Origin: Pelomyxa schiedti
Lineage: Eukaryota; Protista; Evosea
Assembly (NCBI GenBank): GCA_020536535.1
Contig: JAHLWZ010000069.1
Location: forward strand, 1-62,859
Length of the DNA stretch: 62,859 nt
Direction: 5' to 3'
How positions within the stretch are numbered: the stretch's first letter is position 1; each line of letters begins with the position of its first letter. Positions 1-62,859 of this stretch are shown here, one piece after another. The position numbers and the translations under genes were made by a program. The notes under the pieces were generated by a model. That model was not told the origin of the DNA, did no database searches, and was given only the letters and a program-made list of their open reading frames with translations.

Positions 1-607
1 ACCCACTTAGCCCATAGAGAAACAGCCCCGTTTTACAACGTACCATCGCCGTTTGGTTGTTGTGAGGCCATCACTGTTCGTTTGTTCGCTGGGAATCTGT
101 TGCCTTCACTGATTTTTTTTTTTCGGTGTGATTGTTGCGTTGCAATCGATTGTAGACAGATCTGTTTCGTTTTGTTCTAGGAAAAAATCTTGTTGTGTTT
201 CGTAACTGCAGAAGCACCAACACAAGCAGTGAAGTAGAGACTTGTTTTAGTATTCTTTTTTTTTTTTGCAAGGTTAAGGATAATTACTATAGTAATAGAT
301 ACACTAGCCACCACATCCACCACAGCCACCACCCCCACATCCTGAGCAGCTGCTGCCACCACCCCCGCTGCCAGAGTCTCCAGCAGCACCAGAACAGCCG
401 CTGCAGGCACCCCCTGTGCTGCATCCAGAGCATGCAGTGCACACGCCGCATGATGAGCAAGCGGTGCAGGACGAGCAGGAGGCGCTCACTGCCGCGCCGG
501 TGACGAGCGGGGTGGTCTCGGTTGTGGAAGAAGGCGAGGGAGTCCGCAGCTTCAGGTCTTCGTGGTAGCGGTCCTGCCATAGGCGTGCAAACTCTATCTT
601 GGCTGCC
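1..607. repeat. Diverged duplicate of 38804-39379 (3' end of the DUF1399/GRDP-like gene plus first exon of the ankyrin-F-box-GTPase gene); probable alternate haplotig
   Basis: Near-identical by eye to 38804-39379, with SNPs and small indels including about 30 extra bp in the Gly/Cys tail. Bounded by the window start and a 100-N gap. Confidence 0.92.
304..607 (-). CDS. Partial last exon of GRDP/DUF1399-like protein, second copy (Cys/Gly-rich tail)
   Basis: Reads ...SASCSSCTACSSCGVCTACSGCSTGGACSGCSGAAGDSGSGGGGSSCSGCGGGGCGGCGG*, the same frame as 39103-39381. Confidence 0.75.
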
Positions 608-707
608 NNNNNNNNNNNNNNNNNNNNNNNNNNNNNNNNNNNNNNNNNNNNNNNNNNNNNNNNNNNNNNNNNNNNNNNNNNNNNNNNNNNNNNNNNNNNN
701 NNNNNNN

Positions 708-828
<121 letters not shown>

Positions 829-829
829 C

Positions 830-3782
830 CAGGCTTGAGTTTTTGGTGTTTGAAAGTGCATTACAAACCTTATATCGGGCAGCCTCGATGAGGTGAGTTT
901 TTATGGTTCCCCAGAAATGTTCTATTCGCTTGACATTCAATAGTGCTGTGTCCATTAGCCTGGCTAAGGAGTAATTGGTAATTCCCTGGAACAATATGAA
1001 AATTTATCAGGCTTCCGCATACATACCACTGTTATATCAGATGAATCTGTCAGAGATGTTCCACTTTTCAGTGTCTGCTTAGATAACCTAACAAGTTGTT
1101 GTAGGAGCTGTTGAAGGGAGTGCGTGTCCAAGTTGACTGTGCTGTCCCATAAAGACGAAAGGGCAGAACGTATCACTGTTAGATCGTTGGGATTGTTCAT
1201 GTCCTTTGAAAGAAAGAATGTGAGATCAAACGAACAACAGTCAGGAAAAATTGCCCACTTCCAATGTGGACTTCTCAGTGACTGAAAACAGTAAATGAAT
1301 TTGTTCAAAAGTTTTCAGGACTATTCCCCAGCCGCCTTCCAAAATGTTTCCCATACAATGAGCAATATTAAGTAAGGTCTGTATTGTTCAGGGATAGTAT
1401 TGAGTCTTTTGGCAGGTACAACCTTAACGGACATGACATTTTTGGTTGTAAGCATTCCCTGATCTTGAACTTCAGGTAGGGCATTCCTTTGGGGAAATGA
1501 GTTAAGGTGCCCTTTTGATATTAAATAATGTAGTTTGTTACTTGCACAATGCAGTCAAGAATGCATCACGGGGAGTGTTGAGATGGAAGGATCCCATTGA
1601 GAAAACGAGACCTTCAAACGCTTTGAAGATCACTTGGGATACTATTTCTTCTTCATTTTTATCAAGAACTAGTGTGAGACTAGAGAGTGCGATAGGCCAC
1701 ATATCATTGGCTAGTGTTGCCAATGTCTATTGAAACGAGTCAGACCAGCTAATAAACTTAAGATACCGCAAATTTTGAGTCTGTGGGGGTAATGTTTCTT
1801 GCAATGTCATTGAGTGTAGAGCCGAGAGCAAGAATGCAACTCAGAGATACACAAACAACATAGCCACCCTTTATCAGTGGAGGGGATGTCAGTGAGTGGG
1901 CATCCAAACTGTGGTGCAACAGTCTTTAACAATATTTCAATGAAAAGAAAGGAGAAAAAAAAAGTAGAGTGAAGAAGGCCAAAAAAAAAAAAAAAGGACA
2001 AAGGGAGAACAAAATAGTGGAAAACAGAAAAATCTATGGAGGACTTGCCATTTAAACTTCGAGGCCATTGCCTCTGCGATATGAACTTCAGGCCACACTA
2101 GTTGGGGGTTCCTGATGAATTTGCCAACGCCATTGACAACATCATGAAGTAGACTGGTGTAGCCTGTTCCCCTCATGTCAAAAATCGAAAAAATTGAGCT
2201 GCAGAACTATTAGCTCTTGAAATGTGATGTGCAGTGCCACCAAACGAGTTTCTTGTCCATCAAAAAAATGCGGAAAGTTTCAAAAATAAGAACTCTCACC
2301 CAGTCCACAGTTTCCATTAAATCTAGTATCTTTAGCAATCGTATCACCAGAACTTCAGTTTCTGTCACCTGAAAGACTTAGATAGAGAGTACAAAGTGTC
2401 ATTTATACCCAAATGGAGGAAAATTGAGTGACGAACATGCAGATAACTCTCATTAAACGCACACTAAATTGGAAATCAGTGCCCAAATGCATGAAGCTGC
2501 TTATCAACAGTGGACAAACTCGGTCTGGGAGAAGCTGTCTGAATTCAGGAATCTGTAGAACGCCGTGTTGAGAGGCATGCGGGAGGTGTTTCCTCAAACC
2601 TCAGTAAACATTTGAGATCGTTGCAGTATAATTTCAAGTAGTTCAAATCCAAATGTAGGTGTGAGCTGATTGAACAACAAAAAAGACGGGGGATCCCCAG
2701 CTGATAAAGAGCATATGTCCTATGTCATTTCTCAATGAAGGAGATATGTACAGGTACTTCATCGTTTCATACCTGAACTAGAAGGTAGGCATCCTTTATA
2801 CAAGGCTGGAACGATGCTAGAATACGTGAACTTGACCTCTGAGGAGCTGCAGCAGAAGTGGGCTGGGGTAGGTGTTGGTGAGTGGTGTCTTGTGTTTGTT
2901 GGTGATTAGGTTGTGATTGTGCTTGTTGTGGAATCTGAGCAGCTCCTTTACCTGATTGGAAATTTATTTAAGTGCGTGTCAAAGAGAAGAGAATATTACT
3001 TTTAGTGTATTCCCCTACCGCTCTGGTGAGTGTTAAGTTAGGAAAATGACCAGAGAATGCTGTGGGCCAACCTATCGAATAAAAGACCAATGACCATCGG
3101 TAAGGTAGCAGATGCTGTACTCCTAACAGATTGGCCACCTCTCGCATGTAATGTAAATGATATTTCGAGTGCCTTTTTGAGATGTTGGTAATTCCACCTT
3201 TATTTTTAAGAGACCTGAGCCAAAAGAGTTCCATGCAATTGCTTATCAGTAGAAATAAGTGTAGTTAAAGCTTGCAGAACTTTAACTTGCAGCTCTTCTG
3301 AAGAGTGGTCTGTAAGTGTGCCAAAAAGTTTTAAAAATACTCCAGTGTTGTGCTACTAGTTTGTAAGAGGAAAAAACCGAGGGGGTCCACAACCTGCGAA
3401 ACTGCACATGCGGAAAAAAGTTTTTGAGTCAGAGACACAGCAATGGAAACTAGTTTCATGTTTCTGGTCTCGAACGAACCCGTTATGACCAACACAATTT
3501 CGTCACATTTGGCCATTTCTGAAAGCACATTCAAATCAATCCAGGTATGCAAATGTGATGCTATTACCATCAGTGAACCTCTCGTGTGGAAGTTTTTCCA
3601 GAACTCGCATTCTCAATAGCACTCTTTCCGCAGCCTCAAAGAAGAAAAAGCAAAAGAATACACAAGCATTTAATGGTCATTTGTTGTTGTGCTTTACTTA
3701 CGTCCTTTAGAGCAGGGTTCTTTTTCTTTGCCTCCATAGACAAAGCACGCAGTTCGCTCTGCACCAACGAAAACGGGTTCAT
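830..3782 (-). CDS. MON2: MON2 homolog (Arf-GEF-like scaffold; DCB and HUS regions), multi-exon, 3' end lost in the gap
   Basis: Starts MNPFSLVQSELRALSMEAKKKNPALKD. Later exons include SFETRNMKLVSIAVSLTQKL, QLLPDRVCPLLI, DFQFSVRLMRVI, MWPIALSSLTLVL and PRDAFLTALCK, matching the MON2 N-terminal pattern. Confidence 0.85.
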
Positions 3783-3970
3783 CGTCAGCCACTTCCTACC
3801 TCTGATGATTTTTTAAAGGTTTTTGATTTTGTTCTTCCAACGATGGTGATGGATCTGTTCCGCAGGGGACTACTGCCAATCAGCAAAAAAGGGAAGAACA
3901 GAGCGGTGACAATTTGGGTTTTTATTTGTGTTCTTTTCTTGCTTTGGTTGTTCAAGGGCATTCTTGGGAC

Positions 3971-6243
3971 TTAACTGGAGTTGAATTCTGGGATGGGGAT
4001 TGCTAGGGCTGTCATTATGGCTTCCATGATGGCATCTGTTTTCTCAAACACCCTCAGCACACAATCGTTGTCAAACCTGATAGAGGAGTGTGAGCCTCAT
4101 GGAAAATAAAATGAAGAGCAGGGAGGTAAATACGGTGTTTTCTGGAGGTTGCAAATAACCAGCTGCCTTGCGAGTGGTGGCATGTCGCATGCGGGATGAA
4201 CGCGCATTGATGTGCCAAGAACAAGTGCGAGGTCGGCTTTCCTACTCTCGGCGAGAGCAAGTTGAGTTGTTACAACAGGCAGAGATTCACCGAAGTTTCT
4301 GGGGGATGGTAATGTGAGTCGTTTTCCAGAGGTGAATGATTGGCTCATACATGATGCTATCTATAAGGTAACCATCACAGCCAGGTTTGCTGCATAGTCT
4401 TCCTGTAGCATGGGGATCATAAGCATACAACTCGGTGTTTTTAGTGTTGCCCACATCAAACGTTCTCTGGTATTCGGTTTTGCATTTTTTGCAGTGCTCA
4501 ATGTAGCAGTTGCCTGAAACAAAAATGTTCAGGATAACTTACTGTGAGAGCAGGACAAACCGTGCAGTTCGGAAATCTTGTCAGCAGGGATTCCAGATCG
4601 GCGGTGAAGCCCATCCACATTTGTACTTACAACATACTTGATTACTCCCCTGGTGACCAACTCGGACATTGCCATGTGAGCTTTGGTAGGCTTTGCTTCC
4701 TCAAGGGTAATATCCATCTTAGCATGCTCACCCCTATCGCGCATGGTCCAGACCCCTTGTGGTCCTCGATAGTCAGGAATGCGAGCCGATGTTGAAATTC
4801 CTGCTCCGGTATAGACAACAATGTATGAGGAAGCTCGGATGAGACTTATAAGCTGCTCCATCTTGGTCTGAAAGACGGCTGGAAAAGGTAGGTTGACAAA
4901 AGGAAGTAAGGAAAAAAGTATTTACCAGGTTTATCAAAAAATTCAGTGATTTCCTCTTCGGTGGAATGACCATATCCAGTCTTACCTCCCTAAAAGACAG
5001 TTTTGTGAGAGGAAAAAGAAAATAATAAAGTAGCATACTGGGGGAGCTGCTGCAGAATCGGTGGGTGTGGTAGTGGCAGTTGGAGTGGTGGTTGTTGTGG
5101 TACTTGTTGGAGTTGGGGTAACAGGTGTAGTTTTAACTGGAGGGGTATCATCAGGTGCATTTGCATCCATTACCAATTTAGTAATGGCACCATTGGCGGT
5201 CTCGTAGTCTTCAACAGTTTTTTCAACCAGAGAGCCTGACGCCAATTGGAAGGCAAATCCTCCATTGTTAACCTTAGCAGGAATAGCGTGCACTGTAGAG
5301 CCGACAAGTATTCTGACATTTTTACAGCATTTGACCACAAAAACGCATGGAGAGGCCCAGTCAGCAGGAACAGAAACATCCACGGACAAGGAATCCTATC
5401 AAAGATGTCTATTGGAGATGAAGAAGTACAATAGGATATACCTCGAGAACAACGGTTGGCACATTGTTGTGAAGAACGAATCGAGCATCAGAGCAGCCGT
5501 GGATGTGCAGTATTCCCCTTTGCAGGCGTGCAGCAACAGTTATCATACATTGCTCGCAATGGCTAGCTGCCAGTTCCACCAACTCTCCACTGGGTAGAGA
5601 CACAACACAGTGTTTGCAGTTGTTGAACAAAAGGGCGTCAGGGAGCCTGGGTTTGATTAGAATGGGGGAAAAAAAAACAAGGACAACACACGTGCAATCA
5701 GCTATGGTAAGTTCTTTGTTCCTCTCCCTCAACACTGTAAGCTTACACCCAGACGGAGTGGTAGTAGACGGCACTGTGACTTCAGCGGCCATTGGAGGTG
5801 GCGTAGAAAACTTCGCGTCACGTGCAATATTGCCCAGGGGCCTCAAGGACTAGGGGGAGGGTGTAAAAAATCATAAACACAAAAGGAGGAGGCAAACCCT
5901 GTGCTCAATATAGCTGTCGCATTCATAGCACCAGAAGCTCATGTCGGCGAAAGACAACCCCACTGGGTGGTGTGTCTGCTCAAAGTGCCTGGCAGCGTGG
6001 CCCTTCACGTATCGGCTGCAGTTTTGTTCAAAGCAGGTTGCACAAATCCAGTTTTCGTTGGTATCACCGCACGCAGCGCACGGAGCTCCATCTTAGGTGA
6101 GGAAAACCTGGTCAGTAACTGCAAGACTTGTGCAGTGTAGTGGCTGGGAACATACATTGGATTGACTCGGGCATGGCTTCGCGACGGAAAGCCCGAGCTA
6201 CATGTGGGCAGTCTCTCTTAGGAGTAACAGCGAATCCTTGCAT
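3971..6243 (-). CDS. Class IV (SIRT6/7-like) sirtuin with N-terminal ZnF-UBP domain and central CAP_C-like beta-helix
   Basis: ZnF-UBP: FAVTPKRDCPHV...CAACGDTNENWICATCFEQNCSRYVKGHAARHFEQTHHPVGLSFADMSFWCYECDSYI. Sirtuin: EFFDKP...YTGAGISTSARIPDYRGPQGVWT, STNVDGLHRRSG, ELHGN, NFGESLP, LGTSMRVHPACDMP, ICNLQKTP. The domains join through in-frame GT-AG junctions. Confidence 0.88.
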
Positions 6244-6510
6244 GAGTCGGTTTTTTTTTGTTTTTTGGTTTTGTTTCTTCAACGGGTTAGTGTTGGTTGT
6301 TTTTTTTTTGTTTTATTTGTTTGTTTACAGTGTGGAATTCGACACCAGACCAGCAGGGGATTTAATAACCCTCCTGGCAATTGGACACTGCCCTGGAGAG
6401 TGAATTTCAGCGATTGAAAGGGGTCCAATTGGCCAATTGAATAATTCATCGTTCCAAGGCATTTTACACAAAACATCAAAATCTCTTGCTAGAGACGTAC
6501 ACTCTCCACG

Positions 6511-7031
6511 ATGCCCGCCTACGTAATTGTCGAGTCTGAGGTCCACAACGCGGCCCAATTTATGAAATACGTGCAGGCATCTCCTGCCACTCTTGCCAAC
6601 GTAAGATCTTGCATTGCTGTTTTGTCATTTGTTTTATTTTATTTTATTTTATTTTATTTCGACATTCTTGCATTCCTTGGTTGCTGGTTGTTCACTCTGT
6701 CTATGTAGTTTGGTGGTAGGTTTATTGTGAGAGGAGGGCCTGTCACTCCTATTGAAGGCACATGGGACCCCAAGGTTTTCTAATACTGTTCTATGATCCT
6801 GAATATAAATTTTTTTTTAACCCCGTTGGGTTTAAGTTTAACGTCAGTAGAGGCTCACAGTTATTGAGTTCCCGACAATGGCGGCTGCCCAAGGGTGGTA
6901 TAACTCTCCGCAGTATGTCGGTATGAAGATATTTGCACTGTATTTTAATAACCACTTACTTCTCCACAGAGGCACGAAAGTTGCGTGAAGGAGCAGCCAC
7001 ATTCAAGCTTGTCATGGTTGAGGGAGTTTAA
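6511..7031 (+). CDS. DUF1330 family protein (bacterial-type dimeric alpha/beta barrel), 4 exons
   Basis: Spliced product MPAYVIVESEVHNAAQFMKYVQASPATLAN-FGGRFIVRGGPVTPIEGTWDPK-RLTVIEFPTMAAAQGWYNSPQYV-EARKLREGAATFKLVMVEGV*, which has the GGRFxVRGG, IEFP and WYxSPxY motifs. Confidence 0.9.
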
Positions 7032-7260
7032 AGTTTTTTTTATGTTTCCTCAATACAAAGAGCCTTTTCATTTTTATCCCATTCAGCATTAATTCCCTGT
7101 CATGTGCTAGTTGTTATTTATACAAGTGGGAGTCAGATTTGTTGAACTGTTCCCACCGCCGGCAGCCACCTCACAAGTGGAGAAAAGCAGCCCCAGTTAC
7201 GTCGTACGAACAAAAACAATTTCTTTTTCTTTGAACAGTGTGATACAGCACAATGCAACA

Positions 7261-8981
7261 TCACGATTTTCCCTTGCGGCGGCGGCGATTGTTCGGTGTT
7301 GTACACGTTTTTAGCGGTGGGGGTTGTTGACGCTTGTGTACAGGGGCGGAGGCGATGCCCCTCTTTCCGGTGCTTTTGGCGTCGTCCATTGCGCTTGTGT
7401 TGTCGGGCTTGAAACAACACTGGTCGTCAATCGCCGCAACGTGTATATCCAAGGGCAGAGTCTCGCCAGTTGCTACACTTGATGGCTCAGAGCAGGTTGA
7501 GGCTGTGGAGGAGGGAGAGGTAGGTGTCTGGACAGAACCTGGCCCAGTGAGGTTCAGGCCACGAAGTGTGAGAACGCGAATGTTTTGCAGGGACTCTGGC
7601 TGTTGACCATGTCAATTACAGTTGCAACGGCTTCTTGGGGGCAATGGAACATTGTTAAGTGGGTTCCGGGAATGGTGTTTGACTTGAGTACCAGTTTCAG
7701 GGTGATGTTGATAGCCTTCAGCAGGGTGTCTATCCTGGTGGGCTGTCCAGTTTTGCAGTGGACATTTATTGTCTCAGCGTGGCACCCTCCTACTGTAGAT
7801 ATCTTCTCCATGATCCGGTTACAGTTTGGCGACAGGTTGATAGACAAGTCGGAAACTCTCATAGCATACAGAGGAATCTGCAACTTACTGATTTTCCAGG
7901 CATAGAGATCACGCTTTCGGGGGGGACACAGGTCTAATGACGTTCCGCACCAGGCAACACGTTCAACAGATTCAACAATTGCTTTCATCTCTCTTGACAC
8001 TCTAGCCCCCTCAAAGTCACTCTTAGACTCCCTCAGACACAGAAGCACCTTGGTGGTGGTCAGAAACAAAAGCCTACACCCTACCTCAAGAGAATGCACA
8101 ACATACAAGTTGCCATGCTGTTCTGAAGTGCACAAGGTCAGATGGCAGGGGTTGATTTGACTCCTTGCTGATCTCTGTTGTCTCATTGGTGCTAATGGAT
8201 GAAGACTCCTCTTGAGGTGGAGATGGACTAAAGAGAAGCTTGTCTCCATCATCGTAATCAGCTAAATCAGCGGGTATCTCGAACTCTCCAGCCTTTGGTG
8301 CCTCCAGAGTGAGAAGCGGTGCAGGCTGATGGAAGTCAGGTTAAACTGAAATGTATTTATCAGACACCTTGGGTGTCGGTGACCAGTCACCTTCAAAGAC
8401 CAGAGGTTTATCAGCTGAGGCAGCCAGTATGGCCTCTTCATCAAGTTCAAAGTCTGGCTCCAAATAAAAGTCTGAGTTGTCATCACTTGAAGCTTCTTCA
8501 TAACCCTCCTCTGCCTGAGGGTAGTAATCCACATAGCCTTCGGTTGCATCACTCTGTGCAGGGTTAGAAAGTGCTGGAAATTGGGTGTAACACAAACCTC
8601 TGGCTCTCTTGGCTTTACAAGTCTTCTTTTCAGAAAATTTCGAACTGAGTACTTGCGCTGGAGCTCATGTGTGCGGCTCCAAGAAAGAAGCGCGTTGGAC
8701 CTGGTTATTCCTGGAGGAACTTCCCCTTGTTTGAGCAGAAAATCCCACGCATCCTTTCCTGGCTGGTGATATCGATTGTGCTTCCGGAAATTGGAGCTCA
8801 GTTTGGCAGTGCACCTGCGTTCATCTTTGAGGAAGAGAACAGCTACAAGGTTCGTGGCCAACAAAGGTTCCCACGAGCCGGTGCCGACTGCGCGCCTGAA
8901 GTGCGGCTCCCCCTGTATCTGCGAGAAGGTCCACATCACGGGACCGACAGGTGCGGGTTTCGGAAAGCCGGCTCCTTGCAT
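7261..8981 (-). CDS. Hypothetical protein with acidic linker, basic C-terminus and a possible Ski/Dach-like N-terminal motif
   Basis: Chain of long ORFs (8262-8981, 8341-8595, 7554-8252, 7261-7452) separated by intron-sized gaps. Acidic stretch EEGYEEASSDDNSDFYLEPDFELDEE; C-terminal NRRRRKGKS. Confidence 0.55.
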
Positions 8982-10397
8982 CTGTTTTGTTTTCGAATAA
9001 AAGGGCCCTTGTTGTTTATTGATTGCGCCCTGTTGTTTATTGCATGAGTGAATCTTGCCGAAGCTTCGGTGAGATCCTGAAAATCAGCAACCGGTTTCGC
9101 AGGTACAGAGTGACCAGATCTGGGAACTGAGTCCTTGAGGAGTGGCTGGAATGGCGTAGTTGTTGCTAATCAAGGAGTGCTTGCATTCTCTCATCAGTGT
9201 GCATTCGACCTGTTTCCCACCATTTCTAATGGTGAGCTCCGGCTTTCTTAAATAGAAAAGCTATTCACAATTGCTTTTTCTGCGTTTCTTGTTGATTAAT
9301 AACCAGAAGCCGGCATGTTTTTATATTGATAAAAACAATTTAAAACATTATTTGATGTGAAACAGTGCGGTGCTGCGCGATCTGATTGACGTCTGCGGCT
9401 GTGTCGCTTTTTTTCCCTTTTTCGTTTTCTCCGCGTTTTCTCTAGTCTTGTTGATCCCTAACTAACAGTTTTAAGAGGCCACCTCGCAATACAATAGTTA
9501 CAGGGGAGTGGGAGAGTGGGGCGGGGCTTGGCGACTGACTCCCGCCTTTGGTCCGATAACGGCCTGGCTGCTGGAACTGCGCCCTTTATTTTTCGTGTAT
9601 TTCGGTTTTGTTATTGCCTGTCTTTATTGTGGGGCCAGTGACTGACTCCCACCCTCGGACCAACAACGGCCTGGCCGCTGGAGCCAAGTCCCAACCTGCT
9701 GGGGGTTGGTAGCGCTTAGACAGACAACAGATAGATAGATAACAGAGACATCTACTCGGTGCATAGCAGTACGTGAGACAACGAAGCACTAACACTTCAG
9801 CCAATGTATATTTTAGTACTTGGTATTTTCTTGCTAACTTCTGTTTTAGATTTGCCGGTTCATCACTTTGGTAGTCTTCCGGTAGTACTACGTGCTGTTA
9901 CTTGTATTTTCCGGCCTCTTCAGGTTGTTTGATCGAGTTTCTCCTTTTCTTACATCTGTTTAAAGGTGTTCGGCTCTTTTTGGCTCTGATTCACACTCAA
10001 CCTTGTTTGTTCTTCCTGAAAGAAAATACAATTTTCTTCCAACACAGAATAGCTTTTCTTTTTTTTTTTTCGTGTAGTTTGACAGGTAGGGTGAACAATT
10101 GTCGTGCATAGTTCACAATGATGGTGGGTTTTGATGGAACATTTACTGGGTGAGCAACACCACCTGGAATTGCGGATAAAAGGTTATTAATTTCGATGAG
10201 AGATTCTCCTGCACTATTGCGGCAATCCTTGTGCTTTGGCTTGCAAACAATTGTTAAATTTGCACCTCCCTTAGGAGAAAATTTTATTATTCCTCTTATG
10301 TTTTGCTAGCAAGGCAAAATACATTCATGGATGGAGACTTGGGACATAACAGCGTCTGCCCCAGGTACATAGTACCCCGTTTCCATGCCCAATTTCC

Positions 10398-13300
10398 TTA
10401 CCTGGAGAACATGGCCTCAACCCACAAGGCAAAGTCCCATCCCTTGGGACTGGGAGGAGCGGTCTTCTCGAAGTAGGCGATGTCATAGTCGGCGACGACC
10501 TGCTCCATGGCCGCGTGTGTGGCCTCGTTGTTGCTCTTGTTGATGAGCGCCAGCGATTCCAGAATTTCCGCTTTGGTGTCGGAATCGCCCAGAAGCCGGA
10601 CCATGAAGTCCTTGAATCGGTCGTAGGGGATGTTGCCGTTGGTTCCGTACTCGGTCATGAGTGCTGTGACTTCCTTGGAGGTCTTTTCCTCACCGAGAGA
10701 GTAGAGGCACATCATGAACTCCTTGCGGTCCAGGAGGCCGTTGGAATCCTGCCATTTGTTAGTCCAGACTGTGGCTTTGGGTTTGGATTTTTGGTTACCT
10801 TGTCGAATTTCCTGAAGTTCACTTCAATTTCCTGGAATTGCTGTGGGGTAATGCCACGCAATTTGGAGTGCTCAATTTCGGCAATCAACATTTCTATAAT
10901 TGTGAGAAGGCGGGAAAGACGTCGCGACGTAGAACCTTTCTTGGCTTTAAGGAATTCTGTGAACTGCTCCCATTGGACCTCAACATCCTTGAGGGTGAGA
11001 GTGGTGTGCCTGATGTTGGTGATTCCTGCAAGTTTCATTCTTTCGGCCAACTCTCGAATTGGGGTCAGCCTTGCAGATTCCTGCACAGAGTCACTACTGT
11101 AAGAAAAACAAAACGAGCTGTACCTTGGGAATGCCAGCAAGCTGAGCCGTTACGAATTCTAATTGGGCCTCCAATTCGCCTCTGCTTGCTGTGATCGTGT
11201 CTTTACTGGTAATAATGTATGTGGAGAAAGGTCCCGCAAGTTGAGAGAATTGGAGACACAAATTGTCATTAAAGATTTGTCTCTCCAGTTCTTTTGCGTG
11301 ACGAGAATCTCGCGCTTCTATTGCTTTACTGAGAGTGCTGAGTGTTGCATCGATATCCTTCAATTCAAGCTGGCAGGGAGGGTTAGAAGCTAAAAGGACA
11401 AAAACCAGGCTCAACCTGTGAATAAATATTTTCTGTTACTTTAATTGTGTCCATGTTGGTCTTCACAGCCTTAATTTGTGCAACTTTCTTGTCTGCTTCA
11501 GAGAGTAACCTGGATTTGCTCTCTGTCACTTTTTGGCTGTAGTCCTGGACCTGTCTGGGGTAAAAACACGTAGATATACCAATACAAAGATACACACTTC
11601 TTCAAGCGTGAAACCAAATGTTTCGATGGCCAAACTCTTCGCAGATTCGGCGACATCGAGCGTGAATTGCAAGGCCAGGTGAGCATACTCCAAACGGAGT
11701 CTTTCTTTTTCTTCTTCGAGTTCCAGAGATTGTTTCAAATCACGCTTCAAAGTCTCTGCCATTCCAGCAAGCGCTTCCAGGTGTTGGGTCATTTTACTAT
11801 GGCGGGCTCTTATTTCATCGGGGTTTTCGCACTCGTAATGACTGTATGAGGAATCGATGTGATCGGGAATAATCTCATTCCCCAAGGTATTCAAGGCTGC
11901 AATGTTAACCGATGTGACAGTTTCCACTTCCTTCTTGTAGGTCTCGAAGATGGAAATCTGAGCCAGAGCTTCAGCAATCTATATTCGCTCTTAGAAAAAG
12001 AAAATAAAAAAAGGTGAACCTACCGAATTAATTGGAGGACGATCTTCTAGATACTTGGTTTTCTCCACCACCCATGATTCGAGCTTGTTAAATTGTTTCA
12101 GGTGCTGTTGATCCTTTCTTCTCAATCTATCAGCGAAAGTCTCCCGCTTTAGGTGATCAGCCAAAACCCTGCCACGTTCCTCCTCTTCCTCCTTCAGCTT
12201 TGTCCAATTACCGGCAATATCGGAAAGATGGGAAAGCAAGTTTGCTTTCTTCTCTTCTTCGTGATGATCATAAATTGGCTCTCTTCAAGTTGTAAGAAAG
12301 AATGGAGCAGGGTGGAACAAACTTGTAGATGGTGTGCTCATATACATATGAACCGTAATCTGTGTTGTGTTCAAACTTTTGTATCTTGTCTCCCAATTCA
12401 TTAAAGGCGACAAGCATTGTTTTTGAAGTGGACTCGAATTCCCTTTCAAAAAGTTAGGCGTTGATAAGGATAAGTAAGATAACAACTTGTTGTACTGTTC
12501 CAACAGCGTAATGTGAGTCTGAGCCAAGGCAATCGAATCCACCTTTTCTCGTGCCAGCAGGAAAGCGTGCTTGGCTTTACACCACAGAACAAGTTTGTTG
12601 TACATATCCTCATGTTCCTGCAAAAGTTAATCCGGCGTAAACGAACAAACGAATAATAAAACGTACATGGGCGAGGCAACGAGTGGCTAACGCAGCCTCT
12701 TCTCTCTTTTTATGGTCCTCGAGGACTTTTTTCTTTGTCTCGTAAGCCTTGTGCAGTGCTTCTCGTTTCTCATCAACCCAAGCCTCGTGATCGATGATTT
12801 GTTGTCGATGAGTAGGATCTCCTTCCTTGAATACGGGTTCGTTGTAGGTAGTCTGTTCATAGGAGTACGTAGAAAGAGGGGTATTCCTTTCCCTCTGAAG
12901 GAGTTTTTCACCTAAGGCCTTTAAGTCCGTCACCTCACCACTATCCACAAGTTTTTTCTCCTCATGGTAGGCATCGAGGAAGGCAATTTGTGTTGAAACG
13001 TCAGCAATGCTCTCGATCTTTTCCCTCTTTCCGAGGTATTCTTCCTTTGAGGCAACCCAATCCGCGAGCTTCTGCCATTGGTGAGAATGCTCATTAGCCA
13101 TATTGCGTGTATCCTCAGCATACACCTCTCGTTCTGGCACAAGTTAAAAAAATAATCAAAGGACCAGGAATACCGTAGTGGTCCGTCAAAATGATCTCTT
13201 TTCTTTTTTCCAGTTCAGCAAGTTCAATCCATTTAGTCTCAACGAATTTAAGATTGGCAACAACGGCCTCACGGTTCTCTTTAAGATCGCTCTCGTACAC

Positions 13301-16300
13301 AGGGAACTTAGTGGCGATGTGATCTGTAAAAGTGAGGCATGGTAAGTGCTACTAGTAGCATACCGAAGCTAAAGGAACTCATTTCAGTGTCATAGTTCTT
13401 GGTTAAAACTTCGTTACCAATCTTGTTGAAATCCGCCACTCTGACGTTAAACATTCTATCCTTCTCATTGTGGAAATTTTTCAAAAGAGTTTGTAGCTTC
13501 TTCACATCAGCAACACTATGGACTACCTCTCTGTTCTTGAGGTATATCTCAGATTTAGTAATCCATGAAGAAAGTTGAGCAAATTTCTCGGCGTGTGTGA
13601 GAGCGACAGTCCGCATTTTGGAGGCAAATTCCTCACGCTGGCGGTGATCATCCAGTATTTTCTTACGGGTTACAGCAAGAGCAGCAAGCTCTTCCAAGTG
13701 AGCTTTGATTGTGGCTTCGCGTTCGTCGACGGCCTTTCGTGTAGCCTCATTGTTTTCCTCAAACTCTGGCTGGCGTGTGATTGTGTGATCGAACTCATAG
13801 GAGCTATAGTCAGAGCCATGGTGGGCAGATCTGATATCATCACCAAGCTGGGTGAGTTCAACAACGTGAGTTGCTTGAGTTGTTTTGTATTCTTGTTCGT
13901 AGGCATTGAATACAGTTATCTCCGCAATTACCTCAGCCATATTGTGTATAGCATCCCAGGATTCCAGATAGTTTTTCTTTTGACTCGACCATGCTGACAG
14001 TTGCTCATACTTATCAATGTGCTGCTGATTTGTAATGCGGTATTTCTCACGTATACCCTCCCTCTTGAGGTGGTCTTTAAGAACGTTATTTTTTTCTTCT
14101 GACTCCTTTCGTAGAACTTCCCATTCACTATCCACAAAAGCGAAGCGCTCTTCTATTTTCTCAGGATGCTCAAACTTCCATTGAGAGTAGGGTGGGTTGT
14201 TATGCTCTCTTGCTATAATAACACGACCAAGTGTCTTCATTTCATCTACATTGGTCGAATTAACAGTGATCTTCTCACTTTCAAATGATTCCAGTAGACT
14301 AAGGGAAAAAATCAGCCAACAACGAAGGGAAAGAACGGTCTAAACCTAATTTGGGTCATTGCCTCAGGAACCGAGTAAATTTTTTCTCTTGCATTGAGAT
14401 AGATGTGTCCATCGGAAATCCACTTTTGAATGGCCTCGAACTTCTTTGTGTGCTCCTCAAACATCAGTCGGGTAGCTTGCTTGTATTTTTCTCTCTCAAG
14501 ATCATCCTTCAAAACGGGCATCTTTTTTTCTGAGAGCTTCCCGAGAGCGACAAACTTAGCCTCTAGTTCATGTTCCCTTGCAGAGATAGTTGTTCTATCT
14601 TCATAGATATTGGTTTCCAACTCTTCTCCGAGTTTTTTCATAGCGACAAACACTGTGTGCTGAATGTTTTCCGATTCTTTGTCGTAGGACTCGAGACGCT
14701 TGAGCTGGAACTGTGCAGCACTAACCTTTTTGTGTGTGAAAAAGAGTAAAGAAAAAAAGGTAGCGTACAGATTCAACTATTTCCTTTGTGTTCAAATACT
14801 GTTCCTTTTCCTGAATCCACTGGCACAGATTGTCATAAATAGACAAGTGTTGCTTCGCGAGCATGACCAGTTTGTTCTGCCTATTCAATTCAGCATGCAA
14901 GGCAAGAGATCGTTTTTGTTCAACTCTCTCCAATTCCTCCAGGGCTTCTTGTACATTCTGGGTAGAGAAGGTCAAAGAGCTATAGAAGGAAACACGAGAT
15001 TACTTTAAGAGTCACTCCTTCAGGAGGAATAAATTCAGGGCGTTTGTGATGGGAAAGTCGCATTGCAAGACTGTTAAAGAGTCCTTCAAGTTGAAGTTGG
15101 GCACCGAGCAGTTTGTTTTTATGTTCGGTCTTGTATCTGCAGAGGCAATACGTGAAAACTCTGACAGGAAGGGTATGCATACACGTAAAACTCTTCCAGC
15201 CGCTTGACAGCTCCAGCCATGTTGTTGTCGATAGTTTGATCGTTAAGTGTAGCTTCCACGCCTTTCAGACGAACTTTGTATTCAGCGGCAGTTGCCTTGA
15301 ACTGTTCCTTTAACTTATCGTTCTCCTCGGTCAACTTAATGAGCTTTGTTAATCGCCTTGCTGCAAGGTCGAGTTTTCGTTGTTCAGCAATACCATAATA
15401 GAACCTGAAACCGTGAAAATGCAAAACCCCTAAAGGATTACATACTCGCTGACATAGACAACCATGCCGTTTTCTCCCACAAGTTAGAAAGAAAAGACAA
15501 GTACAAAAACCTTACCATCAAGTTTGGTAACATCTGTTGCGGTGAGGAATTTCTCCAAACCCCAGTACTTGAGTGCGGCTTCCTGAGCAAGCTCGATATT
15601 CTTGACAGCATTGGCAGGAGTTAGAGTTCCGTATTCGGGCATGAGTCTTGGCCGATGTTTTGCCTAAATTCATGTTAGGAATTGGAGCTGTGCGCAGGAA
15701 AAATACTATCAAGGCACAAAGAGCCATTCCATTATGGAAGGGGGACTTAGCGGACTTCTTAAAGGAGTCGATTGGAGCCAACTCAGGGCACTACTAGAAC
15801 ATTAAAGCCTGCATCACTAAATGCAAACCATACCTTGTTATTGACCCACATCAACAGAGCTTGCCTGGCGTCCATAGTTTGGGATTCGTCCTCGGACTCG
15901 ATTTTCATGAATTTGATAATCATGGCAAACACAAGGCTCAGCACGGCATTCACGTTTCCATCCACAAGTTCCTCGGGTGAGGGTTTCAACCGGAGCTCAA
16001 CACCAAGTTGGAAACACCACTTCAAAGCATTTCCAACAGCTTCAATCTAAATCAAAGAGCTAAGGCCCACAATATATGGTTCCTCTGTGAACGTACTTGC
16101 TTTATCTTTGTTTTCACAGTTCCTGGCTTTGGAACCAACCTCTGGTCAGGGAATTTGGTCTCGGTCAATTCCTCGAGAAGCGCAAACAAGACAGTGCCCT
16201 CCTTTATTTACAGGTAAAAAAAAAATTGTTTTTTTTCCCCTGAGACTCAAAAGATTACCTTTATATCAGTGACAATATCGTTCACAACTATGTCGTGACG

Positions 16301-16466
16301 TCTCACGAGTTTTTGTTTGCACCAGCGCGTACTTTTTGTGTTTTAGGCATCACCCAATAACGACGCACAAACTGCAAACAAACAAAACAAAAAAAAATGG
16401 GAAGGGAAACGCGTACTAAAGTTTGCGCTGCAGCCCAATCCACTCTTGTTGTACTCCTGACGCCAT
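10398..16466 (-). CDS. Alpha-actinin-like protein: tandem CH domains, about 10 spectrin repeats, C-terminal EF hands
   Basis: CH1: EWIGLQRK...DIKEGTVLFALLEEL...PEELVDGNVNAVLSLVFAMI. CH2: ARQALLMWVNNK...FHNGMALCALI. Repeated W-x3-K-x2-YL spectrin helix A. C-terminus GITPQQFQEIEVNFRKFDK...EFMMCLYSLG...YDRFKDFMV...DSDTKAEILES. Confidence 0.9.
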
Positions 16467-16786
16467 TGTTTGTTGTGTGTTGTTGGCACCGCTTGTGGCG
16501 AAAAAGGCCTTTGTTTCTGTTTCTTTTTCTTTTTTTGTGTGATGTTTCAAGAGTCAAAAGACGACTTTCGCCGATCCCCGAAAAACAAAAAAGAACAAAT
16601 GTAACTGTTCTGCGGTCAGAAAACTGTTACCAAAAACAGGAGAGTGCTGCGTGGCATCCCGCAACACTGAATTCCTTCCAATCCTCAAATCCCATTTCCA
16701 CCACTTCAAATTTTCCGATTGTCTTCTATTCTCAGCCTCATAACAAACAGAACAAACAGACAAAAAAAAACAACCATCAACGCACA

Positions 16787-18265
16787 ATGAATCAACAAGC
16801 ACAATTTGTAGCACCCGGATATGCGACCAGCAACAACCTCTACTATGTGCCCGGATATACGTATTCTCCCTACACTTACGCGTCCTACTCCTTCTCGTCG
16901 CCGGCGTCTTCCTCTGTGACCCTCACTCCCGCGTCAAGTTCTTCCTCTACCTCCTCCTCATCTTCTTCGTCGTCATATATTACTGCTGCCTCCTTCGCGC
17001 CCGCTGCCTCTTCATCCACCTCTACATCGTCCCCTTCGCACTCGGCTTCCGACGCTTCCCAGGCGGTTGCGACGGCGCCGTCCGAGCTCCCGTTGATTCC
17101 TGTGGGGATTCCCGCTGCCCCCGTTGACGTCGTTCTGCCTTACAAGAAGAAGCTGTGCCTGTACTGGCTGAGAGGGTTCTGCCAGCGTGGCGAAACTTGC
17201 TCGTTTGCGCATGGTGAGTGGGACATCAGACCGGGCGGGCTGTCTCTTCCTGTTTCCTCGCTTATGAGTGTCGTGGGACCGGCACAAATGCCGGCCCTGT
17301 TGCCTGCGGTTTACAAGTTACAGCAGCAGCAGGCACTGCAAGGCTCACAGGTACAACCACAAGTACAACAGCAAGCAACGCCGCCAAAACAAGAAGATAG
17401 TTCTGCCGCAGGCACCACAGACAGTACCGACGCTAAAGACACAAGTAACAGCACAGAAAATGTCAATGACGGTACTGATGCCAATCCCCAAGTTCAGCCT
17501 CAACCGCAAACAGAACCGGAGGCTGATACTACTCAACCTGCTGCACAAATTCAATCCCAAGATCAGTCACAGTCACAGCCGCAAGCTCCCAAAACCCAAG
17601 TCCAAACACCAGAACAAATACAACAACGGCAATTTCTTCAACAGGCACAGGCACAGGCACAGGCGCAAGCACAAGCACAAGTTCAAGCTCAAACCCAACA
17701 ACAGCACCCCAAGACAAAATTATGTTTATACTGGCTACGTGGACAGTGTTTAAAAGCCGAGACTTGTACCTTTGCGCATGGCGAGGAAGAACTGGAGCCT
17801 ATTTCAACAAGTCCGTTAATACATATTTAATCTAACTATACTAAATGTAACCCAAGGCCAACCCCCAAATGCCAAAACTAAGATGTGTGTATACTGGGCA
17901 ACCTTGGGTACCTGTATTCGTGGGTCCAGATGCACATTTGCCCACAGTGAAACTGAACTTTCTGGTTCAGGTAATAAGAATATAATTTTCCTCCAATCTT
18001 ATTACCGGTAGGGGCATCATCTGGAACTGGTATTTGGCCGTTGACAACAGTCAATCCAGTGCTCCTTACTCCACAGGATTTGGTTGGTCTTACCCCAAAA
18101 GGAAGGGGTGCTGGCCGTTTATCTGGTGCCGCTCGCTACTCACCCTATCAGGTCTCACAGTATGCTTCTGCACCAATACCGGGCAGCGTTGGTAGTGGCA
18201 TTCCAGCTCCTCCCATTCCTCCATATCCGCAGCAATATTATGCTTTGCAGCAACAGTCTCTGTGA
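16787..18265 (+). CDS. CCCH zinc-finger RNA-binding protein (three C3H1 fingers, S-rich and Q-rich linkers)
   Basis: KKKLCLYWLRGFCQRGETCSFAHG, KTKLCLYWLRGQCLKAETCTFAHG and KTKMCVYWATLGTCIRGSRCTFAHS, each with a TIS11-like lead-in. Confidence 0.88.
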
Positions 18266-18668
18266 TTAGTGGGCACACTCACTACGTACATACAAACTTT
18301 TATGCTACATAATAAGCCATTTAAATACACTGGCACACATCACAAATGTATTGTATTACTAAGACAAATACTAAAGGCAATTACTGATGAACCAAGCAAG
18401 TGTAAAGGAAGGACACTAAACATGCAAATAATACCTTTACCAAATGATGATAAGATGAGATGATATGATAAAAATAATACTGTTGTTCTTAGCAAGAAAT
18501 ATTTCAAATGTTAACCCTAAAAAAACCGTTCCCTCTAACCCCAAGCCTGACACACCCATTGGACAACAAACACCAAAAAAAACCCCCGTGGTGGAAAACA
18601 AAGAGAAAGTGAAAGTGAACAAAACAGCTATTGTGTGGCTTGCTTTTTTTTTCTTCTCTTTCCCCTCT

Positions 18669-21459
18669 TCAGGGACCACCGCTAATGCTATCCAGTTCGT
18701 TGGGTACGGAGCCCGGCCGAGTGTCAGCCCCGGCGCCACGGCGGCGGCGGAAGCAGCAGCACGGCCACCGCAGGAACGCCGGCCCCCACAGGTACGCCAG
18801 GGCGAGGGCCCACAGGAAGAGAATCGTGACGCCCGTGCCGATGTCGCAGCGGCGGCCGTTGCCCCCGTAGATGGCGACCACCCACGCGAGCAGCGCCGCG
18901 ATGATCAGCATGCCAACGACGGCCACTGCGAACAGAAAGTACTTGTCGAGCAGAGTCAAGAGCTGTGGAAAGGGGGGCAGGGCAATAAAGAGAGAGAGAG
19001 AGAGAGAGAGGGAGGAGGGGTTACATTTAGTGTATATGTTTGGGTAGTGCCATGGAGTGCGGGGAATGTGGGCGGCGGTGGTACTGTGTGTGTAGGTTTT
19101 TTTTTGTGGAGGGAGAGGGGTGAAAACAAACGTGTATCTTTGGTCTGCCTAGAGTAGTTGCCCTAGGGGATTAAATTAAGGAACGAAGTTGGTTTTTTAA
19201 TTTTTGGGTAGATGTACCTGTGGACCAAAATCACCACGAGACAGCAACAGCAAATACCTAACCGGACAACGAATTCCTCAGGTTCTGCAACGTACATAGT
19301 CGAAGCTGCTGTGGTAAAGAATCCCAACGGTAACTAAAAAGGTGAGCTGGGGGGTAGTGCACTTTGATGGCAGAAACATAACCCACAATTATTTTCCACA
19401 AGTACGGCCTCAATGCTCTATGAACAGTGACGTTGACCTGCAGGGTCGACGAGTCAGTCGGTACAGGGATTATTACTGGAGGCTGTGAAATTCTCCTGAA
19501 GTCCAGTTACCAATTCTTGCTTGGAGGTCGAGAGACCTACCTACCATGAATTACAAGCTGTACAAGGTAGGCCTCTGGTTGGCGCTACTTTCATAGTCTG
19601 CCGGAAATTGTCATTTGCCTGGAGGTGAGCTTGCACTGCGAGTTGCTGATGATCCAGTGGCATGCACTCCACATTAAATTTGTGGAAGAAGTGAACCTGG
19701 TACATAACAGAAAGGGACCGGAACCATTGTACTTCCTATTTTTTACTTATTACTTCTCAAGGGAGGTGTAGCTACCTCTGTGTCAGCAGAAGGGCAAGTT
19801 TGATTCACATATTGCAGCAGTGCAGTAGCACTGGCGTTCCGGAAAATCAATTGTGGTACCCAAACTTCTTGAGAAGGGAGGTCCTTCAACCCCAGGAAGT
19901 TCGGCTCAGGGTCGTGAACAACCCAATTAATATGTAATAGTAAGTTCATTACACACTACCAGTAGAGTCAAAATCGGATACAAGATTCGGATATTTACCG
20001 AGTCATTATCTTCTGCCACGTCAATGAGGTCCATTTGGATCGGGATTACTTGCACTGGAACGATTTTTTGCGGGATCTTAGAAATCGCTGTCCATAATTG
20101 TTGTTCTACCCCAGAGGTCATGATAGGTTGGTATTTTGCTTTGGGAAGCGTTGGTAGCATGTAGTAAGCTATCTGCAAAGGAGAGATCAGAATCGGGAAA
20201 AGAAAAAAAGGAAACTGACCCACCCCATTCTGCTTAAATCCTTGAACACAGCTCTGCAGATGGTTCGCTTCTAACCATTCTACAGTGTGCCACACCTCTG
20301 CAGAGTGGTGAAGTTCACAGCACAAGGCCTCCATTTCTCGAAGCATGTCACTATGTGTTTTGCCAAACCTCATGTTCAACACATGCTGCACCAGTTCATG
20401 CGAAAGAGGCCCCTCAAGGTTCACGATGGTTAGAAGCAGAATCTGTTGCTCACCATCACCCAAATCCTGCTTGGTGATGCCCCGTGACTCTAGCCATTTA
20501 CTAAATTGCTTCCTAATGGGTGAGGCCGGGTTGGCAATATCCTGACGGCGGACGGGTTGAGTGGGTGGTTCCGACAGAGAAGTTGGTCCTGATGCTCCCA
20601 AGTGAGTGCCTGTAGCAGTACAAGTGCTAGCAGACGATTTTGACTCCAGTTTGGTTGGTCCTGCCATTGCCTGCATGATGAAGCCACATCGTTTCAGCAT
20701 GTGGGCCTCCTTCTGGTGCCTCTCGAGGAGGGGAGCATCGGGCAGTGCGCTGCGAGTCTCCATGAACCAGCTAGGGCGGGGAGCCCCCGGAACCACATCG
20801 ACGCGCCCCATTATGGGTTTTTCGGCGTCTCCAGTGTAGCTGTCAGTCTTAGACTCAGCCTTCTTCGGAGGGTATGTGTGTTGTGTTTTCAGTCTGCCAT
20901 GGGACGACGACGACGACGAGGACGAGGACCCAGTGGTGGGGGAGGGGGAGGGCGGCGTGGCGGTGCCGTAATTGGGCGCCGGGGAGGCGGTCAGGGGGCC
21001 CGTGGGCGGCTCCCTGGAGCGAGACGGCGAGGAGGAGGAGGAGGAGGAGGGGAACACGGCGGGGGGCTGCTGGCGCAGCAGCGGGTGGCTGGGGGCCTGC
21101 ATGAGGGGCCGCCTCTCCGCGGCCGCCGCGCCCCCCGGGCGGGAGTAGTCCGACGCGCACGAGGACGTCGGCGTGTGCGTGGGGGTCGGCGCGTTCCCCG
21201 TGTGGACGTAGCTCGAGTCGCTGCTGATATCGGAGCACACGCTGGGGCACGCGGATGCCGAGGCGGAGGAGGAGGACGACGACACGGACTCCCTCTTCTG
21301 GCGCTCCTCCAAGGTCTTACCGTTCCTGTTGCCGTTGGGAGTGGTCGTGGTTGCTGGGGTCTCCTCTACCTTGAGGGGAAACTTGGCTGCATACAGGTCT
21401 CTTACGGGCGCGGGGCCTTCCGAGTCGGAAGCGCTGAGGTCCTTGCTCCCGTCGAACAT
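18669..21459 (-). CDS. Cys-less (Pro-loop) pentameric ligand-gated ion channel subunit with a long low-complexity N-terminus and a SAM-like domain
   Basis: Loop A WVPQLIFRN; Pro-loop FNVECMPLDHQQL; beta9 W (NSWRI); VTVHRALRPYLWKIILP leading into M1; M2 EEFVVRLGICCCCLVVILVH; M3 LTLLDKYFLFAVAVV; M4 DIGTGVTILFLWALALAYLW. SAM-like segment TVEWLEANHLQSCVQGFKQNG. Confidence 0.8.
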
Positions 21460-21591
21460 ATATACACACTCTTTTTTTTCTTCTTTTATGACTGTTGTAA
21501 ACCCCAAGTAGTCGCACCAGCAATGCGCTTTTTGCTGGTTTGGTGGACGAAAACCCGAGGCATCAATTCACAGAACGCCGGTTGACGTTTG

Positions 21592-22459
21592 ATGGCGGCA
21601 CGAGCTCCACTGCGGGTGTTCATGGCTATTAAAATTGGGGACAGTCCCCCTGAGCGTGTAGTATTTGAGGTCTGGTTTTTTTTTTCGATTTATTGTTGGT
21701 TTGGGTTGATTTGTGAATGAAACTTAGAACAGCTGAGGGACGACATGGTGCCCAAAACAGCAGAGAACTTCCGTTGCCTTTGCACAGGTTGTAGGATTGC
21801 ATTGTGGGACATACCGAGAACCAATTCCAATGATTTGTAACTTGTGGGCAAAACAGGGGAACGTGCTGGTAAGGGAAGGCAGGGAAAACCACTTCACTAC
21901 AAACAAAATACTTTCCACAGAATCATTTCTGGTTTCATTTGTCAGGTTGTTTTTACCCTCCTTTTCGAGCGTTTATGGTACTTTGTCAGGCTGGGGATAT
22001 TATTCATAACAATGGGACTTCAGGGGAGTCACTCTACTCCTCAAATCAGAACAAAAGCGGGGAATTTGAGGATGAGAACTTCAAACTGAAGGTACTTTTT
22101 CCCCTATTCTTTCTTCTTTTGTAATTCTCATATTTTCGATTCAGCACTCTACTCCTGGGGTTCTTTCAATGGCGAATATGGGTATCCTCCTTTTATCTCC
22201 ATTCGTACTTACAGAACAACCCAACAGGGAAAGACACGAACACTTCTCAATTCTTCATCACTATGGCACCAGCTCCTCAGCTTGATGGCAAGCATGTTGT
22301 CTTGGGCCAAGTGTGTCATACACATTCACTAAACACAAATCTACCAATTAATAGGTTGTGGAGGGAATGGATGTGGTGAGAAGAATGAATGAAACGGCTG
22401 GGACATTGGATGGATTACCCAGGTTGCCTGTTACAATAACGGACTGTGGGATGGCCTAA
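21592..22459 (+). CDS. Single-domain cyclophilin peptidyl-prolyl isomerase
   Basis: [84 protein letters not shown]. Confidence 0.95.
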
Positions 22460-22560
22460 GAATTTGTTCTATGAAACACAAGGGTGCAAAGAATTGTAAG
22501 AGAACAACGCCATAGAAAACAAAATTGTCTTTTTTTAAAAAACATCCTATTTTCTTTTTC

Positions 22561-24091
22561 TTAGTTCAGCACGGGAGGGTGTGGGAAGGTGCTCCTCAAA
22601 CAGGTCCTGTAACCTATCAATTTCTTGTATGGAATTGCTTGAGGAGTCAAGTCCATCATTGATGCATACACAGTGCGGTCTATTTCTCCAAACCTAGTAC
22701 CTGGTAAAACTGAAGGAAAAGTGGTTTGGATTTTGGCATACAGAATTCCAAAATTGGGTATTTTCAGACTCTGCTGGGTGCCATTTTCCAAACATGCCAT
22801 ATACATCACTCGATTGATAGGCCCCAAACTCCTCCATGGCAACAGCGGCATGCATGAATGGTATGGCAGTGTCATTGCCATGTCTGAACTTGTGAGTGGA
22901 TGTGCTGTCAAATCTTGGCTTCCATCGAGCATACATCAAGTCCAAAATCTGTTGTTTCTTATAATTTTCAAGGTTATTAAGGTGTTTACATCTTTTCGCA
23001 TGAAATAGCACACATGACCAACGTATGGATGCTTTACAACCTTGGTGGCATCTGGGTGGTAATACCTTCAAAGACTAAGAAGATGTGTGTTTTGATGTGC
23101 GCATACGAATTTATCAGGGAATTAGAGTTTCCTACACTCCTGTGCCATATATTTTTTTCCATCTTATCGGGCATTGGTGCTCTATACCCAGGTGAGACAA
23201 AGATCTTCTGCCTCCCATTATTTGGGTCAATGAATCTAGTGTGCATCAGCAATATGGAGAATTGTACACAATGATAACATACAGATCTTTTGTAATATGA
23301 TTTGCAAGGAACATATCGTCATTTCTTTTATCAAGGGTTAATTCTTGTGAGTGTTTTGGTTTTGATTCGAGAAGCTCTCACAAATATAAAATACATGGAG
23401 CAAGGTTTGGTATTTTGTGCAAATGAGCCTCAATGGCGTTGGAATTGAAAGTTGGTAGTACTGAGGTATCTGGGAATATCTAAAATAAAAGGAGTGTGAT
23501 GGGGTCCCCAGCAAACAAGGTCATACCTCTTCATGTGTTACAATTCTAAAGCGTGGAGCGCTCAAATTTGCCCATGTTGGAACCTATGTAGATGTAAACT
23601 TAACAGGGTGAGTTTGAATACTTAAAGATGTTTGTAAACCTGTCCATTGGTTACTATAATAATATTTCTTGCCCATGGCATGAACTTCTCAATAGACCGA
23701 ATGGAGTACTTCAAAACGCCGTATTCTCTATAACCACCATCCCACTTCTTGTTGTATTTCTGCTCGGTTTTTCATTATTCTCCACAAATTTTATGACATT
23801 TTCCACAAACCTTCAGCAGTGCAGAGTGCGCCGGGTCACTGCCATTGACCCAAGTGTAAACAACGTCTACTTCCGTGCATATGTCCGGCTGTTCCGGTCC
23901 ATCAGGAATCGCCATGAACGTCTTGCTGCTCGTTGTTTTTGGCAACAATAACAAACAAAGCGTGCCAGCATCATCAGAAAAAGGAGAAAAAAACGTTCGA
24001 TTGTGGATCTCAAATACACGTACATGAACAGTATGTTGCAAGTGAAGAAAGCAACAACAAAAACCGCAACGCACGTGATCCGAACACGCAT
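22561..24091 (-). CDS. Stealth-family hexose-1-phosphate transferase (GNPTAB/CpsY-related), type II membrane protein
   Basis: N-terminal hydrophobic anchor; CR1 [12 protein letters not shown]; CR2 [13 protein letters not shown]...IIIVTNGQ...IVTHEEIFP...[19 protein letters not shown] and DDMF; CR3 HAIPYF-like HFR region. Confidence 0.88.
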
Positions 24092-24263
24092 CTAATTTGT
24101 GCTTCAAATAAAAAGATGAATCACCACAATTCAAGGCCTCAGACAAAGTCCTGAGCCCTAGGAGAACGAATCCTGCACAAATACAAAAGGACAACCCAAC
24201 ACTGTGTTAGAATTGGACTCAAGCACAGAAGTGATCAGACCGATTTCATTGTCACATCAACAA

Positions 24264-24798
24264 ATGAATACGCTGGACGAGGAAGCACCGGACAGAATAG
24301 CACACAACGAAGGCATCTTATACTTCTGGTGTGTGTGGTCGTTATTTGCGCACATGCACCCTTTTCTTTCTTTTTGTGATTGATGTAGTAGAGTGTTTAT
24401 TTCGTGCTTGTCTGGGTGTGCTGCTGGTATTCTTGGGCTCAAGTCATTGTGGGGATTTGCTGGCTTTGTGGTCTCCTCGCTGATCACCACCGTGCTCATA
24501 CTGATACTGGGCACCACCCCGCAAACGGCTCACGGGAAGTATTTTAAGAGTTCCGTAACCCCCTGGTCTCATTCTCTGATGCAGGGCGCAATGGTATGAT
24601 TCAATTCTTGTATGCGTTATTTGTTTGTGTTTTTCATTGATAAATATGTCGCTGGTGAAAACAATGTTATCTTCTGTTATGAATTCCTTTTTTTCCCTTT
24701 GTTGTTTGTATTGTTACCCTTTGCTAAACAAACGCACTTTGCAGACTTACGTTCTTTTTTGGACCCTCCTGTTTGACATGGTGCATGTCTACAGCTGA
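24264..24798 (+). CDS. EMC6: ER membrane protein complex subunit 6
   Basis: IAHNEGILYF...FISCLSGCAAGILGLKSLWGFAGF...KYF...TYVLFWTLLFDMVHVYS*, matching the EMC6/Rab5ip pattern. Confidence 0.9.
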
Positions 24799-24946
24799 GA
24801 AAACAGCTTCTCCCACGCACAGAAGTTTTGTACCCATCTCCAACTTTGGGATTCGTAAATGCAATCCCACTTGTGCCCATTGAGCAAATATTCCAACAAG
24901 AAAGAAATCAAAATCACACTTCTTTTTTCTTCTATCTTGTTTATGT

Positions 24947-25650
24947 CTAGATGTGGAAGGAACCACCCAAGAGCTTAACAAATTCCCTAAGCATTGCTGG
25001 GTGAGCAGGCCATGCTGGTGATGTGACAAGGTTGCCATCAACAACAGCATTATCCAGTCCAGGAACCATGGTCCCAACTGTTCCACCACAAACGGGGATA
25101 TCTATTGGCAATGTAAGTTAGGAATTAATTCTCTCAGTATTATTGTGCTGTATTGACTGTGTCACATACCAGGGTTGCATGCGGGGTACCCGATTGCGGT
25201 CCTTCCCTTGAGAACACCAGCAGCAGCCAACACCAAGGGGCCGTGGCAGATAGCGGCCACTGGCTTCCTTGCAGTCATAAAGTGGCGAACAATGTCCAGA
25301 ACCTTGGGGTTGAGGCGAAGGTACTCGGGTGACCTGCCACCAGGAATGTAAAGTCCAGCATACTCCTCGGGATTAATGGTAGCAAAGGTGGCATTCAAAG
25401 CAAAGTTATGTCCTCGCTTCTCACTTTTTAATGCAACCAAACATATTAGACAAAACAGGATAAAACCGTATCATTAATACTAATACATAAATAAAGAACC
25501 GTAGCGAAAAGACACGTACGTGTATGTCTGATGACCTTCAAAGTCGTGAACCGATGTGGCTACCTTTGCTCCCGACTCCATGTCAGGGCACACTACGTGA
25601 ACAGTGTATCCCAACATGCAAAGTGCTTGAAACGGCACCATGAGCTCATA
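24947..25650 (-). pseudogene. PfpI/DJ-1 family gene, copy lacking exon 1 (5'-deleted as assembled)
   Basis: [10 protein letters not shown]...[23 protein letters not shown]...[13 protein letters not shown]...AAICHGP...VVDGNLVTSPAWP. Compared with 61813-62650 it lacks 466 bp holding [15 protein letters not shown], and an in-frame TGA lies 6 codons upstream of the junction. Family call is strong; pseudogene status may be an assembly artefact. Confidence 0.6.
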
Positions 25651-25755
25651 AGAGAAGCAAATTGATCAAATACCAGCCAATTTGCAGTTGCGCTTCGGCC
25701 CAATATCGGGGACAGGTTCGGTTTGATTAGGGTTTGGGGGAGTGCGAACGTTACG

Positions 25756-28700
25756 ATGGTGAAAAAAAGCACGAAGAAGTTCCAGACCAAGCACCTGCAG
25801 CATCGCCTGCAACAAAGGAACGAATACCAAAAAAAAGCGAAATTGTGTGGTCCCTTACTATGTCACCCTTTTTTTCTTCAATGCAATTAACCATGCAACC
25901 ATGCAACACACAAAAGCTTCACCAAGAAGCCAAAGAGATTATCTGATGGAACTGCTGTTCTCAAAGGAGCTGCACCCACAAAAACCACACAAGCTGAGCC
26001 AAAACCCTCCAAAGTTGATGATCTTCCTGGTATGTGCGTTTGTCCTGTGACATTCCTCTTAATATTCTCCCTTCTTCTAAAAGATGATTTTGGTGCTGAG
26101 AAAAACCAAGTCCTTGATGATGACTCCGAAGTATGTTATGCTTTTTTTATTTATCTTTCGAAATAACGTGTAATCAGATATCTGATATCTCTGGTCGTTT
26201 TACATCTGGGCCACTCTATTTGTTAACCTTTTTAATTAGATGATGATGTCTATGACCTAAATGAGCTGTCTTCCGCAGTTGGTGATGGAGAGATAGATTC
26301 AGCCACATCCAAGTCTATTAAAAATGATGCCGCATCTCTGGGAAGCAACCAAGAAGTTCAGGAGGTTGTACTTTGCAATCTCGTAATTTCTAACTAATGA
26401 GACCTAGTTAAAAGGGAAAGTGACAAAACACTCGTCTCAATTAGAAGAGTTGAAAGAGGCCGATCCTGAATTTTTTGCCTACTTGCAGAAAACCGATCCA
26501 AATTTACTGAATTTCGAAGGTATAATGATTTGTTCTTCGATTGATGAACCTCTTATAAGGTGGTGACTCCAATGATGAAGGAGATGATGAAGAGGATCAG
26601 AGTGATGAAGACAAAGAGGAAGAGGAGGGAGAGGAAGAGGAAGAGGAAGACAGTGATGACAAAAGTAAACCTGGGAAGGAAAAGGGAGCAAAAGAAAAAA
26701 AGATAAAAGGAGAAGAAACCAATAAACCACAACGAGTGATTACAATACCCGTGATAACAAAGTGGGTTGACATTGCCCTCGCAAAGGTTTTCTTCTTAGG
26801 TGTTTGCAGCATCTTTACTCTTTTCAGCACTCAGTGATGTCCCTTAAAATTCTGTCTGCAATGTTTCATGTTGGCTGCAACATCTCCAATGAGAAGTTAC
26901 AGTATAGAATACCATCAAGGTTTGTTTTGCCAATTTGCTTTGCTTATTGATTGCATTGCAGCGAAGTGTATGACAAACTTATGGTCTCCTGCCTCCGAGT
27001 AATCCCGACTCTACTTAACAAGCTGTTGCCATCACCTCCTTGTGTGTTGGTAGGAGGCGATAGTGCTTCCTCAAGCGGAAGTATTGGCGGCTGGCTCGTT
27101 CGCAATTATGAAGAAATACTTAAAAAGAACCCCAGATGGGAATCCCTATCAGACATTTTAAAAAGATTGCTCGCAGATTTCGTGGCACTTTTAGGGCAAC
27201 TCACTGTATAGCTTTATTCACCCTTGATGTCGTTCTCATTTTTCCCTCACAGGAAAAAAGTATGCTCGTTTTCACATTGAATTGTTTGGAGTCAGTCGTA
27301 GTTTATTTTTCCTGTTACGCTGGTTCAGCTCGGAAGATTTTGAAGGCACTGTATACATTACAGTGTTCTGTATTCTTACAACCCAACCTAAATAGACCCT
27401 GCTGCAGCACTGGTCCACTGGCGAACGAGATGTACAACTTGCTGCCTTTACGAATATTTTGAAAATGAGTGTCTGTTGTCCACACCCCTTCCTTGACATA
27501 GTTTTAAAGGTACTGAGGCCTAAACCACCATGCCCATTTTCCTTAACACTGATTTAGGCAACCTATCTTACGCTGGTGCGCGTAACACAACACTTCACTG
27601 CTGCTGATTCCCAACGAGTGGTTTTCATGACGAACAGCATTATTGAGTTGTGTGGAATTGACTTAGCTTGCACTTACCAGCACATGTTTATTTACGTTCG
27701 ACAACTTGCTATTCATTTGCGGAATGCTGTAATGCACAAAGAAGGCACTGAGGTGACTTTGCCATCTACAGCTTGCTTCGTCTTACCCAAACCAGGCAGT
27801 ACTTAAAAAATCCGTTCACAATTGGCAGTATGTTCACAGCCTCAATGTGTGGGTGGAAGTGTTGCGGGCTTTCTCTGCTCAGGTTTATATCCTCTGCCAT
27901 CCCCCAAAAAAAGGAGTAAAAGAACTAGGACCCAATCAAACACTTGGTGTACCCAGTCATTCAGATAATCATGGGTTTACTAGAACATGCGAATTCCAAC
28001 AAGCAAATGCCAATGCGGTTTGTTTGCACCCGCATGCTTCTGAATCTTTGTGCAGCAACAGGCATATTCGCTAATCCACTGCCTTTTCTTCTCGAGGTTG
28101 TCTCTGTTCCCCTTTGTTTGCACTAATTTCATTTAGTGCATCCAACATCCAGATGTAATAAAATCTTCACCAAAACGAGGTCAACCTATAGATTGGGAGC
28201 ACACCCTCACCCTTAGTGAGGGAACGCTTGGCTCAAGAATTGTAGCAGTGAGTTTCGAATAAGCATATATAGCAATCTTAATTCCACTAGGAAGGAGTTA
28301 TAGAGCAAGTGCATACTCTTATACTACAATTCCTGTCTATGCATAGCACCTCCATTGCATTTCCCGAGATAGCAATGCCTTGCGTTGTATTCTTGAGAAG
28401 GTTCAAGAAACACTGTGGAAATCCCGCAATGGCAAAAGAACTTGGCACTCTACTTGAAAAGGCTAGAGCACATTTTTTCCCATGTGACACCTAACACACT
28501 GACAGATTGAAGAGAACATGAAACTGGTGCTAAGTAAAAGAGGGAACGTAGAATATGGCCCCCAGGATACGGAAAAAGCCAAAGCATTTATGCAGGAAGA
28601 GAAAGATAAAAAATCGGTAATTGCTCATACTGTATATAATTCCAAAAAAGGAGAAATTAACTCGGTTCCACACAGACGCCACTGCATTTAGCATTTGACA

Positions 28701-29113
28701 AGTTCCTAAAGCACAAGCAATTAACTGATGCCCGGTTGCATTCTTCCAACAAACGCAATGAGAATGAACAAGGAGCTGAAGAGAAAGGCAACAAAGCCAG
28801 AAACAAACCAAGGCCCAAAAAAGGAGCACAGAAAGGAGGCAAACCAAGAGGAGGCAAAGCTGGTGGTGTTAAACCGATAGTAAAGCCTGGAAAGAATATC
28901 AAGCTACCTCCAATGACCAAGAAGAACAAGCCAACTAGAGGTGATACTGATACCAACAATAAGAAGAAGTTGTTACCAAGAAAAAGAGCTGGCCCCAATG
29001 TCAAGCACACAAACCCAAAAGGTAATCTAATACAAAACGAACATGGAATCATCCAGCTCACGTCTAACAGGAAGCAAGCAAAAGCGGCTAGGTTGATAGC
29101 CTTATGTAGTTGA
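25756..29113 (+). CDS. NOC2: Nucleolar complex protein 2 (3' end approximate)
   Basis: MVKKSTKKFQTKHL..., HSSQLEELKEADPEFFAYLQKTDPNLLNF, YQHMFIYVRQLAIHLRNA, SVHNWQYVHSL, LVYPVIQI, SIAFPE. Confidence 0.93.
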
Positions 29114-29237
29114 TTTGTGATGTGGAAAAGACTGATAGATAGACAGCCCAATAGAGATAGTGAGGTGAAGAGTTTTCATTTGGTTTTTTTAAAAACAAAA
29201 TCAAAATCTTTGGTGCATCATTACAACTCGAAGTCGA

Positions 29238-32200
29238 TCATAAAGAACCAAAGCCACCACCTCCAGGTGTCATGATTATAACTACGGGAATTCCAAGTCA
29301 GTAAAAAGATAGAAGAGGGAGGTTTAAGGTGACACGTGATTTTGGAAAATTACATTTGTCTCCTGGTCTGACTCGGCAAGAGTTTTTACCTCCTAAGTTG
29401 ATAGGTGTCTCAGCACCTTTGCGGTAGAGCAGGTTGAGGCCTTTGGATCCGTCGGTACCTCCTTCCAAACCACGTGGGGCTGGTGTGGTTAAGTTAAAAA
29501 TGGGGGAAAAAAACCGGCAATGGAATCCGCACCAAAAACTCGACGCTCAGAAAGAATTCCGATAGTCAGTGGCTTGTGGGAAATTACCAACGATATGGAT
29601 AGGGAAGGCAGGCAGACCTTGGTAAACTCGAAACTCCGGACTACTCCATTGCCACCATTGTGCTTCCCCTTCCCACCTGAGCCTTTGCGGACTGAAAAGC
29701 TTCGGAGAATAATGGGGTACCTCCTTTCCATTATTTCAACATCTGGCAAATTGTGAGAGATATGAAGTAGTTTGCTTTTTCCTACCAGTTATCCTAGTGT
29801 TGGTCATGTGCACTTGCACAGCACTTTCACCATTCCATGAAGGGCCGGCACCTGATCCACCCGCTATTGTTTCATAATATCTTTATTGGGTATTAGAGGG
29901 TGCTTTGGTAATTTCCTGAGGTTTTACCCAAAGGTTTCATCCCCAAATGTGAAGTTGTTCATGCATCCTTGGGAACATGCAGACGCCTTATAATAATCAC
30001 ACTTCCTTTACTTCGGAAAGAAGCTAACCTTGAAGGCGGAAAGGATCACATCTGTGATTCTCTGGCTGGTTAAAACATTTCCTCCAACCACTGCAGCATC
30101 TTCACTGGGGTTTAATATCGACCCAGAGGGTAGTATAATTTCTGAAGAATAAATAAATTTTCAGTAGAATTTCAAATTTAAAAGAGACAACAAACTTACT
30201 TATTGGAATCAAACACCCATTGTTAAGGGGAATGTCTCTTTTTACGAGACATCGAAGGCAGTATAGCACAGCAGACTTTGTTACACTTGGGGGGGTGTTA
30301 CAATTTGCTGAAAGGAGATGAGTTTAGAGTATGTAAATTCAAGATGTACTCAATGTCTGGAAGCCAGATCCATTAAAGTCAAACAAGGCGGAGCCATCAT
30401 TTCTATTTATAGTAATCCTCAACTGCCAAGAAAGTTATTCGGTGCCTAATTAACAGAGTTATTACTCTGATAGGAGTTCCGTCATCCATAAAATCCTCTA
30501 CCAGCGTGGTGAACGGCTATTAGAGTTGGAAAAATAACGAACCCGATACAAGCGAGCCGACTGGGTCGAGGCGTTCTTGCAAAGAAAGTTGTGTGAGAAC
30601 TTCTCTTACTGCTTGCTCAGCATTGTGTTGGACTAAGTAAAAGGTAAATTAAAACACTTTCATTATAATTTAGGAGGGATACCATGGTACATGTAGGCAA
30701 CTACAACGTCCAAGGTATATGCCGCAATTAATTCTATTGCAACAGTAAGGGAATGACAATGACTATGAGAAATATTCACCTCGAATTAAGCAGACGCCTT
30801 TGTGATTAGCTGCAATCTACAAACAAGGTTTGTGAAAGTAGAAAGGTTTGTTGAGGCACCTGCGCTCTGAGGTCATTTAATACATCAGCCATACGACGAG
30901 GAGCATTCCCCCCCTGAGTGCACATCAGGTGGGTTATTCCTTCTTCCTGTAAAATGAGTTACTGGTTGCGAACTCTCGGTTTATCACCTGAAATTGTGAA
31001 TTCTCAACAAGCTTGAAGGTTTTGATACGGGCTCCTTCATCTTCAAGTGAGGTGCTGAATGGTGGCATTGAACCTATTCAACTGGTGAGTATTAAAAGAG
31101 ATTGTAAATAAAATTAGGAGTAAATAAAAGTGTTCATATAAACCAGGTGTGATTCCCCCAATGTCTGCATGGTGTCCACGTGACGCCACATAGAACACTG
31201 GACGTCCAGAGTGGTGTACCTGTAAAAGGTGTTAGGAGGTTTTTATGCACAGGAAGACTACTGGTGTCATCACAGTGATATCAGGTAAGTGGCTACCAGC
31301 ACAGGAAGGATGATTACTGACTACAACTTCACCCTCCTTCCAACTCTCACCTCAAGGGTAATCAGAATAATTTATAATGATACCGGGTGCTACCTAAGGA
31401 CTTAATTTGCCAATTAACAGCATCTGCCATACTTCCCAAATGAACGGGTAAATGTGGCGCATTAGCTACCAATCCACCGTTTGGCTGTTTGACGTAGGTT
31501 TTAACGGATGGTTGTGTATACATACATCAAAAATAGCACATGAAAAATCTGAGTACTGAAGGTCAGTTTCAACTCGAGAGGGGAAAGCTTACCAAGCCGC
31601 TCTTTGATGTTGGTTGACACTGCAGTCCTCTGTAACACTTTTCCCATCTGTTCAGCTATACTCATAAACCGATTGGAGAAAAGGGATAGCATGATTGGAT
31701 CGACTCCCTCACTTGTGATTGTAAAACAGCTTAATCTCAGTGGAGTAGAACTACTTGGCGGTAATTCTTTCACTGTCACCAATATCAATCAGAAGGTCCC
31801 CTGAAGCAGTGACGTTGACTAAACAGTCCGCTGGTACAACAATAGTGGTATAGTTTCCAACAACAATAGCTGGTCCCTAAGGAAAGAAAATCAACGCAAA
31901 CAATCTGGAACAAGGAAATAAAAACCATAATTTTGTGACCAGTTAATAGCTTCTCAAACATGAAAACTCCCACATCTTTCCACCCATCCTTTTTACGTAA
32001 TAAGGGAAATCTGAGGATTATAGTTAAAAGTTACTTCGAAGTATGTTCTAGTAACGGAGCACGGCGTTGGAGTCTCTGCGCTAACTTCAGCAAGAGGTAG
32101 TTGAAACTGAGGAGATTGTCCAACACATCTAACCCGGATATCATCAACAATGATATCCCTGTTCTAAGGCGTGTTGGCTGGGCTAGGGGGATAATGTATG

Positions 32201-34841
32201 TATACATTCACTCTGAAGCCATACTCTCGTTCATACTGCTTCTCAAATGCTATCTTGAAATCTTTATCTTCTGGTTCTTTTATTGTGTGTGAAGCATCCA
32301 TTCCCTCAGTTATATGTTAAAGGAGCTGCAAAATCGGCGGTATACTTGGTAGCGTAAGTTCAAAATTCTTGTAATCTTAATATTTGAATCAGAGAATCCA
32401 AGTTTCCTGAGCCGAGAAGTGGGCTCCTCAGCAAGGAAGTTGAATCTACTGTAAATAGCATCAATGGTTTCTGGCGAGTATTTCAGGGAGGATGGTGCCT
32501 ATTTTTAAAACCTTAAAAGGCCACAGGTGAACTGACAAAGTAACCTGTGCTTCGTACACTTTGTCAGCTAGAGATAGTCCGACAGCACTCAATATACTGG
32601 CATATCTGTGGACGAACACCTTCCTTATTCCAAGAAGTCTAGCAACTGTGCAGCAGTGTTGTCCACCTGCTCCCCCAAAGCAGGCTAACACGTGATGAGC
32701 CGGATCCAGTCCACGCATCTCCGTTAAACCACGAATCGGCCGGCACATTGTTTCATTTGCAACACGAATAAAGCCCAAAGCAACTTCTTCTGGAGTCATA
32801 GATTTTCTCCCTTGGTGCTTTGTTCAGGGTACTATAAGACATTGTGCAATTAAACCTGAGTTAACAGAAAGCCATTCATTTACTTCAACTGTGATATGTT
32901 CAAAAGCAGCTCTGGTAGCTTCGCAATCCAAGGGCAGGTCATTGGAGGGGCCAAAAATTGAAGGGAAAAAGCGTGGTAAAATTCTACCCAGGAACAAGTT
33001 GGCATCTGTAATGGAAAGGTAGCCACCTTTGCGATAGCACACTGGGCCTGGATCAGCACTTAGTCCATTTCACAAGGTGATGGCCTTTGCTAACCTGGAT
33101 TTGCTCCAGACGATTCAGGGCCAGCAAGGAACAATCCAGATTTAAAGAAAAGCCGACTTCCACCACCCGCAGCTACTGTTGTTATGTCCAACTGTGGAGT
33201 CATAATACTGACACCTATACAGGATGTAATCATATTTCTGAGAGCCAGAGGATTTACCTGCTGTTACTGTCTCAATTACATGCTCCAGTTCGCCAGCAAA
33301 TCTACTAACATCTGTTGATGTACCACCCTTCACAAAATTACTGCATCCTGGGTAGGAAAATAAAAAGTACCATATCAAAACCAATCACAGGGCTCTTGAC
33401 AACACTCCATGTGGTTAGTGAATATCCAACCACACCACCTACTCAATTTCAATGAAGTTCATGAACAATGTGTTGCATACCTGCGGGACCTGAAAGAATC
33501 GATTTAAACCCATTTAACTCTGATACTGGGCACAATCCACCATCACTCATCATGAATGTCACATCAACATTCTAACTTGCGTTAAAACCCTAAAGCAAGC
33601 AGTGAAATCATACTGGAAAGTTTGAATCAAATCCTGCAGAAAAGCTTTTCACATATTCACGAATGAGAGGCGTGAGGTATGCGTCTACGCAGGCTGTTTG
33701 GCCGCGTGGAACAACTTTTACCATTGGCGCAAGTTGTGATGATAGTGACACTTGCTCAAATCCTATGCTACTGGCAATTCGGCCAACTTCCAGCTCATGA
33801 TTTGGGAACAGGTATGAATGAACTAGAACAACAGCAATCGACCGGATGCCTGTATCGTAGAGTTTCTAACTGCTTGTGAGTCGACTCTTAAAAAAGGTGA
33901 GACTCTTGTCACTTGTAAGCTCTGCCTAAGGTTATCAACATTGATTGGCTTCTCCACATGAACGAACTCTCCACTGACAGTTTGGAAGATTGTTCTTCCT
34001 AAAACCGGTTTAGCTCCCATGAATACCGAATTAATATAATACCATCTGCAGAAAATCCTTGTGGAAGGTCCTTCGCAAGAACCACCCTTTCCTCAACTTC
34101 CACTACCTCCGAATAGATCAATTCAGGCCTTACGATGTTAAGATCAAACAGACGAGGGCGAGTCTGGTTCCCTGGTGAACATGGAGTAAGGTGAAAGTGA
34201 GTTAATTTAAATTACATTTAAATGCCTTGTTAAATCAATCAATCGATTCTTTTTTTAGAGGATAGAGGGAGCATACCGATGAAGAGGAGATCAGCGAACC
34301 CTTGTGTGATGCAGAGTACAGTTGGGACACCCTTGCGCTCCAGAAGGGCGTTGGTTGCAACCTGAAGGGGTCACTCAGTTGGGTGAAGGAATAAATGAAA
34401 TGATATTTATAAGTTGAGTGATGAGTTGGCGCATAGTTGTCTGGGGGACGAGGGCGGTGGGCGTACCGTTGTTCCCATTCTTATCGAGCCGATGTTGCGC
34501 GTGGGTACAGGTTCTGACCGAGGCAGAGCTGTGCCCAATACCTTCTCGAGAACCACACGGATGCCCTCCCTTGGTGCATCGCTGTAAGAGTGGTCCTTGG
34601 ACAACAACTTGTGCACCACAACACGCTCCTCCACGGCTCCGTGCTTGTTCTCGGTCACAACCTGCTATTCATTAGAAGAAGAGCCACACCCCAAGATAAT
34701 AAGATTCAGCGGGTTTGTCGTGATGGATTATGGGTTAAGGTGTGTATGTTCAGTGTTGCCCAAAGAACAACACACAACCCTGGCAAAAACGTCAGTGAAC
34801 GTCCCACCACGATCAATGGCGAAGTGCACTTTGGTAGACAT
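29238..34841 (-). CDS. OPLAH: ATP-dependent 5-oxoprolinase (fused hydantoinase A/B)
   Basis: [74 protein letters not shown]...[45 protein letters not shown]. Confidence 0.96.
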
Positions 34842-35007
34842 GTTAACCAATGACAAGCTGCTTTCAATTCCGCAGACAAGACAAAAAAATCCGTTTCTTG
34901 TTCATCATGATTAAACCAAAACGCCCGAACATTCCGTTCCTTGAAGTACACAATTGGAAGTATTTTGCACTCTTGTGTTTTTTTGTTGTTTGTTGTGTGA
35001 CTTAGAT

Positions 35008-35522
35008 TCAAGGTTTGGGCCTCGACATGCATGCGTCAGAGAAAAGGGTGGCTGTGCTTGTATCTGAAGGTATTTAGAACACAAGAATGGAGGGGAATAC
35101 AATCCGAATTGCGCATACCCACAGTCAGGGCAAATGACGTGCCCGCCGTTACCGACAAGGAATAAGTAGTCTTCGCAGTCAACGGTACTGTGAATTGGAA
35201 CCCGGGATCCAAGCCGCACGTTCCAGAAGTGGTGACGGGGGATAACGTGCAAGTACTGTCACGGACAATGATTGCCGCTGTAGCGTCAAGGCATGCGGAA
35301 AACGTAAATGTTACAGATGCGCTGGGGGTCATGATAAAGAGGTCTCCGGTAGTTGCTGGGAACAAACGAAGTTAGAGGAAAGGAATAAAAAGGGGAAAAA
35401 AAAAGGTTTGTACCGGTAATAGTTTGAGTTTTGCCGGTTAGTCGTACTGGAGTTCCTGTGCAGTCACCATAGGCGCTACCCACCATCGCCACCACGCAAA
35501 AGACCAACAACGCTGCCTTCAT
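35008..35522 (-). CDS. Small secreted Thr-rich beta-sandwich-like protein
   Basis: Signal peptide MKAALLVFCVVAMVGSAYG-D; three exons join in frame through GT-AG and end DTSTATLFSDACMSRPKP*. Confidence 0.7.
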
Positions 35523-35678
35523 CGCCGTTTTTTTTTTTTTTTTTGGAGATTTCTTTCAAACGAACGAAAATGGCCTAAATGCGGATTTACGTAAGTCACC
35601 CGGAAATCTTTTAGACGATTTGTGCCATCAAATTGCGCGAGTAGTGAGGGTATTGGCTAAAGGCCAACTTCCTTTCAA

Positions 35679-38600
35679 TCACATTATTGAGCAGGAGTGA
35701 TCACGAATTGAGGCCATTGGTGTGGTAGCAAAGGGGAGAGGCTTGGGTGGAAGGAGTTTTTTCTGAAGTGCTGATTGTGACAGCAGCCTAATGGCACCCT
35801 CGTGATGAAACGGGGCTGGCGATGGGGATTGCGTGTTACTTATATCTGCATGTTCATAGCCAAGTGCTGAACATTTCCCAACGGCCTTGTTTTTGGGAAA
35901 GGATGAGATTAATGGTGCTTTGTGAGGGTTTTGCTTCTATACCTCTTGGAACGATGTGGCTCTATTGGGTAGGTCAGACTTGCATCCAACTACGAGAACT
36001 GGAATACCCAATCCCGCTAAATCCCCTCTTGGAGTGGGAGATGGAGATGCGGGTGTGCTAGGAGGGGACTGGTTTGTGTGAGAATGGAACTCTGTTAGCC
36101 ATTGCAGCGCATCTCTGAAGGAGTTTGCTTGCGTGATGTCATAAAGAAGGAGGATCCCGCCAGCCTGGTAGAAGAACCTATTAGCGAAATTTAGCGGACA
36201 CTGCTTACAGGCAAAAGAAGTGGCATACTGATCTGTTACCGGGGGTAGTGATGATCTAGTTTGCAAAGTAGATTCATACAGGTTGATTAGGATTTTCTAG
36301 AATTTTTAGTGACTAAAACAAGTGCCGTGACAAGTTACTTTTCCTAATAGCATTCTGCGTATGGCACAGGGACCTTCAGTATTCAAACATAGTCTGGAAA
36401 TGAATGTACTTTTGCCAGATCCTTAAAACACTTTCACTACGACTGAGAAACAGAAAAAGTTTACCTGGCGGTCCAACAATACATATTTTTAGATAACAGT
36501 CAGGAGATACTTCTAAAACAAATATTTGAGATGACGATACAATAGGAAATCTTTACTTCCTGGCGAGTCAGACCAGGGTAACATCCAGGTCTTGTCTATC
36601 TGTAGGGTGCAATGTTGCAAAGCACTAACAGCAGTCATAAATGTGTCCTGTTACAAATGATTTTAGAGAAACCGGAACCAATGCCGCATACTTTATTGAT
36701 TTTATGAAAGGTCCAGTACGATGGTAAATCTGCTACTTCACACACAAGATAGTTAAAATCTTTGCATACACCTCGAAGCTTAAACAATTCATGGGGTGGT
36801 AAATAAGTTACAATTCTGACTACTAAAAAGCGAGGTAATCTTGGTAGCTGCTTGAAGCATTTAACATCATACTAAAACTGAAAGAGGGCCTTACTTACAA
36901 GTGGTGGTGTTGAAGAGAAAAGGGAAAAGAGAGCTTGTAGGGTGGGATTTGTTGATGATACTGCTAATGTTACAGGTGTTTTCCCTTGCAAAGTCATCTT
37001 AAAAATAAAAGACCAGTAAGAAGTAAAATTTAGCAGCTGAAAGCTCACTCACATATGGATTTGCGCCAAATTTCAACAGTATTTCGGCAATTTGTGTGTT
37101 TTCCAAGGATATTGCTAAGAGAAGTGGGGATAAAAATTGCGCCGAAAGTGCTGGTGCCAGAGTTGGTGACGAGGTGGATGAAAGTGAGTGAATTGGTTGT
37201 GAATTAGTTTGTTGAATGCGAGAAATTGAATTTGGATTAGCATGTGCCAGTAATAGAGATTCCACTCCCACAAAATTTCCATTTTTGATTGCGTTGTGGA
37301 GGGGATGCTCCACTGCAAATCAGTGAATTTGTGTGATGCAACGAAGTCAGGTTAGTACCTTCAAAAAGAGGATTTCTGAAATCTAGAGGTATTTCAAGAA
37401 GTTTCTGTAAAAGTTTTTTATAGTGCTTCCCAGGGAGTGGACATCTGACGATCGAACTTAGAACAACACCCCCAAGCATTACATGAGTTTACCTGGTCAA
37501 ATAATGTAGGGCATTGAGTCCATTTGCGTCATAACCCTTAGTATAACAGTGCTGTTTCATCAAGAAAAGGGCTTCCTTTTTTCTTTTTTATTTTCCCCTA
37601 ATTTCCAACATTTGACATAGTTGGGCACCTTGAAATTTTGGGAGATAATAGCCACAAGAAATGGGCAGCGGCCAGAAAAGTCTATTTGGTCAATATTGGC
37701 ACTGTGGGAGGCAAGTAGTTTTAGAACATTTTTGTTGCCTGAACCACTAGCAATAGTCAGGAAAAAAAAGTACGGAGGGAACACACCTAGCACAGTGCAG
37801 CAGAGTTTGTCCGATCTCGTTTTGTGCATTTGCAGAAAAGCTATTGATAAAGGAAAGCAATTCTCGTTCAAGTTCACTTCCCTTCAGGGTGTTTGAGGCT
37901 TCTGTAGAAATTCGGGATGCAAGGCGTGTGAATTGTTGAAGTTGCTGAGGATTACGTTTTTTGGCAAAGGCAAACCAATGCATTGCACAGTCCTGAGGAA
38001 AGTATGCTCAGTTTGGGGAAAAAAAAAAAAGACCAAAACAAACCTTGCTGTAGTTTAAATATGGAAATGAGGTTGTAAATCCAGATGGTGAAGAATTAAT
38101 CGCATTGGGGTTAATATAGGTCAAGAGAGTAGTACTGCGCAGCCAACAAATAATAACAGGTGATTCCACATAGACTTTAAGGAAAACCACTTTTACAGCA
38201 GGGCAAGCTCTGGTACCCAACATTAGCTCAAGAAAGAGGTTGAAGGAAGAAACCTATCAGGAGATAATGAAAATCCACGTGCACCCTCCTTGAAGACTAC
38301 TTGCCCACTTTGCATATCAAAGGTTTGTGTGGGTAACGAGTTGAAAATGAGTGATGCACTGTGCTTAGTCATATCTTGCACACACTGTGCCTGTTTGTGC
38401 AGAATGGTAGCTGTAAAGGAGTTGGTAAGAATGGCATTAAAGAGGGATACATATTCTTTTAAATTTTTTGTAGATTTTTGTTTTCTATAGCAGAAACTCG
38501 ACCCACTATTTCTGAGGCCTCAGTTCTAGTGCTGTGAGCACTCAATTGCCGATCCAGTATCATCAATTCCTCCTGCTCAGTACAAATCTAAAACATCCAC

Positions 38601-38874
38601 AGTTACTCATAGTACACTCTCATTTAATATTCCAACCCACACAGCACCATTAGCATTAGGAGTTGTACTACAGAAATTAATTACGCACTGAATGTATCAG
38701 TGTGTTATACTGGAGCTCCAAACTAGCTGCACGTGCCCGCAGTTGCACAATTTGTTCTGCCAGAGCCCCCACGTCATTCCTGCTGGAATCTGTACCTAAA
38801 CTCACCCACTTAGCCCATAGAGAAACAGCCCCGTTTTACAACGTACCATCGCCGTTTGGTTGTTGTGAGGCCAT
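35679..38874 (-). CDS. Coiled coil + ankyrin repeats + F-box + Ras/Rab-like domain, ending in CaaX
   Basis: Ankyrin: GQTLLHCA, GRCPFLVAI, HPLHNAIKNGNFVGVESLL, SPLLLAISLENTQIAEILLKFGANP. F-box: LPRFLVVRIVTYLPPHELFKLRGVCKDF. G1 KICIVGPPGSGKST; GILLLYDIT..SF; G4 VLVVGCKSDL; stop after CSIM. Confidence 0.8.
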
Positions 38875-39102
38875 CACTGTTCGTTTGTTCGCTGGGAATC
38901 TGTTGCCTTCACTGATTTTTTTTTCGGTGTGATTGTTGCGTTGCAATCGACTGTAGACAGATCTGTTTCGTTTTGTTCTAGGAAAAAATCTTGCTGTGTT
39001 TCGTGCAGAAGCACCAACACAAGCAGTGAAGTAGAGACTTGTTTTCTTTTGTATTCTTTTTTTTTTGCAAGGTTAAGGATAATTACTATAGTAATAGATA
39101 CA

Positions 39103-40345
39103 CTAGCCACCACATCCACCACAGCCACCACCCCCGCTGCCAGAGTCTCCAGCACCAGCACCAGAACAGCCGCTGCAGGCACCCCCTGTGCTGCATCCAG
39201 AGCATGCAGTGCACACGCCGCATGATGAGCAAGCGGTGCAGGACGAGCAGGAGGCGCACACTGCCGCGCCGGTGACGAGCGGGGTGGTCTCGGTTGTGGA
39301 AGAAGGCGAGGGAGTCCGCAGCTTCAGGTCTTCGTGGTAGCGGTCCTGCCATAGGCGTGCAAACTCTATCTTGGCTGCCACTTCCTGAAGAATTTGTTGT
39401 AAGATTAAAGCGAGAGTGTAGAGGATAGGGTAGTATCGGGTGCGTTTTGTTTTGGGTACTCACCTTTTCTTTGTTGAGCACAACGGAATGAGGGAGTGGT
39501 CCTGTGAAATATTTTCCATCCGTTAACTGTGCATATTGTTCCGGCATCCAAAGATACACTTGCCACAAAAATTCTAGAGGCATTGGTGGTGCAATTAACT
39601 TCATTACACCCCCAGACGAGCATTCTTCAGTGGGGGTCACTTCAAGCTTGTGTGTGGAGTAAATATCAACCAGTCGTGCAAATTTCTGGTTCAATTTCGT
39701 TGGTGATGCTGATGAAATTTTTATAGCCTCCATGCTGTGTGCACATGAGGTAATTTTTAAAAGTGTCGCACGGCAAGTATCTTCATAAATTGGTAGCAAT
39801 CTTGTAGGGCGAAGGTGTGCATCAGGTATTTCTGGGAATGGCTTTTGGAAATGCTTGAGCCACAGAGAGGATGTTGCGTCAGTACTGATAAAAGATGTCT
39901 GTGTGAAGTTATCGCCTCCAATTCGGCTCAATTGTCAGAAGGAGTATACATTCAAATTAAAAACTCTCCCATACACGGTCAGTAAATCAGGAATGAACTT
40001 TTGTGGATACAAGGCGTGCAGATGCCAAACAAGTTGTATATGTCTTGAGGGAAACCCCAGCGGCTTCTTGCTCAGTGCAGCTATGTACATAAAGTAAGGG
40101 AACAAATGCATGGCGCGCTGGTACTCAGTGAGAAAATTGGGTGCGGCAGTTCCAGTTGCCAACCACTGTAAGTGAAAGAAAAGTTACTTGACAATAAAAT
40201 AATGAAATACGAATACATTTTGGAATTGCTTGAAGTCCTCCAGTGTCGCCCGAAGATGGGACTTTGTTGTCCCACAACAGCAACAACTACGAGAACGTCA
40301 TGTTCATCGAATAAGTTGGAAAAGTGACTATCGATACCAAGACAT
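39103..40345 (-). CDS. Glycine-rich domain-containing (GRDP/DUF1399-like) protein
   Basis: EYQRAMHL...FPSRHIQLVWHLHALYPQKF and a second unit APPMPLEFLWQVYLWMPEQY, resembling the DUF1399 PxxxIxxxWHxHxLxP motif; C-terminal Cys/Gly tail; inferred start MSCCCCCG. Confidence 0.75.
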
Positions 40346-40522
40346 TTGTCCACCGCACCAAACGACACTATAACGAGATCGATTAACTTTTAAATATGCT
40401 CCTTAGGAAGAAAAAAAGTGACACCAGATCAGGCAAACGCCAAATCAAAAAACCAAATTGTTCACTCCATTTGCCAGATCACTGGATCAATACGCCGAAG
40501 GAGAAACAAAACAAAAAAACAA

Positions 40523-43296
40523 ATGGCAACACGTAGACCATCGAATGGATCTGCGACGGCCAAGAGTTGGCACCAACAGCTGCATGAGTTCATTACGGGG
40601 ATGTCGACACAACCTGCTGCTGTCACGGCACCGGTGACGTCTTCTTCTCTCTCTGTTCCGAACCCGTCGACTCTAAGATCCTCGGATGATGGCGCAACGG
40701 GAACTCCTTCTTTGACGATAATGCACACGCCTTGCACGTCGAGCAGTGTGAGATCTGCCACGCAATTGGCGAAATCTGGTGAAGATCAGTACTACAAGAC
40801 ATCTCCACGCTCGCATGTTCCGGTGATAAGTCCTGACGAGTGCGTCGAGGCAATGCTACCAAAAAGAGTTGTGCATAAAGAAAGAGACATACTTGTAGTT
40901 GTTTCCACCACTTCACCTTCTGCGATCACAACCTCTGTTGTTGACTCCACTGGCTCCACTGTTACATGTAAACCAACAACTGACCCCCTTTCCGGAGGGA
41001 GTGCTGGAGCAGAGGCTGGTGTTGATGGAATTCGGTCTTCCAGCAATAGTAGTGCTGGAACCAGCAGTAGTATTGCATCCTCCACCACTACCAGCATTAT
41101 TGGAGCAAGCGGAACCCCAACAACAGACCAAAACAATGTGTGCTTTTCCAATAGTTGGTTGCAACCTCTCTATGGCTCCTACATTGCTGTTGCCTTAACA
41201 GACAGAACTTGTACAGTGTCAAGCCTCGACTTGTCACGTGTGCTTCTTTTAATTTTTTCTCCCTTTTATCCAGGGCAATTGGTTGATTACCATCAGGAAA
41301 CGAGTTGGGAGATGCCGGAGTGACCTTGTTGTCGTTCGGCTTGAAGCACAATCGGACTCTACAATCCTTAAATTTATCATGCAAGTCACCTCTTTATCCT
41401 TATCATCTCAGAACCAACATGCATCGATTACATAAAAAGATAATAATATTGGGGGAGAGGGACTGAGGTCAATTGCCGCATGCCGTATGGCTAATCTCAG
41501 AAAGCTCGCTTTATCTGGTACTTGTATATACGTTAGTGTACTTTTTCTCATCAAAGTAAAAGGCAACCGACTTATTGGACAAGACCCAGTGGGTCTCATC
41601 TCTATTCTTGAGACATTTAAAAACCTTTCAACTTTGATTCTGAAAGGTTTCTTTCATGAAGCGACTTGAAACTTATTTTCCTAGATGTTGGGTTAAGATC
41701 ATCACAAGAGATTGGAATGGGACTCCAGCAGAACTCGAATTTATTACAATTGATTCTGCGAGGAAATTCTGTTGATATGGAATTTCTTGTCCAAGCATTG
41801 AAAGTACCACATGTACATTTAATGCAACTTGACGTTTCTCGTATTCCTATTTTTTTTTTCGACCATGGAACTTTAACATTCCAGCAGATAATCAGATTAC
41901 AGATGAAGGTGCCAAACTCTTGGCCGATGCACTAAAAACCAGTACTGTGCTAGCACACGTCGATCTAAGTGGTACCCTTCGCCACTCTCACTTATGATAC
42001 ACATTGGGAAAAAAGGAAATAGTATTCGATATGAGGGGGCAATCGCTTTAGCGGGATCACTACGAGTTAACAGATCTTTAATATGCCTCCGCCTAAATGG
42101 TATTCCTCTCTGAAAGTGGAATTACGTTTATTTCTTCTGAAGATAACAAAATTGGGCAATATGGCCTTGAAAGTATTGCTAGCTCTCTTTTTGAAAATCA
42201 GTGTCTTTGGGAGTTAGCACTTGGCGGACTTGGTAACGATATATTCTGTTTAAGACATAGTAATACCTCTCAGGAAATACTTCCCATGCAATTGAGTGCA
42301 TGTGTGAAGCATTGAAGAAAAATACTGGCCTTTTACACTTAAATTTGACACGTAAGCTATGTTTACAATCTAATTAAAGTCACTCGTTGCAAGGAAACAC
42401 TTTTGACAAAACTGGATTTGACTGTTTAACAACCATGCTTAAGAATAACTCAACATTACGCTGTTTAAATTTATCATGTTTGTTGACTTCCTTCCATAGC
42501 CAGACCTAATTCTTTTATACCGAAAGGTACACAACTTACTCCTCCCACTCTTAGTTCTCTTGCGGAAGCAATCAACATATCATCAGTGCAACACCTCAAT
42601 ATTTCCGGTTGTTCTCCCGCTCTTTTTGAGATGGGGTCTAACTGAATTCCATAGACAACAACGAAATTATCGATTCGCAATGCATTCTTGATCTTATTGT
42701 ACATTCGGCAAAATTACAATTCTTGTCAATATCCAGTGTGTTGTTACGCTTTTAATGACCTTGTTCACGTACTATGGCAGATTTATTCACAGACGCCCAG
42801 TCTGACAGTCTTATAACGGCATGTAAATCAAGCACTATAGAACACTACGACTTCGGTGCGTTCAAAAAGAAACAACAACCCTCGTGTGAAACTGAAAAAT
42901 ACAGGTAATCTATTAGAACCTTGGCTTGCAATAAGTGAGCACTTAAAATTGCGACAGCAACAACGAGGAGGTACCCTTCTCTAACCAAGCAATATTGCGT
43001 GCATACACAGCCACTAACAAAACATTGCAGACCACTTCCTCATTGAAATCAAGCGAATACACGGCAACTTCTTTGCGATCCTCGGCAGTTGTTTTTCTGA
43101 AACAGCATCGGTGTTTGCTCTGGAAGCAGAGTCTCCCATAGACCAGGCACCCACCCGGGTCACTGACTGTTACTGCCTCTCAGATACCACCCTGGTGTTT
43201 TCTCTGCCAGAGGGAATGAGGCCTCCCTTTACAGTGACTGTAGAGGTTTACGGCCGCACCCCTCGTGGCGCCTCTCGTCTGACTCTGCAAGAGTAA
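40523..43296 (+). CDS. RNI-like leucine-rich-repeat protein with S/T-rich N-terminus and C-terminal IPT/TIG-like domain
   Basis: Exon-sized LRR units (LKHNRTLQSLNLS, NNIGGEGLRSI, NQITDEGAKLLADALK, NSIRYEGAIALAGSLRVNRSL, NKIGQYGLESIASSL). Last exon FAILGSCF...CYCLSDTTLVFSLP...FTVTVEV. Confidence 0.8.
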
Positions 43297-43378
43297 ACCT
43301 AATTACAATCTGTTATCTGTTGTTATTTAATTTTTCTTCTTGTAATTTTTACAGTTGCACAGCTTAATTGCCGAAACG

Positions 43379-45402
43379 ATGCCTCACAAACAAAGCGCGC
43401 GTTCCAAGGCCCAGGATCGACGTGTTCGTGTTTCTTCTTTTGTTGTTCCATTTTTGGCATTTTACCAACACCTATCTGCACTGCTTTTTTCGTTTTTTTT
43501 TCAAACGCATAGGCACTGAGACAACACGCGAAAAAAGCTGCTGAAGAAGAGAGAGCAAATGTGCCACGTTCGTTTGTTGTAAGACGTGGAAAACTTGGAG
43601 TACATGTGAAGCAATTGGTGGCAGACATACGACAAATGGTGTCGCCGTATACTGCTGATTTAAACGTGAGTGGTTCTATTTTTTTTTTTTGGTTTGGGTC
43701 CAACCTGTTAATTTTTTTATTAGGAAAGTGGGGATATAAAGATGCCTCAGTGGATGACAATGGCTGCAGAATGGCAAGTCAGCCACTTTTTGGCTCTGAA
43801 GTATGCACTTTTTATTTTTATTTTTTTAAATTTTAAGACTCATAACGCGCTTGTAGATCATCAAAGGTTGGCATCACACACCTGCAGTTTGCCACATTCC
43901 CTACTGGCCCAGCCCTTACTTTCGAAGTAAACAGCTTTTCGACAAAAGAAGATGTCGAGCACTTTTATCATACACCCAAGCTGCATTTGCCACACCTTTA
44001 TTCTCGGCCTCCACTAGTACATACCCCTTTTTTTTTTCGGGCTTTCTTCTTACAGAACACACAGCTAATTATGAACAATTTTGACCTCTCTCAAAGTCAC
44101 CACAACCTGCTTGTTTCCATGTTTCAAGGACTGTTTCCAAAAATTAACCTCAGCACAGTAAGACCCTTCTACCTACAAAGACCTGTGTCAGTATCTTTTC
44201 TCGTTCTCACCTCTCACAGACCAACCTCGGTGATTACAAGCGTGTTCTGCTCATCAACTACAACAAGGAGGACAACAGCATTTCGATTCGGCACTACAAA
44301 ACAAGTGTTCGCCACCGACGCCGTGGCCGCCGTCTTCCAACAGCCGTCGCCAAAGCACTTTCAGGACCACTTCCCAGCCTCGGCCACTTGGCTGATATTG
44401 CAGACTTGGTTCCCAGAGAAAAAGAAGATACCGAAAAAGAAGATACCGAAAAGGAAGCTACCGAAAAGAAAGATACTGAAAAGAAAGAGGAGGAGGAGGA
44501 GGAGAAAGAGGAAGAGGAAGAGGAGGAGGAGAAAGAGGAAGAGGAAGAGGAGGAGGAAGAGGAAGAAGAAGAAGAAGCTCCAGAACCAACACCAGAGGAG
44601 GAAAAAAGTGTAAGTGGTTCCCACATCTCAAATTAAAAACCTCCCTCCAACCAAACAGAACATATCAAGATTAATTCCAACTCAACACCAAAACTACAGC
44701 ACGTGGCAAAGACAAATGATGGGTCTTCAGTCTTTCTTTATGAAATAGGGCCCAGGCTTAACGTTTCACTGTATAAAGTCGAAGAAGGACTTTTTGAGGG
44801 TGCCATTCTGTATCACATCAGTGGTAATACACCAAGCTTCAACTGCGAACAGTGCTAATTTTCCACTAGGAAGGACTTACACAGCTGAAGAAGTAAGAGC
44901 AAAGAACCCCGCAGCAAAGTGAGTAATACTGTCCCGGGTAGCAAAAACTATCAAGTGTAATTATCCCCATAGGAAAAGGAAACGCAAAATGTTGGCAGCA
45001 GCTGAAGCCAAGGCAGAAGAGGCCACTGGGAAGAAGAAAAAGTCACTTGATCATCTTGCTAAATACACCGAGCTGCCCCCTGAACAGAACGCAACTGACA
45101 CTGCTGAGGATAATGCAGCATGGTATCGAGAGGAAGTAGGCAAGGAACCATCTCCTGAGGAATTTTCTTCTGGTTGGTGTCCTCACAAGTTTCCAAATTA
45201 ACTCACTCCACAATCAGCAGGACGGAGAGGTGGATTTAGAGGATTTGGGAGAGGCAGAGGGTTTGGAGGAAGAGGGGGATTTCGAGGAAGGGGTGGATTT
45301 AGAGGAAGAGGAGGATTCAGGGGACGAGGAGGACGAGGGGGAGGATTTAGAGGGAGAGGTGGATTCTCAGGTCCAAGCCCCAAGAGACCTAGAACGGGCT
45401 AA
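43379..45402 (+). CDS. PPAN: Peter Pan/Ssf1 Brix-domain ribosome biogenesis factor with a Glu-rich insert and RGG tail
   Basis: VPRSFVVRRGKLG..VKQLVADIRQMVSPYTA, GPALTFEV, PPLLIMNNF, SMFQGLFPKIN, KRVLLINY...IRHY, LYEIGPRLNVSLYKVEEG. Confidence 0.92.
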
Positions 45403-45561
45403 GAAACATCTACAAAAACTTCTCGTTGTTGTCGTCGGGTTTACAGCAGCCCTCACTGCAGGAAGGTTCTTATGCCAATCATGCACAGGAAATTGTCTTA
45501 CAAAAGGATTCTTTGTCACAACAAGTGATCTCCTACTGTTTTTCTCATTCTTTGTTTTTGT

Positions 45562-46245
45562 TCAGTGCATCGCACGTGTGCCCTGACAAGTAGGCCACAA
45601 CAATGCCACTGCAGCACAGATGCAAATGACGCAAAGTGCCAGGAACGGAAGCATCCAACCCAGAGCGGGCACGTCGGTGTGGCCAATGAGTGGAAGCAGA
45701 GCCAGGTCGCACAGAACATAGTCCGGGGGCTGCCCGGGAGGTGAAACCACACCCGCAAATGTTGCAAGAACAGCAACGTGAGTGAACTGTACACCGCCGG
45801 AAGTGACAGGAGCTCCACTAGAGTCAGTCCTGAAGGTAACCTTCTCAACATTGAGCAAATCTCTGTCCCGCGGCGAACGTTGTTCCAGCAGGTGTCGATC
45901 GGCGTCCATCCCACTGTTGTCAACAAAGCGGAAGGAGAAAGAAGAGGGCGACGTCGCGAGGTAAGATACTTTGACCTCGTAGCCGGTGTCAGGGAGAGTG
46001 CCGGCAACTTGTACAAGCAGCTCACGTCCGTACGCCACCGCGAGGCCCCAGAGAGGCCGGCTCGGGCCGAGTGTGTGGGTGGTGTAATCTTCTTCGGGAG
46101 GCAGAGGCAAACCAGTCGGTGCACCATCAGTAGATCGCTGCTGGGGCACAGTCTCGCCAACAACAGTGCAACTCGACAACAGCAAACAAACGCCACCGCA
46201 GATCACAACAACCAGGACACCCACTGATACGGACACACGCGCCAT
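45562..46245 (-). CDS. Intronless type I membrane protein resembling the Pga1-like / plant 'caveolin-1 protein' family (possible GPI mannosyltransferase II cofactor)
   Basis: Signal peptide, YEVKVSYLATSPSSFSF and RDLLNVEKVTF motifs, C-terminal TM helix; 227-aa ORF. Family assignment is from motif memory. Confidence 0.6.
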   Translation of the reverse strand: MARVSVSVGVLVVVICGGVCLLLSSCTVVGETVPQQRSTDGAPTGLPLPPEEDYTTHTLGPSRPLWGLAVAYGRELLVQVAGTLPDTGYEVKVSYLATSPSSFSFRFVDNSGMDADRHLLEQRSPRDRDLLNVEKVTFRTDSSGAPVTSGGVQFTHVAVLATFAGVVSPPGQPPDYVLCDLALLPLIGHTDVPALGWMLPFLALCVICICAAVALLWPTCQGTRAMH

Positions 46246-46265
46246 CGTTGTTGGACGAAATTATT

Positions 46266-47073
46266 GGGACTCTCCAAAAAATTCAGAAAAATCACTTTCC
46301 AAGTGATTATCTCTCTCTGGTTGCCTTGGTTTGAGCCTGTATTGGGAGAGACGGTGTAACATTTGTTGTAGACGATGGCGTGAGCAGCCCGCCTGGAACC
46401 ACCATGGTGGAGAGGAGAAAAACCTCCAACACAGGGAAAACTGGGTGTATACACACCCGGCAAAAAGTGTATACAAATTTTGGAGAAAAAAGAAGAAGGA
46501 AAAAAATTACCAGATGGAAAAAAAACTTGTGCGGTTGGTTCTATCCTGTGGCTGTAGGTCTAAGTAAGTTCTATTGGCTGATGGATTTCTCGTAATCTGT
46601 TGGGACCCTGAGGGGGCTCCCGGGAGCTATTCGGGGGACACCCAGAACGGACTCTCGTGCCCTTCTAAAGCTGGCATAACACCGTTGTAGTTGTCTGAGC
46701 GAAAAGCAAAGTAAATAAAGAATAAACTCTGGGGTTTGTTGTTGGGCATCTTACACACAAGAAAAACAAACAACCACCTTACACCCCAGCACCACAAACG
46801 TAGCAATTGATGTTGAAGCAGTGCCGCGAAGTCGCCGCGCACAATTACCTCAACTGGTACCATCGCCGACAAGGCTGCGGCCAGTGTGTTGCCGATTTCA
46901 CCCCCCCCACTCATGCCACCCCTTTGCCGTGGTTGCCACAACAATCCCTGCCAACTACCTTCCCTGGCGCACGTGTCTTTCCCTAGAGCCCGGTTGTCTC
47001 CAAATTTTTTTCCGTTGTATACAAATTTTTTCTAAGTCGATTTTTGTATACAAAATCCGCCGTGGGGAGTCCC
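46266..47073. mobile_element. Non-autonomous TIR element, short copy (808 bp)
   Basis: Ends GGGACTCTCCA...TGGGGAGTCCC (10/11 inverted match); imperfect flanking repeat aaattat/aaattgt; body repeated in 47097-52793. Confidence 0.65.
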
Positions 47074-47280
47074 AAAATTGTAATTCTGGCAGTTTTGGGA
47101 CTCTCCAAAAAATTCAGAAGAATCACTTTCCAAGTGATTAGCTCTCTCTGGTTGCCTTGGTTTGAGCCTGTATTGGGAGAGACGGTGTAACATTTGTTGT
47201 AGATGATGGCGTGAGCAGCCCGCCTGGAACCACCATGGTGGAGAGGAGAAAAACCTCCAACACAGGGAAAACTGGGTGCA

Positions 47281-48000
47281 TAGAGCACCTGCGCGCAAAG
47301 CGGACCGACTCAAAAAGGGGACGGGGTGGCAGTGCTGTTTTCACCCAAATGGGAAATGTCTCCTGGGAGCGTTTTGGGAGAGTTCCCAGGAGGGAGAGCT
47401 TGGGAGCGTTTTGGGAGTGATTTGGGAGTGATGAGGCCTCAATCCCTTTGATTATTCCTAGAAGGAGCCTTTTCTTTTGCTCCTCAAGACTGTCGCATAT
47501 CCGGCATCACCGGCGATTTCGCGGACAGCTATTTCACAACAATCTGATTCATTGAATGCCGCCATTGGAGCCACTAAGTTTGTGAAGAACAAAGAAAGAG
47601 ATAATAATAAATAATCGTGGGTTCTGTTGATCTGGTACCACGCAGTTTGGGAGGAATAGATCCTCTTGAGGAAGGATTCTGCAGATTAGTCTGAGTAGGA
47701 CCTCTGGGTAGTAGGAACTTGTGTAGGAGGGGACATGAACACCACCATGAGCACTACCACAAGCACCACCACTTAGAGCTCCACCAGCACTACTGGACAT
47801 ATTCCCACTGTGCCATGGCAATGGGAGTTGTGATTAACTGATGGTGATTAGGCGGAATCAAGTGTGATTCACTGACTGTGAAGGACCTTCTCTGCTTCTA
47901 TGGACCTTCCACACAAAAATGGTATGCAGTCCACTTCCACTCCTTGTTTTGGTAAGTGGTACAGGTTTTGCCCTCATCCAGATTAGGGACAGATGCTCTA
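47281..48000. mobile_element. Nested TA-flanked TIR element (MITE-like)
   Basis: TAGAGCACCTG...CAGATGCTCTA (10/11 inverted match); absent from the paralogous site near 46448-46452. Confidence 0.65.
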
Positions 48001-48223
48001 CACCCGGCAAAAAGTGTCTCCAAAGTTTGGGTCCATTTTGGAAAACCCAGATGGAAAAAAAACTTGTGCAGTTGGTTCTATCCTGTGGCTGTAGGTCTAA
48101 GTAAGTGATGGATTTCCCATAATCTGTTGGGACCCTGAGGGGGCTATTCAGGGGACACCCAGAACGGACTCTCGTGCCCTTCTAAAGCTGGCATACCACC
48201 ATTGCAGTTGTCTGAGTGAAAAG

Positions 48224-48584
48224 TGTGTACTTTATCAAGTACACGAGCTTTAGCTCTATGGACACCCTGCAGACTCTGTACAAATCCCGACTCTCGAGAT
48301 CCAATGCGGGCTTGATGGAATTACTGGAATAAGGCAGTGACGATCTTATGAGACGCAGAACGCACTAATGCGGACTGCAGTGGTGATTGATTCTAAGGTA
48401 ATCTTGACTGAGAATTGGACAACAGTGTGGCTTCGAAGCTAACCGCACCTAACCACACCAAAATAATTATCCTTTGAACACGTGCAACCCAAGCACGAGA
48501 ACAAGCAAGAGAACCTTTACACTCACACTCTCTTTCGTTCTTTTCCCTCTGTGGGGCTTTATTCTCTTCCCACAGAAGCTAACA
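48224..48584. mobile_element. Solo LTR (361 bp)
   Basis: TGT...ACA ends; 4-bp AAAG target duplication (48220-48223 and 48585-48588); empty site GAAAAGCAAAG at 46701-46711. Confidence 0.72.
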
Positions 48585-51486
48585 AAAGCAAAGTAATAAA
48601 GAATAAACTCTGGGGTTTGTGGTTGGGCTACACACAAGAAAAACAAAGAACCACCTTACACCCCAGCACCACAAACGTAGCCATTGATGTTGAACCAGTG
48701 CTGTGAAGTCGCCATGATTAATTACCTCAACTGGTACTGTCACCAACAAGGCCGCAGCCAGTGTGTTGCTGATTTCACCCCCCCCACTCATGCCACCCCT
48801 TTGCCATGGTTGCCACAACAATCCCTGCCAACTACCTTCACTGGCGCACGTGTGTTTCCCTGAGTGGAATTTGACACGGTCAACTGTAGGCCTGTGTGAT
48901 TCAGTGAATCCACAGGCAAACTTTTCAATGCAAACCGCTGAAGCAATGCAGGACTGAGAGACAGGTTCTGAGTCAGCAGTGTGGACTTAACGAATTTGGA
49001 AATCAACTTCATGGAAATCTCCATGATCATTTGACTCGATTTCAAGGCCTTTATAAGCTTGATGCTCCAAGCTCAGAATCACATTGAAAAAACACACAAA
49101 CTCAAACAACAAACACAAGGCAAACAATAGAACCCTTTATTCCAATCGAATTCATCTCTTTCTGTCTTCCGTTATTGAGTGAGTATCCCCACATTAGTTC
49201 AAACACAACATACACAGAAGCATACAGGCCGTCGCAAGTTGTTGGGTGGTCAACTGTAGGCAGTTGCAAGTGTGTGCTTCTGTGTTGTGTTTGTTTGTTG
49301 TAGTAGTAAACCTCTTTTTTTTTTTTTTTTTTTTTTTCTTTAGCTTCTGCAGTTATTGTAAGTGCATTATTGGTATGTATTCCTCTCTGTCTTGCTCAAA
49401 GACCATCATCATGACAAAAGAAGTTGTAGTGATGTGTACTAAAAAGGGGTGTTTTACCTTTTTGTGTTTTTTTGGCCAAATGTAGGTAAGGAGTAATTGA
49501 GACATTTTGTTGAAAGCCAGATTAGGTCTTACATCAGCGCAACGCAATGTTCGCTGCCACCCACAGTTGAGGGATTAACCCAGTTAGAGTCTCTCTGTTC
49601 CTCTTTTGCTGTTACTGTTTTTTTCGTATCCTTCATTATGGGTGAACTTCCCGCTTTTTTGCGTTTGGTTTTTCCCTTTATGTGTTTTGGCATCTAACTG
49701 TGTGGCGGGTACTGCCGTTTGACAAATCGCCTTACCAGTGGGGGGTTGTTGCGTTCTCCACTTAGGCGGACGCCAGCGGTTTCCTCCACATCAATACACT
49801 ATTCAATCCAGTAAGTAGTGGCTCATTTTTCTCCTTTTTACCTCCTTTTCTTCCGATTCATTCACCACCTAAATTCTTTTGCCAGCAGCTCGTTGCTATT
49901 ACACTAAGGGAAACAGGTACACATACATTGGAGAGCCTCCTACCAATTGTTTTGGTGAGGCTGTAGCCCATTGACGCAGAGCCTATGTTATGGTATTTCT
50001 ATACATAATCTCATTGTTGTATACTTTATTCTTGCCGACCCCGGGAAATGATACTTCTCTGTACTATGTGAGAATTTCAGGATAATATAACAGTAGTCAA
50101 CCTACTGCAGGTTACGTGTTGCATATGCGGCAATCACGTCCATACTAGTGCATTGATTTGATTTGTGGGGTACCAGGGTATATCCTGTTTCTTTTACCTG
50201 CTAAACATTAAAGAATGACAGATGGTACCCTAGTGCAATAGTACTACAGTTCAAATCAACTACGAGACCGAATTAAAAACAGAAGATAGCACCTTTGCCG
50301 GCATATGGATTTATGAAGGAATTAAAGAAATTTGAACTACCAAGTTGCCTTGGATACAGTAATCCCTGAATCACACTCACAAGTATCTCTGCATAGTATG
50401 CATACTAGTGTGGAAAGAAGGTACTTTTATAACTCTTATAACAGAAATAAAGGCACAGTAACGATTGCAGTTGTATTTGCAGTGTCCCCCATACATTCAT
50501 CGTGTCAAGTGATTGAAATCTGTTATTCGTTCCTGGAAGGTTATCAGCATTTGATCATTTGCATGAAACAAAAACAAAAGAACACACGGTGGCCGATAAC
50601 AGCACTTGCACAATGACTCCATGTTGCTTGATGTGAAAAAGAGGCATGCAAATCTCTATTTTCTGGTAATTTTCCACATTTCTTTTTTTAAATGGTTCTA
50701 ACACGTCTGTTTATTAGCTCAAACTTTGAAGGCAGTCTCCCATGTAGTAGGGCATTATGGTAATATATAGACTGCCATTTTGCATTATCCATATGCCCTC
50801 TGTGCCTTGTGAGTTTAAGAAAGCATTAACTTTGGTGCCTGACGAAGAAGCCCATTGAAGATATGAGTACCGGAAATTTGGGTACTCTTGGAATCGGTAC
50901 CGATTCAAGGACCATTTAATCCTCACACAAGGTGGGGAAACAGTAGTAGAACTTGGTGAATGGAGAGATGCACTACGGGGCTACAATGCGTGAAGGTCTT
51001 CTTGAGGCTCATACATTTCGTTCAATAGGTATTCTTTATTTCACATGTCAGTCTATTTGGACATCCACTCACCAGGTTTGATGAACTCCAGGGAGGTTGA
51101 TGAAACCAGCAATCTCTTTTTGCTGCACAAAGGGCAATAATATTCCACTATCTTCTTGCATGATCTCATTTTGTATACTATTCTTGGGATTCATCTTGGT
51201 TACCACTCACCCAGTCATTCACATCAACTGTGCCAAGTGGAGCACGCCTAGAAAAGCAGCTGCCCCCATTGGATGACCAACTCAACTGTGTTTAAGGAGA
51301 GTGACGAATAGTGTCTAGTACTCTGTTTCCAGATAGTTAGTTACTCCTAGAAGTACTGGAATATTCGGAACGAAAATACTCAAGCAACGTAAGATCTAAC
51401 GAAGGAATAGTAAAACCAATAACCCAACCTTCAGTCACCACAAAACAGCCAACAAACGCTGCACCCCAACAGCAAAATCCAGTTGC

Positions 51487-52385
51487 ATGGCACACCGGGT
51501 GCCGTTTCGCCTCCGCCGCCGACCACGAGCCGATCGTCACGGTCGGACCACTGGCCGTCGCCCAACCCCTCCAGAGCAATATGTCACGGCGGAATCGGCG
51601 CGCGGCCGGTACCATAAGTCCGGATCGTATACTCTTCCTCCTCGGATAGCCGCAGTTCTTCGCGACCGACTCTCTTGTCAACGTGCCCAAGACGGCGACA
51701 GCTTATTCTTCCGCGTCCGCCTCGTCTGTGTGGTCGACTCCCACAATTGCGAACGTGACGGCCATTATCACCCCCTGTACCCCCCCTCGACACGGCACAA
51801 GTGGTTCCCAATGGTGACCTGGACCAGACTCAAAACTCAAGTCAGAATCCAAGTCAGAACCAGGAACAGGACCTGCCCCCTAATTCTGCTTCTGTTATCC
51901 TTGGCGCAGCTTCTAGTACTTCACAGAAGGCTCACTATTCCAGACACTCTCGTTCACAGTCACACGCTCAGTTTGTCATTCAAACCAACCCACTATCTGC
52001 TCGCAACAATCAGGATTCCCAGTCCGCTTCTGCGGCATTCTGTTCTTCACCCCCGCAGTCACAGGTTTTGCAAATGTCACAATCTGATGACCAACTGACC
52101 AAGGCGGACGCACACGCCCGCCAGCTTCACCGGTACCACTCAGCAAAGCACACACATCACTCCGCCTCCCCTCCTCCATCAAGTTCATCACACCTACTTC
52201 CAGCTGGATGCTCCTCGCCTGGCTTTTCATCATCCCCATCTATTCCAATTGTGTCCCAACCTTTATTCACGCCACCTCTTTTGCCCACGGCCGCTACGAC
52301 GCCACCGGCATCATCCCCAGTGTACATATCACAAAACCCAAGGACACCAGGATCCGCCACTTCAGCAGCTCAGCATTCTACTTGA
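51487..52385 (+). pseudogene. S/P/Q-rich gene fragment with frame breaks, inside the long TIR element
   Basis: Overlapping low-complexity ORFs (51487-52098 and 51801-52385), GC-rich like first exons elsewhere in the window; no recognisable domain. Confidence 0.3.
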
Positions 52386-52942
52386 CCCCGGAATCTTCTA
52401 TCTGCTCCTTCACTCAATCCCTCTACCACACCAAAAATCCCAGCCACAATGTCACTTGCAACCAATTCCCCTCCACCAGGGCCACAACAACAGCACCATT
52501 TGTACACTGACCCCATAAGATCACCTGCTGTGTATTGTATGCGTGAATCTCTTTATTCCCACAATAATTACATGCTGCCAGGGATGCCTCATAGTAAACT
52601 CGCTCTGGCCAAATAATGTGGCTCCACTGTGTTGGAGCTCTGCATGATTGATCCACATCTTATTGTCTGGCTGGTACATCTATTTTTTGGGAATCTGACT
52701 GTGATTGTCAGGGGAACTCCCAGATTATTTTCCGTTGTATACAAATTTTTTCTAAGTCGATTTTTGTTTTCAAAATCCGCCGTGGGGAGTCCCACAGTTT
52801 GAATGGACCGTTTCGAAGGTGCCAACCCAGCAGGGGAATTAAGTTGCCTCTCTCGCTCTTTTTGAAGGAATTCTCGCCCTGCCCTGGGGACTGGGCTTTT
52901 AGCCAAGTATTGTCAGATCTCTTTTCGTTTCGTTGCGTTTCG

Positions 52943-55900
52943 ATGCTGTACTGCGTGAGGTACGAGCCAACGGGGGTAAAGTTCGCACAAAAAGGCGGAA
53001 GCGAGGACCCCGACGCGTTCCACGGAGTGGTGTTGTCTCCCGACCCGTTTTCATCTGCCGGCGCACATGCCAAAAATCGGGACTCGGCGGGGCCGAGGCA
53101 CGCGGCCGGCATTGCTGAAGAAAAAATGCCGCCGGGAACGTGCACTGCGGCACGCGCGGACGACCTGGATCTAGATCTGGAGTTGGAGTCGGAGGTGTGT
53201 GGCGTTGGTGACCTTGTCGTGTGGAGCGTTTCCGGGTGCGTGCGGCGCGTTTGGCATCGTGGCGTCGGATTACCTCCCCCTCTTCCTTGTCAGAGTTCCG
53301 CGCAAATGTCTCTTTCAGATCGGGCACCAGCAGCCCGTGAAGGTTCAACGACCACTGAAAGTCGCAGTGTGGATCGCTGCGGCGTCAGTGCCAGTGATGC
53401 GCACGGAACATATAAAACCACGCGCACAACTGCCACTGACAGCCAGATTGGTGGCGACGTTAGCATGGTGGCTGGAGATGAGCAGAGGACCACTACGGAG
53501 ATAATTGGAGCAAAGGGAATGACATCAAAGGGGCGTAGATTTGCTGAGACAGCTGTGTGGTGCCGCTTTGGGAGGTACATTGGGACCAGCGGGCATGGCT
53601 GTGAAGGGGATGGGTGTGTTGATTCTATGTGGTTATGTGTTTTGAGTGGGGATAGATTGAGTCTTTTCTCTACTGATTCAGAGGTATTACTCCCATTTCA
53701 AATCTGGAATCTCAATTCCAAAAAGGATCAGGAAATTAAATTTAATACTGGATCGTTTTGTGCCATATATGCAACTGTGTTCGGTTTGTTGGCCTACAGG
53801 AATCCTGTAGAGTCGCTTTGCTACACTTACCCACCTGCATTTGTGAAAAATAAGCCTTCCACAATTCTTTTTGCTTTAGTGCATCCTCTGCGAGCACTTT
53901 CTCCTGTGGCTTTTCAAACAAACAGAGGTGTTCACTTTTTTTTTTGTTCATTTACTGTTCTGACCACAAAAAGATGACCCACAGGTTCTTACTGATACTT
54001 CCAAGGTAAAGATTCTTTTTTTCCTCTCTCTTGAAATTGGGTTTAGAGAGTTGTGTGGGCCTCAAGAAACTGGCCACTCATCTTGTTGTATGACAAAGTA
54101 GCACAACTTCATACTCTACATATACTATCGCACAAGCAACCCCCACTGTTTTCTAGTCACTGTGTAAGTAACATCTTCACTGTTGTAGGCTAACCTCTTT
54201 TAGCCTGAAGTATTGATCAGTGATGTAATTTGGCAGGATCAAATTAAATCTTCTGAGGAAGCTGTTTCTGTATTTTCTGGAGCACCAAGTATGTGCCAAA
54301 ATCCTCGAATTTACGTACTTCGGTTCGTTCCTCTTAGCCGCACCTCTTTTCCTCACAACTTTTTTTTTCCCAGACAAGGGGGAGAATTAGCAGTACTTTC
54401 CATAGACTTAGAAAAAAGAGCATCCACTTTGGTTTGACAATATATTTGTGAATGACGATGCTCATTATTGAATTACCAGCTATTTTCTTTTTCTGCAATC
54501 AGCCAAGCCACTTGCCTCAGTCCTCCATATTTTTTGCCCTCCCCTCTTCTCATCATGGTATCATCAGACAATATTTTGTCTGCATACATTGGTATTGCTT
54601 TTACCGTCACAAGCTTTTTCTAACTCACTCAAGAGGGAAAAAAAGTGTTTGACTCTCCACTCCTGACTCCCAGAGAAGTAATTACTTATATCAAAGGCAG
54701 TAGTACATCATGTTGGTTTTCATTTGAGACTGCCTGTCAAAGCCTTTATACTTGTTGCTTAAGGTATATCGCCTCCCTGACAATTTTCTTTTTGGTGATT
54801 GTTCTCTTTTATGATGGTGTTTTTTCACAGGGTATCCCCTGCACTCTCTTTAACCAGAGAGTGTTTTTCTGCAATAAGCTGTGTACTTCCTTTGGATTGT
54901 CTCTTGACGCTATTTGCTACCTACATATCCCATTTGCACCCAGGATCGGATGTGCTTGATGTCACCAGAAACGACTGGTCTCCAGAGTGGAGAGCCTTTT
55001 TCAAACTCATGACGATACCAAATACCCGAGAGCTAGTGTGTCAAAGTAGAAACAGCCCCACTCAAGCATGTGATGACACCAGTTGGGAAGAGTTGATTTC
55101 CAGTGATTACCATCACTCTCGAATACATAGACCCGAAGTGGAGGGTATTATGCAATTATGCACCTCCCTTCAAGTGGAAGGTTCACAGGGTATATTTCCA
55201 ACAAACATATCTGAAGAAGTCCGGGCAATCAAACGGTATGCAAAGGGGCACTGTTGAGGCACCTTAATTCTTTCTAGATCTCACAGTTCTTCTATTTCAT
55301 TGGCCTTACACCTTTTGTTTGAAAACTACCGACTTAATGTGTTGGCCTGCAAGGACCTCGCTCACCTATCTGAGTTACTTTTCCATCTTTGTACGCCTAC
55401 TTATGGAAAAAAAACCTGTCTAATCAACTCAAGCTGTGGACGAAGGAAACGGAAGATATGCTGCCCATTACAAGCGCCTCCAACCTTTATGCTCATACAG
55501 AACACCCCTTCTTGTTTGTTGTGTCCAATCAAGGGAAAAAGTAACTTTTCCCTAGGATTATACCAGGGGGGATGACCCACCAGACATTTTTGAATGGCTT
55601 CGTAGCTGCCTTCAATGCAGGTTTGTGGTTCTGTCTTTCATTTTACATATTTAAATCTTCAGGGTCGATCCTGCTCCTTTCCCTCAACTTAAGGGATCTA
55701 GTCCTTGTACTATGACAGATAAAGTTTGTTCTGTTTTCTTGAAGCTACGGAAGTGGTGAGTTTCAGTTTATTACATTTTTTTCTAAAAAAACCAAAAAAC
55801 CCAGTCAAACTGCTGACCCAATAGGATGGGTGGAGGTTGTGAGACACCTCTCTAGGCTTCATTTCAGTGTTGATGACCTTCACAACTTGCCCTTTTGTTT

Positions 55901-58900
55901 TTCTTTGCCTATTCTCACGGCTTGTTCCATGTGCAGGTATGTCCCTTCCATTGTTAGGTGAGGTTAACTCCTAAAGTGCAGTGCTAACCCTCCAGTGGGC
56001 TTGGCCACAAGTACCTACGATATAATTGACCGCTCAGATCTTTCAGTACAAAACTTTTGTAAGACTCAGGCTTCTTCTTTTTTTTTTTTTTTCTTTTTTA
56101 AAACTTGAGGAAGATATTTCCAAAACAACATCGGTGGAAGCCCCATGGTTGAAAATAGATGTACAGCACAGTGACCCAAGCGAAACAAGCAGTGCACAGC
56201 CTGAAAAATCAAATGACTTTTCCCATGAATATGACCCAGTTTCATCTTTACTTTTCCCAGATGATCTGCGTCTACAGGTACTTGTTATATTTATACCATA
56301 TTAATATAACTTCATCTTCCAGGAAGTGTGCAACTTGTTGCAGTCCAGTTCAAGAGTTCCAATCAATGATTCCCAAGTACCCTTCCATCACATATCTGAT
56401 GAAGTCATTTTGAGATAAGGTTATTTAGGCTGAAGGTGAATCTGACCAAGGTTTCCTCCTCAAACAGCAAGTATTTCACTTCCAGTCTTTTTGTCACTTA
56501 CTTTACGCTCTGTAGAAACAATTGGAGTTAGTTCTATCTCGTACTTGTTCTCTTAGTGTATGAATACCTTAGTAGCTTTCTCTGAAGATGGTAAAAAACA
56601 CCAGGTTGGACGTGGTGCCTTTGTCCTATCTACAAGTAATTCAGCTAAAACGGAGGACACGACACTATTTCCCCCTCTCCAACTTAATGGTGTTGATCCC
56701 ACCTCCCACCAAGTAAGTGTATTTGTCTCATTTATGTGTCTCAATGCCACAAGGTAACACTTTCCACTCAACATGATGTATCATGGCCCAATTTTCACAA
56801 TGGCGTTGCATATGGACTTAAGTTCAAAAGAAGTAACTCACCCAACCTCTATTTCTGTTGATACATATCCAGGGTGTAGTCATTTCAGCAATACTAAGCT
56901 ACTTGGCACACGTCCTCACACATTAAGTGATACTCACGCAGGCTTTTTATATGGGCTTGGTAAGATTCCACTGATGGGATCTATGTTTATCTATTGCAGG
57001 GTTACAAGGAAATCTTGCCCTATCACTTGTAAGTGTATCTGAGTTTTTGAAGGGCTGCCACTACCTCACCATAATCGCCATACTGCTGGGTCTTTCTGTG
57101 TCCAAGGTTGCCTCCATTTCAGTTGATCTATCGTGACTTTACTAGATTGGTAGTATGGATAATGATGTATTTAGGGCTCTGTCACTCCACCTCCCTTTCT
57201 CCCAAGAGCATTCAACCCAGAATGTCCTTGTGCAAGCTTCAGCACTAATTGGGGTAAGACCCAACCACAACAGAAATCCACCTTTTGCTACCCCCCTTTT
57301 TTTTTGTTGTAACAAAAAAAGGTTGGATTACTCTACCTCGGGTCAGGTAACAGTATTGTGGGATCCCTGCTGCTACAACAACTCGATCAGCTCCCACCTA
57401 CAGTCCATCCAACACAGCGAGAGATGTGGCACCTTACAGCGGGTATTGTTGCAAGTTGGCTTCGATTCTTGAATGACTTAGCCAGGGATGGCATATGGAC
57501 TGGCCATGCTTGGACTTGGCAATACCCTTCCAAACACACAAAGTGAAAGTGAACATCCTCACATTAAAATACTGCGGAAAAGGCTTTCAACACAGCGTTA
57601 TAACCATGATCCGGCGAACTCTCTTGAGTGCAATATCAGTAGCAATGTAACGCAAACCTACAAGTATTGTTACCAACGAAAATGCAGGCCTCTTATTCTG
57701 GATCTGTGTTCGCTCTTGGTCTAATGTTTTTAAAAACTAACAATGTCCAAATAGCCTCATTATTGCAGGTTTGACATTTTTTCTCACTTATGCTTTTATA
57801 ATGTAGACTCGTGTCTAGGTGCAAAGCACAGTTGCACTGCAAAGTTTTCGCCCTGACCTTTTATTTATTACTGTCTTAATGCATTCTCTTATCCTTTGGG
57901 ACACTATTCAGGTAAAACATGTTTCCTTTGTGATGGCGTTTAGTCTTGATAAGGCTTCAACCACCTGGGTCAATTCTCATGTGCCAGATGGTCCCTCCCT
58001 TGTACAACCACGCCACTTCATAGTTGCGGGGCGTTGCTTGGCCCTGGCTCTTAAGTAAGTTCCATTTGCAACATGAAGATGTAAACCTGGGAAAGGTACG
58101 CCGGTACAGGACTCCAAGTAATCAAATCTCTCCTACTTTCACAACTGGAAGTGATGAACGCGGACTTTAAATCTTTTCCAAATGAGTCTCCCTTCCTGCA
58201 TAACGTTTGCCTAAATATGCTCTTAATTGTAAGAATTCCTTCTATTTATATGTGGTGATTCTATTTAGAGTTTGGCAATATTAATGGCTGGAACCGGTGA
58301 TCTCGAAACCCTGAGGCATTTGCGAATTTTTCATGCCAAGGTTGTCCTTTTATTCTCCCACTTGGAAATTCTAATGCTGGTCGTCAAGATTTCTGAAGAT
58401 GTTACTTATGGTGATCACATGGCTAGGTTGAGCTTGTCTTTCCAATGACCACCTACTGACTGTACCCAAGGCACTTAGCCCTAGGATTCCTCTTTTTGGG
58501 TGGTGGAAAGTTTAATCTCTCAACCTCTTGCCCTTCAGTTGCTGGTACACCGATACTTTTTAATCTATTGTTCAACTGACAAGTGAAGCCATTGTTTGCG
58601 CCCTTTATCCAATCTTTCCAAGCCAGCCCAACGACAACACCTACCACCTTCAGGCTCTTCGGTACGAACTGTTTTTTCTCATTTCAACTGAAGTTTTTTT
58701 TAAGGCATTTATATGTTATTGCATCAGAGTCACGATGCATTATCCCGTGTGATGTGGAAACTAAGCGAGTCTGTTCAGCCATGGTTCGTGTTACTCTGAA
58801 GCCATGTCATCTCAATGACAATCAAGGTATTTTCTCAAAGGGTATTTCATTACCAACTCTCCTGCTCCCCTTCACAGATTCTACTGTCTTGTTGCGTGGA

Positions 58901-60021
58901 CCCTGCCATCTTCCAGAATTCTCACTCATCACCAAGATTGATGTCACATCGTCTGTCATATATTTTTTTTTATTTTTACTAACTTGTCGTAAAGAGAAGG
59001 CTACTGGGGGCATTGTCTATGCCCCTCACCCCAAGAACCTGAAGGTTATAAGCGGTTCGGTTTGATTGATATAGGAGACGGCCTCCTTCTTTACCTAAAA
59101 AGGCACGCCGGAATGATCGCGGCGGAGCCTCCTAACAGTTTTTCCCATATATTCACATCGAGAATTAATTTCACCTTTAGAATATTCCAGTCTTACATTG
59201 CACGCCCTTGATGCAGATAAGGAAGCCTCTTGGCTTAAGTACTCCACTCTTCTTCATTCTTGCTTTCACATATGCCCCAGGTCTGCATCAGGAATGGATA
59301 TTTGCATTCGAAAATTCATTTCAGTATGCGTTAAGTCGCAGACTAAGACTCATAGTGGTAGGAGTGGTATATTCACTGTTACCAACAAGTAATAGCGCAG
59401 TAATCTTGTTAGATGTCATTCGCAAGTTGATGACTACCTCTGTACATGATCAAAGATTGCACCTTCTAAATTTCTATGCACACTTGTGGGTTTGTGTGAA
59501 CAATCCCACGACAACAACACCGCAAGATTTGCTTGAAATCTCATTCATACATTTTCTCAGCAAAGCTTACCCCATTCTCCTAGGCATGCTTTCTTTCCTT
59601 GGTCTTAGTCAAACATACCATAACTTTCTACCGAACAGGCACTTTGGACAAAGGATTTTTACGGTGGGCCTATTCGGCACTCCAGACCAGCTTGCCCCTA
59701 GAACGAAGCAGCTTCGAAGCCTACATTTCCGGCGTCAGTACCAGCCACGCCCCAGCCAGCGACCTGCGGCTCTCCCAGTTCCTAGCACTTCACAACGCCC
59801 CTCCACTTTCCGTTCTGCGTAGGATTCACCAAGTCCTCACCACCACTGCACCCCCACCTTCAACACAACAAATTCCATCACCATCACCACCAACATCACA
59901 TCATCAGCCTATCTTGACGGCCGTCACCACGGCACTCCCCAAGACACTCGTGCTTATGTCAGAGTTCCCCAACCTCGACGCCGAGCTGCTCGCTGAGCTG
60001 TGCCAGATCTACTGCACCTAA
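52943..60021 (+). CDS. ANAPC1: Anaphase-promoting complex subunit 1
   Basis: LLFPDDLRLQEV, HAGFLYGLGLQG, VQASALIGVGLLY, LGLMFLKTNN, FRPDLLF, AGRCLALALKYAGT, MAGTGDL, YGDHMA, LGFLFLGGG, DNTYHLQALRHLYV. Confidence 0.93.
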
Positions 60022-60127
60022 CGGTTCGCGCACATTTCGCCAAATCAAAGATGCCGACTTGAGAGCACATTTACTTTTTTTTCCGACACAGAAGGAAGTG
60101 GTTTGATTTGGTGTGTGGGTGACGACG

Positions 60128-61049
60128 ATGGCAGCAACACACGCGGCGGAACACACTCCGGAAGCCCCAGAGTACAGCCTCACGATACACAGAGGAATGG
60201 GACTGAGGGCAATGGACGTTGGAGGAGTCTCCGACCCGTAGTGTCATTTTTAGTTCACTTATGTTTTACTTACTTTTACTCTTCCTTTTTTTTTAATGGT
60301 TGCAGGTATGTGAAAATTGTGAGGAAAGGTGGGAAGACCAAGACTACGAAAGCGATGAAGGCTACTGTAGACCCGGTGTGGAATGAGGAGTTCACTATAA
60401 AGGACACATCAGTAACTCTAGAAGTTTGGGACAGGGATTCTGTAAGTGGCTTTTTTTTTGTCTTGGAAGTTTTCCTTAATCCCAAAAGGTCACATCAGAC
60501 GATTTCATGGATAAGATTGTCATCAACCTGGAGGCACTTTGTGATGGCACAGAACACAGACTTGGCTTAGGTAAAGGAGCCATTTTTGTAACTGTGCGAA
60601 GGAAGGATAGCCGGGCCAAAACACATCATTGGAAGGGATACTGGCAGGTATCGAGGGATATACTAATTGGCCTAATCATATACCTGGACTAAGTAGCGGA
60701 AATAACCTTACTTTACAACAGTGGAATACCATGAAGTGTGACATGGACTTCTCTGTTACATTCACAGAGGATGGCAGAATTGAGGGAAGCGGGGAAGATA
60801 GTGCCAGTGGAAGGTTTACTTGGTCTGGAACATATAATGCCGATAACGAGGTGGTCATGACAAAGACCTTCCAAAGTGAAACAGCGGGAGTAAGGTACTG
60901 GCTCACACTCTGTTGTGCTACTGGAAGGACTAAAATCTTTGTATTGTAGAATTTTCAAGGGAAGACTGGACGCCAAACACAAAGTTATGGATGGAACCTG
61001 GACCAACCCAGCAAATGGCAACGAGGGCCCCTTTCACCTGAAGGATTGA
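60128..61049 (+). CDS. C2-domain protein with a C-terminal Gly/Trp-rich beta-barrel-like domain
   Basis: GLRAMDVGGVSDPYVKI...KTKTTKAMKATVDPVWNEEF...LEVWDRD...DDFM (Ca-binding Asp set), then WKGYWQ...GRIEGSGEDSASGRFTWSGTY...MDGTWTN...GPFHL*. Confidence 0.82.
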
Positions 61050-61238
61050 ACCAAAAAAATTTTCTGTCTTACAGAATACACACTACCCGGTCTTGGGTGT
61101 TACCGCCCAGAGGCCAACTCTCGAATTTCGTTTCGACTTCGACACCCACAAGAAGAAGAAAAAAGTACAAACAACAAGGGCTTGTTGGGGGATTTGGTTG
61201 GCTCATTGCCTTGGAGATCAAAGTGGCTCCTGGGATCA

Positions 61239-61712
61239 TCAGTGGCAGAGAGAACAACAGCAACGGATTGATGGAACATGAACATGAGCATAATGGCCTT
61301 GGCTGATGGTGATGGTGATGTGTTGTTGCATGGAACCGAGTGGGGCTCTCGGAACCAATGCCCGCAACCCCGGGCCCCCACGGCCGACTGACACAAACCC
61401 AACAGGGGGATAATCGTCATCATCTTCAGTTGGCGCCACCACCGGCAGCCGCAACAGCAACAGTGGCATCAAGGGCTTCGTTGATCGGCTTGCCATCCTG
61501 AAAATGTGTGTTAGTGCAACAAGAAGGGAAAGGGGACGACAAGGCATCATTACCAGGTTTCCAAAGGCTTAGGAACCAACAACGCCTTCCGTGTTGTAGA
61601 ACTGCAAGGGTGACGGCTGATGTGGTTTGCATTGGGGTCCCTTGCGGAGCTGCTGGTCGTGATATGAAGTGGATTATTCTCCGAACCCTCTTGCTGGCTG
61701 GGGGTGCTGCTG
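61239..61712 (-). CDS. 3' part of a hypothetical gene, truncated by the gap
   Basis: Two exons joinable through a GT-AG intron near 61498-61553; no recognisable domain. Confidence 0.3.
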
Positions 61713-61812
61713 NNNNNNNNNNNNNNNNNNNNNNNNNNNNNNNNNNNNNNNNNNNNNNNNNNNNNNNNNNNNNNNNNNNNNNNNNNNNNNNNNNNNNNNN
61801 NNNNNNNNNNNN

Positions 61813-62325
61813 AAAGTGGCGAACAATGTCCAGAACCTTGGGGTTGAGGCGAAGGTACTCGGGTGACCTGCCACCAGGAATGTAAAGTCCAGCATACTCC
61901 TCGGGATTAATGGTAGCAAAGGTGGCATTCAAAACAAAGTTGTGTCCTCGCTTCTCACTTTTTAATGCAACCAAACATATTAGACAAAACAGGATAAAAC
62001 CGTATCATTAATACTAATACATAAACAAAGAACCATAGCGAAAAGACACGTACCTGTATGTCTGGTGACCTTCAAAGTCGTGAACCGATGTGGCTACCTT
62101 TGCTCCCGACTCCATGTCAGGGCACACTACGTGAACAGTGTATCCCAACATGCAAAGTGCTTGAAACGGCACCATGAGCTCATAGTCCTATTGCATTTTA
62201 GAGTGGAAAAAATATATAAACATAAAAATTTTTATATATTATCTCGACATAAAAATTGCAAAAAAAATAAGGCGATGTACCTCTACAAAGTCACCGGCTA
62301 AGAAAAGAATCTTCTTTGCTGCCAT
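61813..62325 (-). CDS. PfpI/DJ-1 family protein, 5' part of the intact copy
   Basis: [15 protein letters not shown]|[16 protein letters not shown]...HDFEGHQTY...[14 protein letters not shown]...[10 protein letters not shown]; runs into the gap. Confidence 0.88.
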
Positions 62326-62755
62326 GGTTTATTATTCGCTTGCGGGTCGTCGGTATGCTTGCTTGTTGGGTTTTTTTTTGATGTACTTTGGTTACGTCGG
62401 TGCGCCTTTTAAACAGCGAGGTTTCGTTGGCATTCTTGGATGTGAGCAACGAAAAGACTTGAAAGAAAGCGCTTTTTCGTCACTTTTTCCACTTCCAAAG
62501 GGTACTATTAGGAAATTTCCTGACGTGAACTTGTCTGCACCCGGGTGGGAACCTGGCAGACCTCATTTAGTACACAAACGTTGCCACTCGGTGCTTCGAT
62601 CCTGGAGCTCACTTTCTGGATTGTCCATACCCAGACAAACACAGATCATAAGAGAAGCAAATTGATCAAATACCAGCCAATTTGCAGTTGCGCTTCGGCC
62701 CAATATCGGGGACAGGTTCGGTTTGATTAGGGTTTGGTGGAGTGCGAACGTTACG

Positions 62756-62859
62756 ATGGTGAAAAAAAGCACGAAGAAGTTCCAGACCAAGCACCTGCAG
62801 CATCGCCTGCAACAAAGGAACGAATACCAAAAAAAAGCGAAATTGTGTGGTCCCTTACT
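62756..62859 (+). CDS. NOC2: NOC2 first exon, second copy (partial)
   Basis: Identical to 25756-25859 (MVKKSTKKFQTKHLQHRLQQRNEYQKKAKL). Confidence 0.8.
   Translation, partial: MVKKSTKKFQTKHLQHRLQQRNEYQKKAKLCGPL

What the first reader, a model, noticed from the sequence alone, without database searches (positions are those of the whole stretch)
3971..6243. Three-domain fusion: HDAC6-type ZnF-UBP + CAP_C-like beta-helix + SIRT6-class sirtuin
Seen: one reading frame is kept across the GT-AG junctions (IQ|YGAPC, EHR|SLRP, VLE|DSL, PP|GGK, DKP|AVF). It links a ZnF-UBP, a Cys-periodic segment (LFNNCKHCVVSL...HNNVPTVVLEDSLSVDVSV...KCCKNVRILV...FQLASGSLVEKTV) that tracks the C-terminal domain of cyclase-associated protein (CAP), and a class IV sirtuin core. 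Known: ZnF-UBP binds free ubiquitin C-termini in HDAC6; CAP_C binds G-actin; in mammals HDAC6 acts on the CAP/acetyl-actin complex; the amoebozoan ZnF-UBP sirtuins I know are SIRT2-like and have no CAP_C. Inference: an NAD-dependent, ubiquitin-sensing actin deacylase, a convergent HDAC6 analogue.
Basis: partly seen in the sequence, partly recalled or inferred. Interest (0 to 1): 0.78.

Follow-up and report, generated by a model that had tools for sequence, protein, structure and literature searches.

The report
Ubiquitin-tethered sirtuin with decayed actin domain
This amoeba gene makes one spliced message for a protein joining a ubiquitin-binding-type zinc finger, a domain predicted to fold like the actin-binding part of cyclase-associated protein but lacking its key actin-contact residues, and a sirtuin enzyme, so it is likely a deacylase steered by free ubiquitin rather than by actin.

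Summary
Ten exons and nine GT-AG introns give 605 aa, and one RNA contig spans all nine junctions. The protein is deposited as a Pelomyxa schiedti sirtuin. It has an intact HDAC6-type ZnF-UBP, an intact class IV sirtuin, and a middle domain that models as a CAP-type CARP beta-helix (pLDDT 94; Z 17.1 to CAP1). The actin inference is weak for this protein. CAP1's K365/N367/D372, needed for ADP-actin binding, read E168/V170/S175. Three of four family-conserved surface residues are gone, and so is the thymosin/WH2-like motif seen in 22 of 42 ZnF-less CARP-sirtuins. The parts are also not rare: 86 of the 120 closest relatives carry ZnF-UBP, and CAP-C plus class IV sirtuin is in print as animal SIR8 (function unknown). 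The three-domain form was found only in Pelomyxa, Mastigella and Mastigamoeba. Best reading: a ubiquitin-recruited NAD-dependent deacylase that works like HDAC6, derived from a likely actin-tethered CARP-WH2 sirtuin, with the beta-helix kept as a spacer or dimer module. It is a new variant of a known kind. The stronger actin-deacylase candidates are its WH2-CARP relatives, including Pelomyxa's own paralogue.

The parts
3971..6243 (-). Whole gene: 10 exons, 9 GT-AG introns, 605-aa protein (P0001)
5808..6216 (-). HDAC6-type ZnF-UBP, aa 10-108 (exons 1-3); 12 Cys/His plus W44, R56, Y57, W83, Y85, Y90 kept in 5 of 5 three-domain proteins
   Evidence: Pfam E 6.5e-18; HDAC6 ZnF chains 81-85.5 bits; residues
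6009..6014 (-). R56-Y57, equivalent to the HDAC6 gatekeepers R1155/Y1156 that close on ubiquitin's C-terminal diglycine
   Evidence: ungapped alignment to HDAC6 ZnF chains; PMC3268394 section 19
5216..5750 (-). CAP-type CARP beta-helix, aa 128-256, plus predicted C-terminal beta-hairpin, aa 261-275 (exons 3-5); hydrophobic core kept, conserved outer face lost
5562..5585 (-). E168-L-V170-E171-L-A-A-S175: the strand carrying K365/N367/D372 in CAP1 and the near-invariant K (profile position 46) of the CARP-like family
4987..5164 (-). Thr/Pro-rich low-complexity linker, aa 293-335 (17 T and 10 P of 43), where relatives carry a helix and a thymosin/WH2-like motif
3980..4974 (-). Class IV sirtuin core, aa 340-603 (exons 6-10): GAGIS, DYRGP.GVWT, TNVDGLH, HG, four Cys, FGE, GTS, NLQ
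   Evidence: SIRT6 208.5 bits, SIRT7 181.4, other sirtuins at most 102.9
4562..4564 (-). H461, aligned to SIRT6 H133 (catalytic role recalled)
   Evidence: alignment; kept in 5 of 5

Best explanation
The gene encodes one 605-aa protein that is likely an NAD-dependent lysine deacylase recruited through its zinc finger to free ubiquitin C-termini, with the beta-helix likely kept as a spacer or dimer module rather than as an actin-binding domain. Shown: one spliced transcript; all the ZnF and sirtuin functional residues checked are intact; the middle domain lacks the CAP1 actin-contact residues, three of four family-conserved surface residues and the WH2-like motif. Predicted: the CAP-type fold (high-confidence model). 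Inferred: (1) the ZnF pocket closes on the Gly-Gly end of unanchored ubiquitin or chains, as in HDAC6, and so brings the enzyme to stress or aggregate complexes in the cytosol; (2) the class IV core removes acetyl or longer acyl groups there, substrate unknown; (3) origin in Archamoebae from a CARP-WH2-sirtuin, a form still present in Pelomyxa as P0062, by gain of the ZnF and loss of the WH2, after which the CARP surface drifted; (4) the retained C-terminal hairpin may still allow a strand-swapped dimer, which would give two ZnFs, paralleling the 11 of 120 relatives with tandem ZnFs (untested).
For: Single transcript. ZnF: HDAC6 is the closest solved structure; 18 of 18 checked residues kept in 5 of 5 three-domain proteins (mechanism PMC3268394). 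Sirtuin: H461 and four Cys kept in 5 of 5. CARP face: among 160 other CARP-like rows, K46 is kept in 153 of 157, E69 in 147 of 159, T86 in 146 of 158 and D90 in 146 of 158. All four are kept in 33 of 42 ZnF-less CARP-sirtuins and 94 of 118 non-sirtuin rows. P0001 keeps 1 of 4, the other four three-domain proteins 0 of 4, yet P0001 keeps 30 of 31 core hydrophobic positions. The outer-face residues also differ among the five. Identity to Mastigella P0262: ZnF 65%, CARP 34%, sirtuin 70%; to Mastigamoeba P0011: 48, 20, 51%. ZnF and WH2-like motif never occur together: 0 of 86 ZnF proteins against 27 of 34 ZnF-less ones in the top 120. Sirtuin trees join the five three-domain proteins with Pelomyxa P0062 (CARP-WH2-sirtuin) and fragment P0046 (SH-aLRT 95; 92 with P0100 also inside).
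Against: No activity, binding or localisation was measured. The domain has been kept whole and foldable in three genera, so it does something; a rewired actin contact is not excluded. The family rows were selected with a profile in which 14 of 20 seed rows were ZnF-less CARP-sirtuins from outside the three-domain group, which may inflate the apparent conservation. The top-120 set is enriched for ZnF because the query has one. Beta-helices tolerate low identity, so 34% alone does not prove relaxed selection. Both trees are quick searches (SH-aLRT only; the careful searches did not finish), contain no reference SIRT6, SIRT7 or SIR8, and leave the backbone largely open. T441 replaces the usual Q of SQN (SIRT6 Q113), with unknown effect on catalysis; T was counted in 84 of 120 relatives.
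Confidence: 0.55

Rival explanations
1. One reading: the CARP still binds G-actin, perhaps through a rewired surface, and the protein is a ubiquitin-gated actin deacylase, doing in one chain what CAP plus HDAC6 do in mammals.
For: The fold is closest to CAP's actin-binding CARP, ahead of TBCC and RP2. The nearest ZnF-less relative in the trees, P0062, carries CARP plus a thymosin/WH2-like motif, so actin association is the likely ancestral state. The domain is kept in three genera. HDAC6 deacetylates CAP-bound actin.
Against: K365/N367/D372 read E168/V170/S175, with a charge reversal; Y351 reads L153 and Y418 reads S223. No WH2-like motif in any of the 5 three-domain proteins. No free C-terminal tail. 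The outer face is not conserved even among the five.
Confidence: 0.2
2. A nuclear, SIRT6/7-like chromatin deacylase whose ZnF reads free ubiquitin or a nucleosome feature, with the CARP as a passenger.
For: The closest solved enzymes are SIRT6 and SIRT7. The Acanthamoeba class IV sirtuin AcSir2, which carries YEATS, is mainly nuclear (PMC7376869, passages).
Against: The chain ends two residues after the region aligned to SIRT6 (aa 603 of 605), so it has no long C-terminal tail. The ZnF is far closer to HDAC6 (E 1e-19) than to USP49 (2e-12) or USP16 (3e-5). Relatives carry cytoskeletal-type modules.
Confidence: 0.12
3. The CARP has been repurposed to bind a new partner (for example tubulin, a small GTPase, or the protein's own sirtuin domain), and that partner is the substrate or an allosteric control.
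For: The same fold binds Arl3 and tubulin complexes in RP2 and TBCC (entries listed). The domain is kept intact, and Pelomyxa and Mastigella share Cys-rich segments (34-46% identity).
Against: No outer-face position is conserved across all five three-domain proteins. TBCC and RP2 score far lower by profile (E 0.15-0.54 against 1e-12 to 6e-15 for CAP).
Confidence: 0.13

Closest known systems
SIR8 class IV sirtuins of sponges and cnidarians (Gold and Sinclair 2022, PMC9486876)
   Same: Class IV sirtuin with a CAP-C domain upstream of the Sir2 domain (six such proteins in its Table S1); function unknown.
   Different: No zf-UBP is listed for any sirtuin in Table S1 (0 hits in the supplement). The paper dates SIR8 to around the animal/choanoflagellate split, whereas CARP-sirtuins occur here in Amoebozoa and in Willaertia. 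Orthology could not be tested.
HDAC6
   Same: Deacylase joined to a ZnF-UBP of the same type, with the gatekeeper Arg-Tyr kept; HDAC6 acts on CAP-bound acetyl-actin.
   Different: The catalytic domain is an NAD-dependent sirtuin, not a zinc HDAC. The ZnF is N-terminal. The ZnF itself is homologous to HDAC6's; only the pairing with a deacylase would be convergent.
Cyclase-associated protein (CAP/Srv2), CARP domain
   Same: Same predicted beta-helix (Z 17.1, rmsd 1.7 A, 125 residues), with a following beta-hairpin.
   Different: About 16% identity; below the Pfam cut-off; actin-contact residues, WH2 and free C-terminal tail absent; no other CAP domain detected.
Human SIRT6 / SIRT7
   Same: Class IV core, GVWT motif, His and Cys residues aligned.
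   Different: NFGE for DWED, T for Q113, Y in DYRG for F, no C-terminal tail, and two extra N-terminal domains.
Dictyostelium Sir2A and Entamoeba EhSir2a (ZnF-UBP plus class I sirtuin; recalled, not confirmed by any search)
   Same: ZnF-UBP fused N-terminally to a sirtuin in Amoebozoa.
   Different: Class I core and no CARP. PMC6475656 (passages) gives Sir2A as SIRT1-like and spread through the cell, but does not mention the zinc finger.

Membership tests
Class IV sirtuin | Closest to SIRT6/SIRT7; GVWT-type motif; catalytic His and four Cys | tested here: met
   SIRT6 208.5 bits, SIRT7 181.4, others at most 102.9; GVWT, H461, C469/472/502/507
Class IV sirtuin | NAD-dependent deacylase activity | not testable with these tools
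   residues intact; no assay
SIRT6 orthologue | SQN and DWED motifs; C-terminal tail | tested here: not met
   STN, NFGE, chain ends at aa 605
SIRT6 orthologue | Groups with SIRT6 in a tree | not tested
   no reference SIRT6/7 sequence was in the trees
SIR8 (Gold and Sinclair 2022) | CAP-C domain upstream of a class IV Sir2 domain | tested here: met
   below the Pfam cut-off in this protein
SIR8 (Gold and Sinclair 2022) | SIR8-specific motif of about 9 aa | not testable with these tools
   Fig. S3 letters are a picture and are not held
SIR8 (Gold and Sinclair 2022) | Groups with animal SIR8 in a tree | not testable with these tools
   no sequence named as animal SIR8 appeared in any call
HDAC6-type ZnF-UBP domain | Three-zinc Cys/His set and aromatic pocket with Arg-Tyr gate | tested here: met
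   assignment of the 12 Cys/His to three zinc sites is recalled
HDAC6 (class IIb HDAC) | Zinc-dependent HDAC catalytic domains | tested here: not met
   Pfam finds only SIR2, zf-UBP and weak CAP_C; it works like HDAC6 at most
CAP/Srv2 | CARP beta-helix fold | tested here: met
CAP/Srv2 | ADP-actin contact residues K365/N367/D372, Y351/Y353, Y418 | tested here: not met
   E168/V170/S175, L153/N155, S223
CAP/Srv2 | Adjacent WH2 and free C-terminal tail | tested here: not met
   no WH2-like match; domain is internal
CAP/Srv2 | Strand-swapped CARP homodimer | not tested
   hairpin present in the monomer model; the dimer was not scored
TBCC / RP2 GAP domains | Closer to TBCC/RP2 than to CAP | tested here: not met
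   profile E 0.15-0.54 against 1e-12 or better for CAP; Z 13.4 and 11.5 against 17.1
TBCC / RP2 GAP domains | Arginine finger | not tested
   no residue-level alignment to RP2 was printed

The most novel reading that the evidence does not exclude
A widespread, uncharacterised class IV sirtuin subfamily, probably including animal SIR8 and much older than animals, carries a thymosin/WH2 motif plus a CARP, the same two modules as CAP's actin-recharging half, and is a dedicated G-actin deacylase. The Archamoebae three-domain form keeps actin binding through a rewired CARP surface and adds a ubiquitin gate, making a one-chain, NAD-dependent counterpart of HDAC6 acting on CAP/acetyl-actin.
Probability: 0.2. 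Interest if true: 0.78.

Novelty: new variant of a known kind. Interest (0 to 1): 0.47.

Why it matters
Class IV sirtuins are known mainly as nuclear enzymes. This gene exposes a protist subfamily with interchangeable address modules: ZnF-UBP, thymosin/WH2-like motif and CARP, in at least 13 arrangements among 120 relatives. If ubiquitin recruitment is confirmed, the HDAC6 design of deacylase plus free-ubiquitin reader was also built on an NAD-dependent core. The WH2-CARP relatives give a concrete, testable function for the unexplained SIR8 family and a candidate enzyme for actin lysine deacylation. If orthologous, they would also push SIR8's origin well before animals. Pelomyxa holds both forms (P0001 and P0002 against P0062), which allows a clean side-by-side test. 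The three-domain protein itself looks like a lineage-specific derivative, so it is of moderate interest alone.

Tried and rejected
Artefactual fusion of two or three genes: rejected by the single contig and by the same order in P0002, P0262, P0011 and P0045. Chance Cys-periodic sequence: rejected by shuffles and the model. Retention of the in-frame 45-nt intron 3: the joint is spliced in 3 of 4 runs. Complex prediction of two CARP copies with a stand-in actin from a public metagenome contig gave no answer (score 0.00, alignments not used, controls not folded); it is no evidence either way. Single-sequence AlphaFold2 of the whole protein failed (pLDDT 33) and was not used. The third homologue search with the domain alignment was crowded out (4 hits among 7990 candidates) and says nothing about range. 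The first search found only the protein itself among 530 candidates. No new three-domain protein was among the 141 new best hits of the representative search, but only 150 of 2039 hits were listed. Exon 4 alone found no CAP structure. No whole genome was held, so the full Pelomyxa sirtuin, CAP and HDAC6 sets were not counted. The wide VIA search was not run. Careful trees did not finish; 11 of 73 rows were dropped from the second tree for having under 200 aa of sirtuin. Literature: no paper held sirtuin + ZnF-UBP + Dictyostelium or sirtuin + CARP domain + WH2 + actin, and none held 4 of the 5 class IV architecture terms. Sirtuin + zf-UBP gave one unrelated paper. Sirtuin + CAP_C listed 20 of 96 papers, none relevant by title, and the SIR8 paper was not among them, so these searches are leaky. 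Greiss and Gartner 2009 was not held. Earlier scan findings: none by words or by sequence.

Full report
Gene model. The reading frame runs on the minus strand from ATG 6243 to the stop ending at 3971, through ten exons and nine GT-AG introns of 45-64 nt, and gives 605 aa. Four RNA runs of one sample hold the stretch. One 1945-nt contig skips all nine introns and runs from just upstream of the ATG to 3941; the other runs show 8, 8 and 5 of the joints. These are contigs from one study and may not be independent of the annotation, but spliced joints show an RNA origin. The protein is deposited as 'silent information regulator family protein [Pelomyxa schiedti]' and matches my model exactly.

Zinc finger. 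Pfam zf-UBP E 6.5e-18. The closest solved structures are HDAC6 ZnF-UBPs (E about 1e-19 on exon 2), ahead of USP49 (2e-12) and USP16 (3e-5), with an ungapped alignment. R56-Y57 correspond to R1155-Y1156, which close over ubiquitin's unanchored Gly-Gly end (PMC3268394, section 19 read). Twelve Cys/His and W44, R56, Y57, W83, Y85, Y90 are kept in all five three-domain proteins. Binding of free ubiquitin is a strong inference, not a measurement.

Sirtuin. SIRT6 scores 208.5 bits, SIRT7 181.4, other sirtuins at most 102.9. H461 aligns to SIRT6 H133, and four Cys are kept. It differs from SIRT6 in NFGE for DWED, T441 for Q113, and no C-terminal tail. It is class IV; orthology to SIRT6 is not shown.

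Middle domain, fold. Pfam CAP_C is only E 0.03. ESM Atlas features give 0.94 to CAP_C clusters. A profile from 13 CAP_C-positive sirtuins, without the three-domain forms, scores the region at 33.4 bits against 5.3 at best in 1000 shuffles. A 20-row profile of the domain hits CAP CARPs at E 6e-15 to 9e-13 and RP2/TBCC only at 0.15-0.54. AlphaFold2 with 83 rows gives pLDDT 94.4 and pTM 0.89. Foldseek ranks CAP1 first, and VIA-align gives Z 17.1, rmsd 1.7 A over 125 residues, against best TBCC 13.4 and RP2 11.5.

Middle domain, function. In mouse CAP1, K365A/N367A/D372A abolishes ADP-actin binding, the domain works as a dimer, and its free C-terminal tail drives nucleotide exchange (PMC5951797, passages with Table 1). 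Mapped through the printed 6fm2 alignment and counted from conserved cysteines, these positions are E168, V170 and S175; Y351, Y353 and Y418 are L153, N155 and S223. A search of 1.84 billion representatives found 2039 relatives of the domain at E<=0.001, of which the best 150 were listed. Among 160 rows outside the three-domain group, K46, E69, T86 and D90 (profile numbering) are kept in 153 of 157, 147 of 159, 146 of 158 and 146 of 158. By coil periodicity they lie on the face that carries Y351 and D372 in CAP1 (my inference). P0001 keeps one of the four and the other four three-domain proteins none, while P0001 keeps 30 of 31 core hydrophobic positions. The REG-GY motif after the helix is in 30 of 42 ZnF-less CARP-sirtuins and 0 of 5 three-domain ones; the alignment of that C-terminal part is less sure. 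The domain diverges faster than its neighbours (34% against 65% and 70% to Mastigella; 20% against 48% and 51% to Mastigamoeba). Against this reading: the seed was weighted to ZnF-less forms; the family itself only partly keeps CAP's actin residues (K365 in 21 of 42, acidic at D372 in 30 of 42, N367 mostly replaced); and the domain has been retained whole.

Family context. Architectures of the 120 best of 416 relatives, typed with local profiles (Z = ZnF, C = CARP, W = thymosin/WH2-like, S = sirtuin): Z-S 43, S-Z 27, W-S 11, C-W-S 9, W-S-C 6, Z-C-S 5, Z-Z-S 5, S-Z-Z 5, S 4, C-S 2, and one each of Z-S-Z, C-C-W-S and S-C. The class IV G.WT motif is in 115 of 120. Named ZnF-sirtuins come from Physarum, Filamoeba, Leptophrys, Trimastix, Hemimastix and Balamuthia. 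Named CARP-sirtuins come from Flabellula, Balamuthia, Pyxidicula, Willaertia and Pelomyxa itself. An Atlas cluster of 68 has SIR2 in 100% and CAP_C in 24%. The W motif was found by a pattern and a profile built from its own hits, so the count is partly circular; Pfam Thymosin passes its cut-off in P0092 (25.6 bits) and gives weaker hits in P0069, P0071 and P0116. W is in 22 of 42 ZnF-less CARP-sirtuins, several of the rest being fragments, and never occurs with Z. Z-C-S was seen only in Pelomyxa (2), Mastigella (1) and Mastigamoeba (2). Quick trees of the sirtuin core join these with Pelomyxa P0062 (C-W-S) and fragment P0046 at SH-aLRT 95 (92, with P0100 also inside). This fits a gain of Z and loss of W in Archamoebae, but the direction is inferred, not tested.

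Prior knowledge. CAP-C upstream of a class IV sirtuin is published as SIR8 of sponges and cnidarians, function unknown (PMC9486876; passages; supplement searched and part 1 of 4 read). Its Table S1 lists no zf-UBP. Its motif figure is not held, so membership could not be tested. HDAC6 acting on CAP/acetyl-actin is in bioRxiv 10.1101/509133 (passages). Amoebozoan class IV sirtuins studied so far are AcSir2, nuclear and with YEATS (PMC7376869, passages), and an expanded Acanthamoeba sir6 set with no domain analysis in the passages seen (PMC7468528). PMC6475656, PMC3484402 and bioRxiv 10.1101/2021.11.30.470311 (passages) contain no UBP term; I did not see the supplements of these, and domain tables there may bear on novelty. 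PMC8887013 (passages) contains no 'sirtuin'. ZnF-UBP on Dictyostelium and Entamoeba class I sirtuins is recalled only. I found no paper on the three-domain form, on class IV ZnF-UBP sirtuins or on the WH2-like motif, but the SIR8 paper was not among the 20 of 96 listed, so absence from these searches is weak.

Verdict. The architecture is real and the three-way combination appears undescribed. Each pairwise fusion is common in databases, and one is in print. The best mechanism is a ubiquitin-recruited, NAD-dependent deacylase with a decommissioned CARP (0.55). Rivals: ubiquitin-gated actin deacylase (0.20), new CARP partner (0.13), chromatin enzyme (0.12). The better actin-deacylase candidates are the WH2-CARP relatives. 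Novelty: new variant of a known kind; interest 0.47.

Noticed in passing
P0062, P0069, P0092, P0104, P0119, P0154 and other relatives: Many protist class IV sirtuins carry a thymosin/WH2-like motif next to the sirtuin core, with or without a CARP in either order (C-W-S, W-S-C, W-S). I found no paper describing this; they are good candidates for actin-bound deacylases and may be pre-animal relatives of SIR8.
   Followed up: partly
P0122-P0261: A large uncharacterised CARP-like family, distinct from CAP, with near-invariant K46, E69, T86, D90, Q143, R160 and G164. It occurs alone or fused to TPR, PDZ, SEC-C, FKBP or nitrilase domains. Its REG-GY motif sits where CAP's nucleotide-exchange tail lies.
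   Followed up: partly
window 4622-4624 (T441) and 84 of 120 relatives: The conserved Gln of the sirtuin SQN motif is Thr in most of this subfamily, including all 24 CARP-bearing members of the top 120; a possible marker or specificity change.
   Followed up: partly
P0002 and P0062: Pelomyxa has a second three-domain paralogue (50% identity) and a CARP-WH2 paralogue whose CARP appears split by a Thr/Pro-rich insertion after its first coils.
   Followed up: partly
window about 2400-3782, minus strand: The next gene downstream starts 189 nt after the stop; its exons match Mon2/Sec7/BIG1 DCB and HUS domains. No link to the sirtuin is evident.
   Followed up: partly
window 13311-14339(-), 16361-17827(+), 22697-24206(-), 32464-32823(-), 35940-36296(-), 58580-59062(+), 60022-60567(+): Other Pfam hits in 70 of 90 long ORFs scanned: spectrin repeat, CCCH zinc finger, Stealth CR1/CR3, hydantoinase/oxoprolinase, Ras family, APC1, C2.
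   Followed up: no
window 5513 and 6004: One RNA contig (run X2) differs from the DNA at two exonic positions; allele or assembly error.
   Followed up: no
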